This document shows, in pieces, positions 1 through 64,000 of a stretch of DNA of 64,000 nucleotides; position 1 is the first letter of the stretch; each line of letters opens with the position of its first letter. The DNA is from Desulfosoma sp. (GTDB lineage Bacteria; Desulfobacterota; Syntrophobacteria; Syntrophobacterales; DSM-9756), in contig JBBFKW010000017.1 in NCBI GenBank assembly GCA_037481835.1, positions 52,459-116,458 on the forward strand, read 5' to 3'. A model generated the notes under the pieces. The model saw nothing but the letters and a program-made list of their open reading frames with translations. It did not search any database and was not told the origin of the DNA. A program made the position numbers and the translations under genes.

Positions 1-149
1 CTGCGGTGACATTGAAAGAAGAGGAACCCACGGACTTTTCGACTACCGGGCAGAATCACCCTATCGAAGGCCTCAAAGGCGGTCAATGGGAAAGTGAAGA
101 AAAGAACGCATCAAAGCCGGCGTTGTTCGCCAAAAATCAAGGAGAGGTC

Positions 150-1520
150 ATGACAAGAGCCGCTGGGTTGGCCCCTCGACCTTACCCCTTGAAAAATCCC
201 ATCCGCCACTACGACTGGGGAGAGCGGGGCCCATCGGCCTTTATCGCCAAGCTCCTGGGCATCTCGGACCCGAAGCCGATCCCCTATGCGGAACTTTGGG
301 TAGGAGCCCACCCGTCGGCACCGTCGCTGATCGTGCGGGATGAGGCGGATTTCATTACATTGAACGACGGGGTCCGGCTCTGGCCTCTCCAGATCCTGGG
401 CCCTCGGGTCTCCGGCACCTTCAAAGAACAGTGGCCTTTCCTTCTCAAAATCCTTTCCGCAGCCGAAGCCCTGTCCATCCAGGCGCATCCGGACCGTTCC
501 TTGGCCCCCCTCCTGCACGCCCAAAACCCCGATCATTACCCCGACGCCAACCACAAGCCGGAAATCGCCGTGGCCTTAGGGCGTTTCCAGGCCGTTGCGG
601 GTTTTAAACCCGTGGACGGCTGGCAGGCCGTCTTAACCGCCTTTCCGGAAATCGCCGCCTTTATGGGCTGTGACATCCCCGCCCTGAAGGCCATGATGCC
701 GAAAACCGCGTCGAAAGCCGAGGCGCCACCATGCGTTCCGGATGGGTGTTCCGCCGAAACGTTTTGGCAGACCCCCAAAGCCTCCACGCTCCGAGAGGCC
801 GAAGAATCCAAGGAAGCCCCTCGATCGCCATCCGCCGCGGACTTCGTGAAAAACGCCTTCTCCCGCCTGCTCTTCAGAGCCTTAAAAGACCCCAAGGGGC
901 TCGCTGACACAATTCATGCCACGGCACGGCGGATGGGTGACGCCCCGGAACCCTTTTCGGCCATGGCCGATCTTTTCCACGAACTCCTCGCCAAATACGG
1001 TCCCGAAGACGTGGGGCTTCTCGTGCTCCTCTTTCTCAATCCGGTGGAGCTGCTCCCGGGGCAGGCCGTCTTTCTCCCGCCGGGCCTTCCCCATGCGTAC
1101 CTTCGGGGAAACATCGTGGAATGCATGGCCAATTCCGACAACGTGGTGCGTCTCGGCCTGACCCCCAAGCACAAAGATTTCCACGCGATTCTTCAGGTTC
1201 TGCACTTCGATCCCGTGCTCCCCCCGGTGATGACGCCGCCCGAGCACACCCATACGGTCTATTCCGCCCCGTGCGCGGAATTCCAGGTCCACCGCTGGAT
1301 CATCCAAGCCGGGCAAAGCCTTTCCATGGCCCGTTCCGACGGGCCGGAAGTGATCCTTGTCATCGAAGGGCGGGGGACGATCTTTTGGGGAGGAAGTGAC
1401 CCCCCCAAGGAGCAGCGCTACGACAGGGGACAGAGCTTTCTCATCCCGGCCTTGCTCACGGATTACGGCCTGGAGGCCCAAACGCGCACCCTGGCCTTCA
1501 GCGTGCGCGTTCCCCCATGA
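150..1520 (+). CDS. manA: Mannose-6-phosphate isomerase, class I
   Basis: Motifs YDWG, PYAELWVGAHP, LLKILSAAEALSIQAHPD, YPDANHKPE, PHAYLRG, ECMANSDNVVRLGLTPK. ATG at 150 after AAGGAG. The frame is open to the window edge, so the start is uncertain. Confidence 0.92.
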   Translation: MTRAAGLAPRPYPLKNPIRHYDWGERGPSAFIAKLLGISDPKPIPYAELWVGAHPSAPSLIVRDEADFITLNDGVRLWPLQILGPRVSGTFKEQWPFLLKILSAAEALSIQAHPDRSLAPLLHAQNPDHYPDANHKPEIAVALGRFQAVAGFKPVDGWQAVLTAFPEIAAFMGCDIPALKAMMPKTASKAEAPPCVPDGCSAETFWQTPKASTLREAEESKEAPRSPSAADFVKNAFSRLLFRALKDPKGLADTIHATARRMGDAPEPFSAMADLFHELLAKYGPEDVGLLVLLFLNPVELLPGQAVFLPPGLPHAYLRGNIVECMANSDNVVRLGLTPKHKDFHAILQVLHFDPVLPPVMTPPEHTHTVYSAPCAEFQVHRWIIQAGQSLSMARSDGPEVILVIEGRGTIFWGGSDPPKEQRYDRGQSFLIPALLTDYGLEAQTRTLAFSVRVPP

Positions 1521-1527
1521 GCCCCCC

Positions 1528-2121
1528 TCAGGTTTTGACCATGCCGTAGAGGAAAAGGTCGGCGATTTCCTGGGCGACCTCTTCCAAGGACAAGGATCCA
1601 TGGGGCTTGAACCAGAAATAAAGCCAGTGGAGAGAACTGATGATCGAAAAGGTCATCACGGTGGGGTTGATCGGCCGGATGATGCCCTGATCCATCAAGG
1701 AAAGGAGAAACGCCCGCAATTGGTGGACGTTTTCCTTTTCCTTGTCCAGAATGATGCGCTTCTTGTCTTCCGGCAGATACTCCATGTCGTGAAAGAGGAT
1801 TTTGTTGAAGTTTTCGTTTTTGAGGTAGGTGCGCAGGTATTCGATGAGAATATCGGTGAGTTGCTCTTTGAGCGGCTTTCCGGAGCCGACGTTTCGAGCG
1901 ATGGCCCGGCGCATGTTGCCCACCAGTTCGTCCGCCGCCTCCAGGCAGATCTTGAAAAGGATCTCCTCCTTGTTTTTGAAATGATGGTACAAGGCGGCCT
2001 TGCTGATCCCGACCCGCGCGGAGATCTCTCGAGTGCTGGCCGCCTCGTAGCCTTTTTCGTAAAAGAGCTGACGGGCGGCCTTGAGAATTTCGGCCGCCGT
2101 GTCCTTCCTTTCGTCTTTCAC
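1528..2121 (-). CDS. TetR/AcrR family transcriptional regulator
   Basis: N-terminal HTH ILKAARQLFYEKGYEAASTREISARVGISKAALYHHFKNKEEIL. KstR2-like C-terminus (WLYFWFKPHG). GTG start chosen just downstream of the stop of the preceding gene. Confidence 0.92.
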   Translation of the reverse strand: MKDERKDTAAEILKAARQLFYEKGYEAASTREISARVGISKAALYHHFKNKEEILFKICLEAADELVGNMRRAIARNVGSGKPLKEQLTDILIEYLRTYLKNENFNKILFHDMEYLPEDKKRIILDKEKENVHQLRAFLLSLMDQGIIRPINPTVMTFSIISSLHWLYFWFKPHGSLSLEEVAQEIADLFLYGMVKT

Positions 2122-2146
2122 CCGACGCCCGCCTTGTCGTGGAGGG

Positions 2147-3298
2147 TTAGCCCTTGGTGTGTTCCTTGAGCACGATCTTGGCGATCGTGAGTTTTTCCGC
2201 TTCCTTGGTTCCCTCGTAGATTTCCAGGATCTTGGCATCTCGGTAGTAGCGCTGCACGTCGTATTCGTCGATATAGCCGTAGCCGCCGTGCAGTTGCAAG
2301 GCCTTGTCCGCCACCCACACGGCCGTTTCCCCGGCATAATACTTGGCCATGGCACTGAGCTTGGGATCGATTCGCCCCTGATCCACCAGCCATGCGGCCT
2401 TGTAGGTGAGCGTGCGGGCGAGTTCGATGCGGGTGGCCATTTCCGCCAGCTGGAACTGGACGCCTTGGAAATTGGCCAGAGGCTGGCCGAAAGCGGTGCG
2501 TTCCTGGACGTACTGCGCGGCCTTGTCCAAGGCCCCCTGAGCCAGCCCGACCCCTTGACCGGCCACCATGGCCCGGGTGGTGTTGAAAAAGTCCATGAGC
2601 TGGTAGAAGCCGTTGCCTTCCTGGCCCACGAGGTTTTCCACCGGAACTTTTACGTCTTCGAAGCTGATTTCCGCCGTGTCGCTGGCGCGGATCCCCATCT
2701 TGCCGTGAATCTTGTTGCGGGTGATCCCGGGGGATGAGGCGTCCACGATGAGCAAGCTGAAGCGCTTATGGCGCGGCGCGTCCGGATTGGTCACACAGAA
2801 GACGCAGAAATAGTCGCAGATGGTGCCGTTGGTGATGAACATCTTTTGACCGTTGAGGATGTAGTGGTCGCCGTCGCGCACCGCCCGCGTGCGGATGCCG
2901 GCCACGTCCGTGCCCGCATTGGGTTCCGTGTAGGCGCCGGCGAAAATGATTTCGCCGCTGACGATCTTGGGCAGGTACGTCTTCTTTTGCTCTTCGGAAC
3001 CGTAGAGATAGATGTTTTCCGATCCGAAGCCGGCGGCCGTGATGAGCCCGATGCCCATGTCGATCCGGCTGAACTGTTCCGTGATGATGGTGTTGCCCAA
3101 AAAGCCCGCGCCCGGTCCCCCGTATTCCTCGGGAACCCAGGCTCCGATGAAACCATATTCGCAGGCTTTCTTCCACACCTCGCGCGGATACTTCTCTTCT
3201 CGGTCGCATGCCTTGGACACGGGCGTGAATTCCCGCACGGCGAACTTGTAAGCCTCTTCTTTCAAAATCTTCAGTTCCTCGGGCAGATCGAAATTCAT
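2147..3298 (-). CDS. Acyl-CoA dehydrogenase
   Basis: AYTEPNAGTD, LNGQKMFITNG, KMGIRAS, QLHGGYGY, YRDAKILEIYEGT. ATG preceded by AAGGAGG. Confidence 0.95.
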   Translation of the reverse strand: MNFDLPEELKILKEEAYKFAVREFTPVSKACDREEKYPREVWKKACEYGFIGAWVPEEYGGPGAGFLGNTIITEQFSRIDMGIGLITAAGFGSENIYLYGSEEQKKTYLPKIVSGEIIFAGAYTEPNAGTDVAGIRTRAVRDGDHYILNGQKMFITNGTICDYFCVFCVTNPDAPRHKRFSLLIVDASSPGITRNKIHGKMGIRASDTAEISFEDVKVPVENLVGQEGNGFYQLMDFFNTTRAMVAGQGVGLAQGALDKAAQYVQERTAFGQPLANFQGVQFQLAEMATRIELARTLTYKAAWLVDQGRIDPKLSAMAKYYAGETAVWVADKALQLHGGYGYIDEYDVQRYYRDAKILEIYEGTKEAEKLTIAKIVLKEHTKG

Positions 3299-3317
3299 AG
3301 GGGCCTCCTTGGAAGAT

Positions 3318-4463
3318 TCAAATGAGCTGCATGCGCTTGGCGACAATGAGCTTCATCACTTCGGTCGTCCCCGCGAAAATGGGGATGGGCCGAACATCCC
3401 GGTAGAAGCGGCTGATGGGGTATTCCTCCATGTAGCCGTAGCCGCCGTGGAGTTGGACGCACCGGTAGGCCACCCGGTTGGCCATTTCCGCAATCCAGGC
3501 CTTGCCCATGGACACATCGGTGACGATATCCTTGCCGGCCATGTGATCCGCAACAAGCCGGTCCAGGAAGGTGCGGCCCAGCTTCACTTCCGTGGCCATG
3601 TCCACGATCTTGAAGGCGTTGTGCTGGAAAGAGGCGATGGGGCGGCCGAATGCGGTGCGGCCCCGGGCGTACTCGATGGTCATGGCGAGCATGGCTTCGG
3701 CCATGGCCTGGGCCATGATGCACGCCATGAGCCGTTCCTGCTGCAGGTGGTCCATCATGTGGTAAAAACCGCGGTTGAGATGGCCGAGAAGGTTTTCTTC
3801 AGGGACTCGGCAGTCATCGAAAATGAGCTCCGCCGTGTCTTGCGCGTGCAGGCCCATCTTCTTTAAATTCCGACCCCTGTGAAAGCCCGGAGCCCCCCGC
3901 TCCACAGCGATGAGGCTGATGCCCTTGGCCCCCGAGTCGGCTGATCCCGTGCGGCACGCGACAATGACCACATCCGCCAGGATTCCGTTGGAAATGAAAG
4001 TCTTTTGGCCGTTGATTACCCAATGGTTTCCATCCTTTTCGGCTCGGGTGCGGATCGCGGCCAAGTCGGAACCCGTGTTGGGTTCGGTCATGGCCACCGC
4101 CAAGATGATCTCCCCCCGGGCCGCTCCGGGAAGCCACCGCCTTTTTTGCTCTTCCGTCCCCAAGGCAGCGATGTAAGGGGCCACAATGTCGCTGTGAAGC
4201 GGCGCCATGAGGCTCACCGCACCCGCTTTGGCCAATTCTTCCGCGATAATCACCGAATAGAGAAAGTCGGCGCCACTTCCGCCGTATTGTTCAGGAACCC
4301 ACGGGCACAAGAAACCCGCTTCCCCCATGGCCCGCCACACATCCCGGGAAACGATCCCCTCTTCTTCCCATTGGTCCATGTGCGGCACAACGTGGCGATC
4401 CACGAAGCGCCGGAACGACTCCCGGAAGATGTGGTGCTCTTCCCGATAAAAATCCGCCATCAT
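3318..4463 (-). CDS. Acyl-CoA dehydrogenase (long-chain type)
   Basis: AMTEPNTGSD, INGQKTFISNG, KMGLHAQDT, QERL, QLHGGYGYMEEY, IFAGT. Confidence 0.95.
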   Translation of the reverse strand: MMADFYREEHHIFRESFRRFVDRHVVPHMDQWEEEGIVSRDVWRAMGEAGFLCPWVPEQYGGSGADFLYSVIIAEELAKAGAVSLMAPLHSDIVAPYIAALGTEEQKRRWLPGAARGEIILAVAMTEPNTGSDLAAIRTRAEKDGNHWVINGQKTFISNGILADVVIVACRTGSADSGAKGISLIAVERGAPGFHRGRNLKKMGLHAQDTAELIFDDCRVPEENLLGHLNRGFYHMMDHLQQERLMACIMAQAMAEAMLAMTIEYARGRTAFGRPIASFQHNAFKIVDMATEVKLGRTFLDRLVADHMAGKDIVTDVSMGKAWIAEMANRVAYRCVQLHGGYGYMEEYPISRFYRDVRPIPIFAGTTEVMKLIVAKRMQLI

Positions 4464-4564
4464 TGCCCCCTCGACCTGCCCAGCGCCCCCCCTTATGCCT
4501 TACCGGACGCTCGTTCGTCAACGCACGAATCCTCAACCGAAGCTCCCATCATCCCTTCGCGATC

Positions 4565-5401
4565 CTAGACCACCTCGGCCAGGGCGTGAGAAAGGACGAT
4601 GGAGCGTTCCGTGGCCGCTTCGATGGCGTATCGGCCGTCTTCCAAGAGCCAACCGCGCGTGGTGATGGTATCCCCCGGATAGACCACGTCGGCGAACCGC
4701 ACCTGAAACGCCTTGAAGCGCGACACGTCCCCGCCGCACGCCCCTTGGAGGATGGCTCTGACGGCAAACCCGAAGGTGCACAGCCCGTGAAGGATCGGTC
4801 TCGGAAATCCCGCAGCTTCCGCCGCCTTGGGATCGATGTGGAGTGGGTTCACATCGCCGGAGAGGCGATAGAGGGCCGCCTGGTCTTGGGTCGTCTTGTA
4901 AGACACCTCAAAATCGGGACTCCTGTCCTTGGGCACCGGAACCGCTTCCGCCTTGGGACCAGGGTCGCCCCCCCATCCCCCGAGACCCCGGCAGAAAAGG
5001 CTCATGCGCGTTGCACACACGAGAGCGCCTTTTTCGTCCGTGCTTTCCGTTTCCAAGACCACCAGAGCCGCTTTTTTCTTGTCGTAAATCCCGGCGACTT
5101 TCACCGTGCTCAAAAGCTTTCCCCGGGAAGGCAGGGGCGCGTAAAGCCGGACGGCTTCCTCCCCGTGCAGCACCGTTTTGAGATCGATCTTGAGTTTTTC
5201 CAGGACCTCGAAAAACGGGTGAAACACGGGGATCACCGCATAGGACGGGCAAACCTTGAGGCCTCCTTCCGCACGTTCGTAGACGTAATCCAGATCCGAA
5301 GCGCCGAAACCAATTCCAAGATGATACAGGATAATGTCGCGCCAATGCATCCGGTGTTCGAAAGGCCCAATGGTAAGGCCCACTTGGTTGACGTCGATCA
5401 T
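4565..5401 (-). CDS. MaoC/hydratase-2 type (R)-specific enoyl-CoA hydratase (double hot-dog)
   Basis: Hydratase-2 signature YRLSGDVNPLHIDP...AGFPRPILHGLCTFG; LHGEE. Start set at MIDVNQ after GAGAAAGGGGGAG. Confidence 0.9.
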   Translation of the reverse strand: MIDVNQVGLTIGPFEHRMHWRDIILYHLGIGFGASDLDYVYERAEGGLKVCPSYAVIPVFHPFFEVLEKLKIDLKTVLHGEEAVRLYAPLPSRGKLLSTVKVAGIYDKKKAALVVLETESTDEKGALVCATRMSLFCRGLGGWGGDPGPKAEAVPVPKDRSPDFEVSYKTTQDQAALYRLSGDVNPLHIDPKAAEAAGFPRPILHGLCTFGFAVRAILQGACGGDVSRFKAFQVRFADVVYPGDTITTRGWLLEDGRYAIEAATERSIVLSHALAEVV

Positions 5402-5509
5402 ATCACTCCCCCTTTCTCTCTTTGACTGAAGAGGCTCGCAGGCCGCGGAGCCCCCCCTCCCGTAGCGACCTGCCATGGCCGCGCCCTCGCGACACCCCCC
5501 AGCCTTCTT

Positions 5510-5585
5510 TTTACGAAGGTCGCGGCCCGAATCTGGGAGGGCAGGACTTTCATGCTTCGCTGTCTCGCCCCGCGCGATCCGGGTT
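5510..5585. repeat. Dispersed intergenic repeat, copy 1
   Basis: AATCTG..AGGGCAGGACTTTC.TG.TTCG.TGTCTCGCC...GATCCGGGTT shared with 11080-11155; core also present at 11199-11232. Confidence 0.75.
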
Positions 5586-5622
5586 ATGGCCAGCGCCCGA
5601 TCCCCGCCTCGCGACCTTCCTC

Positions 5623-6447
5623 CTACCATCCTCCGGTCACCTTGATCACCTGCCCGGAGACGTAATCCGATAGGGGCGACGCCAAAAACAGCATGACCCG
5701 GGCGGCTTCTTCGGGCGTTCCCGGCCGTCCCAGGGGGATCATCATGCGAAAGGCCTCCAGTTGGTTCTTGGGCACACCGATGGCGATCTTCTTACCGTCC
5801 TTTTCCAAAACCGTGTCTTCCGCCTTCGGTTGGGTGAGCCGCGTCTCGATCCAGCCGTAGGCCACGGCGTTCACGTTCACGTTCAAACGGCCCCATTCCT
5901 TGGCCAAGGTCTTCGTAAAGCCCAGGATGCCCGATTTGGCCGTCGAGTAATTGGCCTGGCCGGCGTTGCCGTCCGTTCCGGCCACAGAACTCACGTTAAT
6001 GATCTTGCGCATGACGACGCGGCCTTGTTCCGCTTCCTTCTTGGCGTTTTCGCGGATGTAGGGTGCCGCCGCCCGAATGATTCGAAAGGGCGCCGTACAG
6101 TGCACCTTGAGCATGGCCTCCCATTGTTCGTCGGTCATCTTGTGCACCACGCCGTCCCAGGTGTAGCCGGCGTTGTTGACGATGATGTGGATGTCCGGCC
6201 CGAAGGCGTCGACGGCCGCTTGGACGAACTTTTCCGCAAAGCCGTCGGCGGTCACATCCCCCACCACGGCAACGGCCTCCCCGCCTCGATCCCTAATGTT
6301 CTGCACCACTTCGTGCACCGGGCCGGGATCCAGATCGCTCAAAACCAGCTTGGCCCCTTCCGCCGAAAAAAGCAACGCCGCCGCGCGGCCGATCCCCCGG
6401 CCCGCTCCCGTGATCAGACACACCCTTCCTTCCAGCATCTTCTCCAT
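5623..6447 (-). CDS. Short-chain dehydrogenase/reductase (FabG-like 3-oxoacyl/3-hydroxyacyl-CoA reductase)
   Basis: TGAGRGIG, NNAG, GNAGQANYSTAK (YxxxK). Confidence 0.93.
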   Translation of the reverse strand: MEKMLEGRVCLITGAGRGIGRAAALLFSAEGAKLVLSDLDPGPVHEVVQNIRDRGGEAVAVVGDVTADGFAEKFVQAAVDAFGPDIHIIVNNAGYTWDGVVHKMTDEQWEAMLKVHCTAPFRIIRAAAPYIRENAKKEAEQGRVVMRKIINVSSVAGTDGNAGQANYSTAKSGILGFTKTLAKEWGRLNVNVNAVAYGWIETRLTQPKAEDTVLEKDGKKIAIGVPKNQLEAFRMMIPLGRPGTPEEAARVMLFLASPLSDYVSGQVIKVTGGW

Positions 6448-6572
6448 GGATTCTCCCTCCTTGTTCGACCCCAATGATGCTCCTTTCACTCCAAGAAGCA
6501 TTCATGTGGGGTCGGCTCATCGAAAAATGACGCAGATTTTTGTTCGCGGTCAGAGCCTCCCTGCATAGCCGC

Positions 6573-8228
6573 TTAAGCTCCGATCTTTTTTCGGATGTCC
6601 CGGCGCAGTTCTTTTTTGAGAATCTTCCCCACGGGGTTTCGCGGGATGGCCTCCACCACCTCCAACCGTTCGGGCAATTTGTACGTCGCCACCCCCTGTT
6701 CCCTCATGTAGGCCGTGATGCTTTCCATCGTGACCGTCTGGCCGGGTTTGGGCACCACATAAACGCAGGTGCGCTCCCCCAGGTTTTCGTCGGGCATGCC
6801 CACCGCCGCCACATCCTGGACGGCGGGATGCGCCAAAAGGACGTTTTCCACTTCCTGGGCGCTGATGTTGTAGCCGCCTCGGATGATGATGTCCTTGGCC
6901 CGTTCGAAAAACTTCAGGTATCGGTCTCCGGCGATCTGGAAAAGATCCCCCGTGCGGAAGTAGCCTTCCGCATCGAAAGCCTGGGCGTTCAGATCCGGCC
7001 TTTTGAAGTAACCGGGGATCACGTTGGGGCCGCGGTAGAGCAGCTCGCCCACGGCGCCGTCTTCGCTCAGTTCCGACCCGTCGGGACCCACCACCTTTGT
7101 TTGGACGAACCGGGCCATGGGGGTGGACCATTCCACGCCGGGAGCCCCGTATCGGGGCAGGTGGTCGACGCGGATCTTCATGTCCGGCACTTCCCGAACC
7201 CCGGAAACCAAGGCGGTGCCTTCGTTTTGGCCCCAGATGTTCCCAATGTCCACGTTCCAGCGCCTCTTGAATTCTTCCATGGACCACAGGGACGGCGGCG
7301 CGGACCCCACAGTGATGACACGGACGGAACTGAGATCCACCCCTTGGGCGGCCGGATGCTTGAGGATGAGGTTCACCACGGCGGGCACGAGCAAGGTGTA
7401 CTGGATCTGTTCCTGCACCATCTGCTTCAAGAGCAGCTGGGGATCGAAGGGATGGTGCAGGATCACCGTGCCGCCGAAGCGCAGCCACGGCACGTAAACC
7501 GTCCCGACGGAGGCCATATTGACCAAAGGGCCGGCCGTGAGCATGACATCGCCGGGCTCCATGCCGCTGGCCAGAGCCACGGCCGCCTGGCATCGCCAGT
7601 TGTTGTGGCTCAAGGGACAGCCTTTGGGCTGGGCTTCGGTCCCCGACGTCCAACAGAGCGTGAAGATGTCGTCCGCATCCACGCGGATTGCGCTGAGAGC
7701 GGGATCCGGCTTTTCTTGGATCATGCGCCGCACATCTTCGTAGGTGTAGATTTTCTTTAAGGTCGGCACCTTCCGGGCGACCTCTTCGGCCATGGCCCGA
7801 TGGCCGAAGCCGTGAAACGTGTTCACCGTGATCATGGCCTTGGCCTGGGTCAATTCGGCGACGTAGGTGATTTCCTTGGCGCGCCATTGCATGGGCATGG
7901 GGGAAATCACGGCGCCGGCCCGAGCGACGGCGAGGTAGAGCATGGCCAGTTCCCAGCAATTGGGAAGCTGCACGAGCACGATGTCGTCCTTGTCGATGCC
8001 TTCGGCTCGCAATGCTGAAGCCGTCGCTTCCACAGCCCTGTCGAAATCGGCGTAGCGCACCCGTTCCGGAGCCGTCCCGACGAGGGCTTCCTTATTGAGG
8101 GGGTCCACGACGGCGGTGCGTTCCGGTGTCGTGCGGGCGTGCTGCTTGAAGTCGTCCAACAGCGCGCGGGCGCCCCAGCATCCCTTGGTGGTGTATTCCA
8201 AGATCCGTTCGGGAGAAGCGAGAATCAT
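6573..8228 (-). CDS. AMP-forming acyl-CoA synthetase / ANL adenylation enzyme
   Basis: WTSGTEAQPKG P-loop, WGQNEG, YFRTGD, RAKDIIIRGG, PRNPVGKILK. ATG after AAGGAGG. Confidence 0.93.
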   Translation of the reverse strand: MILASPERILEYTTKGCWGARALLDDFKQHARTTPERTAVVDPLNKEALVGTAPERVRYADFDRAVEATASALRAEGIDKDDIVLVQLPNCWELAMLYLAVARAGAVISPMPMQWRAKEITYVAELTQAKAMITVNTFHGFGHRAMAEEVARKVPTLKKIYTYEDVRRMIQEKPDPALSAIRVDADDIFTLCWTSGTEAQPKGCPLSHNNWRCQAAVALASGMEPGDVMLTAGPLVNMASVGTVYVPWLRFGGTVILHHPFDPQLLLKQMVQEQIQYTLLVPAVVNLILKHPAAQGVDLSSVRVITVGSAPPSLWSMEEFKRRWNVDIGNIWGQNEGTALVSGVREVPDMKIRVDHLPRYGAPGVEWSTPMARFVQTKVVGPDGSELSEDGAVGELLYRGPNVIPGYFKRPDLNAQAFDAEGYFRTGDLFQIAGDRYLKFFERAKDIIIRGGYNISAQEVENVLLAHPAVQDVAAVGMPDENLGERTCVYVVPKPGQTVTMESITAYMREQGVATYKLPERLEVVEAIPRNPVGKILKKELRRDIRKKIGA

Positions 8229-8253
8229 GGTGTCCTCCTTGGCGAGGAAACGT

Positions 8254-9450
8254 TTAGAGGCCGAAAATGCCCACACTGCACACGCTGAAGGATGGGATCC
8301 CGCCCAGGTTGTGGGTGAGGCCCAGCTTGGGGTCCTGAATCTGACGCGGCCCGGCCCGATGGAGCAGCTGGGTGTAGACTTCGTAAATCATGCGGATGCC
8401 GGACGCCCCGATGGGATGGCCGAAGCACTTCAGGCCTCCGTCGGACTGGCACGGTATCTTGCCTTCCAAATTGAAGAACCCATCGTTGATGTCCCGGATG
8501 GCCCGGCCTCGCTCGGAAATCTGGAGATCCTCGTAGGTGACGAGTTCCGTGATGGAAAAGCAATCGTGCACCTCCAGAACGCTCAGCTCGTCCCGCGGCC
8601 GCGTGATGCCGGCTTCCGCATAGGCCCGCTTGGCCGCTTCCGTCGTGGTCTTGAGATAGGTCCCGTCCCAGCGGGTCGTCACCATTTCCTCACCCGATGT
8701 GGCGGCGATCTGCAGCGCCTTGACGAACACCGGAGTCTTTCCCAAACCTCGGGCGACGTCCGGCGTCGTCACAATGGCCGCCGCCGCTCCGTCGCTCACG
8801 CCGCAACAGTCGAAAAGCCCCAAGGGCCAGGCGATGATGGGGGCTTTGAGGACCTGTTCCGGGGTGATTTCTTTTCGCAAGTGCGCCTTGGGGTTCATGG
8901 CCCCGCAGCGGTGGCTCTTGGCGGAAATCTTGGCCAAGGCCATCTTGCCTTCTTCTGGGGAAATGCCGTACTTGGCAAAATAGCGCGTGGCCATGAGGGC
9001 GAAGCCGCCCGGGGCCGTAAAATTGGGCAGGATGAACCGATTGAGGGTTCCCATGGCCGTGTCGAAACCCGGAAGACCGCCGTAGCCCGTGTCCTTGAGC
9101 TTTTCCACGCCGAGGGCCAAGGCGATGCGGCAGGCGCCCGAAGCCACCGCATAGCAGGCGCCGCGAAAGGCTTCCGTTCCCGTGGCGCAGAAATTTTCCA
9201 CCCGCGTCACCGGAATGTTGGGAAGTTTCAATGCCTGGGCCAAAGGAATGGCACTCTTGCCGATGTTGACCTCATCGAAACACGTGCCCAACCAGGCCGC
9301 ATCGATCTCTTTCTTTTCAATCCCCGCATCCTGCAAGGCTTCCTGGAAGGCCTCCACCATGAGGTCTTCGGCCCCGTCGTTCCACCGCTCCCCGAACCGG
9401 GTGCACCCCATCCCGATGATCGCCACCTTGTCCTTGATTCCCGTCGCCAT
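8254..9450 (-). CDS. Thiolase, SCP2/SCP-x type (acetyl-CoA acetyltransferase family)
   Basis: VENFCATG catalytic Cys, EVHDCF, GHPIGASG, HNLGG. Confidence 0.93.
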   Translation of the reverse strand: MATGIKDKVAIIGMGCTRFGERWNDGAEDLMVEAFQEALQDAGIEKKEIDAAWLGTCFDEVNIGKSAIPLAQALKLPNIPVTRVENFCATGTEAFRGACYAVASGACRIALALGVEKLKDTGYGGLPGFDTAMGTLNRFILPNFTAPGGFALMATRYFAKYGISPEEGKMALAKISAKSHRCGAMNPKAHLRKEITPEQVLKAPIIAWPLGLFDCCGVSDGAAAAIVTTPDVARGLGKTPVFVKALQIAATSGEEMVTTRWDGTYLKTTTEAAKRAYAEAGITRPRDELSVLEVHDCFSITELVTYEDLQISERGRAIRDINDGFFNLEGKIPCQSDGGLKCFGHPIGASGIRMIYEVYTQLLHRAGPRQIQDPKLGLTHNLGGIPSFSVCSVGIFGL

Positions 9451-9462
9451 GGGCTCCCCTCC

Positions 9463-10923
9463 TTATCGTCCCGCCGATTCCACGGGCACGGCCTTCCAGA
9501 AATACGTGTGCACGCCCCGCTGGGGGTCGTGGTATTTTCGCCGAAGATGCAGCTCCACAGGCTGATCCACCCGAATGGACTCCAACGCGCAGTCGGTGAA
9601 ATCCAGCATCATTCGCCCGCCCCCTTGGAAGTCCACGATGCCGTAGATCTGAGGCGGATCCAGCGAAAAGGCCAGGTTGTCTCCCGTGTAGCTGAAGATC
9701 CGAGCCGGCTTGTCCGAAAAGAGGTAGGGTTCCGTCTCGTCCACGGCTTGGCATTCGCCGACGGCACAGATCCTTTGCGGCGGAAACTGCGGGGTGCCGC
9801 ACCGCCGGCACCGAGTGCCCTCCAACCCCAAGATGGCCCGCCGATACCGCCATTGGACCGATAGAGGCGTTTCCGCTTGAAATTCCCCCCGAAGGCCTGT
9901 TTCCACGGGAATGAGCTCCCGGAAGGCCGCCGCTTTTTCATAGGGGGCGAGCATGGCTTTGCGCGCAGCAAGGGCATCGAAAGTCCAGGCGGGCTTAAAA
10001 GAAGGTGCAGCCTCGGTGACGCGGAAATGGAGGACGTCCACGCCGCTTCCGTACCCCACAACGAGGATGTGGGACCCGGGGGAAGCGGATTCCAGCGCCC
10101 TGCACAGCATGAGGAGCGGGTGAGCGGCGCCGGTGTCGCCCACCTGGGCCGCCAAGGGATCGGCGATCCGATCCGGGGCCAAGCCCAGCCTGGCACCGAT
10201 GACGGCATGCTCCCGTGGGTACGGGCAGGGGTATATCACCGTGGAAAAGGCGTCCAGGGGCATCTGGGCTTGAGCGAGATAGTTCTGGACGGCCTTGGGG
10301 ATGAGGGAGAGATACCCTTCGTCACGCATCCAGCGCTCTTCCCAAGACCGAGGGAGCTTCTTCTCGTTTTCCCGAATGGGGCCCGGAAAATCGGCACTGA
10401 GGGAGTAGGACCCGACGAGCTCGGCAAGAATCCCGTCGCGGCCCATGAGGAGCGCCGCGCCGCCGTCGCCGTACAGGAGTTCTTCGGCGCTTCCCATTTT
10501 GGCCCGTCGGGCATCGGAGGCCACGGCCAGGGCCTGGGTCGAAGCGCCGGAAGACACCTGAGCGGCCGCCGCCAGGACGGCCGATGTCCCCGCCCGCGTC
10601 GATCCCGTGACATCCACGGCCAGAGCGCCTTCGGGAAGACTGAGCGCCTCCCGGAGAATCGCCGCATTCTGGCGTTCCGCGTAGGGAAAGTTGGACGATC
10701 CGGCGAAAAGGGCCGTGCAGGCGGACTCGACCCGGAAACGACAGGCATTTCGACCCGCCGCCGCGGCCAGGGTGATGGCGTCTTCGTCCGCCCCGGCCAC
10801 GGCCTTTTCCCCGCCGGCAAGTCCCCATGCGGCGGGGTTGATCCAGGCCATGGCTTTCGCCACCATTTTCCTTTCCAGCCGATATCGCGGCAGATACGCA
10901 CCATAGGCAACAATGCCGACCAT
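9463..10923 (-). CDS. HMG-CoA synthase-like domain fused to DUF35 (zinc ribbon + OB fold)
   Basis: GIVAYGAYLPRYRL, DEDAITL, GDGGAALL, GDTGAA, GYGSG, then CRRCG...PPQRIC...C and an OB-fold end (YFWKAVP). ATG after AAGGAGG. Confidence 0.88.
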   Translation of the reverse strand: MVGIVAYGAYLPRYRLERKMVAKAMAWINPAAWGLAGGEKAVAGADEDAITLAAAAGRNACRFRVESACTALFAGSSNFPYAERQNAAILREALSLPEGALAVDVTGSTRAGTSAVLAAAAQVSSGASTQALAVASDARRAKMGSAEELLYGDGGAALLMGRDGILAELVGSYSLSADFPGPIRENEKKLPRSWEERWMRDEGYLSLIPKAVQNYLAQAQMPLDAFSTVIYPCPYPREHAVIGARLGLAPDRIADPLAAQVGDTGAAHPLLMLCRALESASPGSHILVVGYGSGVDVLHFRVTEAAPSFKPAWTFDALAARKAMLAPYEKAAAFRELIPVETGLRGEFQAETPLSVQWRYRRAILGLEGTRCRRCGTPQFPPQRICAVGECQAVDETEPYLFSDKPARIFSYTGDNLAFSLDPPQIYGIVDFQGGGRMMLDFTDCALESIRVDQPVELHLRRKYHDPQRGVHTYFWKAVPVESAGR

Positions 10924-10971
10924 GGAAACCTCCTTGCTTTCAGGGGAATGGAACCGAGGGACACGCAACCT

Positions 10972-10991
10972 AACCGAGCGCTCGTTCAGTT
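10972..10991. promoter_or_regulatory. Putative TetR-type operator of the beta-oxidation operon
   Basis: AACCGAGCG-CT-CGTTCAGTT imperfect palindrome. A near copy lies at 30350-30369. TTGACA on the minus strand at 11013-11018. Confidence 0.6.
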
Positions 10992-11079
10992 CCTGACAGA
11001 GCCGACGGCTCATGTCAAGCAAAAGATGAAGCTTGGGCGTGAGGTCGCTCTCGAGTTAAACTGGTTTCGTTGCCTTTGT

Positions 11080-11232
11080 ATATGAAAGTCGCCTTCGAAA
11101 TCTGAAAGGGCAGGACTTTCCTGGTTCGTTGTCTCGCCGGATATGGATCCGGGTTGGGGTTCGCTGTGCTCACCCCAACCTACGAGTTTATTCAACGAGA
11201 CTTTCATCCTTCGTCGTCTCGCCCCGCGCGAT
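11080..11232. repeat. Dispersed intergenic repeat, copies 2 and 3, flanking a GTAG-type REP hairpin
   Basis: Matches 5510-5585. The segment 11153-11183 reads GTAGGTTGGGGTGAGCACAGCGAACCCCAAC on the minus strand (GTAG head plus GTTGGGGT/ACCCCAAC stem). Confidence 0.75.
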
Positions 11233-11544
11233 GGGGGGTATTGCTGGCTCGGACCGAGACGGCGGTCCTAGTGCCCGCCGGTTCGCGGCGAACGATGGGG
11301 AAGGCCTCTCATGGGCGAAGGAGCAATGGGGGGTGCAGTCTTCGGGGGCGCTGAGCTCACCTCAGCGGCCCTCTCGATCCATCGCGCTGAGAATTGGACG
11401 GGGCCGACGCAGCCGTGATTTTCGCGGCCGGGGATAAAGCCCGCCCCTGCCGTGAAAGGCTTCCCCCATCTCCCGAGCGCGACTCATCGCCATGATGGAT
11501 GGGGCAGTGCGGTTTTCATTGGAAAGGGCTTGAAGGACGAATCC

Positions 11545-12072
11545 ATGAGCATGAAAACTCTCAAGAGCCCCGGTCCGCCGGATCCGGCCCGGCACGTGCT
11601 CCAGGCCTGTCGGCTCTATGAAGAAATCGGAGACGACATCCTGGCGGACACCGAGCTCGCCCGGGCTCTGAAACGATACCGATCCGCTATCCAGGAAACG
11701 CGGGCCGCTTTTGCCCGCGCGGGCGTTTTTGACGCCTGCAGCGCTTGCGCCGCCCATGTCTTCGGGGGATGTTGCTTTCCCGACATGGAATGGAACTACA
11801 CGGTGGTCCATCTCCTCATCAACCGGCTGCTGGGCTGCAAACTCCCCACTCGGCACGCCTATGCCGACCAATGTCTCTTTCTGGGCGACAAGGGCTGCCT
11901 GCTTACGGCCAAAAACCATTTCTGCCTCAATTACTTTTGCCAGGACATCCAGAGAAACCTGGGCCCCACCACCCTGAAGGCCCTTCTCCAGATCGTCGGC
12001 CGGGAAATCATGGCGGGCTGGGAAGTGGAACTGCTCCTCCTCCACCGTTACCGGTCCGAAATCTTTGTCTAG
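11545..12072 (+). CDS. Hypothetical Cys-cluster protein (CxxC..CC, YkgJ-like)
   Basis: CSAC....GGCC...CLFLGDKGCLL......CLNYFC pattern. ATG after GAAGGA. Confidence 0.7.
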   Translation: MSMKTLKSPGPPDPARHVLQACRLYEEIGDDILADTELARALKRYRSAIQETRAAFARAGVFDACSACAAHVFGGCCFPDMEWNYTVVHLLINRLLGCKLPTRHAYADQCLFLGDKGCLLTAKNHFCLNYFCQDIQRNLGPTTLKALLQIVGREIMAGWEVELLLLHRYRSEIFV

Positions 12073-12099
12073 TGTGCCTGGACAACTATTTCCCGCCCC

Positions 12100-12714
12100 A
12101 AGGAAAAGTATCGCCTCGTCGTTCGATTCTATGAAATCCACGTCGAAGAAAAAGACGGCACGGCGGTAAGGCTTTCCTGGGAGCTCAAGGATGAGCAGAG
12201 GCTTCAGAAGCGATTTTCCGGTCGTTACCGGATTCGATCTTCACGAACGGATCTTTCGGACAAGGAGCTTTGGGATCTCTACAACATGCTGACCCAGCTG
12301 GAGGACTCCTTCCGCAGCCTCAAGCACGAGCTTTCCTTGCGCCCGGTCTATCATCGTGTGTCACGGCGGATCCAAGGGCACCTTTTCATCACCGTCCTCG
12401 CCTACCACCTGCTGTGCGTCATCCAGAGAAAGCTTCACCAACGCGGAATTCGCCACCACTGGACCACGTTGCGAACGCACCTGAGCGGGCAGGTCCGCGT
12501 GACGACCACCACGGTCAACGACAAGGGTCAGGTCATCCATATCCGACACACTTCGGAGCCGGAGCCGGTTCACGTGGGTATTTACAAGGCCCTCGAACTG
12601 CCGGTTCGGCCGTTGAGAAGGCTCACGAAAATCGAGTGAAAAATCTGTAGTGTAGAATTTGAAATCACATCTCAGCAAAATCAAAATCTTACGCACAAAA
12701 GTGACAAACTTGGG
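12100..12714 (+). mobile_element. IS1634-family insertion sequence remnant (3' part of transposase plus probable right end)
   Basis: Frame 12100-12639 reads KEKY...GRYRIRSSRTDLSDKELWDLYNMLTQLEDSFRSLKHELSLRPVYH...GHLFITVLAYHLL. An AT-rich tail ends GTGACAAACTTGGG at 12714. No 5' half and no left end were found. Confidence 0.85.
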
Positions 12715-12715
12715 T

Positions 12716-12844
12716 TACGACTTTTCCCGCGGCGAGACCCTCATTCGGGTGGGATACGACGCGGCTTCTTCCTTTTTTGCCCGGCTGGATGTGATCGGCC
12801 CGGGCGTTTACGGATCTCCCCATTCCCATGGAAAAGAACCATGA
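12716..12844 (+). pseudogene. Possible C-terminal remnant of a patatin-like phospholipase gene
   Basis: Directly after the IS end the frame reads YDFSRGETLIRVGYDAA...stop, resembling the patatin/RssA tail (compare SDFHLFDQSLQAGHEA in 62986-63939). Confidence 0.4.
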
Positions 12845-12985
12845 TTACACAAAGAGCATTTGCATCGCAGTACATATCGTTGAAATGTGCGCTCGTGACG
12901 GGTTGGATCGTTCCCCCAGGATAACGCCGAAGGGAGCCCCCTGATCGAGTCAATTCGTGCACGGAACGGAAGCGAGGAGTTCACC

Positions 12986-15900
12986 ATGTCCTTTGATCCC
13001 CGAGAGTGGGTGCGGATGGACTGGGAAGCCGCACCCATCTACGTTCGACCGGATCCCCCCTGCTGGTTCGTCCCCAACGGGATGGGAGACCGCCTTCTTC
13101 AAGAAGCCTTGACAAAGCCAGACATTCCCCTGACCCAAGACGCGGCCCGCTTCTGGCGGCGCCTTCCCGAGTCGTCCCCGTCCCGCTATGCGGGTCGAGC
13201 GGAGATACTCAAACCGCATCGTCTGAAGGAATTCTGGATCCATCTCACCGACCGGTGCAACCTGGCGTGCCGGCATTGTCTTTTCGCCTCCTCGCCCTCC
13301 CGGGCCCGGGAGCTGCCGGCGGACCGGGTGCTGGAAGCCGCCCGCCAGGCGCATGAACTGGGATGCCGCCTTTTTGCCCTCACCGGCGGCGAGCCCTTCG
13401 TTCACCCCCACATCCACCGCATCCTCCAAGGCCTGCTGGCCCTTCCCGACGCCCACGTGGCGGTGCTCACCAACGGCCTGGCCGCCCGGTCCGTCCTGGA
13501 AAAGCTCCCGTGGGATCCCGAACGGATCCATCTGCAGGTGAGTCTGGACGGGCTGGAAGAAAGCCACGACGCCCTGCGCGGCAAGGGAACGTTTGCGAAA
13601 ACCTTGAGGGAACTCCGGGCGCTCTCCCGCATGGGAATTCCCTTCACCCTTTCCATGTGCCCCACCCGCTCCAACTTATCCGATGTGCCGCACATGGCGG
13701 ATGCGGCACGGGACGCGGGCGCGTCCAACATCCACTTCATGTGGTACTTCGTGCGGGGGCGTGCCGTTTCAAAGGAATTCGTGCCTCCGGATGAACTCTT
13801 GGACGCGGTGCGCTGCGCCGTGGAGCGCGCCGAAGATTCGGGTGTCTCGGTGGACAACGTTCAGGCGCTGGCTACCCAGGTCTTTTCCCCCCCGGGAACC
13901 CGCTACGACGGCGGCGGCGCGGCCTGGGAATCCCTGGCCCTGGGACCCGACGGAAACCTCTATCCGTCCGCGGCCCTGGTGGACGTCCCCGAACTGGCCA
14001 TGCCTTGGCCCCGGGGCCTGGAAAGGGCCTGGAAGGACAGCCCCGTCTTCGAGCGCATCCGGCAGGAAACGGCGGCGCGGCTCGATCATCCGCTTCGCTT
14101 CCTCCTGGGAGGGGGCGATCCCGATCACAGCTACCTGGCGGCAGGCCGGTTCGTGGGAGCCGATCCCTACTTGGAGCTCCATCAGAAACTGGCCCTCTGG
14201 CTCATCGCCCGTCGTGCCCCCCGGTCCGTCGTCACCAGCCGGCCGGCCCTTCGCCTCAAGATGGGGGACATCCTTCAGAGCTGCGGAAGCGGAGAGCACG
14301 GCGTCTCCTTCGTCCATTCCAATTGCCTGCTCGCTCTTGCCTCCCCGTCGAGCCTTTCCGTCGTTCGGGACTTCTATTCCGACGCCGCGGCCCGTCCCAA
14401 GTTGGACATCCTCAATCCGGTGACCTATCCCGAGGCATGGACGGCTCACATCCCTGAAGAATACCGGTTTCGCGGCTACGGGTGCGGCAATCCCGTGGTG
14501 GATGCGGCTCTTCAAGAGGGCGAGACCGTGGTGGACCTGGGCTGCGGAAGCGGTGTGGAATGCTTCATGGCGGCCAAGCAGGTGGGACCGGACGGTCGCG
14601 TGATCGGGATCGACATGCTGGAAGCCATGTTGAAACGCGCCCGGGCGGGAGCCCGCGCCACGGCCGAGCGGCTGGGCTACGACAACATGACCTTCCTCCA
14701 TTCCCTCCTGGAAAGCCTTCCCCTGGACGATCACACCGCGGACGTGGTGCTTTCCAACTGCGTGCTCAACCTTTCCAGCGACAAGCGCCGCGCCTTCCGG
14801 GAGATCCACCGCATCCTCCGCCCCGGCGGCCGCCTGGCGGTTTCCGACGTGGTCTGCGACACCGACCCGGATCCGGCCATCCGAAACGATCCCGTGCTCC
14901 ACGGGGAATGCATCGGCGGCGCGCTCACCCAGCGGGACCTGGTGGGGATCCTGGAAGAATCCGGCTTCCGGGCGGTTCGCTTTCTCAAGAGGTTTCCCTA
15001 CCGCACGGTTCGCGGCCACCGGTTTTACAGCCTCACCTTCGAAGCTCGGAAAGAAACCGACGCAGACGCCGTCCCTGTCCTCTATCCGGGACCCTTTGCG
15101 GCCGTCCAAACCTTCGGGGGAACCGTGCTCACTCCCGGACCGGTGCACCGCATCCCGCAATGGGAAGCCCAGATCCTGGAAGACCAGCTCTGGATCCTGG
15201 ACGATGGGGGAGCCGTGACGAACCGGGAACGCGAAAGCTGCTGCGCCTGCGCCGCGCCGGAAGACCAGCCGGCCGCGGATCCCGCTTCGGCCCCTTGGCA
15301 CGTTCCGGGCCCAGCCGGCCGAAAGACCGGCCAAAGCATTCCGCTTCGGCGCCGTTCCGGCTGCATGGTCTGCGGCGAGCCGCTTTCCTACGAATCTTCG
15401 GAAACCCTGGAAACGTGCATCTACTGCGAAGGCCGCTTCCTTTCGTCGGCCCGCTGCCTCAAGGGCCATTTCGTCTGCGACGCGTGCCATTCCCGGGACG
15501 CTCTCGCGGTGATCGAGCACCTCTGCCTTTCTTCCACGGAAACCGACCTCATCGCCCTCATGGACAAAATCCGCCGCCATCCGGCCATGCCGGTCCACGG
15601 GCCCGAACACCACGCCCTGGTGCCCGCCGTGGTGGTAACCGCGTACCGCAATGCCGGCGGACCGGTGGACGAGGAGGCCATCCGTTCCGCCCTTCGCCGC
15701 GGTTCCCGCGTTCCCGGAGGATCCTGCGGGTTCATGGGCTGCTGCGGAGCGGCCGTGGGTGTGGGGATCGCCTTTTCGATCCTCCTGGAAGCCAATCCGG
15801 TCAAGGGACCGGAACGGCGCCTGGCCCAGCAGGCGACCCAGCAGGCCCTGGCGGACATCGCCTCCCTGGACGCCGCCCGATGTTGCCAGAGGGATTCCTG

Positions 15901-16072
15901 GATCGCTCTCAAGAAGGCGGCCGAACTTTCCGCCCAAATCCTGGATCGCCCCCTCCACGCCAACCACACCCTCAAGTGCCGACAGCAGGCGAAAAACCGC
16001 GAATGCTCGGGCGCCCGATGCCCGGTGCTCAGAAGCCTCAACGGACGCGCCGGCCAGGGGCTTTCGGCATGA
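12986..16072 (+). CDS. Radical SAM / ArsM-like SAM methyltransferase / Cys-rich (DUF5714-like) multidomain protein
   Basis: [19 protein letters not shown]; then [43 protein letters not shown]; then [46 protein letters not shown]. Confidence 0.9.
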
Positions 16073-16078
16073 GAGGAG

Positions 16079-16113
16079 GGATGAGTGATGGGGGATGGGT
16101 GATGAGTGAGAGG
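16079..16113. repeat. Heptamer tandem microrepeat
   Basis: GGATGAG TGATGGG GGATGGG TGATGAG TGAGAGG. Confidence 0.6.
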
Positions 16114-16272
16114 GAGCGCCGCGGGGTGCGATTTTCTTTGAGTGGCGCCATGCGGTTGTGACATTGCGGGCCATCTCCGTTGCGGTTTGCGCCGCTCCCA
16201 CAAGGGACAGAACCGAAGGTTGTTTTCACCACATAAGATGTCGCGCTCCCTCGTTCTTGCTCACGATACTTT

Positions 16273-16300
16273 CTTTGCGCCTTTGCGTCTTTGCGCGAGA
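16273..16300. repeat. Octamer tandem microrepeat
   Basis: CTTTGCGC CTTTGCGT CTTTGCGC GAGA. Confidence 0.65.
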
Positions 16301-16358
16301 CCTTTTTGGCCTCCCGCCAAGCCGCGACTTTCTTTCACGTTCATCGAGGACGGAGAAG

Positions 16359-17909
16359 ATGAGAGACTCCGCACAAAGGTCTACGGTGTTGGAGCCATGG
16401 GATGAGGCGAACCGGGAGCTGGCTTCTCTCATCCGCCCCGCGCACTGGAGGAACCCCGCGCCCGCGCCCCGCTACAACCTGGTGGTCATCGGGGCGGGGA
16501 CCGCGGGGCTGGTGACCGCGGCCGGGGCCGCGGGACTGGGAGCCAAGGTGGCCCTGGTGGAAAGGCACCTTCTCGGCGGAGACTGCCTCAATGTGGGGTG
16601 CGTGCCTTCCAAGGCGCTTCTGGCGGCCTCCCGCGCCGCCGCCGCGGTCCGGGATGCTCACCGCTTCGGGATTCATGTGCCGGAAGGGGTCCGGGTGGAT
16701 TTTCCAAGGGTCATGGAGCGCATGCGCCGCCTGCGGGCATCCATCGCCCCCAACGATTCCGCCCGGCGCCTCACGGAACTGGGCGTTGACGTCTTTTTCG
16801 GAAACGCCCGCTTCATGGATTCGGAAACGGTGGATGTGGACGGAACACGGCTCCGGTTTCAGAAGGCCGTGATCGCCACCGGAGCCCGGGCCGCCGCTCC
16901 GGCCATCCCCGGCCTGGACCGGGTGCCCTACCTCACCAACGAGACGCTCTTTTCGCTCACCGAACTTCCCCGGCGGTTCGGCATCATCGGAGCCGGCCCC
17001 ATCGGCTGCGAGATGTCCCAAGCCTTCGCCCGCTTCGGGTCCAAGGTTTTTCTGGTCGAAGCCATGCACGGGATTCTTCCCCGGGAGGACCCGGACGCAT
17101 CCGCCATCGTCTGGAAGGCCATGGAGACCGACGGTGTGGAACTCCTTTGCTGCGGGCAGGACCTGGTTCTGGAGCCGGGCCAAGACGGCTCCGCGGTCAT
17201 GCAGCTCCATTCCCACGGGCGCACGACCCGCGTGGAGGTGGACCGGGTTCTGGTGGCGGTGGGGAGGGCTCCCAATCTGGAAGATTTGGACCTGGATCGC
17301 GTGGGGGTGGCCGCCACGCCCAAAGGCGTCGTCGTGGACGATCACCTTCGGACCACCAACCCCAGGATCTATGCGGCCGGCGACGTCTGTTCCCCCTATC
17401 AGTTCACCCACGCGGCCGACTTCATGGCGCGCCTCGTCATCCAAAACGCCCTCTTTTGGGGCCGGGCCAAGGCGAGCGCCCTCACCATCCCCTGGTGCAC
17501 CTACACGGACCCGGAAATCGCCCATGTGGGCCTCTATGAAAGGGACGCCCGGGCCCGCGGCTGGGAGCTTCAGACCATCACCCTGCCCCTTTCCCATGTG
17601 GACCGGGCCGTCCTGGAAGGCCGGGCCGAAGGGTTGGTTCGGGTTCATGTTCGAAAGGGAACCGACCGGATCGTGGGGGCCACCATCGTGGCACCCAACG
17701 CCGGAGATATGATCGGGGAGCTGAGTCTGGCCATGACCCACCGGATCGGCCTTCGGGGCCTGGCCGCCGCCATCCACCCCTACCCCACCGTGGGAGAAGC
17801 CCTGCGCAAGGTGGGCGATCTTTACAACCGATCCCGGCTCACGCCGCGGATGAAAAAGTTGGTCGCCCAAATCCTGGCCTGGCGTCGAGGAAAGCGGCAC
17901 TGGAGCTGA
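16359..17909 (+). CDS. FAD-dependent pyridine nucleotide-disulfide oxidoreductase (LpdA/MerA-like, not true MerA)
   Basis: VIGAGTAG, GGDCLNVGCVPSK redox disulfide, IGAGPIGCE, IYAAGD, IHPYPT. No C-terminal CC pair and no N-terminal HMA domain. Confidence 0.92.
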   Translation: MRDSAQRSTVLEPWDEANRELASLIRPAHWRNPAPAPRYNLVVIGAGTAGLVTAAGAAGLGAKVALVERHLLGGDCLNVGCVPSKALLAASRAAAAVRDAHRFGIHVPEGVRVDFPRVMERMRRLRASIAPNDSARRLTELGVDVFFGNARFMDSETVDVDGTRLRFQKAVIATGARAAAPAIPGLDRVPYLTNETLFSLTELPRRFGIIGAGPIGCEMSQAFARFGSKVFLVEAMHGILPREDPDASAIVWKAMETDGVELLCCGQDLVLEPGQDGSAVMQLHSHGRTTRVEVDRVLVAVGRAPNLEDLDLDRVGVAATPKGVVVDDHLRTTNPRIYAAGDVCSPYQFTHAADFMARLVIQNALFWGRAKASALTIPWCTYTDPEIAHVGLYERDARARGWELQTITLPLSHVDRAVLEGRAEGLVRVHVRKGTDRIVGATIVAPNAGDMIGELSLAMTHRIGLRGLAAAIHPYPTVGEALRKVGDLYNRSRLTPRMKKLVAQILAWRRGKRHWS

Positions 17910-17933
17910 AGGATTTCCAATCCGCCGGGCGGA

Positions 17934-18644
17934 TCAGCTCCGAGACGAAGGTTCCACACTGACCAGGAGCGTCCGCCCCTGGACGGCGATCCGACCGCTT
18001 TCGCGGAGCTTTCCCATGGCCCGCGTGATGCTCACCCGGTGTGCCCCCGCGAGAAAACTTAACTCCTCGTGTGTGAGAGGAAAATGGATGGCGTAGCCCG
18101 TGGTCGTGGGCTTTCCGTGCTCCTTGGCCACGGCAACCAAAATCCTGTAGAGACGGTCTTCCAGGTTCGAAAGGGACAGACTCTCCGCCCGATCCGTCAG
18201 GAGATGGATCCTCTCACTCAAGTTTCGAATGACTTGAAGCCCGATGTTGGGGCGCTCACGCACCAAGGCCTCGAAGCGCTCCCGGGTAAACCCGCAGATG
18301 AGGGTGCGCTCCATGCACACGGCGCTCACCGGGTAGTCCGTTTCTTCGGAAAGCATCTGTTCGCCGAGAAAATCGCCCGGTTTGCGCATGTCGAGCGTGA
18401 TTTCGTGGCCGTCTTCCTGGACCTTGGAGAGCTTCACCCGCCCGGCCTTGATCAAAAACATGCGGTGCGCCGGGTCTCCCTGGTGGAAAATCATCTCCCG
18501 CGCTTGGTAAATCCGACGCTCCGCCGCCGAAACCAGCGCCAAGGTATCCTCCGGATCCAGGTTCCTGAAGAGCCACAGGTTCCCCAGGCACTCCGGACTG
18601 ACGGCCACCTCCTTGCCGAGCCATTCTTCGCACAGGCATCCCAT
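17934..18644 (-). CDS. Crp/Fnr family transcriptional regulator with N-terminal Cys residues
   Basis: cNMP-binding fold (IFHQGDPA, GRVKLSK, GDFLGE), HTH LTHEELSFLAGAHRVSITRAM, N-terminus MGCLCE...EC. Confidence 0.92.
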   Translation of the reverse strand: MGCLCEEWLGKEVAVSPECLGNLWLFRNLDPEDTLALVSAAERRIYQAREMIFHQGDPAHRMFLIKAGRVKLSKVQEDGHEITLDMRKPGDFLGEQMLSEETDYPVSAVCMERTLICGFTRERFEALVRERPNIGLQVIRNLSERIHLLTDRAESLSLSNLEDRLYRILVAVAKEHGKPTTTGYAIHFPLTHEELSFLAGAHRVSITRAMGKLRESGRIAVQGRTLLVSVEPSSRS

Positions 18645-18664
18645 GGCGGGCTCTCCAGAACGGC

Positions 18665-19219
18665 TTATCCGATGAATACCTGAAGACGGGCGCAAAAGTC
18701 CCGGACATCCACCGGTTCAATCACCAGCGGCACCTGAACCAGATCGAAAAAGTGGAGGATTTCTTCGTCGCTGAGGGGATTGAGTCCGGCATCCAGGACG
18801 AGAATTCGGTCGTAGCGCCCCAACTGGATTCTGGCGTCCACCTGGTCCCAGCCCATGACGGCCATGATTTGCGGCCAGACACGCACCCAGGCCGGCGTCA
18901 TGAGCATGGTGCGATCCTTTTCTATCTCTCGGGCTTGCGGACCGGCCAACCATTCCAGGCAGTTGCGAAAAGGGGCGGTTTCAAAGCCGCCCTCCTCGGC
19001 AATCCTTCGAAGCTCGGGATGACACCCCGCTCCGAAGACGAGGTATCGCGGCCCACTCTCTGGGGAGAGATCGTCGGACTTGCAGTGAAGGTCCTTTTCC
19101 AGTCGGTCCAGATCCGCATGGAGCGCCGCATCAACCCAGAGGATCTTAACATCCGTTCTTTCCCCGATGCAGGCCTGCAATTCATCTTCGAAAATCCGAC
19201 ACGCAATGATGGTCTTCAC
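18665..19219 (-). CDS. DUF1638-like protein
   Basis: IIACRIFEDEL, AALH, FGAGCHP, NCLEWL, MTPAW, YDRILVLD. GTG start just after the upstream stop. Confidence 0.7.
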   Translation of the reverse strand: MKTIIACRIFEDELQACIGERTDVKILWVDAALHADLDRLEKDLHCKSDDLSPESGPRYLVFGAGCHPELRRIAEEGGFETAPFRNCLEWLAGPQAREIEKDRTMLMTPAWVRVWPQIMAVMGWDQVDARIQLGRYDRILVLDAGLNPLSDEEILHFFDLVQVPLVIEPVDVRDFCARLQVFIG

Positions 19220-19227
19220 GGCCCGCC

Positions 19228-19884
19228 TCACATCATCCGCTGGGATCGCAACCGCTCCCGAAGCTCCCCGCCCACTTCCCCGGCCCGACGCCACACCTCT
19301 TCTTGATCCTCAACAGAATAGAACTTGTCCGGCGTCACGCGCGCACCTTCCCCGAAGATCCACGGGACGGCGCTCATGGGACAGGTTTCTCCGTATCCGC
19401 ATACCATGCATTCGGGGTTGCCGACAATCTTCAAGGTCTCCAGCACCATCATACCTTCCAAACGCAGGGCATGGATCATCTGCGCAGAAGCGTCCTCCAG
19501 GCCGGGTGCTCCACGCCCGATGCCCGTGGTCACGATCACGGCCAATTTGCCTCTGTTCAGGCCGTTTTGATGCCTCAAGGAAAAGAGCCTCTCCAGGAAG
19601 GCCTTCGTAAAGCCGTCCACCGCCCCGTAAGGGGCATAGCCTCCCACGACCAGGGCGGACGCCTTTCGGACCTTTTCCGCCAGCGGCGGGAAATCGTCGG
19701 AGACTTTGCAAACGTTGTCCTTCTTGCAACCAAGGCAAGCGATACAGGGTCGAACGTTGAGACGACTCAGTTTGATGAACTCGTAGGCCAATCCGCTGGA
19801 CTCCAAGACTTTCAACACCAAGCGGTCCGTGTTGCTGTTCTTGATCGGGCTTCCTGAAATTCCAACAATCGGGACATGGGTCAT
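19228..19884 (-). CDS. Iron-sulfur flavoprotein / NADPH-dependent FMN reductase family
   Basis: GISGSPIKNSNT FMN loop, CIACLGCKKDNVC...DD, additional CMVCGYGETC motif. Confidence 0.88.
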   Translation of the reverse strand: MTHVPIVGISGSPIKNSNTDRLVLKVLESSGLAYEFIKLSRLNVRPCIACLGCKKDNVCKVSDDFPPLAEKVRKASALVVGGYAPYGAVDGFTKAFLERLFSLRHQNGLNRGKLAVIVTTGIGRGAPGLEDASAQMIHALRLEGMMVLETLKIVGNPECMVCGYGETCPMSAVPWIFGEGARVTPDKFYSVEDQEEVWRRAGEVGGELRERLRSQRMM

Positions 19885-19955
19885 ATCGCTTTCTCCCGCA
19901 CGTTCTTTTACTGAGTACGTCGAGGGGGGCGCCGCGGCGAGCCCCCCGGAACCGG

Positions 19956-20090
19956 TCACTTCTTTTCGTCCTTTTCCTTGTTCTTCTCTTCAGCCAGCAC
20001 CACTTTCCTGCCGCATAGGTCGCATCGACCGTCTTCCGTGATGCACGGCTGACGCGGCGCCTCACCTCCGCAGATTCCGCACTTCGGCAT
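19956..20090 (-). CDS. 44-aa Cys-rich microprotein (absent from the ORF track)
   Basis: Translated by hand: MPKCGICGGEAPRQPCITEDGRCDLCGRKVVLAEEKNKEKDEKK. RBS AAAGGAGGTGA lies 6 nt before ATG. GC hairpin at 19924-19947 follows the stop. Confidence 0.75.
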   Translation of the reverse strand: MPKCGICGGEAPRQPCITEDGRCDLCGRKVVLAEEKNKEKDEKK

Positions 20091-20251
20091 GGCAAATCAC
20101 CTCCTTTCTCACGTTCGTTCCGGCATGCCGTGATATAGGTTCTAGACGGAAGACACGAGCTTTTCCGTAGCAAGGGCTACACACAATGCATTTGGGAGGA
20201 ATCCTTAAAGGAGGGCTTGGATGATTCTTCTCTAGTCGGGGCTATGACGAA

Positions 20252-20317
20252 CGGGCATAAGACACACCCTTATAAGAAGGCAGTGACGTCTTGGGTAGGG
20301 CGGGGTTTGTCCGCCCG
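20252..20317. repeat. Degenerate GTAG-type REP doublet
   Basis: GTAGGGCGGGGTTTGTCCGCCCG at 20295-20317 with a weak inverted partner at 20252-20274. Related sequences at 11425-11450 and 50823-50848. Confidence 0.5.
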
Positions 20318-20384
20318 CTCAGCGTGCGGCAATAGGGAATCCAATAAAAGAATCCAGCCGTTTGGCTTAAAGATAGTCCAACTG

Positions 20385-20579
20385 CTACTCTTCCCAGTGG
20401 ATGCATTCGGCCGGACAGGTCGCGATCGCCTCCTCGGTGCAGTCCTCATCCCCTCCCTCAGCAAGGATCACGTGGGCCTTTTCGGCCTCCTCGTCGAATC
20501 CGAACACCTCCGGACACAGTTCCACACAGCTTTCGCAACCGATGCATTCTTCCGTTTTAATGTATACCTTCTTGGTCAT
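20385..20579 (-). CDS. fdx: Single-cluster ferredoxin
   Basis: 64 aa, acidic, CIGCESCVELCP...CPAECI. RBS GGAGG. Confidence 0.95.
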   Translation of the reverse strand: MTKKVYIKTEECIGCESCVELCPEVFGFDEEAEKAHVILAEGGDEDCTEEAIATCPAECIHWEE

Positions 20580-20664
20580 GGTTTCCTCCAAACTTGAATC
20601 AACGCTGAATTTGGTTAGAGTTTGGTATTTTCAATATCTAACACTGCACATTTTTCAGGAATAT

Positions 20665-21225
20665 CTATCCCAAGCCGAAGTAATGACGACCTAATTCATG
20701 CAAAAACTCGTGGAACTCTTCGTGTTTTCCAGCCCCAACGCGTTCATTTTCGATGCGTTCGAATGCCTCCAGGAGCCTGCCGTCTTCGGCTGCATCCAGG
20801 TTCGCCTCCGCCATCACAAAAAGGACGGTGTTTTCCTTCGCTATATGCTGTGTCAAAAGCTCCACATAGCTGCCCATGCGGCTCTTGATGATGTCTGCTG
20901 CGGATTTGTCATCCGATGGATAGTTTTTTACGGCGTCTCGGAGTTCGGAAACGATCCTGCGCCCTTCTTCGTGCTCGGCAAGCAAGACCCCTATCGGGCC
21001 TCCATCCCTTGGAATGCCGCTTGCCTCCAAGGCCGGGAACAGAAATTCCTCTTCTTTTCCATGGTGGCACTTATCCACAAATATCGACAGAAACTCCATG
21101 ATGCCGTCAAGGTGCCGGACATCCACCTGTTCACCGTGAGAGAGTTTTTTTGATACCGCCTGCAGGACCTGCAGCATCACCATTATCCCTTCGTGTTCTT
21201 TCCTGAGGTCTTCGGTGGCTTTCAT
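20665..21225 (-). CDS. Hemerythrin HHE-domain protein
   Basis: LRKEH, DKCHHGKEEEFLFP, LAEHEEGR, QHIAKENTVLF. Confidence 0.92.
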   Translation of the reverse strand: MKATEDLRKEHEGIMVMLQVLQAVSKKLSHGEQVDVRHLDGIMEFLSIFVDKCHHGKEEEFLFPALEASGIPRDGGPIGVLLAEHEEGRRIVSELRDAVKNYPSDDKSAADIIKSRMGSYVELLTQHIAKENTVLFVMAEANLDAAEDGRLLEAFERIENERVGAGKHEEFHEFLHELGRHYFGLG

Positions 21226-21299
21226 GCGTGCCTCCTTTCGTTCAAGGATTCTTGACTCTCAGAGTCCGGCCTTTTCGGTCGACCGACATGAGGCCCTCC

Positions 21300-21470
21300 T
21301 TACCATTTTCGAAGATGCACACTGGGCGCCGCATCTTTCAGCCAATAATCCGCCTGCAATCGGTCCTTGCTCATAGCCCGAGGCCATACGCGATCCACCA
21401 GGATCCGCGTTCCGTCGTCGTCGCCCAAAGGCTCAAAGACACGTTTCGTACGTATGTTCAACGGCACCAC
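21300..21470 (-). pseudogene. Truncated DUF488/YeaO-family gene
   Basis: IRTKRVFEP...[17 protein letters not shown]...[14 protein letters not shown] then TAA. The C-terminal half is absent. Confidence 0.8.
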
Positions 21471-21544
21471 CCTTCGCCGTTTCAGCACGGGAAGGAAATC
21501 ACAGGGGCTCTGGGGGGCATGAAAGCCGCTTCCAGATGCTTGCC

Positions 21545-22723
21545 TCACATCAAACCGTGTTCCCTGTGCCTTTGGGCTATTGCCTCGGCAAGGCGGGTGA
21601 GGGCCGCGTAATCGGGCTCTTTCGGCAGCCCCTTGCACAGAACCGGGTCCAGCACCTCCACTTTCAGGTTGGGAATCATTCCCGCCAGGGTTTCCACCGT
21701 CTTTCCGCCCCAGCCGTAGGATCCCACAATGGAGAGGAACCGCGCCTTGGGCCGCAGGGCGTTGGCCAAGAACACCGCGTACACGGCCAACGGGTGGGGA
21801 CCGGCCAGCACCGTGGGGGTGCCCACCACGATCGTGGCGCCGTCCACCAGGGCCTCGGCCAGCTTGCCGATGTCCGTCACCGCAAGATTAAAGAGATCCA
21901 CACGAATCCCGTACCCCACCAGGGCATCCGTCAGGTGATCGACCATTTTTCGGGTGCTGCCGTGCATGGACACGAAAGGAAAAACCACAGCGTTGTGGGG
22001 CGTCGGAGAAAGCCAATCTCGATGGGCTTCCAGGATCCAGGCCGGGTCCCCGTAAACCTGGCCGTGGCTCGGGGCGATCATTCCGATATCGTAACCGGCG
22101 ACCTTCTCCACATTCTTGGCGATCACGGCGCGAAACGGCATCATGATCTCGGCGAAGTACCGTTTGGCCGCTTCGTAGACCCGGCCCCGGTCGGTGACGA
22201 AAAGATCGGTGGTGGCGATATGGGCGCCGAAAAAGTCGCAGCTGAAGAGAATTCGATCCTCCGCCAGGTAGCTCACCGTGGTCTCGGGCCAGTGCACCCA
22301 GGGGGTGTGCAGAAACTTCAGGGTTTTGTCCCCTAGGGACAGCGTCTCCCCGTCTTCCACGGTGACCAGAACGTCCTCGGAAAGGTTCAGCAAATCCATG
22401 AGCAGGCCCTTGGCCTTTGGGGTGGCAACCACCTTGGCCTCGGGAAAGCGGGCCAGCACCGCCGGGATGGTCCCGGAATGGTCCTGCTCCGCATGGTGCG
22501 AAACGATGAAATCGACCTTGGAGACATCCTCCAGTTGTGCCAGAAGTTGGTCGGACTTGGAGGGATCGACGGTATCCAGAAGAGCCGTCTTCTCGCTTCC
22601 TTCCACCAGGTAGGCATTGTAGGTAGTGCCGTCCGGCAGCGGAATCAGCGAATCGAACAGGCGACTGTCCCAGTCCACCGCGCCCATCCAGGAAACCCCT
22701 TCGGTGATTTTTCTCCTGCGCAT
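21545..22723 (-). CDS. fprA: Flavodiiron protein (FprA, A-type flavoprotein)
   Basis: [44 protein letters not shown] flavodoxin domain, GSYGWGG. Confidence 0.95.
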
Positions 22724-22762
22724 GCGTCTTTCTCCGTTTTGCAGGGTGTGAGGCCACGGCTC

Positions 22763-22792
22763 CAACCATGTGAATGTGCATTCACATGGTTG
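22763..22792. promoter_or_regulatory. Perfect 14-bp-arm inverted repeat upstream of fprA, probable operator
   Basis: CAACCATGTGAATG-TG-CATTCACATGGTTG, about 40 bp upstream of the fprA ATG. Confidence 0.7.
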
Positions 22793-23174
22793 AAACATAG
22801 ACATCCGCGCCGGCCGGAGCAAGCAACAAACTGGCTCCTCGCCATTTTTTTCAGCGTGGCGGCAATCGAGGTCCTGCGTTGCCCGTGGGAGTCGGGGGCT
22901 TTCGCGCTCGTTGGCCTGGTCAAATTAAACTGGTGGGCACGGGAGCCCATAAGACGGGAGGTGAGGCGTGCTCGAGATGGACGGATGCGAGCAAATTGGA
23001 ACGGGTGTCCTTCTCAAAATCATCGGAAAAACATAACGACACAGATCGGCCCCTGGCGAACAGCCCTTGGGCATGATGGATCGCCGTCCAGGGCGGGCAA
23101 AATTGTTTCAAGTTCGGGCCTCTTTATGCCGTTGACTTACCTGTATGAACCTCAGCGGATGGAAAGGACGGCCC

Positions 23175-24299
23175 ATGGGAACGAACAATGTGGTCTTTTT
23201 GGAGGTCATCGAGTGGTTCGACCCTACCGGGAAGGACATGCTCCATCGCATCCCGGAAGAAGGATCAGGAGAAATCAAATTCGGCGCGCAACTCATCGTG
23301 CGGGAAAGCCAAGCGGCGGTGCTCTTTTATCAAGGCAAGGCCGTCGCCGCTTTCGGTCCGGGACGGCATACGCTGCACACGGCCAATATCCCCGTTTTGA
23401 CCAAGATTCTCAGCTTTCCCTGGGGATTTACCATCCCGCTTCGCGCCGAAGTCTATTTTCTCAACACCAAGGTTTTTACAAACCTCAAGTGGGGAACCCG
23501 CGACCCCGTGGCCTTCAAGGACGCTTCCTTGGGTCTCATTCGGCTTCGAGCCCATGGGGTCGTGAACGTGCGGATCGTCCAGCCCCTTCTTTTCATCAAC
23601 AGGCTTGTGGGCACCCTGGGCCGTTTCACCACGGAGGATGTGGAGGAATACTTGAGCCGCGTGATCGTCTCGCGCCTCAATGACCTCATGGGCGAGGAAC
23701 TCACCAGCATCTTGGATCTTCCCGGCCGCTACGACGCCTGGGCGGAACGACTCAAGGCGCGCCTCGCAGAGGACGCCTCTCACTTCGGCATGGCCCTCAC
23801 CCACCTCTACATCAACGCCATCACGCCCCCCGAAGAGGTCCAACGGGCCATCGACGATCGGAGCAAACTGGGCGTCTTTGACGATTTGAACAAGCTCCTC
23901 AAACTCAAGGCAGCCTCAGCCATGGAAAAAGCCGCGGAAAACCCGGGAACGGGTGGCGAAGCCGCAGGCATCGGACTCGCCTTCATGATCCCGGGCCTCA
24001 TGGCTGAAGCCCTTCGCGAACGGAAAGCCGATCCCGGCCCCGGCCCCGCAGGGCCTCACTGCCCCGACTGCGGCCGCACGGTGCCGCAAGAGGCGCAATT
24101 TTGTCCCTACTGCGGGCACCACCTGGTCGTGTTCAATCAGTGCCCTTACTGCGGCAAAAACCTGACGCCCAACGCCCGATTCTGCCCGCGCTGCGGGAAC
24201 GCCGTTTCGAAAGAGCTTCTGGAAAAGAAATGCACGCGTTGCGGCGCGTCCAATCTGCCTCAGGCCGTCTTTTGCGATCAGTGCGGTGAACGGCTCTAG
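23175..24299 (+). CDS. SPFH/Band-7 (YdjI-like) protein with three C-terminal zinc ribbons
   Basis: GAQLIVRESQAAV, FGPGRHTL.TANIP, KWGT.DP, IRLRAHG, then three CxxCG-x9-FCxxCG units. Confidence 0.88.
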   Translation: MGTNNVVFLEVIEWFDPTGKDMLHRIPEEGSGEIKFGAQLIVRESQAAVLFYQGKAVAAFGPGRHTLHTANIPVLTKILSFPWGFTIPLRAEVYFLNTKVFTNLKWGTRDPVAFKDASLGLIRLRAHGVVNVRIVQPLLFINRLVGTLGRFTTEDVEEYLSRVIVSRLNDLMGEELTSILDLPGRYDAWAERLKARLAEDASHFGMALTHLYINAITPPEEVQRAIDDRSKLGVFDDLNKLLKLKAASAMEKAAENPGTGGEAAGIGLAFMIPGLMAEALRERKADPGPGPAGPHCPDCGRTVPQEAQFCPYCGHHLVVFNQCPYCGKNLTPNARFCPRCGNAVSKELLEKKCTRCGASNLPQAVFCDQCGERL

Positions 24300-25530
24300 C
24301 GTCCCTATTCACCACCCGTGCCCTCAGTGCGGCGGTCGCGTGACCCTGGAAGATACGGATCGTCTCTTCCAGTGCCCGTATTGCCGCATCCGGCTCGTGC
24401 TCCGCTCGAGCCCGCACTGGACCTACGTCCTTCCCGCCGCCGAACCCTACCGGTTCCGTCCCCTCGTTTACGTGCCCTACTGGCGGTTTCGAGGCCTGGT
24501 CTTCGCTCTGGATGCGTCCGATGTCACCGACAGAATCCTGGATACCAGCGCCCCGGCCGTTGCCGCCTCCGGCCTTCCTCCGTCTCTCGGCCTTCGCCCC
24601 CAAGCCATGGCGCTCAGGTTTTACGATCCCAATGACCCCGGAACGTTCCTCGAGCCGACCGTCACCTTACCCTCCTTCCTGCACTCTCTGGGGAGTGGTC
24701 TCAGAGGCCGCCTGAAAGGCGCGGCTGCTCAAATCTATTCCCAGGCTTTTATCGGCGAAAGCGTGAGCGTGATCTACACGCCGTTTTTCGAACAAGAGGG
24801 GCGGCTATGCGACGCCGTCACCGGGCGCGCCTTGGGACCGTGGCCTGACGGGCTTGCCCGTGAGGCCACGGTCTCAAAGGCGCACAGCCGGATCCTCTTC
24901 GTTCCCACCCTGTGTCCGGATTGCGGTGGCGATCTTGACGGGGAAAGGGACGCCGTCGTCCTTCGGTGCCGCACATGCGGCGGCTTCTGGGAAACGAGCG
25001 GTTCGAGCTTCCACAGGGTGGAAGCGACGTTTTGCCCCGCTGCGGGAGGCGAAGCCGTTTGGATTCCCTTCTGGGAACTGGAAGCAGCGTGTCACGGGTT
25101 TTCCTTGGAAACGTTCGGCGATTTCGTCAGCCTGGCCCGAATCCCCACGCACCTTGTTCCACAGAAGGCTGCCCGGCCTTTTCGCTTCCGGATCCCCGCC
25201 TTTAAAGTCGCCCCGCGATTTTTCCTTCGCTTAGCCCGGGCGGCCACCATCGGGCAAACCGACACCCCCGCATCGGAGGCACTTCCCGACGCGCCCTTGT
25301 ACCCGGTGACCCTCCCTTCCGTGGAAGCCTTCCAGGCATGCCCCATCCTTCTGGGTGCCGCGAGCCCCGCCAAGGAAGAGCTCTTCCCAAAAATCCGCCA
25401 AGGGCGCATGGCCTTTCACGGAAAGCGCTTGGGCTACCTTCCTCTAAGGCGCCTTAGCGCCGAATGGGTCTTGGACGCCTTCGGCTTTACACTCCCCCTC
25501 AATGCCCTCCGCTGGGGCCGCACCCTCTGA
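24286..25530 (+). CDS. Zinc-ribbon protein (YdjG-like), internally duplicated
   Basis: CPQCGG..CPYC..YVPYW and CPDCGG..CRTC..WIPFW. Overlaps the stop of the SPFH gene. Confidence 0.7.
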   Translation: MNGSSVPIHHPCPQCGGRVTLEDTDRLFQCPYCRIRLVLRSSPHWTYVLPAAEPYRFRPLVYVPYWRFRGLVFALDASDVTDRILDTSAPAVAASGLPPSLGLRPQAMALRFYDPNDPGTFLEPTVTLPSFLHSLGSGLRGRLKGAAAQIYSQAFIGESVSVIYTPFFEQEGRLCDAVTGRALGPWPDGLAREATVSKAHSRILFVPTLCPDCGGDLDGERDAVVLRCRTCGGFWETSGSSFHRVEATFCPAAGGEAVWIPFWELEAACHGFSLETFGDFVSLARIPTHLVPQKAARPFRFRIPAFKVAPRFFLRLARAATIGQTDTPASEALPDAPLYPVTLPSVEAFQACPILLGAASPAKEELFPKIRQGRMAFHGKRLGYLPLRRLSAEWVLDAFGFTLPLNALRWGRTL

Positions 25531-25620
25531 AAGGGAAGATCGGTTCGGGCAGAACCTGGACTCCCGGTGTCCGTTCAAACCCACGACCCGCTTGGAAGGC
25601 GCGGTGCGCACAAGAGCGGC

Positions 25621-27273
25621 TCAGGAAAACAAGCTGCCGTAGTGGCGCCGGAGATCCCTCTTGAGGATTTTTCCCGTGGGGGTCTTGGGCAAGGCTTCCA
25701 CGACGACGACGGCTTTCGGCACCTTGAAACCCGCCAATTCCTGCTTGCACAGCGCAATGATTTCTTCCTCCGAGATCGTCTCGCCGGCCTTGGGGACGAC
25801 GATGGCCGTGACCGCCTCCACCCATTTGGGGTGCGGCACGCCGATCACCGCGACTTCCGAAACCCGCGGGTCTTGGTAGATCACTTCTTCGACTTCCCGG
25901 GTGGAAACGTTTTCGCCGCCTGTTTTCACCATGTCCTTTTTGCGGTCCACCACGGTGATGTAGCGATCATGGTCGTAGACCCCCACGTCTCCCGAATGGA
26001 ACCAGCCGCCTGCCATGGCGTCTTCCGTCTTTTCGGGATCCTTGAAGTACATGAGCATGACGTGCGGACCGCGGCCGCAGATTTCGCCGGGAATGCCGGG
26101 ACCGTGTACCGGGCGGCACAGGTCGTCCAGGAGCACCGTTTCCATGTTCAGGCCGCCCATGCCCGCCGACCCGGGTTTGGTCAGCTGATCGGCCGGCTTG
26201 AGGATGGTGTGGTACGGGGACAGTTCCGTCTGGCCGTAGTAGTTGTAGAGGCGGCGGCAGGAGGGGAGCCGTCTCTGGATTTCCTTGAGGATTTCCACGG
26301 GCATGATGGATGCTCCGTAATAGCCTTTCTGCACCGAGGAAAGATCTCTTTTTTCGAAATCGGGGTGGCGAAGCAGGCCGATCCAGACCGTCGGGGGCGC
26401 GAAGAAAACCGTCGCCCGATGTTCCTCGATCTTCTGCAGGATCGTGGGCACGTCGGCCGTGGGGAGGAGCACGTTGGTGGCGCCGAGCCACAGGAACGGG
26501 GTGAGGAACACGTCCCGCTGGGCGCAATGGAAAATGGGCAGCGCATTGAGGTTCACGTCTTCGGGGCTGTATTCCCCGTCCACAATGCAGCCCATGTATT
26601 GAGCCATGAGAGACTGGTTCGTGAGCACCACGCCCTTGGGAAGGGATTCGGTGCCGCTGGTGTAGGTCATCTGTACGGGATCTTCGATGAAGAGTTCCAC
26701 ATCGGGTTCTTCGGCGGATTGTGCGTCGACCCAGGCATCGAAGTCGAGCCATCCGTCGGGAGCCGCTCGCCCCGCTCCTTGATTGGACCAGATCCTATGG
26801 GCCACGGTGGGCATATCGTCCAGGACCCCGTCCACCAATTCCGCCAGGGCGTCTTCCACGATGAAGAAGCGCGCTTCCGAATGGTTGATGCAATAGGCGA
26901 TGTCTTTCCCGCGAAGGAGGTAGTTGATGGCCAGGTAGATGCCGCCGGCTTTCGCCGTGCCGAGCCACGTGAGGACATGGTGAATGGTGTTGTGCGCCAG
27001 GATGGCGACGCGATCGAAGCGCTTCAGCCCGAGATGGAGCAGCCCCTGGGCCACCCGGTTGGTGGCTTCGTCCAGTTGGGCGTAGGTGAGCACCCGATCG
27101 CCGAAGATCAAGGCGGGCTTTTCCGGATAGCGGTAGGCGCTGCGCCGCACGAGGTCCGCGATGACCCAGCGCGTGATCCGGTTGTAGCGCGAGCGCAGAA
27201 AGGCGATGCTCTCCCGGTCGAACCGATGGTAGTGTCTCTTGGCATCCTCCGTGAGCGGATTCCTTTGAAACAT
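25621..27273 (-). CDS. Fatty acyl-CoA synthetase
   Basis: YTSGTESLPKG, YYGQTE, WFHSGD, DRKKDMVKTGGENV, PKTPTGKILK. Confidence 0.95.
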   Translation of the reverse strand: MFQRNPLTEDAKRHYHRFDRESIAFLRSRYNRITRWVIADLVRRSAYRYPEKPALIFGDRVLTYAQLDEATNRVAQGLLHLGLKRFDRVAILAHNTIHHVLTWLGTAKAGGIYLAINYLLRGKDIAYCINHSEARFFIVEDALAELVDGVLDDMPTVAHRIWSNQGAGRAAPDGWLDFDAWVDAQSAEEPDVELFIEDPVQMTYTSGTESLPKGVVLTNQSLMAQYMGCIVDGEYSPEDVNLNALPIFHCAQRDVFLTPFLWLGATNVLLPTADVPTILQKIEEHRATVFFAPPTVWIGLLRHPDFEKRDLSSVQKGYYGASIMPVEILKEIQRRLPSCRRLYNYYGQTELSPYHTILKPADQLTKPGSAGMGGLNMETVLLDDLCRPVHGPGIPGEICGRGPHVMLMYFKDPEKTEDAMAGGWFHSGDVGVYDHDRYITVVDRKKDMVKTGGENVSTREVEEVIYQDPRVSEVAVIGVPHPKWVEAVTAIVVPKAGETISEEEIIALCKQELAGFKVPKAVVVVEALPKTPTGKILKRDLRRHYGSLFS

Positions 27274-27379
27274 GAGCCTTCTCCTTTGTCCCTGGGGTCC
27301 ATCGTCCGCGGGCCGCCGCTCGACGGCGATCCCCGCCGCCGGCTGTGATCTCATCGGCCGGTCCCGATTCGTAAAAATT

Positions 27380-28159
27380 CTAAAAAAACCGAGGCGGCCG
27401 TTTTTCCACGAAAGCCCGAAGGCCCTCCCGTCCGTCTTCATGACGGGCGCACGCCGTCAGGTAGCGGCGCTCCCACTCCGCCTGTTCTTCAAAGGACCTT
27501 TCAAAAGACTTGTTGAAGAGTTCCTTGCAGCACCGAAAAGAATGGAGCGATCGGCGCGCCAAGTCCTGCGCCATGGCCAGAGCCGCTTCTCGGCCCGTGC
27601 CGTCTTCGGCCAGACGCGTCACCAAACCCCATTCCTGGGCCTTCTGGGCCGGAATTCTTTCGTCGAAGGCGGCGATTTCCAAAGCCCGGGCCATGCCCAC
27701 GAGACGGGGCAGGGAAAAGGTCCCACCGCCGTCGATGCACAGCCCGTTGGACGTATAGGCCTGCTGGAAAAAGGCGGATTTTTCCATGACTCGAAAGTCA
27801 CACGCCAAAGCCAACATGAACCCGGCCCCGGCCGCCGCCCCCAGGATCGCCGCCACGACGGGCTTGGGCATGGAGCGGATTTCCACGACGAGGCGGTTGA
27901 GCTGGGCCGCCAGGACATGGAATGACCTTCCCGGATCGTCGCCATAATCCAGCGCCCACTTGAGATCGCCTCCGGCGCAGAAAGCGCGCCCCCGCCCCGT
28001 GAGCATCACCCCGCGAACGGCGGGATCTGCGGCGGCCTCCATCATGGCGTCGGCCAATTCGGTCATGAGCCCCAGGTTCATGGCGTTAAGATTCTTCGGG
28101 CGGTTCATGGCCACTTCCCGAATCGCTCCGTGATCCGCAGTCTCGACGAATTCCGGCAT
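27380..28159 (-). CDS. Enoyl-CoA hydratase/isomerase (crotonase, PaaG-like)
   Basis: NRPKNLNA, AFCAGGDL, PKPVVAAI.GAAAGAG, EGLRAFVEKRPP. RBS GGAGGT. Confidence 0.93.
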   Translation of the reverse strand: MPEFVETADHGAIREVAMNRPKNLNAMNLGLMTELADAMMEAAADPAVRGVMLTGRGRAFCAGGDLKWALDYGDDPGRSFHVLAAQLNRLVVEIRSMPKPVVAAILGAAAGAGFMLALACDFRVMEKSAFFQQAYTSNGLCIDGGGTFSLPRLVGMARALEIAAFDERIPAQKAQEWGLVTRLAEDGTGREAALAMAQDLARRSLHSFRCCKELFNKSFERSFEEQAEWERRYLTACARHEDGREGLRAFVEKRPPRFF

Positions 28160-28218
28160 GGTCACCTCCGTCTTCTCCTCGGATTAAAAGATCCTCCCGG
28201 ACACAGCGCGCGGGCGGC

Positions 28219-29883
28219 TCATCCTCCGTAGTGGCCCGCGTATTGCTCCCGGGCGATGCGTTTGGCGAATTTCCCGACGCTCGTCTTGGGAATGGCCTCC
28301 ACGAAGAGGATGTCGTCCGGAAGCTGCCATTTTGCAAAATGCGGCCGGATGAAATCCAGGACGGCCTGCTTGGTGAGGGTCCCTTTGGCGGCCTCTTTGG
28401 GCACCACCAGGGCCAAGGGGCGCTCTTCCCACTTGGGATGAGGAATACCGATCACCGCCGCCTCCAAGACATCCGGATGGGCCATGATGGCGTTTTCCAA
28501 ATCGATGGAGGAGATCCATTCGCCGCCGCTCTTGATGAGATCCTTGAAGCGGTCGGTGATTTTGAGGTATCCGTTGGGATCGATGGTTCCCGCATCCCCG
28601 CTTCGCCAGTAACCGTCTTCGGTGAAAGACTCGGCGCTTCGCGGATCGTTGTAATACGTGCGCGTGATCCAGGGCCCCCGGATGAGGACCTCCCCCACAC
28701 TCTTGCCGTCCCGGGGCAGCTCCCTGCCGTCGGCCCCGGCTATGGTCACATCCAACCCGACCACGGACAGGCCCTGCTTCTTTCGCAATTCCCATCGGTC
28801 GGCTTCGGGAAGGCCCCGCAGAGACGGCTTCAGGTGGTTGACGGTGACGAGGGGAGCCGTCTCGGTCGCCCCGTAGGCATGGATGACCTGGGCGCCGCCC
28901 AGTTCGTAATAGCCTTTCATGAGCGCCAGGGGCGGTTCCGTGGCGCCGCTGATCATGCGCAACCCCGTCAGATCCGGCTTGGCGGGCAGACTCTTGATGT
29001 AGTGGAGCATGGGCAAGAAGATGGCCGGGGCGCCGCACGTGACGGTCACCTTTTGGTCCACGAGGAGGTTCACGAGCGGCGACGGGTCTTCCATGGTGTA
29101 GCGGCCGGGAAAGACGAGCTTGGCCCCCAGCATGGGCCCGCAAAAGAACATGCCCCACCCTTGGGCGTGGAACATGGGGACGATCTGCATGATCACATCG
29201 CCCTGGGTCATGTGGAGGGCTTGGGCGATGGCCAAGGTGTGGAGGTACATGGCCCGGTGGGAATTGTAGACGCCCTTGGGCTTTCCCGTGGTCCCCGACG
29301 TGTAGCACGCCGTGCACGCGGACGTTTCGTCAATCCAGGGGAAATCGAAGGCGTCATCGCTTTCGGCAATGAGGGCTTCATAGTCGTAAGCGGCGGGAAA
29401 GGCGCTTTCGCCGACACCCTTTCCCATGTCGTCCAGGACGATGAGCCCCTGCACCGCAGGGCATTCCCCCGCCAGGGGTTCCATGAGCGGTCGAAGCGAG
29501 GCGGCGACGGCCACAAAGCGGGCTTCACTGTGGTTGACCACGTAGGCGCGCTCGGCAGGCGAAATGCGGGGGTTCAGCTCCAAGAGCACGGCCCCGATGC
29601 CGGAGACGGCAAAGTACAGTTCCATGAACCGATGGGTGTTCCAATCCAAGGCGCCAACCCGATCGCCGGGGGTGACTCCGAGCTTCACGAGGGCTTTGGC
29701 CAGTCGACGCACGCGCTGGTAAACCTCGCCATAGCTGGTTCTGTGCAGGCTGCCGTCCAGGTTCCGGGAGACCACCTCCGTTTCCGGATAATTGCGGGCG
29801 GCGTGCTTCAGGAAGCTGATCATATTCAAAGGATAGGCATCGTTGGACGTCGCGGGAAAACCTTTGATCATCGCTGTGGACAT
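28219..29883 (-). CDS. Medium/long-chain fatty acid-CoA ligase (AlkK/FadD-like)
   Basis: YTSGTTGKPKG, VPMFHAQGWG, AYGATET, DRFKDLIKSGGEWISS, KWEERPLA, PKTSVGKF. Confidence 0.95.
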   Translation of the reverse strand: MSTAMIKGFPATSNDAYPLNMISFLKHAARNYPETEVVSRNLDGSLHRTSYGEVYQRVRRLAKALVKLGVTPGDRVGALDWNTHRFMELYFAVSGIGAVLLELNPRISPAERAYVVNHSEARFVAVAASLRPLMEPLAGECPAVQGLIVLDDMGKGVGESAFPAAYDYEALIAESDDAFDFPWIDETSACTACYTSGTTGKPKGVYNSHRAMYLHTLAIAQALHMTQGDVIMQIVPMFHAQGWGMFFCGPMLGAKLVFPGRYTMEDPSPLVNLLVDQKVTVTCGAPAIFLPMLHYIKSLPAKPDLTGLRMISGATEPPLALMKGYYELGGAQVIHAYGATETAPLVTVNHLKPSLRGLPEADRWELRKKQGLSVVGLDVTIAGADGRELPRDGKSVGEVLIRGPWITRTYYNDPRSAESFTEDGYWRSGDAGTIDPNGYLKITDRFKDLIKSGGEWISSIDLENAIMAHPDVLEAAVIGIPHPKWEERPLALVVPKEAAKGTLTKQAVLDFIRPHFAKWQLPDDILFVEAIPKTSVGKFAKRIAREQYAGHYGG

Positions 29884-29971
29884 GGCCATCCTCCACGTGT
29901 TTAGAAAAGAATTGTTGCCACTGCCTGTGCGGCGGAGCTCACACAAGCCCTTCCCGTTGGTTCTCTCCTGA

Positions 29972-30210
29972 TCATGAAGGAATCACAATGTTTCGAATAT
30001 CTTTCTTCAGTCTCTTTCCCGCGGCGCTCTTGGGAATTTCATTTCGAAAGAAGACTTTCTTGGGGCATTTGTATCCCGCCAGGTTCTTATGGCGATGGTT
30101 AAGGAGGTCCTCTTCGGTAACAACCGCCCCAGGGTTGGGCACTACCACGGCCGTCACCTTTTCGCCCCAGCGTTCATCGGGAAGGCCCACCACAACCGCT
30201 TTAAAAACCC
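29972..30210 (-). pseudogene. C-terminal fragment of an acyl-CoA synthetase
   Basis: AVVVGLPDERWGEKVTAVVV...LAGYKCPKKVFF..EIPKSAAGK only; no N-terminal domain. Confidence 0.85.
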
Positions 30211-30349
30211 CCGAAGGGCTGGGGTGGATGGTTCGAGGCGCGGCTCGCAAGGGGCCCGCCGCTGAGGCCCTGGGAGGGGCATGGGGTGCGCGGGAGCAGA
30301 CGGAACGGGACAGGCAGCGGAGCGCCGGGCTCTTTGAGCCCGCCTCCCC

Positions 30350-30369
30350 AACTGGGCGCTCGTTCAGTT
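30350..30369. promoter_or_regulatory. Second copy of the putative TetR-type operator
   Basis: AACTGGGCG-CT-CGTTCAGTT. TTGACG on the minus strand at 30392-30397, at nearly the same spacing as at 10972. Confidence 0.6.
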
Positions 30370-30425
30370 CAATGCCTCAAAACAAAGAGCCCGTCAAGAA
30401 GAAAGGATTTCGCCGCAAACCGCCC

Positions 30426-30463
30426 TTGACAGGGGATTAACCTTACCGTTAACGTTAGGGTTA
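30426..30463 (+). promoter_or_regulatory. Sigma70-type promoter with LiuR-like MerR operator
   Basis: TTGACA at 30426-30431. Palindrome TAACCTTACCGTT/AACGTTAGGGTTA at 30438-30463 (11 of 13 pairs, core CGTTAACG). Confidence 0.7.
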
Positions 30464-30478
30464 CAAGGAGGGACCGCC

Positions 30479-30895
30479 ATGGCGACCCGCACCACTAAGC
30501 CCAAACACACCTTTACCATTTCCGAATTGGCCGCCCAACTGGACATCAGCCCCAGGACCATTCGATTCTACGAAGAAAAGGGCCTGATCAGCCCCCGCCG
30601 CACGCCGGGCAACCAGCGCGTCTACACCCCCAAGGACCGTGCCAGGCTGAAGCTCATCCTGCGCGGCAAGAGATTCGGCTTCTCCTTGGACGAAATCGCC
30701 GAAATGATCGGCATGCCCGACTCCGACATGGCAGAGGTGGAACAGATCCGCAAAAGCCTCGATTACGGCCGCAAGAAATTGGAAGAAATCCGCGACCGCA
30801 TGAAGGACCTCATCATCTTGGAACAGGACCTTTTGGCCGTGCAGAAGAAGCTCCTCAAGCGCCTGGAAGAACTCACCAAGGAGGACGGCTCATGA
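30479..30895 (+). CDS. MerR family regulator, LiuR-like
   Basis: FTISELA..ISPRTIRFYEEKGLISP.R...R.Y..DRARLKLILRGKRFGFSLDEI. Confidence 0.93.
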   Translation: MATRTTKPKHTFTISELAAQLDISPRTIRFYEEKGLISPRRTPGNQRVYTPKDRARLKLILRGKRFGFSLDEIAEMIGMPDSDMAEVEQIRKSLDYGRKKLEEIRDRMKDLIILEQDLLAVQKKLLKRLEELTKEDGS

Positions 30896-32412
30896 ACCTC
30901 GTGGAAATGCTGGATCGCAACGCCCGAAAATTTTCAACGAAGGAGGCGGTGCGGGCCCAAGGGCAAGGCGTCAGCTTTTCTCAGCTTAAAGAATCGGCTG
31001 AAAGGGCGGCCGCCGTCTTTCAGTCTCAGGGCATCGGCCCAGGGGCCGTGGTGGCCATCATGAGCCAAAACACGCCCGATTTCATCCAGGCCTTTTTCGG
31101 TGCCCAGAAGGCCGGAGCGGCCGTCGTTCCCGTCAATCACAAGCTGGCGGCCCCCGAAGTGCGCTACATCCTGGAGCACAGCAAGGCCCAAATGTTCCTC
31201 TTCGACGGCTCCCTCCTTCCCGTCGCCGACGCCTTGGCTTTGTCCATCCCGGCCCTCTCCCTCGACACGGCCGTTCCCGGAAAGCCCTTTTTCGCCGATC
31301 TGCTCACGAAGGCTCCTCCCTTCAAGCCGGTTTCCGTTCAAGACGACGCCACGGCGGAAATCCTCTATACCAGCGGCACCACCGGAAAACCCAAAGGATG
31401 CGTCCTCACCCACCGAAGTGTCCTCATGGCCGCCATCACTGGAGCCCTGGCCTTGAAGATGGACGAAAACGACCGACTCCTCATGGCCATGCCCATCTGG
31501 CATTCTTCGCCGCTCAACAATTGGTTTCTCGGGGCTTTCTACGTCGGGGCCACAACGGTGCTCCTTCGCGAATACCACCCGTTCCATTTCCTCCAGACCG
31601 TCCAGGATGAACGATGCACCGTCTATTTCGGGGCTCCCGTCTCCTACCTTCTGCCCCTGCAAATGATCCCCAACTTCGACGATTTCGACCTCGCTTCCAT
31701 GCGCGCCTGGATCTACGGGGGCGGTCCCATTGCGCCGGAAACGGTCAGGGTGCTCCAAAAGCGCTACAAGAGTGATCGCTTTTTCCAGGTTTACGGCATG
31801 ACGGAAGCGGGGCCGACAGGCACCATGCTGCCCCCCGAGGCCCACGCTCACAAAGCGGGGTCCATAGGCAACAAGAGCTTGCCCGGAACGGACCTCGTCG
31901 TCATGAAATCCCTCACCGATCCTGCCGGCCCCGGCGAAACAGGAGAAATCTGGCTGAAAGCCGATTCCATGATGCTCGGTTATCTCAACGACCCCGAGGC
32001 GACCGAGAAAGCCTTTCATGACGGCTGGTACCGGACCGGAGACATGGCCCGAATTGACGCGGACGGCTACCTGTTCATCGTCGACCGGCTCAAGGACATG
32101 ATCATCACCGGCGGTGAAAACGTCTATTCCAAGGAAGTGGAAGACGCCCTGGCGGAACATCCCCACGTGGCCCAGGCGGCGGTGATCGGAACGCCGCACC
32201 CGGACTGGGGGGAGACGGTGACGGCGGTCATCGTCCCCGCACCGGGATCTCAGCCCACTTCGGAAGAACTCACGGCATTTCTCCAGTCTCGGCTGGCCAA
32301 ATACAAGATCCCCAGAATCTATCACTTCGTCAGTGCCCTGCCCCATACGCCCACGGGAAAGGTGATGAAGTATCGGTTGCGGGAAATGTTCGAAAAATCG
32401 GAGGAGCCCTGA
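30892..32412 (+). CDS. Acyl-CoA synthetase (AMP-forming)
   Basis: YTSGTTGKPKG, YGMTEAGP, WYRTGD, DRLKDMIITGGENVY. ATGA overlap with the MerR gene. Confidence 0.95.
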   Translation: MNLVEMLDRNARKFSTKEAVRAQGQGVSFSQLKESAERAAAVFQSQGIGPGAVVAIMSQNTPDFIQAFFGAQKAGAAVVPVNHKLAAPEVRYILEHSKAQMFLFDGSLLPVADALALSIPALSLDTAVPGKPFFADLLTKAPPFKPVSVQDDATAEILYTSGTTGKPKGCVLTHRSVLMAAITGALALKMDENDRLLMAMPIWHSSPLNNWFLGAFYVGATTVLLREYHPFHFLQTVQDERCTVYFGAPVSYLLPLQMIPNFDDFDLASMRAWIYGGGPIAPETVRVLQKRYKSDRFFQVYGMTEAGPTGTMLPPEAHAHKAGSIGNKSLPGTDLVVMKSLTDPAGPGETGEIWLKADSMMLGYLNDPEATEKAFHDGWYRTGDMARIDADGYLFIVDRLKDMIITGGENVYSKEVEDALAEHPHVAQAAVIGTPHPDWGETVTAVIVPAPGSQPTSEELTAFLQSRLAKYKIPRIYHFVSALPHTPTGKVMKYRLREMFEKSEEP

Positions 32413-33656
32413 TGTTCGACTGCCTGATGGACGAAAAGACCCGGCGGTGGCGGGATGAAGTCCGCGAATTCGTCAAGTCCATCCCCCGCCAGATGATCCT
32501 GGACATGGATGCGGACAAGATCCGATTTCCCAAGGAATTCTTGCAGGAAGCAGGCCGGAGAAACCTTCTGGGCTGCCGGTATCCCAAGCGGTGGGGCGGC
32601 CGGGATATGGACTGGGTGAGCACCTGTGTGGCCATGGAAGAGGTGGGGACGCTGGGCTACATCTTTGCATGCACCTTCGGCGTCGGCGCGGAACTGGTCT
32701 GCGACGCCGTTGTCCTCCATGGCACGGACGCCCAAAAGGAACGCTACGTCACCCCGCTGCTCAAAGGAGAAATCTTCGCCGCGGAATGCCTCACGGAACC
32801 GCGAGGCGGGTCGGACTTTTTCGGCACGACGACCACGGCCGTGGACAAGGGCGATCACTTCGTCCTCAACGGCCAAAAGCGCTTCATCGTCGGCGGCGAA
32901 GGCGCCGACTATTTCCTCGTCTACGCCCGAACGGATCCCACGGCCAAGCCCCATGAAGGCATCACCTGCTTCATCGTGGACCGCGGCCCCGGCGTGGAAA
33001 CCGCTTACCTCTACGGGCTCATGGGCTGCCGCGGCGGCGGAACCAGCCGATTGGTCTTCCGGGACGTGAAAGTCCCCAAGGAAAACGTCTTGGGACGGGT
33101 GAACGGCGGCTTTGAGGTCTTTAAGACCATGATGATCCCTGAGCGGCTCGGCACGGCCGCCATGACCATCGGGGCCGCTCGACCGGCCCTTGAAGTGGCC
33201 ACGGGCTATTCCACGCGCCGCAAGGCCTTCGGCCGGCCCATCCACGAATTTCAAGGGGTGAGCTTCCAGGTGGCGGAGGCGGCCATGCTCCTGGACGTCT
33301 CCCGCGCCATGGTCCACGCCACGGCCCAGGCCGTGGATCGAAAGGCTCCGGCGGCCACGGTCCGGCGCCTGATTTCGGAGACGAAAAAATTCGTCACCGA
33401 ATCGTGCCAGAAAGTGGTGCACAACGCCATGCAGGTCATGGGCGGCATCGGCTACACCACGGTTTTTCCCGTGGAGCGCATCTACCGGGATCTGCGCCTG
33501 GCTTCCATCTGGACCGGGACGAACGAAATCATGGCCGGGATCATCGCCCACGAATGGTACAAAGAATACTGGGCCATGAAGGAGGCTCGGCTCACCCGGG
33601 ACGCGGAACAGGATGCTGCGGGCGCCGACGACGTGGAAGAAAAGGTGTACGAATAA
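32412..33656 (+). CDS. Acyl-CoA dehydrogenase
   Basis: CLTEPRGGSD, LNGQKRFI, MQVMGGIGY, YRDLRLASIWTGT. Confidence 0.95.
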   Translation: MFDCLMDEKTRRWRDEVREFVKSIPRQMILDMDADKIRFPKEFLQEAGRRNLLGCRYPKRWGGRDMDWVSTCVAMEEVGTLGYIFACTFGVGAELVCDAVVLHGTDAQKERYVTPLLKGEIFAAECLTEPRGGSDFFGTTTTAVDKGDHFVLNGQKRFIVGGEGADYFLVYARTDPTAKPHEGITCFIVDRGPGVETAYLYGLMGCRGGGTSRLVFRDVKVPKENVLGRVNGGFEVFKTMMIPERLGTAAMTIGAARPALEVATGYSTRRKAFGRPIHEFQGVSFQVAEAAMLLDVSRAMVHATAQAVDRKAPAATVRRLISETKKFVTESCQKVVHNAMQVMGGIGYTTVFPVERIYRDLRLASIWTGTNEIMAGIIAHEWYKEYWAMKEARLTRDAEQDAAGADDVEEKVYE

Positions 33657-33660
33657 GCCC

Positions 33661-34491
33661 CTATCCCATGCGGGCCCAGTACCGGCCGGCGTCGCACGCG
33701 ACCCGCATGGGCACGCCGAAAGCCGCTTCAAGGTTGGCGGCGGTCAGCACGTCCCGTTTCGGCCCGCAGGCGGCGCACCGGCCGTCTTTGAGCAGCAGCA
33801 CGTGGGAAAAGACGGGCATGATTTCTTCCAGGTGGTGAGTCACCAAGACCAAGGTCGGCCCGGAGGGCTTTCGGCCCATGCGGTCGAGAGTCTCCAGGAG
33901 CCGCTCCCGGGCCACCAGATCCAACCCCGAGCAGGGTTCGTCCAGGATGAGGAGCTGCGGGTCGGCCATGAGCGCCCGGGCGATGAGGACCCTTTGTTTT
34001 TCCCCCTGGGACAGCACGCCGTAAGGGCTTGTAAGAACCGAAGCGCAGCCCATGACGTGGGCGAGATGTTCCGCCTTTTGGTAGTCTTCCGGCGAGGCCT
34101 TTTCGAACACGCCGATGGAGGCGAACTTGCCGCCCACGATGAGCTCCAGGGGCTTTTGCCGGGGCGGCACCTGTTCCTGCAGGAAAGACCCCACCCAGCC
34201 GATGCGCCGACGCACCTCGCGAAGATCCACGGCGCCGAAACGGCACCCCAAAACGGTCACGGAACCCCGCGTCGGCCACAGATAACCGGCCAAAAGCAAG
34301 AGAAGCGTGGTCTTTCCCGATCCGTTGGCCCCGAGGACGACCCAGTGTTGCCCGGGGTCCAACCGCCAGGTGATGTCGGTGAGGATTTCCTTTTTGGACC
34401 GAACGAAATGGACCCCTTCCAGGACGATCCATCCCGAGCCGTCGCCGTCCCCGCCGGGCCGTGCCTCATTCTCGGTTTTTTGATCCCTCAT
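33661..34491 (-). CDS. ABC transporter ATP-binding protein (YlmA/ModF-like)
   Basis: GANGSGKT, LSQGEKQR, LILDEP, LVTHH. Confidence 0.9.
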   Translation of the reverse strand: MRDQKTENEARPGGDGDGSGWIVLEGVHFVRSKKEILTDITWRLDPGQHWVVLGANGSGKTTLLLLLAGYLWPTRGSVTVLGCRFGAVDLREVRRRIGWVGSFLQEQVPPRQKPLELIVGGKFASIGVFEKASPEDYQKAEHLAHVMGCASVLTSPYGVLSQGEKQRVLIARALMADPQLLILDEPCSGLDLVARERLLETLDRMGRKPSGPTLVLVTHHLEEIMPVFSHVLLLKDGRCAACGPKRDVLTAANLEAAFGVPMRVACDAGRYWARMG

Positions 34492-34501
34492 GGTCTGCGG
34501 C

Positions 34502-35506
34502 CTATTCCTTCCATCGCACGACGACCTTGCCGAAATGTTTTCCTTCGCGGAGGTAGACATGGGCCGCTTCCACGTCGGAGACCGCAAAAATCTTGTCCAC
34601 AACGGGCCGGATTAATCCTTTTTCCAGGAGAGGCAGCAGTTCCGCTCGGCACCGGGCGATAATCGCCGCCTTTTCCGCATCGGAGCGACTGCGCAGAACC
34701 GAGCCGATGAGGCGGATTCTTTGGGTGAGCAGGGGCGCCAGCGAAAACGAGGCCTGGTGTCCTCCCATGAGCCCGATGAGCACGAGGCGGCCTCGGGGGG
34801 CGAGAATTTTGAGATGCTTTTCCACGTAAGGAGCCCCCACGAAATCCAGGATCACGTCCACGCCGCGGCCTCCCGTCCAGGACAAGACCGCTTCGGAAAA
34901 ATCTTCGCGCGTGCGGTTGACGGCCAGGTCGGCTCCCAGACTGCGGCACCTTTGCGCCTTTTCATCGGTTCCGCACGTGGTCGCCACGGCCAACCCGCGG
35001 GCCTTGGCCAGCTGGATCGCCGCCGTCCCGACGCCGCTTGACCCGCCGTGGACCAGCAGCGTCTCGCCGGCCTGGGCGCCCGCTTCCCCAAAAATGTTGG
35101 CATGGGCCACGACGAAGACCTCGGCGGCCGCCGCCGCTTCCACGAAAGATAAATTTTCGGGAACAGGCATCAAATGGTCGGCCCGCACGACCGCGTAACG
35201 CGCATAGCCGCCTCCGGCCGTAATTCCGAAGACGCGGTCCCCTTCGTGCCAAGGCACGTCTTCCGACCCCCTGCGGATGACATATCCCGCCAGATCCAGC
35301 CCCAAGATGGGGGAAGCCCCAAGCGGCGGCGGGTACAAGCCGCGCCGCTGCAACAGATCGGCCCGGTTGACGGAGAAGGCTTCTATTTGCACGAGGACTT
35401 CTCCCGGTCGAGGTTCGGGAATGGGGACCTGGTCCAGTTCCAGCGCGTTCCAGCCACCCGGATCGTCCGTCTTTCGCACCAAAACGGCGGGCATGGTCCG
35501 TTCCAT
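34502..35506 (-). CDS. NAD(P)H-quinone oxidoreductase (MDR, PIG3-like)
   Basis: VNRADLLQRRGLYPPP.GAS.ILGL, VHGGSSGVGT, HFGKVV. Confidence 0.93.
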   Translation of the reverse strand: MERTMPAVLVRKTDDPGGWNALELDQVPIPEPRPGEVLVQIEAFSVNRADLLQRRGLYPPPLGASPILGLDLAGYVIRRGSEDVPWHEGDRVFGITAGGGYARYAVVRADHLMPVPENLSFVEAAAAAEVFVVAHANIFGEAGAQAGETLLVHGGSSGVGTAAIQLAKARGLAVATTCGTDEKAQRCRSLGADLAVNRTREDFSEAVLSWTGGRGVDVILDFVGAPYVEKHLKILAPRGRLVLIGLMGGHQASFSLAPLLTQRIRLIGSVLRSRSDAEKAAIIARCRAELLPLLEKGLIRPVVDKIFAVSDVEAAHVYLREGKHFGKVVVRWKE

Positions 35507-36186
35507 CAGTCCATCTCCCCTCTTTCCGCAAAGGAATAATAGCGTTTTCCCGCCAGGATGATGTGGTCGTGCACGGTGATGTCCATGTCCTGCAGGAGGC
35601 GCTTGAGTTTCTTGGTCAACTGGCGGTCGGCGGCGGACGGCTCCGGGTCGCCGCTGGGATGGTTGTGTGCCAGAATCACCGCCGTCGCCCGATGGCGCAG
35701 GGCCGCTTCCACCACAAGGCGTGGGAAGACGGCCGTGCGGTTCACGGTGCCTTCCTGAATGCGTTCCATGGCGATGAGGCCGTTTTGGCTGTTCAGAGCC
35801 AAGAGGCAAAACACCTCGATCCGTTCCGCCTCAAAATGCCCCATGAGGTAGTGAACGGCTTCCTGGGTGGACCCCAGCGTCTTGACGGAACGCCATCGAT
35901 CCTTGTGGTAGCGTTCCAGGAGGCGCGGCACCAGGCTGAGCAGGACGGCCGCCTGGGCGCCGATACCGGGAACGGCGGTGAGTTCTTCCGGTTTGGCGTC
36001 CAAGACGGCCGAAAGGGATTGGAAATGGTCCAAGAGAGCCTTGGCGGCGGGTTTCACATCGCGCCGTGGGATGGCGAAGGTCAGGAGGAGCTCCAGCACT
36101 TCGTGGTCGTGGAAGGCATCCAACCCTCCGGCCATGAAGCGTTCCCGGAGCCGCCGGCGATGCCCTTCAGGTCCCAAAGCGGTCAT
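35506..36186 (-). CDS. radC: RadC-family JAB domain protein
   Basis: GHRRRLRERF, PRRDVKP, HhH VPGIG, AHNHPSG...D...HDHII. Confidence 0.95.
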   Translation of the reverse strand: MTALGPEGHRRRLRERFMAGGLDAFHDHEVLELLLTFAIPRRDVKPAAKALLDHFQSLSAVLDAKPEELTAVPGIGAQAAVLLSLVPRLLERYHKDRWRSVKTLGSTQEAVHYLMGHFEAERIEVFCLLALNSQNGLIAMERIQEGTVNRTAVFPRLVVEAALRHRATAVILAHNHPSGDPEPSAADRQLTKKLKRLLQDMDITVHDHIILAGKRYYSFAERGEMD

Positions 36187-36820
36187 TTTTTTCCAGCTCC
36201 GCCACCTTCTGTCTCAAGGAATCCAAAAAGTCGGCGACCGACCGATTCACGAGAATGCTGTCAAACTGCGACCGATAGTTGCTCACGTAACTCACGCCTT
36301 CGATGACCACGTCATAGACCATCCATCGGTCGCCGTTGAGGATCATGCGGTATTCCACGGGAATATCCTGATCCTGGTAGCGCACCCGCGTCTTGACCAA
36401 GGCAAAGCGGCCTTCCACGCGTTCTTCATCGTAACGGATCACGTCCCCCTGACCGCAGGTGTACGTATCCACTTTGCCGATATAGGTAAAATACAAAAGG
36501 TCCTTGAAGAGGCGGATAAATTCCGTGCGCTGTTCAGGACTCAAGCTTTTCCAGTGCCGGCCCAGCGTGCGCTTTCCCGCTTCCTCAAAATCCACATATT
36601 CCTCGGCGATGGCGCGGGCGGCTTGCCGCCGCGCCTTGATGTTTTCCGGGGTGCCGCCGGGGCACGTCTGCAACGTGTGGAGCGCCCGATCCGTCGCGCT
36701 CTTGATGACTTCCACGGGGCTTTTCTGAGCGGAAGCGGAGGCGACGCCGAGCCCCCCGAAGAACGCCACAAACGTGAATGCCGCCAAGACACCACGTTTT
36801 CCCCATCCCGTCCTTTTCAT
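36167..36820 (-). CDS. mlaC: MlaC/Ttg2D phospholipid-binding periplasmic protein
   Basis: Signal peptide, LGRHW..SPEQR.EF, WMVYDVVIEGVSYVSNYRSQF. Confidence 0.9.
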   Translation of the reverse strand: MKRTGWGKRGVLAAFTFVAFFGGLGVASASAQKSPVEVIKSATDRALHTLQTCPGGTPENIKARRQAARAIAEEYVDFEEAGKRTLGRHWKSLSPEQRTEFIRLFKDLLYFTYIGKVDTYTCGQGDVIRYDEERVEGRFALVKTRVRYQDQDIPVEYRMILNGDRWMVYDVVIEGVSYVSNYRSQFDSILVNRSVADFLDSLRQKVAELEKNDRFGT

Positions 36821-36903
36821 CAACACACCTCCTTGTCGTTCGCCGTGGGAACTGTCCATTGTTAATGCACCTTTCAATCCCTTGTAAAGCCTTGCGTCGG
36901 CCT

Positions 36904-38070
36904 TCAGCGCACTTCAAGAATTGCGCACTTGAGGTAACGCGTCTCGGGCATGGCCAGAAGCGGCGGATGATCCAAGGCCTGGCCGCGCGCTTCCAGGAGT
37001 CGAAGGGAACGCCCGGCCGCCTGGGCGGCTCGGAGCAGCATCTCGTAGAAGGCTTCCTCCTTCAGGTGGTAGGAGCACGAGCACGTCACAAGAATGCCGC
37101 CTCGACGCACGGCCAGCATGGCTCGACGGTTGAGGTCCGTGTAGCCCTTGAGGGCGTTCGGAAGAGCGCTCTTGGTTTTGGCGAAAGCCGGCGGATCCAT
37201 GATGATCACATCGTAACTTTCGCGCGTGCTCCTCTTGAGAAAATCCAGAACCTCCCCGGCCTGAAAACGACATCGATCGCTCAAGCCGTTTTCCCGTGCA
37301 TCCCTTTCGGCCCGCTCGACCGCCTCCCGGGACTGATCCACCCCGATGACCCTTGAGGCCCCCGATGCCGCCGCCACAAGGCTCCACAACCCCTGATAGC
37401 AGAAAAGATCCAGGACCTCCGCTCCCAAAACATATCGGCGCACCGCTTCCCGATTATCCCGTTGGTCCAGGAAGAGGCCCGTCTTCTGTCCCTCCAGAGG
37501 ATCCACGCGGACGCTGAGCCCGTGCAGGGACACATCCACCGGCCCGTCCACCGCTCCGAAAAGAACCCCTTTGGTCAAAGGCAGCCCTTCCAGGCTCCGC
37601 GCCGACGTATCATTTCGCGCAAGGACCGTTCGGGCACCCTGCCTTTGGACGAGCACCTCCGCGATCACCGGTTCCATGGCGGCCATACCGGCCGTAGTCG
37701 TTTGCATCACCCATGCCGAATCGTAGCGATCGATCACGAGCCCCGGCAGTCCGTCCGATTCGCCGTAGACCGCCCGGTAGACCCTCTCTCCGGGATAGAC
37801 TCTTTCGCGAAACGCCACGGCCTGTCGCAGTTTTTCCTCAAAAAAGGACGGCGTCGGTTCGGTGCCCGGGGGCGCCGCGATCCGGCAGGTGATGAGTGAA
37901 TGGGGGTTGACGTAACCCGTGCCCCAGCGAAGTCCCGAAGCGGATACCACCTGGACCCATTCCCCCGGAGAAAAGGCCTTGAGCGTGCTTTCCACCTCAT
38001 TGCTGAACACCCAGCGATGCCCCTGGAGCAGCCGTCGCTCGCAGCTTCGTTTGACCACCAATTCCTGCAT
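36904..38070 (-). CDS. rlmI: RlmI-like rRNA m5C methyltransferase (PUA domain + class I MTase)
   Basis: GHRWVFSNE, GESDGLPGLVIDRY, GQKTGLFLDQR, MDPPAF, TCSCS, ETRYLK. Confidence 0.85.
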   Translation of the reverse strand: MQELVVKRSCERRLLQGHRWVFSNEVESTLKAFSPGEWVQVVSASGLRWGTGYVNPHSLITCRIAAPPGTEPTPSFFEEKLRQAVAFRERVYPGERVYRAVYGESDGLPGLVIDRYDSAWVMQTTTAGMAAMEPVIAEVLVQRQGARTVLARNDTSARSLEGLPLTKGVLFGAVDGPVDVSLHGLSVRVDPLEGQKTGLFLDQRDNREAVRRYVLGAEVLDLFCYQGLWSLVAAASGASRVIGVDQSREAVERAERDARENGLSDRCRFQAGEVLDFLKRSTRESYDVIIMDPPAFAKTKSALPNALKGYTDLNRRAMLAVRRGGILVTCSCSYHLKEEAFYEMLLRAAQAAGRSLRLLEARGQALDHPPLLAMPETRYLKCAILEVR

Positions 38071-38106
38071 GGATTTTCCTCCAAGAAAACCTCGAAGTCG
38101 GTCCTC

Positions 38107-38136
38107 AAAAATAAAAAAAGCGCTCCCGAGGAGCGC
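38107..38136 (-). terminator. Rho-independent terminator
   Basis: Minus strand GCGCTCC-TCG-GGAGCGC followed by a long T tract, just after the 89-aa gene. Confidence 0.75.
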
Positions 38137-38163
38137 CCGCGAGATGACAGGCCTCGCCGAGGG

Positions 38164-38433
38164 CTAGCCCGCATCCGATTGGATCGACTCCAAAACTATC
38201 CGGTAATCTTCGTAGATGCGCGCGTCGCTTTCGATGACTTCGTAAAGATCATCGAGATCCATGGCAATGACGGCGTCCTTGTCCGGCGCTTCTTCTTTGA
38301 GTTCGATCCAGATCCAATCCAGGAGCATTTCTTCGGGATCGTTGTAGCCTTCCTCATTCTTGTCCAAAACCCCGTCGGCAAGTTTGCGGCTGACTTTCTT
38401 CAGAGCCGCTTTCACAAATTCTTTCATTTCCAT
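38164..38433 (-). CDS. Small acidic hypothetical protein (89 aa)
   Basis: RBS GGAGG, typical codon usage, followed by a terminator. Confidence 0.8.
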   Translation of the reverse strand: MEMKEFVKAALKKVSRKLADGVLDKNEEGYNDPEEMLLDWIWIELKEEAPDKDAVIAMDLDDLYEVIESDARIYEDYRIVLESIQSDAG

Positions 38434-38752
38434 GTCTTATCGCCTCCATGTCTTGCATCGGGAAAAAGCCTTCTTGAGGCCGTATCGCCCTTTCTTCCCC
38501 GGGGACGTCGTCCTGTTCCAACGGCCCGCCGAACGGGAGACCTTCATGGCCTGCGCGTTTCCGAGGCATGCCAAAGAACGTCGTCCCACGGCGCACACGG
38601 CTTGATAGCGGATTTGACAGAGCTTTTCAACATGCAAACACCTTGAGGCTTAAGAAAAAGCGTGTGTTTTTCTTTTCCCGCCCACATTTCCTGTGCTAAC
38701 TTCTCCGCGTTTTTGACCCCAGAGGCCGGACACAAAGGAGCCGAAAGCAACC

Positions 38753-39406
38753 ATGAGAGAACGTCAATACGTGATCGATGCCATGACCATTCAGGATTCG
38801 TGGCGGCTTTTCAAAATCCTGGCAGAGTTTGTGGAAGGTTTTGAAATCCTCGGCGATATCTATCCGGCGGTCTCCATTTTCGGTTCGGCCCGCGTGCGTC
38901 CCGGAGACCCCACTTATGAGTTGACGGTGGAGATCGCCAAGAAGTTGGCGCAAAACGGCTACAACATCATTACCGGCGGCGGACCGGGGGTCATGGAAGC
39001 GGGCAACAAGGGCGCCCGGGAAGGCGGAGCCCGCTCCATCGGGTTGAACATCGAGCTGCCCATGGAGCAGGAAGCGAACCCCTACGCCGACGTCAAAATC
39101 AACTTCAAGTACTTTTTCGTCCGCAAGGTCATGTTCGTCAAATACGCCCAGGCCTACGTGGCCATGCCGGGCGGCTACGGCACCTTGGACGAAGTCTTCG
39201 AAGCCCTCACGCTCATCCAGACCAAGCGCATCAAGCCCTTCCCCATTATTCTCGTCGGCAGCGAGTACTGGGGCGGGCTCCTTCACTGGATGCGCCACAC
39301 CCTTCTGGCTCGGGGCCTCATTTCACCCGAGGACCCTGAGCTGGTCATGCTGGCGGACGAACCTGATCAGGTGGTCAAGATCATCAAGAAATACGTCATT
39401 GTGTAG
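38753..39406 (+). CDS. LOG family Rossmann-fold protein
   Basis: VSIFGSAR, ITGGGPGVMEA, FFVRK, PGGYGTLDE. Confidence 0.95.
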   Translation: MRERQYVIDAMTIQDSWRLFKILAEFVEGFEILGDIYPAVSIFGSARVRPGDPTYELTVEIAKKLAQNGYNIITGGGPGVMEAGNKGAREGGARSIGLNIELPMEQEANPYADVKINFKYFFVRKVMFVKYAQAYVAMPGGYGTLDEVFEALTLIQTKRIKPFPIILVGSEYWGGLLHWMRHTLLARGLISPEDPELVMLADEPDQVVKIIKKYVIV

Positions 39407-40889
39407 GGGCGCTGGACCCCTCGGCCGACACGAATTCCAAATGACCCTCGTGGGGCGCCAGGAGGGCGGAGGCCTCGATGTGGATCTCTTTCTTGAAGTG
39501 CTCTTCCAAGGCCATGAGGTCCTTGCGCTTTCGGTTCAGCAGGTAGTGGGCGATATCGGGGGCAAGGCGGGCATGGACGGCGATGACATCGTCTTTGAGG
39601 AACCCGTTCCAGATTTTTCTGAGATACCAGACGGCCGAGGCTTCCGTGGAGCGCACCATGCCACTTCCTTCGCAAAAGGGGCACGGCCGATAGGAACCCA
39701 GTTGGATGCTCAACCCCAGGTGTTCCCGGGAAATTTCAAGAAGGCCGAAGGAGGAAATCTTTCCGACCTTGACCTTGGCCTTGTCTTTCTTGACCTCTTC
39801 CCGGATGCGCCGCTCCACGTTACGGATGTGCTGCGCCTGGCGCATATCGATGAAATCCACCACCACTAACCCGCCCAAATCCCTCAGGCGAAGCTGTCGA
39901 GGAATCTCTTCCGCCGCTTCCATATTGACGCGGTAGATGTTTTCTTCCTGGGCCGTTTCCCGGGTGGCACGGCCGGAATTGACATCGATGGCCACCAACG
40001 CCTCGGTGCTGTCAATGACGAGGTAGCCACCCGATTTGAGAGGCACTTTCTTTTGAAAGAGCTGGTCGATTTGGTCTTCCAGATGAAACTTGTTGAAAAG
40101 GGGCGCGTCCCCCTTGTAGAGCTTGACCAGCCGCTGGTGCCTGGGGCTGATGATGCGGATGAATTCCTTGACTTGTCGGTGCACATCCGGATTGTCCACC
40201 ATGATGGATTTGATGGCCGGGTGGAAGTAGTCGCGCACCACGCGGATGGCCAGATCCCGTTCCCGATAGATGAGGGCCGGCGCCTGGGCTTCTTTGACTT
40301 TCTCGAGGATGCCTTCCCAGATGCGAATGAGGGAGCGGAGGTCCTTTTGGATCTCCCGCTTCGTGCGGTTTTCGGCGGCCGTGCGGACAATGATGCCCAT
40401 CTCTTCGGGAACTTCCAGTTCCTGGGCGATCTGCTTCAGGCGTTCTCTTTGGGCCTCGTCTTCGATCTTTCTCGACACCCCCCTTTGATTCTGTCCGGGG
40501 GCCAAGACCAGATAGCGGCCCGCAAGAGACACATAGGTCGTCAAGGCGGCGCCTTTGGTGCCGATTTCTTCCTTGGTCACCTGCACCAGGACTTCTTGCC
40601 CCTGGCGGATGACGTCCTGGATCTTGGGCGGCCCTTCGATTTCTACGGCATAATAGTCGGGATGAATTTCACTCAAGGGAAGAAAGCCGTTGCGTTCTCC
40701 GCCGTAATCCACAAAGGCGGCCTGGAGCGACGGCTGCACGTTGACCACGACGCCCTTGTAAATGTTGCCCACCACTTTGCCCCGCGTCGCCGTTTCGATG
40801 AAAAAACCTTCCAGCGACTGGCCATCCACCAAGGCCACGCGGAGTTCTTCGGGATACTGCGCATTGATGAGGAGATGCTGGGCGCTCAT
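39396..40889 (-). CDS. Ribonuclease E/G family endoribonuclease (catalytic domain only)
   Basis: GNIYKG S1 domain, AAFVDYG, AIDVNSG, RLRDLGGLVVVDFIDM, CPFCEGSG. Confidence 0.95.
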   Translation of the reverse strand: MSAQHLLINAQYPEELRVALVDGQSLEGFFIETATRGKVVGNIYKGVVVNVQPSLQAAFVDYGGERNGFLPLSEIHPDYYAVEIEGPPKIQDVIRQGQEVLVQVTKEEIGTKGAALTTYVSLAGRYLVLAPGQNQRGVSRKIEDEAQRERLKQIAQELEVPEEMGIIVRTAAENRTKREIQKDLRSLIRIWEGILEKVKEAQAPALIYRERDLAIRVVRDYFHPAIKSIMVDNPDVHRQVKEFIRIISPRHQRLVKLYKGDAPLFNKFHLEDQIDQLFQKKVPLKSGGYLVIDSTEALVAIDVNSGRATRETAQEENIYRVNMEAAEEIPRQLRLRDLGGLVVVDFIDMRQAQHIRNVERRIREEVKKDKAKVKVGKISSFGLLEISREHLGLSIQLGSYRPCPFCEGSGMVRSTEASAVWYLRKIWNGFLKDDVIAVHARLAPDIAHYLLNRKRKDLMALEEHFKKEIHIEASALLAPHEGHLEFVSAEGSSAPTQ

Positions 40890-42244
40890 AGGCTCTCGGT
40901 ACGGGATCCCCGCGCCGTGCGGCGCTGTTGGGCTTGATAGAGAAAAGTTTTCAGGATGACGTCCCGGTTGGGTTGGGTCGTCCCGTCGTAAGGGGCGTCC
41001 ACGTAAGGGATATGTTTTTCCGAAAGGATCGGTTTAAGGATTGCGGAACAGACGGTGCTGGGCATGCAGGTAAAGGGAAAGACGTTCACGATGCCGTCGA
41101 AACCTTCATGAACGTATGCCAGGGCGCCGCCGATGCTCAAAGCCGCTTCGGTGCCGATATCGAAGCTGAAATGACGGTTGTTATCCAGAAAATGTTCAAT
41201 GTGACGCACCGAATGATCCGGCTGAATATCCAGGTGGCGCAGAACCCGGGCGTAGACCTGATGCTGGCGCCAGGACTGGTAGCCGTTTTCCAGGCGCTGG
41301 TGCAGCACCGCCTTCGCCGCTCGCACAGCCGCCGCTCGGCGGCCTCTGCGCCACGCCTCGGCACAGCGCTTCTTTTCCTTGCGCAGCCGCTCATAGCTCA
41401 CGAAGTTGATCCACTCCGCAATGGAGGCGTCCACCACCTCGCCGCCGTAGGCTTCCAGCTGCCGGATGATGTTCTGGTTCGACTCCGGGTGGCTTCTCAG
41501 GTAAATCTCGCCGATGATCCCGATTTTCGGTCTCCTGGGCTTTCTCGGATCGATGAAGGAGGCCGCCGTTCGGGCCACGTCCTCCACGAGATCGTAGAGG
41601 CGGCCGAAGTCCCGCATAGGGCCGTATTTCCTCACAGCCTCTTCCATGGCCTGCAGGGCTTCTTCCATGAAGGCGTCCGTCATCCCCGGCCGCAACTCGT
41701 ACGGGCGCACCCGCCAGACGATGCGGTCGAAAACGTCGGCGATCACGGAAGCCACATAGGCCACCCGTCGGAAATATCGGGCTTTTTTTGCGGGCATCAG
41801 CCCGGCGACGGAATAGGCGTCTTGGGTGGACAGATACGTAATGGGAATTTCTCGGTATTCCGGAAACCGATCGAGGACGATCCGCTGAAACTTGTTGTAC
41901 ATGCCGAACCGACACGGCCCGTCCGATTCCGGCAGGAAATAGACATAGCGTTCGGGGTCGAAGTCTTTGCCCAGGCGGCTTTTTTCCTGTTCCAAGAAAT
42001 AGAGGATATCGCCAAGGGTCACTTGGCACGGGAAGCATTCCTTGCCCGAGGTAAACTCCTTGCCCAACGCCAGGCCCTTGTAGGTTTCCAGCACCATGGC
42101 CGGAACGCCGAACGCCCGAAAGCTCGCCGCCAAGAGCCGTGTGCCGAACGGCGTCATCTGAGGCAGCAGGAGCATGCGTCCGGTGACGTCGAAACGATCA
42201 ACCCCTTGGTGCAGACGGTCCAAAGCCTTTCCCTCGGCGGGCAT
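40886..42244 (-). CDS. CoA activase-associated protein (2-hydroxyacyl-CoA dehydratase-like)
   Basis: SGKECFPCQVT.GD, GPCRFGMY, IGIIGEIYLR, PFTCMP. Confidence 0.85.
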   Translation of the reverse strand: MPAEGKALDRLHQGVDRFDVTGRMLLLPQMTPFGTRLLAASFRAFGVPAMVLETYKGLALGKEFTSGKECFPCQVTLGDILYFLEQEKSRLGKDFDPERYVYFLPESDGPCRFGMYNKFQRIVLDRFPEYREIPITYLSTQDAYSVAGLMPAKKARYFRRVAYVASVIADVFDRIVWRVRPYELRPGMTDAFMEEALQAMEEAVRKYGPMRDFGRLYDLVEDVARTAASFIDPRKPRRPKIGIIGEIYLRSHPESNQNIIRQLEAYGGEVVDASIAEWINFVSYERLRKEKKRCAEAWRRGRRAAAVRAAKAVLHQRLENGYQSWRQHQVYARVLRHLDIQPDHSVRHIEHFLDNNRHFSFDIGTEAALSIGGALAYVHEGFDGIVNVFPFTCMPSTVCSAILKPILSEKHIPYVDAPYDGTTQPNRDVILKTFLYQAQQRRTARGSRTESL

Positions 42245-42263
42245 GGAACCTCCAGAGGCTCTT

Positions 42264-45200
42264 TCAGTTGCTCAACGTGCCGGCCAGCACATCCCAATCG
42301 GCGGAGCCCAGCAATCCTTCGTGGACGTTTTTCACCACGTTGCGAAAGGCTTCCACACGGGTCAGGAGCCCCGCCACGGCGCTGTGTTCGTCCAGTTCCA
42401 GGATGAGGGCCGGTTTGTCTTCCAGGATATGGCGGTAGAAATGTTCAATAAAGGAATCGGGCCCGCAACTGAAATTGCTCAAGTGCACGCCGAACCACTG
42501 GGGGGTGCGGGCGATGCGCTTGGCGCTCTTCAGGATGCGGGCGCCCAAGCCCCAGTACATCCTGGGAAAATCACTCAAATGCTCCCGGTCCATCTCCAGC
42601 AGGTCCGCCGGAACGGCCCAGATCCCCAGTTTGGCCAAATGGCGCCCCAGCCTCAGGTTCAATCGTTCATCGTAGAGGTTGTACGGCCGGCCGGTGACGA
42701 TCCAGACGGGTTCAAGGCCGGGCACCTGAGCCAGCATGCTCCGGCCCAGATCCGCAACGCGGCTGCGGAACAGCTGCTGATAGGCCCAGGCGGCGCGGAC
42801 GGCCGCTTCCACCCGGCCCCTGCCCATCCGCCAGGATTGGGGCAGAGCGGCCGCAACGGCCGGGACGAGCCCTTCAGGCCCCTGCTTCAAATAAAGGGTC
42901 GGGCGGATGATCCGCTCATCGGCAAGGCCGAGCGCCGCCCGCACCATGTACTGGGAACTCTCCACCAGCGGGCAGAACATGCCCGCTTCATGTCGGCCGG
43001 AAACGGGCATGTCGATGACATTGGGCAAAAAGAGGTATTCGGCATGGTCCAGCAGCATGCGCACATGCCCGTGGAACACCTTGACGGGAAAGCAGGTTTC
43101 CGCCGTCATGGATTCCACGCCCTTGAGCGCGATGCGGTTGTCCGTCTTTGGGCTCACCACCACGCGGCAGCCCAAAGCCGCCAGGAGGCGCACCCAGAAG
43201 GGTCCCCATTCCAAGGCGTGCAGGGCCAGGGGCACGCCCACCACGGGACGCCCTTCATTCGATGGGTTGACTTCGCTCGGTTCCCCCGCCACGTCCGCGT
43301 GTTCCCGAACCATCTCCCAGAACAGTCGCTGGCGGGCTTCAAAGGCGTTGAAGGCCGTCTGCCCCCGGTAGTGGCTCACTTCGTACCGGCCGCAATCGCC
43401 CCCCCAAACGCTCTTTCGGCCGACGAAATCGTAAATCTTGAGCTTGCATTCGTTGTGGCAGTTCTTGTCGGCTCGACACAAGGATTCCGTAAATTCCACG
43501 GTCGCTTCGGCCAGGGCCCGAAAATCCCGTGTTTTTTCGGAAAACTCGCCGCGTTCGAAGGCTTCCTTGACAGCCAGGGCGGCCCCGTAGGCCCCCATGA
43601 CTTCTCGGTGGCGAGGCACCAGCAGCGGCCGGTTCAGCACCCTTTCGAAAGCCGCCACCACGGCCTTGTTCAGCGAAGGGCCGCCGAGAAACATGATCTT
43701 CTTGCCGATGGGCCGTTTGCCCACCACCCGGTTGAGGTAATTGTGGACCACGGCGTAGCACAGTCCGGCGATGAGGTCTTCCCGGCGGGCTCCTTTTTGA
43801 AAATAGCTGAAGAGGTCCGATTCCATGAACACCGTGCAGCGTTCCGCCAAGCTGACGGGGCTTCGGGAAGCCAGAGCCAGCTCCTGGAATTCCCCCACGA
43901 TGTTGATCTTCATCTTGTTGGCCAGTTCGTGCAGGAAGCTCCCCGTGCCGGCGGCGCACACCTTGTTCATGTCAAAATCCAGCGGATGGGTCCTCTCCAG
44001 GCGGATGTACTTGGAATCCTGCCCGCCGATCTCGAAAATGGTGTCCACGTCCGGATCCACCGCCATGGCCCCTTTGGCATGGGCCGTGATTTCGTCGAGG
44101 ATGAGGTCGGCGTTGAGGAAATCGCCCACGACGTTGCGCCCCGACCCCGTGGTGGCCACGGCCTTGATGCGCACCGAAGATCCCACCTCGGCCAAAAGCG
44201 TGCGCAAGAGTTTTTGGGTCGTTTCGATGGGTTTCCCTTGGGTCTGCACGTAGCACTTGTGCCGGATGATCCCCGATTCGTCCACCAAGGCGTACTTGGT
44301 GGTGGTGGACCCGATATCCACGCCCAGGTAGACGGGCAGCGGGTTTTTCCCCCGGCCGTCCCGCGGATCCAAGGCATTGGACGGATCGAAGACCGTCAGA
44401 CGCATCTCCAGCCGCGGGGCCCGAGGAAAAACTTCGACCGCGCCGTCGTGTTCCTCCCGCACCTGCTCGGGTTCCACCCGATTGGTCCGGCGGGCCCGGC
44501 GGCTGAGAAGAGCCGCTCCCAGAGCCCCCAGAGACGCGTGGTGCGGCGGAACCCGGATCGACGGGAAATACTGGCGAAAGGCCTCCACCTGGAGCGGGTT
44601 TGAAGCCATGCCGCCGATGAAGATCACCGGCTCTTCGATCGTGCGGCTCGCCACGATGGTGCTCACGTAATTGGCCGCGTTGCCGTAATGGAGCCCCGCG
44701 ATGATGTTGGGGAGGGGTTCACCCTTGTTCTGAAGATGGATCATGTCCGATTTGGTAAAAACCGTGCATCGGCAGGCCACGGGAGCAGGCGAGCTGTGCC
44801 TGAGGCCCAGGGCGATGAAATCCTCCAGGGTCTTTTGCACCTTCTCCTGGCTCATTTCAAATTCGGCGCCGTAAATGGACGACGCCAGGCGCGCGCTCTG
44901 CTGGTCCATGAAAGAGCCCGTCCCCGACGCACAGGGCCCGTTCATGTTGAAGGCTTCCAAATGCCAGGATCCGTCCGCGTAGCCCAGTTGGAAAAGGCAG
45001 GCGTCCTGTCCGCCGATGCTGATGATCGTGCGCACGCCCGGGGCCACATGAACGGCCCCCGTCACCTGGGCGATGGTTTCCACTTCGAAGGGCGCCCCAA
45101 GGGTCCGGGCGAGCCTTTCGCCGTGGACGCCCGTAAACGTCACGGATCGGATGGAGGCCCGGTCGAAGCGCGAGAAGATCTCTTGGAGCACCCGGCGCAC

Positions 45201-45323
45201 CTCAGGGACGATGATCCCAAAATGCCGCACATAGGGCGCCTCCCAAGCAATCTTCTCCTCCTCGTCGATCACCACCGCATTGACGCTGACCGATCCCACA
45301 TCCACACCGACATCGAAAGCCAT
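42264..45323 (-). CDS. Acyl-CoA dehydratase activase: two ASKHA ATPase domains plus DUF2229-like domain
   Basis: GVDVGSVS / IGGQD / CASGTGSF / CTVF and GVDIGSTTTK / IGGQDSK / CAAGTGSF / CTVF; then ETCFPVK, FCPLV, NFSCGPDS, LELDEH. Confidence 0.92.
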   Translation of the reverse strand: MAFDVGVDVGSVSVNAVVIDEEEKIAWEAPYVRHFGIIVPEVRRVLQEIFSRFDRASIRSVTFTGVHGERLARTLGAPFEVETIAQVTGAVHVAPGVRTIISIGGQDACLFQLGYADGSWHLEAFNMNGPCASGTGSFMDQQSARLASSIYGAEFEMSQEKVQKTLEDFIALGLRHSSPAPVACRCTVFTKSDMIHLQNKGEPLPNIIAGLHYGNAANYVSTIVASRTIEEPVIFIGGMASNPLQVEAFRQYFPSIRVPPHHASLGALGAALLSRRARRTNRVEPEQVREEHDGAVEVFPRAPRLEMRLTVFDPSNALDPRDGRGKNPLPVYLGVDIGSTTTKYALVDESGIIRHKCYVQTQGKPIETTQKLLRTLLAEVGSSVRIKAVATTGSGRNVVGDFLNADLILDEITAHAKGAMAVDPDVDTIFEIGGQDSKYIRLERTHPLDFDMNKVCAAGTGSFLHELANKMKINIVGEFQELALASRSPVSLAERCTVFMESDLFSYFQKGARREDLIAGLCYAVVHNYLNRVVGKRPIGKKIMFLGGPSLNKAVVAAFERVLNRPLLVPRHREVMGAYGAALAVKEAFERGEFSEKTRDFRALAEATVEFTESLCRADKNCHNECKLKIYDFVGRKSVWGGDCGRYEVSHYRGQTAFNAFEARQRLFWEMVREHADVAGEPSEVNPSNEGRPVVGVPLALHALEWGPFWVRLLAALGCRVVVSPKTDNRIALKGVESMTAETCFPVKVFHGHVRMLLDHAEYLFLPNVIDMPVSGRHEAGMFCPLVESSQYMVRAALGLADERIIRPTLYLKQGPEGLVPAVAAALPQSWRMGRGRVEAAVRAAWAYQQLFRSRVADLGRSMLAQVPGLEPVWIVTGRPYNLYDERLNLRLGRHLAKLGIWAVPADLLEMDREHLSDFPRMYWGLGARILKSAKRIARTPQWFGVHLSNFSCGPDSFIEHFYRHILEDKPALILELDEHSAVAGLLTRVEAFRNVVKNVHEGLLGSADWDVLAGTLSN

Positions 45324-45446
45324 GACAGCACCCTCCATCCCGGGCTGAGATCATGGGCGTGACCAAACGGCTCTAGAATACTCGAAGATGCCTCGCCGGA
45401 AAAGCCTCTGCGCCGCGGCGGCTCTGCCGAAAAGGGCCTTTGCGGC

Positions 45447-46412
45447 CTATGTCTCGTTTTCATCTGGTGCGGGAACCACGAAGTGTCGCCCGTGGAACTC
45501 TTGAAGCCGAAGCCGCCCCCGGCTCACGAGGTTCTTCACCGCCCGGCTCACGACTTCTACCGAAACGCCCAAGGCGTCGGCCATTTCCTCCTCCGGACAC
45601 GGCCTTCGGCGGACCAGCCCGATGAGGCGCTCTTCCAGAGCTTCCTGCGGCGTCCGCCCGCCCCTGGGTTCGTAGGCCCCCAAAACATCCACAGGGCACG
45701 ACGAAAAGAAAGCGGCAGCTTCGGCCATGGCCTCCGCCGACAACCCGCAAATGCCGGCCACCGCCGGTGGACGCACCACCGTGTTCAGTTCCACCCGGTC
45801 CGGGCCGATGCGGCGCACCAGGGCGGCAAGATCCCGAAGATGCTCCGCCGCGTCGTTGATGCCGGCCACCAAAAGGATCTCCAGATGATAGGCCCCTGCG
45901 TACTCGGCCCGAAAGGCTTGCAACCCTTCGAGGATGCGATCCAGGGACAAGCGGGGGTGAGGCCGATTGAGCCGGGCGAAAACGTCCGGATGGGCCGCGT
46001 CCAAAGACGGCACCACCCGATCGGCCTGGAGGAGAGCCCGGCGCACGTTGGGATCCCACAAAAGCGTTCCGTTCGTGAGAACGACCAGAGGCACGGTCGG
46101 GAATCTTTTCTTGATGGCCGGGATGAGATCCCCCAAGGGTTCGTAGAGTGTGGGTTCCCCCGCGGACGAAAAGGTAAGGGCGTCCACCGACCCTGGGCGG
46201 GGTTTTAAGAACGCCTCCAACTGGGCCAAAACCGCATCCGGGGGGATAAAGGCTTCGCGACGCAGACTCAGGTGGGTCGTCGGGCCGGATTCACAATACA
46301 GGCAGTCCAACGTGCAGGTCTTCGGGGGAATGACGTCGATGCCGAGAGAACGGCCCAGTCGCCGCGAAGGCACCGGCCCGAACAGAGCGGGAGTCACATG
46401 GGCGGCTTTCAT
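45447..46412 (-). CDS. Radical SAM protein of unknown function
   Basis: FGPVPSRRLGRSLGID, CTLDCLYC, GEPTL, LTNGTLL, PSLDA. Confidence 0.92.
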   Translation of the reverse strand: MKAAHVTPALFGPVPSRRLGRSLGIDVIPPKTCTLDCLYCESGPTTHLSLRREAFIPPDAVLAQLEAFLKPRPGSVDALTFSSAGEPTLYEPLGDLIPAIKKRFPTVPLVVLTNGTLLWDPNVRRALLQADRVVPSLDAAHPDVFARLNRPHPRLSLDRILEGLQAFRAEYAGAYHLEILLVAGINDAAEHLRDLAALVRRIGPDRVELNTVVRPPAVAGICGLSAEAMAEAAAFFSSCPVDVLGAYEPRGGRTPQEALEERLIGLVRRRPCPEEEMADALGVSVEVVSRAVKNLVSRGRLRLQEFHGRHFVVPAPDENET

Positions 46413-46852
46413 GCCCCGGGGTCCTGAACCGATCCTTCATGACAGCGCTGCATCATCACGTGGTTCTTCTTCTTGATGTAGACCTCGCATTCCGTGCACA
46501 CTTGCCCCTTTTCCTTGCAGGTCCTGGGGACCAGATCCCAGCACGGCACGGGGAAATTGAGGATCGCCGGGCAGCTCTTGCGCACCGCCTCGTCGCAGCC
46601 GCGAATCTCCCAACAAGGTGCCACGGTCAAAAGCTTCTTTACCCCGGCGATGTTGAGCCCGTCCTCGCTGAGAAGACGGCGCAGGCACTTGAGCCATTGC
46701 AAATCGTTGTTGGAATAGAAGCGTTTCCCACCCCGTCGGGCCGGCTTGATGAGGCCTTCCTGCTCGTAAATCCTTAACGTGCGCGGATGGATGTTGAGCA
46801 GCTCGGCCACAATGCCGATGGGATACAAAGCCTTTCCGTTTTCCACCTCCAC
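46409..46852 (-). CDS. HspR-like MerR regulator with Cys-rich C-terminal domain
   Basis: YPIGIVAELLNIHPRTLRIYE.EGLIKP...GLNIAGVK, then CWEIRGC...CPA...CWDL...C...CTEC. GTG start after AAGGAGG. Confidence 0.9.
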   Translation of the reverse strand: MEVENGKALYPIGIVAELLNIHPRTLRIYEQEGLIKPARRGGKRFYSNNDLQWLKCLRRLLSEDGLNIAGVKKLLTVAPCWEIRGCDEAVRKSCPAILNFPVPCWDLVPRTCKEKGQVCTECEVYIKKKNHVMMQRCHEGSVQDPGA

Positions 46853-46937
46853 GATGCCTTCCTCCTTCGTGGGTCCTGGCGACAAAGTGACTTGGCAATG
46901 CATCTGATACATAAATATCAACGACGTTGTCAAGCCA

Positions 46938-48770
<1,833 letters not shown>

Positions 48771-49090
48771 AAAATTTCTCCGTCTCAACCCATGCTTCTT
48801 CAGCCAGAATTCTCCCCCGACCGGATCTCCGCCTCCTGGGAACGGGTTCTCCATGTCCGGCGTCGGGTTGCATTTTCTCACGATTTTTTAAAAAGTCGAG
48901 GCGCCTGAACGGCGACGGCCACCGCACCGCGTTCCGTCCGCCTTTTCCCTTGCCAAAACTTCAGCGCCTAAAGTAACTTTTTGTGCCTCTCCCTTAACCG
49001 CAGGCAGCGTCATGAGCGGACCCCGGCAGATCCGCACATCCGGAAAGCCAAAGCCCCGGAGATTGTGACAAAGACATAGGAGACAAGGCC

Positions 49091-50755
49091 ATGCGCAGCG
49101 ACTTGATGAAGAAAGGACCGGAAAAAGCCCCCCATCGATCCCTTTTCAAGGCCATGGGGTACACGCAGGAAGAAATCGATCGACCTTTGATCGGGATCGT
49201 CAATTCCTACAACGAAATCATTCCGGGGCACATTCATCTGGACAAGATCGCCCAGGCCGTCAAGGCTGGGGTTCGCATGGCGGGAGGCACCCCCATCGAA
49301 TTTTCCACCATCGGCATCTGCGACGGGATCGCCATGAACCACGACGGCATGCGCTACAGCCTGGCCAGCCGGGAACTCATCGCCGATTCCGTAGAGGTCA
49401 TGGCCATGGCCCATCCCTTTGACGGGCTGGTGCTCATTCCCAACTGTGACAAGATCATCCCGGGCATGATCATGGCCGCCTTTCGATTGAACATCCCCAC
49501 CATCGTGGTGAGCGGCGGGCCCATGCTGGCCGGCCGCGTGGGACAGCGCCCGGTGGATCTCATCTCCGTCTTCGAAGGGGTCGGGGCCTTGAAGGGCGGG
49601 AGCATCACGGAGCAGGACCTGGAAGAACTGGAAAACAACGCCTGTCCCGGCTGCGGCTCCTGCGCGGGCATGTTTACGGCCAACTCCATGAACTGTCTGA
49701 GCGAGGCCCTGGGGCTGGCTCTGCCCGGAAACGGGACCATCCCGGCCGTGACGGCCGCGCGCTATCGCCTGGCCAAGACCGCCGGGATGAAAATCATGGA
49801 ACTGGTCCGACAAAACAAGAAACCCCGAGATCTCATCACCATGGAATCCTTTGAAAACGCCGTCGCCGTGGACATGGCCCTGGGCTGCTCCACGAACACG
49901 GTGCTCCATGTGCCGGCCATCGCCCATGAAGCGGGCTTTCGGCTGGATCTGGAACTGTTCAACACCATCAGCGCGCGAACGCCCCACCTGTGCTCCCTGC
50001 GGCCCGGCGGTCCCCATTTCCTGGAAGACCTCAACGCCGCCGGGGGCATCCAGGGGGTCATGAAGGAACTGGCCAAGATCGGGGCCATCCATCTGGAGGC
50101 CCAAACGGTGACGGGCTTCAGCGTGGGCAAGAACCTGGAAGCCGTCAAAACCGTGGATCATGGCGTCATTCGCCCGGTGGACAACCCTTATCATGCCCAG
50201 GGCGGCATTGCCATTCTCTACGGCAGCCTGGCGCCCCAAGGCGCCGTGGTCAAACAAAGCGCCGTCGCCCCGGAGATGCTCCGGCGAACAGGCCGGGCCC
50301 GCGTCTTCGAAAGTGAAAACGAGGCCGCCGCGGCCATCTTGAATGGAGCCATCCAGCCCGGAGACGTGGTGGTCATCCGCTACGAAGGTCCCAAGGGAGG
50401 CCCGGGCATGCAGGAAATGCTCACTCCTACCGCCGCCATTATCGGGCGGGGTTTGGGCAAGGAGGTGGCCCTGATCACCGATGGGCGCTTCAGCGGCGGC
50501 ACGCAGGGCGCCGCCATCGGCCACATCAGCCCGGAAGCGGCGGCGGGAGGGCCCATCGCTCTGGTGCAGGAGGGAGACCTCATCGCCATCGACATCCCGG
50601 CAAAGAAAATCGACCTTCTCGTGGACGAAAACACGCTTCAGGCGCGCCGAAAGGCGTGGCAGCCCAAACCGCCTCGCGTGCGCCACGGCTATTTGGCGCG
50701 ATACGCCAAAATGGTCACCAGCGGGGCGACGGGAGCGGTGTTCGAGGAGCCTTAA
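49091..50755 (+). CDS. ilvD: Dihydroxy-acid dehydratase
   Basis: [50 protein letters not shown]. Confidence 0.98.
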
Positions 50756-50917
50756 ATTTGCCCTCACGGCGGCTTGGACAGGAGCGCTTAAGGCCTCCTC
50801 GTACGGACATGAACCGCCCGCAGTAGCCTCAGGGCTTATCCCCGCCCGGCACCTGTGGGGGGAGAGCGAGACTGTGCGCACATTTTCCCCCGTTTTAAGG
50901 ACTTAAAAGGCTTGACC

Positions 50918-51802
50918 ATGGGCTATGTGTTTCGTTTGGAAGATGCGCGCAGGATGGAACGATGGGCGGCGCAAGAGCCCGGGCGCACCGTTCTGCGCCT
51001 CGAACGGAACATGCTTCGTCGCCTGTGGGCGCCTGTGGGCCCGCAACGGGTCTTGGACGTGGGCTGCGGCACTGGCATGACCCTGCAATGGTTGTCCAAG
51101 GAAGGGCACCTGGTCACGGGAGTGGAACCGTCTTGGGAATTGGTCCGCTACGCGCAGCGAAGCCTCCCGGAGCGGATCGCCGTTCATCATGGGTTTGCGG
51201 AAGACCTCCCGTTCAGCGACAACGAATTCGATACGGTGACTCTGATCACCACGTTGGAATTCGTGGAAAACCCGAGGGCCGCCCTGGCGGAAGCCTGCCG
51301 GGTGGCCCGCCAGCACGTCCTCATCGGCACCCTGAACAAGTGGTCCCTCACGGGCTGTTACCGGCGTTTGGAATTCCTCTGGAAACCTTCCCTTTATCGG
51401 CATGCGGCCTTCCAATCCGTCTTCTCCCTCAAGCGGATGCTCGAAGAAGTCCTCTACGGAGAACCGGCGTGCCTCTGGAGAACCTGCCTCGTCTTCCCTC
51501 TATGGCTTACCCCGCACGTGGACATGGTGGAAGATCACCCTCTTTTCCAGTATCAGCCCTTCGGGCATTTTTTGGCCATGCGCGTGGATCTCAGACCCTT
51601 GCACAGACCGGTCCAGGAACCGCTCATGGAACGGGTCGTCGGGGCTGGAGCCCCTGGAACGCCGCGGTCGTGCTGGCGACTGCGAGGGCGATCGGGCCAT
51701 CCCAAGCCCATAGCCGCGCCGCCTTGGAAAACCGTCCCCACGCCTTCGCCCCAAGGCCGAAGGGACTTAATCCCAAAAACATCGGCGCTCAGTTCTTCGT
51801 AG
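50918..51802 (+). CDS. Class I SAM-dependent methyltransferase
   Basis: VLDVGCGTG, AEDLPFSDNEFD, LEFVENP..ALAEA.RV. Confidence 0.9.
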   Translation: MGYVFRLEDARRMERWAAQEPGRTVLRLERNMLRRLWAPVGPQRVLDVGCGTGMTLQWLSKEGHLVTGVEPSWELVRYAQRSLPERIAVHHGFAEDLPFSDNEFDTVTLITTLEFVENPRAALAEACRVARQHVLIGTLNKWSLTGCYRRLEFLWKPSLYRHAAFQSVFSLKRMLEEVLYGEPACLWRTCLVFPLWLTPHVDMVEDHPLFQYQPFGHFLAMRVDLRPLHRPVQEPLMERVVGAGAPGTPRSCWRLRGRSGHPKPIAAPPWKTVPTPSPQGRRDLIPKTSALSSS

Positions 51803-51919
51803 GAGCGGCGTGCCCGCGGCACTCCGATGGAGCGGGCTTGCCCCCGGAAGGACTTGAGCGATCGTGCCTGAAACGAGGGTCGCCTTTCTTCAAGAGATGC
51901 CAAGAAAAGGGGAAGGACC

Positions 51920-52936
51920 ATGCATGAGGCCCGGTTCTATACCACGGAGGACGAAAAGGCCGTCCGGTGCGGCCTGTGCGCCCATCGATGCCTCATCAAA
52001 CCCGGCAAGACCGGCATCTGCGGCGTGCGCCGAAACGACGACGGTCGCCTGGATTCCTTGGTCTACGGGAAGGTCATCGCCACCAATGTGGATCCCATTG
52101 AGAAAAAACCCCTGTTCCACTTCCAGCCCGGAAGTTTCAGTTATTCCATCGCCACCGTCGGGTGCAATTTCCGCTGCCTCTTTTGCCAGAACGCGGATAT
52201 TTCCCAAGCCCCGAGGGACCACGGCGCCATCTTCGGCCGGGACACCGACCCGGATCAGGTGGTCCGCGATGCCTTGAGGACTCGGTGCGCCAACATCAGC
52301 TACACCTACACGGAACCCACGATTTTCATGGAATTCGCCATGGACGTGGGGATCAAAGCCCGGGCGGCAGGGCTTAAGAACGTCTTCGTCTCCAACGGCT
52401 ATATGACGCCGGAGGCGCTGGAAGAAGCCGCGCGCACCTTCCTGGACGCCGCCAACGTGGATCTCAAGGCCTTTCGAGACCGCTTCTACAAAGAGATGTG
52501 CGGCGCTCGACTGGACCCGGTTCTGGACACCCTGCGTTCGATGAAACGCTTGGGAATATGGCTGGAGGTGACCACGCTGCTCATTCCCGGGTTGAACGAC
52601 GACCCCGGGGAACTGGAAGAACTCGCCCAATTCCTGGTGTCCTTGGGGCCCGAGACGCCGTGGCATGTGAGCCGCTTTCATCCGACGTACCGGTTGACCG
52701 ACAGACCGCCCACCCCTGTGGCCACCCTAAGGAAAGCCAGAGAAATCGGCCTCAAGGCGGGGTTGCACTACGTCTACACGGGAAACGTCCCGGGAGACGC
52801 GGGGGAAAACACCTATTGCCCCCGGTGCGGCGCCCTGGTCATGCACCGATACGGCTTTTCCACGCGCCCCACGGGAATCCGAAACGGCGCCTGCACGGCC
52901 TGCGGCACCGCCATCCACGGAGTGGACCTGCCGTGA
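51920..52936 (+). CDS. amrS: AmmeMemoRadiSam-type radical SAM enzyme (PflA-like)
   Basis: CGLCAHRC..G.CGVR, DPIEKKPLFHF, GCNFRCLFCQN.DISQ, YTYTEP, HVSRFHP, YVYTGNV. Confidence 0.92.
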   Translation: MHEARFYTTEDEKAVRCGLCAHRCLIKPGKTGICGVRRNDDGRLDSLVYGKVIATNVDPIEKKPLFHFQPGSFSYSIATVGCNFRCLFCQNADISQAPRDHGAIFGRDTDPDQVVRDALRTRCANISYTYTEPTIFMEFAMDVGIKARAAGLKNVFVSNGYMTPEALEEAARTFLDAANVDLKAFRDRFYKEMCGARLDPVLDTLRSMKRLGIWLEVTTLLIPGLNDDPGELEELAQFLVSLGPETPWHVSRFHPTYRLTDRPPTPVATLRKAREIGLKAGLHYVYTGNVPGDAGENTYCPRCGALVMHRYGFSTRPTGIRNGACTACGTAIHGVDLP

Positions 52937-53595
52937 CGGTCGGCTGGCGCCGAACCTTTCTTCTCGATCTTTTCCACGACCTGCTCGCCGCTTTCGGACC
53001 CCAAGGGTGGTGGCCTGCGGAAAGTCCTTTTGAAGTCATCGTGGGCGCCATCCTGACGCAAAACACCGCCTGGAAGAACGTCACCCACGCCATCCGCCGC
53101 CTCAAGGAACACGATCTCTTGGATCCGCACAAAATTCTGAACGCCGACCCGCAAGAGCTTCGCGTGTGCGTGCAACCCGCCGGGTTTTATAACCAGAAAT
53201 CGCGGTATCTCCAGGAGTTCTGCCGACACCTTCAGACCCGGTACGACGGGAACCTCTCCCTTTTCCTTTCCCGGGATCCCGATCCCCTCCGGCGGGAACT
53301 TCTTTCCATTCGCGGCATCGGACCGGAAACGGCGGACAGCATCCTTCTTTACGCCGCGCACAAACCCAGCTTCGTCGTGGATGCCTACACCCGGCGCATC
53401 TTTTCCGCCCACGGGTGGGTTTCGCCGACCATCGGCTACGAGGCCCTAAGGCACTATTTTATGGACGCCCTGCCGCCGGATGTGTATCTTTTCCAAGAAT
53501 TCCACGCCCTGCTCGTTCGGGTGGGACACGTTTTCTGCCGTCGAAAACCGCGGTGCCGGCAATGCCCTGTGGACGGTCACCCACGAGAACACTGA
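52933..53595 (+). CDS. HhH-GPD DNA glycosylase, endonuclease III-related
   Basis: GPQGWWP, GAILTQNTAW, GIGPETADSILLYA, VVDAY, CRRKPRCRQCP. GTGA overlap with amrS. Confidence 0.9.
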   Translation: MTVGWRRTFLLDLFHDLLAAFGPQGWWPAESPFEVIVGAILTQNTAWKNVTHAIRRLKEHDLLDPHKILNADPQELRVCVQPAGFYNQKSRYLQEFCRHLQTRYDGNLSLFLSRDPDPLRRELLSIRGIGPETADSILLYAAHKPSFVVDAYTRRIFSAHGWVSPTIGYEALRHYFMDALPPDVYLFQEFHALLVRVGHVFCRRKPRCRQCPVDGHPREH

Positions 53596-53615
53596 TTCCA
53601 AATGAGGAGATCCCC

Positions 53616-54092
53616 ATGATTCAAATCAAGAAGATCCTGGTTCCCGTGGATTTTTCCGAGTTTTCCCAAAAAGCCGTTCGTTACGGCGTCGAAATCGCCC
53701 GAGACCGAGGCGCGTCCCTTACCCTGATCCACGTGATCAACCAAAGGATCATCGACGCCGTGCACGAATTGAGCGTCAAGGGGTACAAGGGGGATTTCGT
53801 GGAAGCCATGCGCAAGATGGCCCAGGACCGGGAGCAGGAATTGCACCAAATGCTCCCGTTGGACTGGCGTGAAGGCATTCCGGAAATCCACTTCGAAATC
53901 CGAAAAGGCCGCCCCGCCGAAGAAATCATCAACTACGCCAAGGAAAACGCTGTGGACCTGATCGTCGTGGGAACCCACGGCCGCTCGGCCCTCATGAGCA
54001 CTCTCATCGGCAGCGTGGCCAACACGGTGGTGCTCCGCGCTCCGTGCCCGGTGCTTGTCGTGCGGGCGGTGGAACACGACTTCGTCAAGTAG
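53616..54092 (+). CDS. Universal stress protein
   Basis: KKILVPVDFS, DLIVVGTHG, IGSVA.VV..APCPVLVV. Confidence 0.95.
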   Translation: MIQIKKILVPVDFSEFSQKAVRYGVEIARDRGASLTLIHVINQRIIDAVHELSVKGYKGDFVEAMRKMAQDREQELHQMLPLDWREGIPEIHFEIRKGRPAEEIINYAKENAVDLIVVGTHGRSALMSTLIGSVANTVVLRAPCPVLVVRAVEHDFVK

Positions 54093-54096
54093 GACC

Positions 54097-54642
54097 ATGG
54101 CCTTGTGGGAAGAACCGAGCCGTTCCCGCCGTCCCATGACCGATTGGGGATGGCGGGATTTTTTTCGCTCCCTCGACGGGGTCATGAGCGACGCCGTCCG
54201 CGCCGCCCTTTCCGAGCACAGCGCTCGGATTCGCCGGGCCATCGAAGAACTGGATGGGGTCATGGACCGCTATTGCGCGCAAACCTGCCCCTGGTGCCGG
54301 GACCCCTGCTGCGCCGCTTTGCGCGTCGCCTACAACATCAACGACATGGTGTATCTTTTCGGCCTCGGATTGGCTCTTCCCGTGGGCCAGACCCGGGAAC
54401 ACGACGGAGCGCCCTGCCGCTACTGGCTTTCATCCGGGTGCGCGTTGCCTCGAATCCTTCGCCCTTACGTGTGCACGTGGTTTTTCTGCGAACCCCACAT
54501 GGAATGCTTCTTTCGGGAACCCGCCCGGTTTCAAAGACACATCATCGGAACCCTCCAGGAAATCCGCCGCCTGAGGACGGCGTTGCTTGCCCTCGCCATG
54601 CCGTACCTTCCATCACCCTGGTCTGAAGACGCCGTCCCATGA
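54097..54642 (+). CDS. Hypothetical Cys-cluster protein
   Basis: CPWCRDPCC...CRYW...GCALP...RPYVCTWFFC. Fills the gap between usp and aroK. Confidence 0.75.
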   Translation: MALWEEPSRSRRPMTDWGWRDFFRSLDGVMSDAVRAALSEHSARIRRAIEELDGVMDRYCAQTCPWCRDPCCAALRVAYNINDMVYLFGLGLALPVGQTREHDGAPCRYWLSSGCALPRILRPYVCTWFFCEPHMECFFREPARFQRHIIGTLQEIRRLRTALLALAMPYLPSPWSEDAVP

Positions 54643-55181
54643 CAAAAGCCCATCGCCTCAGTGCGCACGATCCCAATCTGGTCCTCATCGGCATGCCCGG
54701 CGTGGGCAAGAGCACCTTGGGGGTTCTTGCGGCCAAGGCGCTGGCGGCCCCCTTTGTGGACACGGACCTGGTCATCCAGGCGACTTATGGAAAAAGGCTG
54801 GAAGAGATCATCCGCGAAAGGGGATTGGAAGGTTTTCGGGCCGTGGAAGAAGCGGCGGTCTGCGCCCTGAACTGCGCCGGGACCGTCATCGCCACGGGAG
54901 GGAGCGTCGTCTACAGCCCCCGGGCCATGGAACACCTCAAGCGCCATGGGCGCATCCTGTGGCTGGACCTTTCCTGCGCCCTCTTGGAACAACGTTTGGG
55001 CGATTTGGACGCCCGCGGTGTGGTGCGGGCCCCGGGACAGACCCTTCAGGGGCTCTACGACGAGCGAAAACCGCTCTACGCGCGCCATGCCCATGCCCGG
55101 CTGCTCCTGGACGGCATGAACCACGACGAAGCGCTCCAGGCCCTCTTGGAAACCTGGGCATCCCTGGAACCGTTGCCGTAA
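54639..55181 (+). CDS. aroK: Shikimate kinase
   Basis: GMPGVGKST, FVDTD, FRAVE, IATGGSVV, ERKPLY. Confidence 0.93.
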   Translation: MTKAHRLSAHDPNLVLIGMPGVGKSTLGVLAAKALAAPFVDTDLVIQATYGKRLEEIIRERGLEGFRAVEEAAVCALNCAGTVIATGGSVVYSPRAMEHLKRHGRILWLDLSCALLEQRLGDLDARGVVRAPGQTLQGLYDERKPLYARHAHARLLLDGMNHDEALQALLETWASLEPLP

Positions 55182-55219
55182 CGTGCCGGGGAATCAGGAT
55201 CGCGGCGCCGCAAACCCTC

Positions 55220-57937
55220 TCAGCGCGCCTCTTCACGCAGCAGCATGGCCGGGCTGTGGCGGAAGGCGAGACGCTGCGCCGGCACGGTTGCCCCTAGAGA
55301 AACTGCAGCGATCAGCGGAAGCGCCGCACCCAATTGATCCCACGCGACGTGGTAGAGAAACGTCCAGCCGAAGGATTGGGCGTTGATGACTTCAATGAGG
55401 ATGACCGAAAGAACGAAACCGCATCCAAGCCCCAGAAGGATTCCCACACCCGTCATGAAGGCCGCTTCCCACAAGAGCATACGCCGGATTTGACCCGGGG
55501 AGGCGCCAACAGCCTTCAGCGTATTGAGTTGCCCCATTCTCTCCAGGACCATGACCGTCAGGGTCGTCATCATGCCCAATCCGGCCACGAGAAGGGCCAT
55601 GAGCAGCAACACGGTGGTCACCGCAAAGGTCTGATCGAATACGTTGAGAATGTCGGAGCGCAAGTCCCGGCCGATGATCATGTCCAGGTCGTACCGGCCG
55701 CCGAACCGTTCGAGGATCTCTTCGCGAAGCCTTTGGGCTTTTTGGGCGATCTGGTTTTCCGATCCTGAAAAGAACACCCGGGCGCCGCTCCACGAATGGT
55801 CCCCCGTGCGATCCCGGAGCACCCCGGCGTCCATGTAGATGACGGCGCCCTGGGTCCTGTAATCCCTGTAGATTCCCACGACGGCAAAATCCATGGGGCT
55901 GCCGTGCACCGTCGTTCTGAACCGGTCCCCGATTCGGAGCCCCGTTCGGCTGGAAAACACTTCGCTGACGATGACGCCCTCGCCGGATGCCATGGCCTGA
56001 TAGGCCGCCTCGGCATCGCCCTTTCGAAAAAGGAAACCGCCGTGGCGTCGCAACCGGCTGAGATCGATCCCTTCCAAGGCGCATTCCACGCCGGCATAGG
56101 TCATGGCGATCCGCCGATAGGCCACCACATCCGCATCGGAAAGCTCGCTCAGGTACCGCACCACGTCGGTCGGGAGGGGATCGCGGTACCCGTTGAGGTC
56201 GGCCAGCATGGGCCGAAGGAAAAGATCGCCGCTCACCGTCTGGTGAACCCAGGCCTCCACGGTTTTTCGAAAACTGGCGATCATGATCACCAAGGCGGTG
56301 AAAAGGGCCACTGCCGTCACCAGAGCGCCGATGGATACGGCGATCCGTGATCCTGCCTTGTCCAAATTCTTCAGAGCCAGCACGCAGGGTTCCCCGGCCG
56401 CTTTTCGGACCGAATCCGGCGACAGGGCCGTCACCTTCTTGAGGGCCCCGGGGGCCAGCAGGGAAAACCCGCAAAAAAGAAAAAACACGGCCGCATACCC
56501 GGCCACGGGAACCCCTCGGACGGGCGGGGCACAGGACAGCGGCCACACCAACCCCAAAAGGATCAGCCCCAGCGCCGTCAGTCGCCCGGTGCCGGAAAAA
56601 GCATCCAGGAGCCTCCCCGAAAGTCGGTCTCCCCCAGGGGGATCGGCCGCTTCGCAAGATACGGGCCCTCCGAGCCGGGTCGTTCGTGGGGGATGGGGCT
56701 GCTTTGCCGGGGCATCTTTCAGCCCTGTGCTTCGCGGGCGGATGGCTTCCGTCGGCGGCACGTCCATGAGGCTCCGGGCCGGCTGGAGGGCCGCCAAAGC
56801 CGCCACCCCGGCGGTCAACACAATGGATGCGGCCACATCCCATGGGCTCAAAGACACCGTTTCCACGTCCACACGGGCGAAAAGAAGCGTCACGGTGCCG
56901 CTGACGGCTCGAAGGAGGTCCCTGGCAAACAGGGCGCTCACCGGAATGCCCACCGCCCAGCCCACAATCCCCAAGAGAACGCCGTCCATGAGAAAGAGAA
57001 AAAAGACGAGTCGCGAAGACGCCCCGAGGGAACGCAGGACGGCCACTTCCCTGCGTCGAGATACACTGTTGAAGGCCGTCAGGCTGTAGACGAGAAACAT
57101 CCCCACGAAAAGGGACACAAAGCTCAGTACGGAAAGATTCTGCTCGTAGGCCGCCACCATGGACCGCCCCGATTTCTTGCGCTCTTCCAAAAGCTGCACG
57201 GCATACCGAGTCCCCAGGAGGCGCTCCAGGACCCGCATCCCCTCTTCCACCCCGCCTTCGTGGAAGGCGCCTTCCACGCGATCCACGCCGTCCAAAGTCC
57301 CCAAGAATTCCTGGGCGGTAGCCAGGTCCGTTAGAAGGATCATCCCCCCTTCGGCCAGCCCCAGGCCCTCGTCTTTCAAGACACCGAGCACCGTGAAATC
57401 CCTGCGGTGGTCCACATACCGGACACTCAGGCGGGATCCCGCCTCCAGCCCCAGTCGGCGGGCCAGGGCGGAGCCGGCAAAAACCGTATCCCGTTCCGTC
57501 ATGAGCGCCGTCCACGGACGGGTTTCCGTCCCGTCGGCAGCGCTGCGGCTTGCCCACGGACGCAGCGGTCGATCCAGAACGGGATCCAGGCCCACGAGCC
57601 GTACCGTCGCGCTCGATCCGCCCGGCACCTCGGCCTTTACGGTCACGGCGATGACGGGCGAGGCCGTTTTCACGATGGGAAGGGCCAGAAGATCCCGGAT
57701 GACATCGTGGGGGACGGTCCCTCCCGGGCGTGTCACCACAAAGTCCGCGCTCCCCGTGACAGCGTCCATGCTCTGCTCAAAAGACCGTACCGACGTCGTC
57801 ACGGCGAGCCGCACTGCCACAAACACCCCGGCCCCCAAGCTCAGCCCGAGGATCACCGCCGCGGTCCGCCAGAAGTGGCGCCGCGCGTATCGCAGGGAAA
57901 ACCATCCGTAAAGGCGCACCGCTAAGGCAGGTGACAT
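55220..57937 (-). CDS. FtsX/MacB-like ABC permease (duplicated architecture, AttFG-like)
   Basis: Two repeats of TM + periplasmic domain + RREVAVLRSLGAS / LKAVGAS motifs; C-terminal INAQSFGWT. Confidence 0.9.
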   Translation of the reverse strand: MSPALAVRLYGWFSLRYARRHFWRTAAVILGLSLGAGVFVAVRLAVTTSVRSFEQSMDAVTGSADFVVTRPGGTVPHDVIRDLLALPIVKTASPVIAVTVKAEVPGGSSATVRLVGLDPVLDRPLRPWASRSAADGTETRPWTALMTERDTVFAGSALARRLGLEAGSRLSVRYVDHRRDFTVLGVLKDEGLGLAEGGMILLTDLATAQEFLGTLDGVDRVEGAFHEGGVEEGMRVLERLLGTRYAVQLLEERKKSGRSMVAAYEQNLSVLSFVSLFVGMFLVYSLTAFNSVSRRREVAVLRSLGASSRLVFFLFLMDGVLLGIVGWAVGIPVSALFARDLLRAVSGTVTLLFARVDVETVSLSPWDVAASIVLTAGVAALAALQPARSLMDVPPTEAIRPRSTGLKDAPAKQPHPPRTTRLGGPVSCEAADPPGGDRLSGRLLDAFSGTGRLTALGLILLGLVWPLSCAPPVRGVPVAGYAAVFFLFCGFSLLAPGALKKVTALSPDSVRKAAGEPCVLALKNLDKAGSRIAVSIGALVTAVALFTALVIMIASFRKTVEAWVHQTVSGDLFLRPMLADLNGYRDPLPTDVVRYLSELSDADVVAYRRIAMTYAGVECALEGIDLSRLRRHGGFLFRKGDAEAAYQAMASGEGVIVSEVFSSRTGLRIGDRFRTTVHGSPMDFAVVGIYRDYRTQGAVIYMDAGVLRDRTGDHSWSGARVFFSGSENQIAQKAQRLREEILERFGGRYDLDMIIGRDLRSDILNVFDQTFAVTTVLLLMALLVAGLGMMTTLTVMVLERMGQLNTLKAVGASPGQIRRMLLWEAAFMTGVGILLGLGCGFVLSVILIEVINAQSFGWTFLYHVAWDQLGAALPLIAAVSLGATVPAQRLAFRHSPAMLLREEAR

Positions 57938-58620
57938 TGATCATCCACGATGAGGCCGTCTCGAAGGCACAGCTGCCGGGTGGCCAGGGCGTCGGCCATG
58001 GTGGAGTGCGTGGCCATAACGACCGTGCGTCCGTAATCCCGGTTGAGCGTCCCCAGGATTTCCACGACCCGCTCCCCATTGCGCGTATCCAAGTTTCCTG
58101 TGGGTTCGTCGGCCAGGATCACGGGAGGCTCATTGATGAGGGCTCGGGCGATGGCCGTGCGCTGAGCCTCCCCGCCGGAGAGTTCCCCGGGCAGATGACG
58201 CAGCCGGTCCTGCATGCCGAGCCACTCCAACCAGCGAAGCGCTTTCTTGCGCGTGGGCTCAAGGGGGAATCCGGCAAGAAGCGCGGGCAGGCACACGTTT
58301 TCCAGAACCGTCAGAGTGGGCAGCAGATTGAAACTCTGGAAGACGATCCCCACGACGCGGCGCCGATACCGGGTGAGCTCTTGCTCGTTCAGGGAAAAGA
58401 CGTCGGTTCCGGCCACGTGAAGTCGCCCGCGGGTGGGCCGGTCCAAGCCGCCGAGCAGGGCCAAGAGGGTGCTTTTTCCGGATCCGCTGTTGCCCTTGAG
58501 GACGACGAAGGCGCCGGGGGCGATGCGGAAGGTCACTCCCGCCAACCCGGCGACGTCCACGGCTCCCAGCCGGTAGATCCGCGTGAGGTTTTCCGCGTCG
58601 ATAATGGGGGATGCGTCCAT
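57922..58620 (-). CDS. ABC transporter ATP-binding protein (LolD/AttE-like)
   Basis: [36 protein letters not shown]. Confidence 0.95.
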
Positions 58621-58681
58621 GAAAGGTCTGAGGAGGGGGATCCTTTCCCCGGCCGAAACGATTGGAAGAAAAGGGGGTGCG

Positions 58682-59182
58682 TTATCCCGGGAGTCCGGAC
58701 GATCGGCTCCGCAGGATCTTTTCCATAATGCTCGTCGTGGAATAGCCCTCCACCACGGGGATGCGCGCCACGGTGCCGCCCCGTTGCGTCACCCAATCGG
58801 CGCCCACGATCTTTTCCAGCGGCCAGTCGGCGCCTTTGACCAAAACATGCGGATCCAGGCTTTGAATCACGGGCAAGGGATCCGGCGTTTCAAAAAGAAC
58901 GACGCAGTCCACGCAGTGCAGGCCCGCCACCAACTCGCTGCGGGCGTTTTCATCCATCACCGGCCGATCCCACCCCTTGATCCGCCTCACGGAAGCGTCC
59001 GTGTTCACCCCGACGACGAGAAAGTCCCCCAAAGAGCGGGCTTCTTCCAGGTAGCGCAGGTGCCCCACGTGCAGGAGATCGAAACAGCCGTTGGTAAAGA
59101 CGACACGGCGCCCGTCATGCCTCAGGGCGGCGCACAACGCCGCCGCATCCTCAAGCCGTTTTACTTTTTCCCTGGCCCGCAT
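58682..59182 (-). CDS. rfaE2: D-glycero-beta-D-manno-heptose 1-phosphate adenylyltransferase
   Basis: VFTNGCFDLLHVGH, GVNTDASVRRIKG, LVKGADW, GYSTT. Confidence 0.95.
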   Translation of the reverse strand: MRAREKVKRLEDAAALCAALRHDGRRVVFTNGCFDLLHVGHLRYLEEARSLGDFLVVGVNTDASVRRIKGWDRPVMDENARSELVAGLHCVDCVVLFETPDPLPVIQSLDPHVLVKGADWPLEKIVGADWVTQRGGTVARIPVVEGYSTTSIMEKILRSRSSGLPG

Positions 59183-59666
59183 TCTCGGCCCCGATCTCCG
59201 TCACCGGCTCCCGCCCTTCGCTCAACTCCCGAAGCAGCCGCTCCGCCTCCTCCCGAGGCGTCTCGGGACTCAGGCTCACGTTCTCGCTTTCCAGGGCGTC
59301 GATGATCCCTTCCAGATGCATCTTGATCCAGAAAGGCAAACTGGCTTGGTCCGCGTTCGTCACGCGAATGAGCCGGCCGGGGTCTTCCACGAAGACCTCA
59401 CCCCGAAAGATCGTCTTGAGGCACAGCAGAGCCTGCCGGCCCATGCCGCGGCGCCGTGGCCCTTCCACTTCCAAATGGTAGATGGTGATCTCTTTCGTTC
59501 CGCGAGGGGTCAAAGACACGCTCAGCTCGCCCCAGAAAGCCCCCGGCTTTCGAAACCGAAGCACTTCCATGGGACCGTGCCCCTTGAGGATGGTCAGAAG
59601 ATCCTTAATGGGCAGATCACCATAGGCAGCTTTCCAAATGATGCCCTTCCACTCGATTTCCGCCAC
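59151..59666 (-). CDS. Hypothetical protein, possible GNAT-like fold
   Basis: HLEVEGPRRRGMGRQAL resembles acetyl-CoA motif A; PFW later in the chain. GTG start. Confidence 0.7.
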   Translation of the reverse strand: MAEIEWKGIIWKAAYGDLPIKDLLTILKGHGPMEVLRFRKPGAFWGELSVSLTPRGTKEITIYHLEVEGPRRRGMGRQALLCLKTIFRGEVFVEDPGRLIRVTNADQASLPFWIKMHLEGIIDALESENVSLSPETPREEAERLLRELSEGREPVTEIGAENAGQGKSKTA

Positions 59667-59988
59667 TTTTCTTCACTCCGGATGTCCGACATAGCCGCAT
59701 GGAGGGGGTCTTGGCCGCCGGGCGCTTAGATTCGCCGAGCTTCCTTTCCGCTTCGCGAACAGCCCGCCTGAGATCGCGTTCCCACTGGGATCCATTGTGT
59801 GCGGAAGATCTCTCGATGACGAAGGAACTTAACGGGGGATCTTTTTTCGAGCAGTCCCTGCTCTCGAAGAACACCACTCAGTAATGGGTCCCGCGACCCA
59901 CGACCACGGAATAGAGTCCCATGTCCCGGATTTCAGGGCACAGTTCGATCATCCTCAGCACAAGGCTTTCTTTGGACAGCGTCTCCAT
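59617..59988 (-). CDS. Small ORF with in-frame TGA at codon 37: candidate selenoprotein or nonsense pseudogene
   Basis: ATG at 59988 after GAAGGGG. METLSKESLVLRMIELCPEIRDMGLYSVVVGRGTHY-TGA-VVFFESRDC... continues in frame. Hairpin at 59846-59868. Confidence 0.55.
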
Positions 59989-60040
59989 GGGACCCCTTCG
60001 TCGGTTGACCTGACAGAGAAAACGCTAAGAACAAGCCCTT

Positions 60041-60691
60041 TCAAACGGAAAGCGCAGCGCACGCCCTAAGGGGCAGGCATTTTTTCTTGATCTGCCGCCG
60101 CGCTTCAAAGAGAGCGATTCCCACCGCCGTGGAAAGGTTCAGACTCCGCACGTGGTCGCTTTCCATGGAAATCCGAAGGACCCTGTCCGGATGAGCCTGG
60201 AGCAGCTCGTCGGGAAGGCCCCGGGTTTCCGAGCCGAACACGAGGCAGTCGCCGGGTTGGAAAGCAAAATCCCAGTAATCGACGGATCCTTTCTTGGAAA
60301 AGAAAACGAGTCTTCGATGCTGCATGGCGACAAGAAAATGGGGCAGGCTACGATGGACCGCAACGTGCACGTAAGGCCAATAATCCAAGCCGGCTCTCTT
60401 GAGATACCGGTCTGAAAGGCGAAAGCCCAAGGGCTCCACAAGATGGAGCGGGGTGTGCACGGCGGCGCAGGTGCGCGCCACGTTGCCCGTGTTGGGAGGG
60501 ATTTCCGGCTCCACCAAGGCCACGTGAAGCAACGCGTCGTCGGTGCGGCCCGAGGCGCGGCCGCCACCCCCTGCGGTGTCGTCCCGTATGGGGCGGGGCG
60601 TATCCGTTCTCAGACGCACCGGGGTCGTCTCCCGCCCATGTCCGTCATGCCCGTCGAGGTTCCCCATGCCCGGCGCATTCCCTGGACCCAC
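60041..60691 (-). CDS. trmL: tRNA (cytidine/uridine-34 2'-O)-methyltransferase
   Basis: LVEPEIPPNTGNVARTC, KRAGLDYW, FGSETRGLP, RSLNLS. Start uncertain; the conserved domain begins near 60532. Confidence 0.93.
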   Translation of the reverse strand: MGPGNAPGMGNLDGHDGHGRETTPVRLRTDTPRPIRDDTAGGGGRASGRTDDALLHVALVEPEIPPNTGNVARTCAAVHTPLHLVEPLGFRLSDRYLKRAGLDYWPYVHVAVHRSLPHFLVAMQHRRLVFFSKKGSVDYWDFAFQPGDCLVFGSETRGLPDELLQAHPDRVLRISMESDHVRSLNLSTAVGIALFEARRQIKKKCLPLRACAALSV

Positions 60692-60744
60692 GGCCGATCT
60701 CCATCACGTGCGACGGTTCCCGGCGCACTCACGGGATCCCAAAG

Positions 60745-61134
60745 CTACAGTCGATCACCTCGAACGGCCCGGACGAAATGGTTGGCGTATTTCTGTTCCA
60801 CGAGATAGAGATCCCCGTAGTAGAAATCCGCGTAGACGGACTTGTGATGCCCCGCTTCCGTGCTGCTCCACAGGCACCGTTGGGTTCCGAAGGCCGGGTC
60901 GATGTAAAGCCCCGTCGCTTGATTTTCTTCGGGCATGAGAAGCGTCGCCAGCTCTTCCTGCGTGGGATAGCGCCAATCGTCGTAACCGGCCCAGGCGGCG
61001 GCGTTGAGCCCGTCGATGTAGGCGAAACCTTCCGGCCACATGAGCCTGTCCGGGGACGCTTCCCGCTGCCACATGAGCCCTGTGAGTCGATCCACGACGA
61101 TGATGTCCTTGAGCACGGTGAAACGCGCAGTCAT
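60745..61134 (-). CDS. DUF1566 (Lcl C-terminal) domain protein
   Basis: VDRLTGLMWQ, GYDDWRYPT.EEL, WSST, VRAVR. RBS GAGGAGG. Confidence 0.88.
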   Translation of the reverse strand: MTARFTVLKDIIVVDRLTGLMWQREASPDRLMWPEGFAYIDGLNAAAWAGYDDWRYPTQEELATLLMPEENQATGLYIDPAFGTQRCLWSSTEAGHHKSVYADFYYGDLYLVEQKYANHFVRAVRGDRL

Positions 61135-61359
61135 AGCCCCCTCCTCGGACGCGAAACCGGACGATCGGGTTGCATGAAAGCGGGAAACCTGAGAAAAACT
61201 CTCGACGTGCAGGATTTCGCTCATGGCGCTCCCCATGTTTGTCGTTGCACGGGACCGTTCCAAAATGCATCTTGTATACACCAAAGGTCGGGCGTGCCGC
61301 AAACGCCAACTGAATGTGCAAAGGATGTTCAAGAGTTAGCCTTGGAAGGAGAGACCTTC

Positions 61360-62223
61360 ATGCCCATGCTGCAGACGCCGTCGGTTCACATCTATTACGA
61401 AGTGCACGGCAGAGGCCCGGATCTTCTTTTCGTGAGCGGCCTCGGCGGAGGGACCTGGTCATGGTACGGCCAGGTGCCCTTTTTCAAAGACCGGTACCGC
61501 GCCATCGTCTTCGACAACCGAGGGGCCGGCCACTCATCCATGCCTCCGGGGCCCTATCGCATGGAAGATTTCGCCGCGGACACCCTCGCCCTGCTGGATC
61601 ACCTGGGCGTGGAGCGCTGCTTCATGGTGGGCCTTTCCATGGGCGGCATGATCGCCCAGGAAACGGCCCTTACGGCCCCCCACCGATTCTCAGCCATGGT
61701 TCTGGGCTGCACCCATTGCGGCGGCGCTCGAAAAATCCCGCCATCTGCGGACATCATCGCCCGCTTTACCGACAACGCGGGGCTCAGCCTGGAAGAGATC
61801 GTCACGAAGAACCTTCCCTTCTTTTTCAGCCCCGATGCCTTCGTCCACAAAAGGCAAGCCGTGGAAGAATACAGACGCGTCCAGATCGGTGTGCCCCTTC
61901 AGCCGGAACACGCCTTTTCAGCCCAACTGGCCGCCATCCAATCTTTCGACGCCGCCGATCGTCTGAAGACGCTGTCCGTCCCCACCCTGGTCATCACGGG
62001 AACCGAAGACGTTCTCGTCCCGCCGGCCAACGCTCACGTCCTTGCCGAGCTTTTGCCCGACGCCGCCCTCGTGGAACTGGAGGGAGCGGGCCACGCCATC
62101 CACGCCGAGTGCCGGGATACGCTCAATGAGCTCATTCACGAATTCTGTACCGGCTCCGGCCTCTCCAAGGCGTCCAGGAAGGCCCCGAGGCTCCGCCGGA
62201 TTTCCTGCTCGCGGCCCCAATAG
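61360..62223 (+). CDS. Alpha/beta hydrolase
   Basis: IYYEVHG.G, FDNRGAG.S, GLSMGG nucleophile elbow, GTEDVLVP, GAGH. Confidence 0.93.
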   Translation: MPMLQTPSVHIYYEVHGRGPDLLFVSGLGGGTWSWYGQVPFFKDRYRAIVFDNRGAGHSSMPPGPYRMEDFAADTLALLDHLGVERCFMVGLSMGGMIAQETALTAPHRFSAMVLGCTHCGGARKIPPSADIIARFTDNAGLSLEEIVTKNLPFFFSPDAFVHKRQAVEEYRRVQIGVPLQPEHAFSAQLAAIQSFDAADRLKTLSVPTLVITGTEDVLVPPANAHVLAELLPDAALVELEGAGHAIHAECRDTLNELIHEFCTGSGLSKASRKAPRLRRISCSRPQ

Positions 62224-62789
62224 AAATGGTCGCCCCCCGCGCAGAGGTCGACCCGAACTGGGTCCTGAGAGGCCTTTTGGGCTTGGAGCCAGGTGCGCAC
62301 CCGGGCAGGCTCGGCAAAGGCATCCTCGTCGGCCACCAGAACCCAGGCGGGGCATTGAGGAAGTGAAAGGTCGGAAAAGTCCAAGAAATTCAAGGGAGGC
62401 GATACCAGAGCGAGACTGTGCGGCGTAAAGCCCACACGGCACGCCTTGAGGGCCGCCCACGCCCCGAAAGAATACCCCGCCAGATGGATTCTTTTCACCT
62501 CACGCTCCAGCATGAAGCGCCGAGCGCATAAAATGTCCTCGGCTTCCCCGTCCCCGTCGCCGTAGGCTCCCGTACTTTCGCCAACACCTCGGAAATTAAA
62601 CCGCAGCGTCGTCCAGCCTCGAAGCCGGTACGTTTCTTCCAGGGCCCGGACGACGTTGTTGTCCATGGATCCCCCGTACAAAGGGTGGGGATGACACACG
62701 AGGGCGCCGTCCCCACTCGGGGTGCGGATGAGCACCCCTTCCAGACGATGGGACCCGCAATCCACAAAAACCCGTTCCGCCGTCTCCAT
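62136..62789 (-). CDS. Alpha/beta hydrolase (small HPHPLYGG type)
   Basis: CHPHPLYGGSMDNNVV, RFNFRGVGES.G, AGYSFGA, GDHF. Confidence 0.93.
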   Translation of the reverse strand: METAERVFVDCGSHRLEGVLIRTPSGDGALVCHPHPLYGGSMDNNVVRALEETYRLRGWTTLRFNFRGVGESTGAYGDGDGEAEDILCARRFMLEREVKRIHLAGYSFGAWAALKACRVGFTPHSLALVSPPLNFLDFSDLSLPQCPAWVLVADEDAFAEPARVRTWLQAQKASQDPVRVDLCAGGDHFYWGREQEIRRSLGAFLDALERPEPVQNS

Positions 62790-62985
62790 GGCCGTGCGAT
62801 CTCCTTTGAATCTTCAAACCTAAGGCGCTATAAGAGCCTGGGGCGGCGCTCCCCGGAGGGGCGCCCCTCGCGTCGAGACATCCTGAAAAAGGCACAGCCC
62901 GCGTTTCCCAGTCCGGATCGAGGCCGCGCCCGATCCTCCAGCTGAAAGCCCCCTGCAAACGGCAGAGGGTTACCGAGGACGCTCA

Positions 62986-63939
62986 ATGTTGAAAACCGCT
63001 TTGGTCCTCAGCGGCGGGGCCGCCAGGGGCATCGCCCATCTGGGGATCCTTCGAAACCTGGACGACGGATCCTTTCCCGTGCACATGATTCTCGGCACCA
63101 GCATGGGAGCCGTCATCGGCGCGCTCTACGCCTACCACGGCGCCGCCGCCCCCGTGGAAGAAAAAATCCGCGCCTTTGTCCACAGCGCCGCCTTCCAGGA
63201 AACCCTCTCCCTCGCCGTGGACGAAAAGAGCAGCCTCTCCCCCACCCAATCCCTCTTCGATCGATTCGGGCAGCAGATCCGCAAAAGCTACCTCTACACG
63301 CGGCTCGTCACCCGGCCCAGTCTCGTTCCGGAAGAGGACTACTGGGCTTTGCTGGCCGAAATCATCCCCGATATCCGCATCGAGGACCTCCCGGTGCCGT
63401 TCGGCGCCGTGGCGCTGGACATCCTCACGGGGGAAGAAGTCGTCCTTGTGACGGGCTCCCTTCTCAAGGCTTTGGGCGCCAGTGCGTCCATTCCCGGCAT
63501 GGGGCCTCCGGTGCGCTACAGGGGCCGTCTCCTCGTGGACGGCGGCTGGATCGACAACGTGCCGTGCTCCCCGGCCCGAGAAATGGGCGCCCGCTTCGTC
63601 GTCGCCGTGGACACATCGACGGAGGTGGCCGACATTCAGCCCCTGCCGAGTTGCGCCTTGGAATACGCCCTTCGGAGCAGCGAAGCGTCCCGCATCGCCT
63701 TGAATAAAATCCGGTTGCACGATGCGGACGTCATCGTCCGGCCCAAGGTCTCCCACATCCGTTGGTCCGACTTCCACCTCTTCGACCAGAGCCTTCAGGC
63801 CGGCCACGAGGCGTGGAGATCGGCGGAGCCCGGCATCAAGAAAGCCTACCGGCTTCGTCGGATCAATCCCTTGGCGCGCCTAGGAAGCCGGCGCGCCGTG
63901 CGTCCCGCCCCCACGAGCCTCCCCGCCGTTTTCCTGTGA
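62986..63939 (+). CDS. Patatin-like phospholipase
   Basis: LSGGAARG.AHLG, GTSMG, SASIPG, VDGG. Confidence 0.95.
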   Translation: MLKTALVLSGGAARGIAHLGILRNLDDGSFPVHMILGTSMGAVIGALYAYHGAAAPVEEKIRAFVHSAAFQETLSLAVDEKSSLSPTQSLFDRFGQQIRKSYLYTRLVTRPSLVPEEDYWALLAEIIPDIRIEDLPVPFGAVALDILTGEEVVLVTGSLLKALGASASIPGMGPPVRYRGRLLVDGGWIDNVPCSPAREMGARFVVAVDTSTEVADIQPLPSCALEYALRSSEASRIALNKIRLHDADVIVRPKVSHIRWSDFHLFDQSLQAGHEAWRSAEPGIKKAYRLRRINPLARLGSRRAVRPAPTSLPAVFL

Positions 63940-63953
63940 AAGACCGAAATCGA

Positions 63954-63991
63954 GTAGGGTGAGACCGGATAATGAATCCGATCTCATCCCT
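63954..63991. repeat. GTAG-headed hairpin (REP-like or terminator-like)
   Basis: GTA-GGGTGAGACCGGAT-AATGA-ATCCGATCTCATCC just after the patatin stop. Confidence 0.5.
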
Positions 63992-64000
63992 CTCACAGAA

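Follow-up and report, generated by a model that had tools for sequence, protein, structure and literature searches.

The window analysed here is a 64,000-nucleotide stretch of contig JBBFKW010000017.1 from a Desulfosoma sp. genome. On its forward (+) strand, which carries every feature described below unless stated otherwise, the ORF list, the translation and Pfam delineate a gene, P0001 (12986..16072), encoding a radical SAM domain, an ArsM-like methyltransferase and a DUF5714 domain on one chain of 1028 aa. Translation from its ATG runs without an internal stop and with zero in-frame TGA codons. A Shine-Dalgarno sequence (GAGGAG, 12974..12979), read directly from the DNA, lies 7 nt 5' of the ATG. 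A terminator-like site, in which a T-rich run follows a short GC hairpin, was placed 44 nt after the stop codon (16116..16129) by a consensus scan only, which found 11 sites against 8.1 expected. An antisense ORF of 810 aa (13769..16201) overlaps P0001 in DNA of 60–66% GC; family matches and full-length homologues were found in the + frame only and none for the antisense ORF.

The three Pfam domains of P0001 all score above their gathering thresholds, and the best 120 homologues listed (943–1109 aa) all have the same Pfam set. The whole-chain AF2 model has a mean pLDDT of 90.2 and a pTM of 0.74. The translation contains CNLACRHC (residues 91–98), GYGCGNP (497–503), SNCVLNL (590–596), GECIGGA (640–646), CCAC (752–755), CxxC pairs (793/796 and 811/814), HGPEHH (871–876), CGFMGCCG (914–921) and RCC (965–967). 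The ORF and this motif set are real, far beyond chance, and the uninterrupted frame, the motifs and the three-domain fusion described in the initial annotation were all recovered. Literature searches for a characterised radical SAM–ArsM–DUF5714 enzyme found none, in keeping with the view that no enzyme of such architecture has been characterised.

Radical SAM domain

The N-terminal ~60 residues (12986..13165), predicted to form three strands plus helices, resemble a RiPP-recognition (PqqD-like) element (RRE) in their predicted secondary structure. Pfam PqqD gave no match in P0001; it matched one homologue (in G016) at residues 23–64, and the Foldseek alignments of the N-terminal part of P0001 to CteB and SuiB cover ~460–470 columns. 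The radical SAM core (residues ~82–300; 13229..13885) matches Pfam Radical_SAM (PF04055) over residues 86–239 with 80.5 bits against a cut-off of 29.5. Its CxxxCxxC cysteines, C91/C95/C98 (13256-13279), are Cys in 138/138 homologues, and G135, E136 and P137 of the GGEP motif (134–137) are invariant.

The SPASM-like subdomain that follows (residues ~301–420; 13886..14245) reads YPSAA where a Cys motif is expected; from residue 240 to 431, at most 14 of the 138 homologues have Cys at any one column. Cysteines for an auxiliary [4Fe-4S] cluster are lacking, although the fold and the profiles extend through the subdomain, those of PqqE, mycofactocin and AlbA reaching residue ~360. A bridge segment (14246..14350), modelled with lower confidence (pLDDT 66–83), carries C433 (14282-14284) and C447 (14324-14326), each of which is Cys in 138/138 homologues.

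The best NCBIfam scores of the domain were those of AlbA, ScmE/F, the nif11-class maturase, SbtM and StsB, and every SPASM-maturase score was far below its cut-off (AlbA, 88 against 850). Foldseek returned SkfB, CteB, SuiB, PqqE and anSME; the alignment with CteB (5wgg) covers 471 columns at a TMt (TM-score normalised by the target) of 0.67. The domain has the SPASM/peptide-maturase fold, with the auxiliary-cluster cysteines lost, and together with the RRE-like N-terminus this is a fold typical of enzymes that modify peptides; it is not ArsS-like. Nor does it appear ArsL-like, an ArsL model being absent from the best 25 of the 62 NCBIfam families matched. The ArsS model (TIGR04167, “arsenosugar biosynthesis radical SAM (seleno)protein”; 303 positions, curated cut-off 300 bits) gave 58–60 bits over its generic N-terminal 147 positions only, no closer than many other families, and P0001 was rejected as an ArsS orthologue (58.4 bits, residues 75–217 on model positions 2–147 of 303).

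ArsM-like methyltransferase domain

Profiles, PDB searches and Foldseek identify residues ~456–750 (14351..15235) as an ArsM-like class I methyltransferase with an ArsM C-terminal domain. Pfam Methyltransf_31 covers residues 510–658 with 105.9 bits, above gathering. In a phmmer search of the PDB, CmArsM was found with E 4e-40 and scored 140 bits, whereas the best methyltransferase other than ArsM reached 46.6 bits, and the 11 best Foldseek chains were all ArsM/AS3MT (E 2.6e-21 to 1.5e-18; best match 33% identity over ~293 columns). The fold, the Cys triad and the C-terminal domain are common to the fusion and to CmArsM (4fr0), CrArsM (5evj) and human AS3MT (8xt7). C500 in GYGCGNP (14474-14494), C592 in SNCVLNL (14753-14773) and C642 in GECIGGA (14903-14923) align by phmmer with C72, C174 and C224 of CmArsM (PDB 4fr0/4kw7), as the initial annotation had proposed, and all three are Cys in 138/138 homologues.

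The domain differs from named ArsM proteins in several respects. It falls below all the curated ArsM cut-offs: 216.3 bits against 263 for NF008823 (PRK11873; model 41–235 of 272), 162.2 against 500 for NF040538, whose alignment reaches residue 754, and 113 against 400 for NF038099. In a quick tree from which characterised anchors were absent, the fusions formed a separate clade within the ArsM superfamily (SH-aLRT 100, stem length 1.12) that is not nested in any named ArsM group. The domain also sits between two others and has the extra invariant C433 and C447 upstream.

The Cys44 equivalent of ArsM is lost in part of the family. In the window protein T480 takes its place, so the most N-terminal ArsM cysteine is indeed missing there, as had been noticed; the column, matched to Cys44 by spacing and sequence context rather than by structural alignment, is Cys in 92/138 homologues and lacks it in 46/138 (the window protein and 45 others). 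In CmArsM, Cys44 is described as required only when inorganic As(III) receives its first methyl group, Cys44 and Cys72 as dispensable for MAs(III) methylation, and the ArsM cysteines as forming disulfides that thioredoxin reduces (PMC6138428).

Linker and DUF5714 module

Residues 751–784 (15236..15337) form a disordered linker (pLDDT <50) that opens with CCAC (15239-15250), in which C753 is conserved in 120/138 and C755 in 135/138 homologues. The remainder, residues 785–1028 (15338..16069), is a DUF5714 module delimited by Pfam and by a domain model. PF18978 covers residues 843–1013 (model 1–171 of 173) with 209.1 bits against a gathering score of 26.2; the DUF5714-like label of the initial annotation was therefore correct. 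The module has 15 (near-)invariant Cys. Zinc-ribbon-like hairpins carry C793/C796/C811/C814 and C824/H828/C831/C834/H835, and the helical domain holds HGPEHH (15596-15613), C914/C920 (15725-15748), an RCC at residues 965–967 that is invariant in the homologue alignment (15878-15886), and C998/C1007/C1012.

The domain model has a pLDDT of 92.4 and a pTM of 0.87, and the structure search found no solved-fold match for it. The weak neighbours, split-Soret cytochrome, CyuA and L-serine dehydratase, are Fe–S proteins with Z 5.8–4.3, within the noise range of the tool. The Cys/His set could bind Zn or Fe–S instead of arsenic.

DUF5714 is not confined to this fusion. Its Cys set is retained in stand-alone DUF5714 proteins, and the domain further occurs in fusion with an ArsC-like low-molecular-weight phosphatase (P0202) and with TrsS, another radical SAM family (P0171, 652 bits). 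A literature search for “DUF5714” found no entry. A named relative is MbdU (“metal-binding double selenoprotein”), reportedly defined by Haft and Tolstoy in 2025: the C-terminal 244 residues of P0001, a full DUF5714, align with MbdU positions 4–267 of 468 (NF045648, 122–126 bits). P0001 was rejected as MbdU since it falls below the 600-bit cut-off, has no selenocysteine where MbdU has two, and lacks the C-terminal half of MbdU. MbdU, a selenoprotein relative of DUF5714, is described as having a “CU” motif (PMC13188914).

Neighbouring genes

Downstream of P0001, after a 287-nt gap with a hairpin, lies P0391 (16359..17909, 516 aa), a FAD-dependent pyridine-nucleotide disulfide oxidoreductase by its sequence and by its match to NF004991 (“FAD-containing oxidoreductase”, 782.5 bits against a cut-off of 620). 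It has the GGDCLNVGC redox motif. MerA was considered and rejected: TIGR02053 scored 388 against a cut-off of 454, and the MerA C-terminal Cys pair is absent. Reductases of this type are recurrent neighbours of the fusion across three phyla: they lie near it in eight other loci (Thermodesulfobacteriota, an Anaerolineales MAG and Planctomycetaceae MAGs) and within 3 kb of it in 5/80 loci. No arsenic gene adjoins P0001 within the window.

Across the 80 loci, TIGR04282 (“arsenosugar biosynthesis glycosyltransferase”) lies within 3 kb of the fusion in 15 (median 14 nt downstream, same strand) and a DedA/VTT gene in 13; one or the other is that close in 25/80 and neither in 55/80. An operon of G194 with a split form reads VTT – TIGR04282 – GT2 – radical SAM/methyltransferase – separate DUF5714, and the ArsS loci of Thermodesulfobacteriota read VTT – ArsS – GT2 – TIGR04282. 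Roughly one locus in three has the fusion, or a split form, within the cassette of ArsS (DedA/VTT, GT2, TIGR04282). Among ORFs of at least 90 aa in the homologue loci, neither transporters, proteases or other RiPP genes nor a candidate client metalloenzyme were recurrent neighbours of the fusion.

Distribution and co-occurrence with arsenosugar-type genes

The fusion is a widespread and so far uncharacterised enzyme of anaerobic bacteria. The GTDB species genomes contain 447 relatives, most of them in Thermodesulfobacteriota, and none bears a functional name. In a sample of 301 Thermodesulfobacteriota genomes, the fusion was present in 25, TIGR04282 in 158 and ArsS in 110. All 25 fusion genomes contain TIGR04282, which adjoins the fusion in a subset; the coincidence is less striking because TIGR04282 is common (158/301). 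ArsS occurs in 3/25 fusion genomes, those three holding both enzymes, against 102/133 other TIGR04282 genomes, so that among TIGR04282 genomes the two are near mutually exclusive. Neither was found in 31/158 TIGR04282 genomes. The one same-genus genome without the fusion is also without TIGR04282.

A replicate with 141 Planctomycetota genomes contained seven with a radical SAM–methyltransferase relative; TIGR04282 is present in 5/7 and lacking in 2/7. ArsS occurs in 0/7 relative-bearing genomes against 37/57 other TIGR04282 genomes, and 20/62 TIGR04282 genomes have neither. The Fisher values for the two phyla, 1e-9 and 0.008, overstate the association because related genomes are not independent. 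Canonical ArsM was found in 32/110 ArsS genomes and 50/169 others in the Thermodesulfobacteriota sample; since it is no commoner with ArsS, a dependence of ArsS on ArsM is not visible there. ArsS in this phylum often has an in-frame TGA. The word “arsenosugar” in the names of TIGR04282 and TIGR04283 was given by NCBI to a hypothetical equivalog and does not stand for a tested function.

In the genome of the window, no ArsS and no canonical ArsM were found: the best ArsS match is the fusion itself (59.6 bits, cut-off 300), as is the best ArsM match (219 bits against 263; next, 94.7). Another contig encodes a protein in which TIGR04282 (197.6 bits, cut-off 134) and TIGR04283 (174.5 bits, cut-off 182) are fused; Acr3 is likewise on a different contig from P0001. 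The link to radical C–As chemistry drawn in the initial annotation gains independent genomic support from the TIGR04282 co-occurrence, the near-exclusion with ArsS and the cassette position in a subset. The notion of a single-chain pathway fares less well, as the fusion appears to work with separate transferases.

Discussion

To our knowledge, ArsS and ArsL are the only known makers of non-methyl C–As bonds. ArsS resembles the fusion in being a radical SAM enzyme with TIGR04282, GT2/TIGR04283 and DedA/VTT as partners, at the same cassette position. The fusion differs in its SPASM-maturase type of radical SAM domain with an RRE-like N-terminus, in its added ArsM-like and DUF5714 domains on one chain, and in that Pfam reports no DUF3641 in P0001, unlike ArsS. 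ArsL, an enzyme of ACP-radical chemistry, and ArsM of arsinothricin synthesis likewise direct a radical SAM enzyme and an ArsM-type methyltransferase to one arsenic atom, the C–As bond being made first and methylation following. These two are separate proteins, however, and the fusion shares its partner genes with ArsS and not with the arsinothricin pathway. The C-terminal RCCLKC of ArsL is described as binding arsenite, not a cluster (bioRxiv 10.1101/2024.02.01.577332); the RCC of DUF5714 lies inside a 240-residue domain, not in a short C-terminal tail.

We consider it somewhat probable that P0001 is a bifunctional, C–As bond-forming synthase for organo-arsenic (or related metalloid) compounds that replaces ArsS in an arsenosugar-type gene set comprising a DedA/VTT membrane protein, the GT2 transferase TIGR04283 and the CofC-like transferase TIGR04282. 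As(III) would be held on Cys thiolates, for which the RCC pair with nearby DUF5714 cysteines, the flexible CxC linker and C433/C447 are candidates. At the canonical [4Fe-4S]/SAM site (C91/C95/C98), SAM would yield a carbon radical, the simplest candidate being the 5'-deoxyadenosyl radical of ArsS, which is described as adding this group to DMAs(III) to give DDMAA with its C–As bond (PMC13598754). Addition of the radical to As(III) would form the C–As bond, and the ArsM-like domain, through C500/C592/C642, would transfer SAM methyls to the same arsenic. The product may be a dimethylarsinoyl-adenosine-like compound, handed to the separately encoded transferases, and the NAD(P)H/FAD disulfide reductase encoded by P0391 may re-reduce the Cys disulfides arising from ArsM-type catalysis. 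Because the Cys44 equivalent, needed only for the first methylation of As(III), is lost, alkylation followed by methylation (the ArsL/ArsM order) would be no less likely than action of ArsM before ArsS; the sequence of methylation and then alkylation suggested in the initial annotation is not indicated.

The same architecture and cassette might instead serve Se, Te, Sb or a thiol/persulfide, in which case the whole ArsS/TIGR04282/TIGR04283/DedA set of anaerobes would make a non-arsenic product. The failure of the ArsM-like domain at every curated cut-off and its separate clade are consistent with this, as are the lack of an ars gene adjoining the fusion in the window, the in-frame TGA common in ArsS of Thermodesulfobacteriota, and the selenoprotein relatives of the methyltransferase and DUF5714 that have been described (MbdU, ArsM/AhpD, ArsM/DUF2284 and the UXPK-star models; PMC13188914). 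Yet none of the three arsenic-binding Cys positions of CmArsM varies in the family, arsenic methyltransferases are the closest relatives among both solved and named proteins, DUF5714 is in one case joined to an ArsC-like domain, and ArsS, the sole cassette member tied to a substrate by experiment, is described as acting on arsenic (PMC13598754). We regard a non-arsenic substrate as unlikely.

Two further readings take their cue from the flanking domains. The (near-)invariant DUF5714 cysteines in zinc-ribbon-like and clustered motifs, the pairing of the domain with two unrelated radical SAM families and its weak resemblance to Fe–S proteins would suit a Cys-rich Zn/Fe–S scaffold that holds a ligand or cluster while the other two domains, radical SAM and methyltransferase, assemble or alter it, with no part for arsenic. 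Such metallocofactor or protein maturation seems improbable to us: the structural resemblance lies within noise, a client metalloenzyme does not recur nearby, and the ArsM Cys triad, the ArsC-like fusion and the tie to and exclusion with ArsS are left unexplained. The RRE-like N-terminus might alternatively recruit a Cys-containing peptide to be cross-linked or epimerised by the radical SAM domain and methylated by its neighbour. The best family and structural matches for residues 1–470 are indeed SPASM/twitch peptide maturases (AlbA, SkfB, CteB, SuiB, PqqE, anSME), and one homologue matches PqqD; but the auxiliary-cluster cysteines are absent family-wide, no RiPP gene context was found among ORFs of at least 90 aa and the methyltransferase bears an ArsM-specific triad, which leaves a RiPP maturase very improbable.

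A bolder version of the arsenic reading, which we put forward tentatively and consider possible rather than probable, makes DUF5714 an unrecognised arsenic/metalloid-thiolate carrier that feeds radical SAM chemistry in the ArsM fusion, in the TrsS fusions and as hundreds of stand-alone proteins. The fusion would then make an organoarsenical in strict anaerobes independently of ArsS, by alkylation first, and its product might not be dimethylarsinoyl-adenosine. A second, convergent origin of C–As bond formation in an arsenosugar/arsenolipid-type pathway would follow.

If P0001 is a C–As bond-forming synthase, it would represent a third, structurally unrelated radical SAM domain for C–As bonds, fused to its own ArsM-type methyltransferase, as a case of convergent evolution. 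It would also offer one polypeptide in which to follow how a substrate passes between SAM chemistry of the polar (SN2) and of the radical kind, and a first functional handle on DUF5714/MbdU. Sulfate- and metal-reducing anaerobes govern the speciation of arsenic in sediments, paddy soils and hot springs. The fusion family is frequent in such organisms and present in ~8% of the sampled Thermodesulfobacteriota genomes, and gene surveys based on arsM and arsS would miss it because it falls below both curated models. Outside cyanobacteria, the case for assigning the TIGR04282/TIGR04283/DedA cassette to arsenic would likewise gain support.

Gene structure and distribution of the fusion

The gene at 12986..16072 (+ strand) is one open reading frame without an internal stop, encoding 1028 aa from an ATG start, with a ribosome-binding site (GAGGAG, + strand) read in the sequence 7 nt 5' of the ATG. 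The G + C content at the gene was 60–66%, and spurious long frames were also present, e.g., an antisense ORF of 810 aa. Family matches were restricted to the + frame and comprised Radical_SAM (residues 86–239, 80.5 bits), the class I methyltransferase family Methyltransf_31 (residues 510–658, 105.9 bits) and DUF5714 (residues 843–1013, 209.1 bits; all Pfam). The last match bore out the DUF5714 identity proposed in the initial annotation, and every motif quoted there was found in the translation in the order stated.

The leader of the gene is 335 nt long and AT-richer, with one sigma-70-like site at 12659–12687; it contains no known riboswitch, since an Rfam scan of window positions 11000–18800 gave no match. 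The small ORFs 5' of the fusion between 11129 and 12985 (11129–11437; 11452–12072 or antisense 11362–12141; 12270–12650) had no Pfam or NCBIfam match and fell in no cluster common to any of 80 fusion loci. In-frame stops flagged in some fusion homologues were rejected as selenocysteine codons; these stops lie at the ends of the natural genes.

A word-indexed protein search (8000 scored candidates) returned 1105 relatives at E ≤ 0.001. The 120 listed relatives were 943–1109 aa long and all 120 matched the radical SAM, methyltransferase and DUF5714 Pfam families. Among the matches listed, the closest named homologue was from Desulfacinum infernum (93% identity), and homologues were named at source only as “DUF5714 domain-containing protein”, “radical SAM” or “methyltransferase”. 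With one genome per GTDB species, a relative was encoded in 447 of 549 pattern-matching stretches. The 80 loci kept from this search for neighbourhood analysis came mainly from Thermodesulfobacteriota, and also from Chlorobium, Planctomycetota, Acidobacteriota, Eisenbacteria, Anaerolineales and Victivallales MAGs.

Radical SAM domain

The nearest NCBIfam models for residues 1–470 were SPASM-type peptide maturases and cofactor enzymes, all far under their curated cut-offs (AlbA, 88.5 bits; Rv1681 family, 84.6; ScmF, 82.5; PqqE, 66). For ArsS (TIGR04167), whose cut-off is 300, the match reached only 58.4 bits and was confined to the generic N-terminal 147 positions of the model. An AlphaFold model of the whole protein, based on 138 homologues, had a mean pLDDT of 90.2 and a pTM of 0.74, with pLDDT <50 only at residues 751–784 and the final seven residues. 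Below the ArsM entries, Foldseek ranked SkfB, CteB, SuiB, PqqE, anSME and BlsE (CteB, TMt 0.67 over 471 columns). Judged from these matches, the modelled N-terminal 470 residues fold like a SPASM maturase that bears an RRE. The fold is thus common to the fusion and the SPASM peptide maturases, but the SPASM cysteines are gone from the fusion family: across residues 240–431, Cys reached at most 14 of 138 homologues in any one alignment column. Invariant cysteines (138/138) were the canonical C91/C95/C98 and, upstream of the methyltransferase, C433 and C447.

Methyltransferase domain

The methyltransferase domain (residues about 456–750) matched the arsenite methyltransferase PRK11873 (NF008823) best among NCBIfam families, at 216.3 bits versus a cut-off of 263 and over model positions 41–235. 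The arsinothricin ArsM model aligned across the ArsM C-terminal domain, up to fusion residue 754. Against solved structures, CmArsM scored 140 bits (E 4e-40) and the best non-ArsM methyltransferase 46.6 bits. Counted along the CmArsM alignment, C500, C592 and C642 pair with C72, C174 and C224 and are Cys in 138/138 homologues, which agrees with their earlier reading as the conserved ArsM cysteines. The most N-terminal ArsM cysteine, suspected to be missing, is indeed absent: the Cys44 position, assigned by spacing, is T480 in the window protein, and this column holds Cys in 92/138 homologues. All four ArsM cysteines are described as required for As(III) methylation, and methylation of MAs(III) as proceeding without Cys44 and Cys72 (PMC6138428).

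A quick maximum likelihood tree was built from 30 fusion methyltransferase domains, the 33 stand-alone relatives closest to them and two further methyltransferases from the window's genome, without experimentally characterised ArsM anchors. Nine of the stand-alone relatives exceeded the PRK11873 cut-off, 14 scored 210–249 bits and 10 were long forms scoring best with NF040538. The fusion domains and one 312-aa protein formed a single clade (SH-aLRT 100, stem 1.12), which joined three ArsM-like groups in an unresolved split. By its sequence, the fusion methyltransferase is thus a distinct branch inside the ArsM superfamily and outside any named subfamily; the proposed ArsM affiliation stood at the superfamily level, and placement in a named ArsM subfamily did not.

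Linker and DUF5714 module

A disordered linker (residues 751–784, pLDDT <50) starts with CCAC, in which C753 is Cys in 120/138 and C755 in 135/138 homologues. The DUF5714 module (residues 785–1028), modelled alone on 55 sequences, reached a pLDDT of 92.4 and a pTM of 0.87. The model contains two zinc-ribbon-like hairpins (C793/C796/C811/C814 and C824/H828/C831/C834/H835) followed by a helical domain with HGPEHH, C914/C920, an invariant R965-C966-C967 and C998/C1007/C1012; the same Cys set is retained by stand-alone DUF5714 proteins. Foldseek found no PDB entry at E ≤ 0.001 for this fold (best E 0.28), the best Z of 5.8 from VIA-align wide lay inside the tool's stated noise range, and the ESM Atlas gave no usable match. 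Complex prediction of residues 1–750 with the DUF5714 module scored 0.00, which bears neither way on binding.

The DUF5714 part alone gave 1084 matches at E ≤ 0.001 among 1.84 billion representatives. The 27 of these chosen by length for an architecture scan included the tri-domain form, methyltransferase–DUF5714 proteins, many stand-alone forms of about 240 aa, single cases with an alanine-racemase-like, GGDEF or kinase domain, and DUF5714 joined to an ArsC-like low-molecular-weight phosphatase (protein P0202; 82 bits to the thioredoxin-type arsenate reductase, cut-off 215). Also among them were fusions to TrsS (NF045646, 652 bits versus a cut-off of 490), a radical SAM (seleno)protein related to the tetraether lipid synthase Tes; these proteins (P0171, P0137) carry an HMPTM-type zinc ribbon. 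TrsS is a second, independent radical SAM partner of DUF5714. MbdU, TrsS and ArsM selenoprotein fusions were reportedly defined by Haft and Tolstoy in 2025.

Gene neighbourhood and the ArsS cassette

ORFs of at least 90 aa were clustered across the 80 loci and the window, cluster representatives were annotated, and members within 3 kb of the fusion were counted. The counts are lower bounds because of the clustering thresholds: TIGR04282, “arsenosugar biosynthesis glycosyltransferase” (214.8 bits, cut-off 134), in 15/80 loci, a DedA/VTT membrane protein in 13/80, either of the two in 25/80, and an FAD disulfide oxidoreductase in 5/80 plus the window. Near the fusion in 55/80 loci, and in the window, neither TIGR04282 nor VTT was found. 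“Arsenosugar” in the TIGR04282 and TIGR04283 names is a label of hypothetical equivalogs. Where present, TIGR04282 is usually co-directional with the fusion and 14 nt downstream of it, and DedA/VTT usually lies directly upstream. FMN_red (7/80 loci within 3 kb; 9 other loci overall) and DUF3047 (6/80 within 3 kb) also recur near the fusion.

Some loci carry the parts separately. In genome G194, VTT, TIGR04282/DUF2064, GT2, a radical SAM/methyltransferase protein (761 aa) and a separate DUF5714 gene (334 aa) follow one another on a single strand; G296 shows this split too, beside a heavy-metal P-type ATPase, and G016 encodes a PqqD–radical SAM–methyltransferase protein without DUF5714. ArsS loci in the same phylum were ordered VTT–ArsS–GT2–TIGR04282–fatty-acid hydroxylase (L119, G119:C85), VTT–TIGR04282 ... 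ArsS and GT2–ArsS–TIGR04282. The examined ArsS loci had no ArsM-like or DUF5714 gene beside ArsS, save one ArsM 8 kb off. Given these shared operon layouts, the fusion therefore sits where ArsS sits in a common cassette. The FA_hydroxylase family gene ending the ArsS cassette at L119 (7629–8432) raises the idea that the product is lipid-linked.

Beside TIGR04282/GT2, L116 (G020:C86, 2011–3567, 518 aa) and L117 (G099:C14, 3234–4976, 580 aa) carry a radical SAM gene of a third kind. Against the radical SAM domain of the fusion these genes scored 75–105 bits, and both genomes lack ArsS and the fusion.

In the window, the fusion and an FAD oxidoreductase (782.5 bits to NF004991, cut-off 620) lie 287 nt apart, with a small hairpin in between. 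A MerA identity for this downstream flavoprotein was rejected (388 bits versus 454, C-terminal Cys pair absent). The reductase accompanies the fusion in Desulfacinum/Desulfosoma, Desulfobulbaceae, Anaerolineales and Planctomycetaceae records, and the order VTT/DedA–FAD disulfide oxidoreductase–fusion in a Desulfobulbaceae MAG (L016, 1253–6856) joins both recurrent upstream neighbours. Thioredoxin is described as reducing disulfides formed in ArsM (PMC6138428). The recurrent reductase would fit re-reduction of ArsM-type disulfides.

Further downstream, a redox/oxygen-stress-looking group on the minus strand (17934–22822) encodes a Crp/Fnr regulator, DUF1638, an FMN_red flavoprotein with no ArsH or other NCBIfam match, hemerythrin and a flavodiiron-like protein (ODP metallo-beta-lactamase plus flavodoxin), followed by an SPFH/Band-7 protein with several C-terminal zinc ribbons (23145–24299, +). 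The minus-strand fatty-acid/beta-oxidation-like cluster at 1528–11022 is unconnected with the fusion; it comprises a TetR regulator, two acyl-CoA dehydrogenases, a MaoC-type double hydratase, an SDR, an AMP-forming ligase, a thiolase-like protein and an HMG-CoA-synthase-like protein with ChsH2 zinc-ribbon/OB domains.

Co-occurrence across genomes

The window's genome is 99.4% complete. It has one DUF5714 copy, no ArsS (top match, the fusion itself at 59.6 bits) and no canonical ArsM (top match, the fusion at 219 bits; next, 94.7 bits). A single 444-aa ORF on another contig (G000:C3:81577–82854; L089:9536–10870, minus) joins TIGR04282 (197.6 bits, over cut-off) to TIGR04283 (174.5 versus 182). 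Its neighbours are Fe-alcohol dehydrogenases, a sigma-54 two-component pair and DUF6785/DUF6784; Acr3 lies on a contig other than those of the fusion and this ORF. Open frames of 430–700 aa around TIGR04282 matches in many other genomes suggest that TIGR04282–TIGR04283 fusion is frequent.

Among 301 Thermodesulfobacteriota genomes, the fusion (called at E ≤ 1e-100) occurred in 25, spanning 21 of 199 genera, TIGR04282 in 158 and ArsS in 110. TIGR04282 was present in 25/25 fusion genomes versus 133/276 others, and was also absent from the sole same-genus genome lacking the fusion. Of the 158 TIGR04282 genomes, 105 had ArsS, 25 the fusion, three both and 31 neither. Fisher's p for the exclusion of ArsS and fusion was 1e-9, an overstatement because related genomes are not independent.

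A replicate of 141 Planctomycetota genomes contained seven with fusion relatives, one tri-domain and six matching the radical SAM and methyltransferase parts only (38–41% identity). TIGR04282 occurred in five of the seven; in two of these it was adjacent to the relative, and in another it lay at a distance of about 2 kb. ArsS was found in 0/7 relative-bearing versus 37/57 other TIGR04282 genomes, and 20/62 TIGR04282 genomes had neither.

Canonical ArsM exceeded its cut-off in 32/110 ArsS genomes, 4/25 fusion genomes and 50/169 others in Thermodesulfobacteriota. It is not enriched in ArsS genomes, and thus ArsS–ArsM coupling is not visible in the phylum; the idea that the fusion substitutes for an obligatory ArsS + ArsM pair was dropped for this reason. 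The cyanobacterial arsenosugar ArsM model NF038099 was uninformative, with 0/301 genomes and no control matched either. Exactly one in-frame TGA occurred in about 40 Thermodesulfobacteriota ArsS matches, which would fit a selenoprotein nature of ArsS in this phylum, and one TGA was also seen in several sub-cut-off ArsM-like matches.

Proposed role of the fusion

Organoarsenical biosynthesis by radical SAM enzymes and ArsM is already known in kind. Our literature search found no description of the radical SAM–ArsM–DUF5714 architecture and no paper on DUF5714 by name, although the 2025 work of Haft and Tolstoy may treat DUF5714 fusions.

The methyltransferase and radical SAM domains score below all curated arsenic-family cut-offs and the fold predicted for the radical SAM part is of the peptide-maturase type; both points count against the proposed role, as do the hypothetical-equivalog status of the “arsenosugar” labels and the gap between fusion and FAD oxidoreductase in the window. 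Two known reactions can serve as templates. ArsS adds 5'-deoxyadenosyl to DMAs(III) (PMC13598754). ArsL adds an aminocarboxypropyl group to As(III) bound by an RCCLKC motif, and ArsM methylation comes later (bioRxiv 10.1101/2024.02.01.577332); the fusion's DUF5714 module has an invariant RCC. For the fusion, forming the C–As bond before methylation is regarded as no less likely than methylation first, because the Cys44 equivalent is missing in a third of the family, the window protein included. The DUF5714 cysteines could hold Zn or Fe–S. A role as a thiolate-bound arsenic carrier is plausible but unproven, in view of the invariant RCC, the ArsC-like fusion, the “CU” motif tabulated for the selenoprotein relative MbdU (PMC13188914) and the flexible CxC linker.

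On balance we lean slightly towards the fusion making C–As bonds in an ArsS-type pathway. The simplest account would then be non-orthologous replacement: in a minority of anaerobes, a different radical SAM domain, fused to or encoded beside a DUF5714 module and a methyltransferase of the ArsM type, may perform the step of ArsS in the TIGR04282/TIGR04283/DedA pathway.
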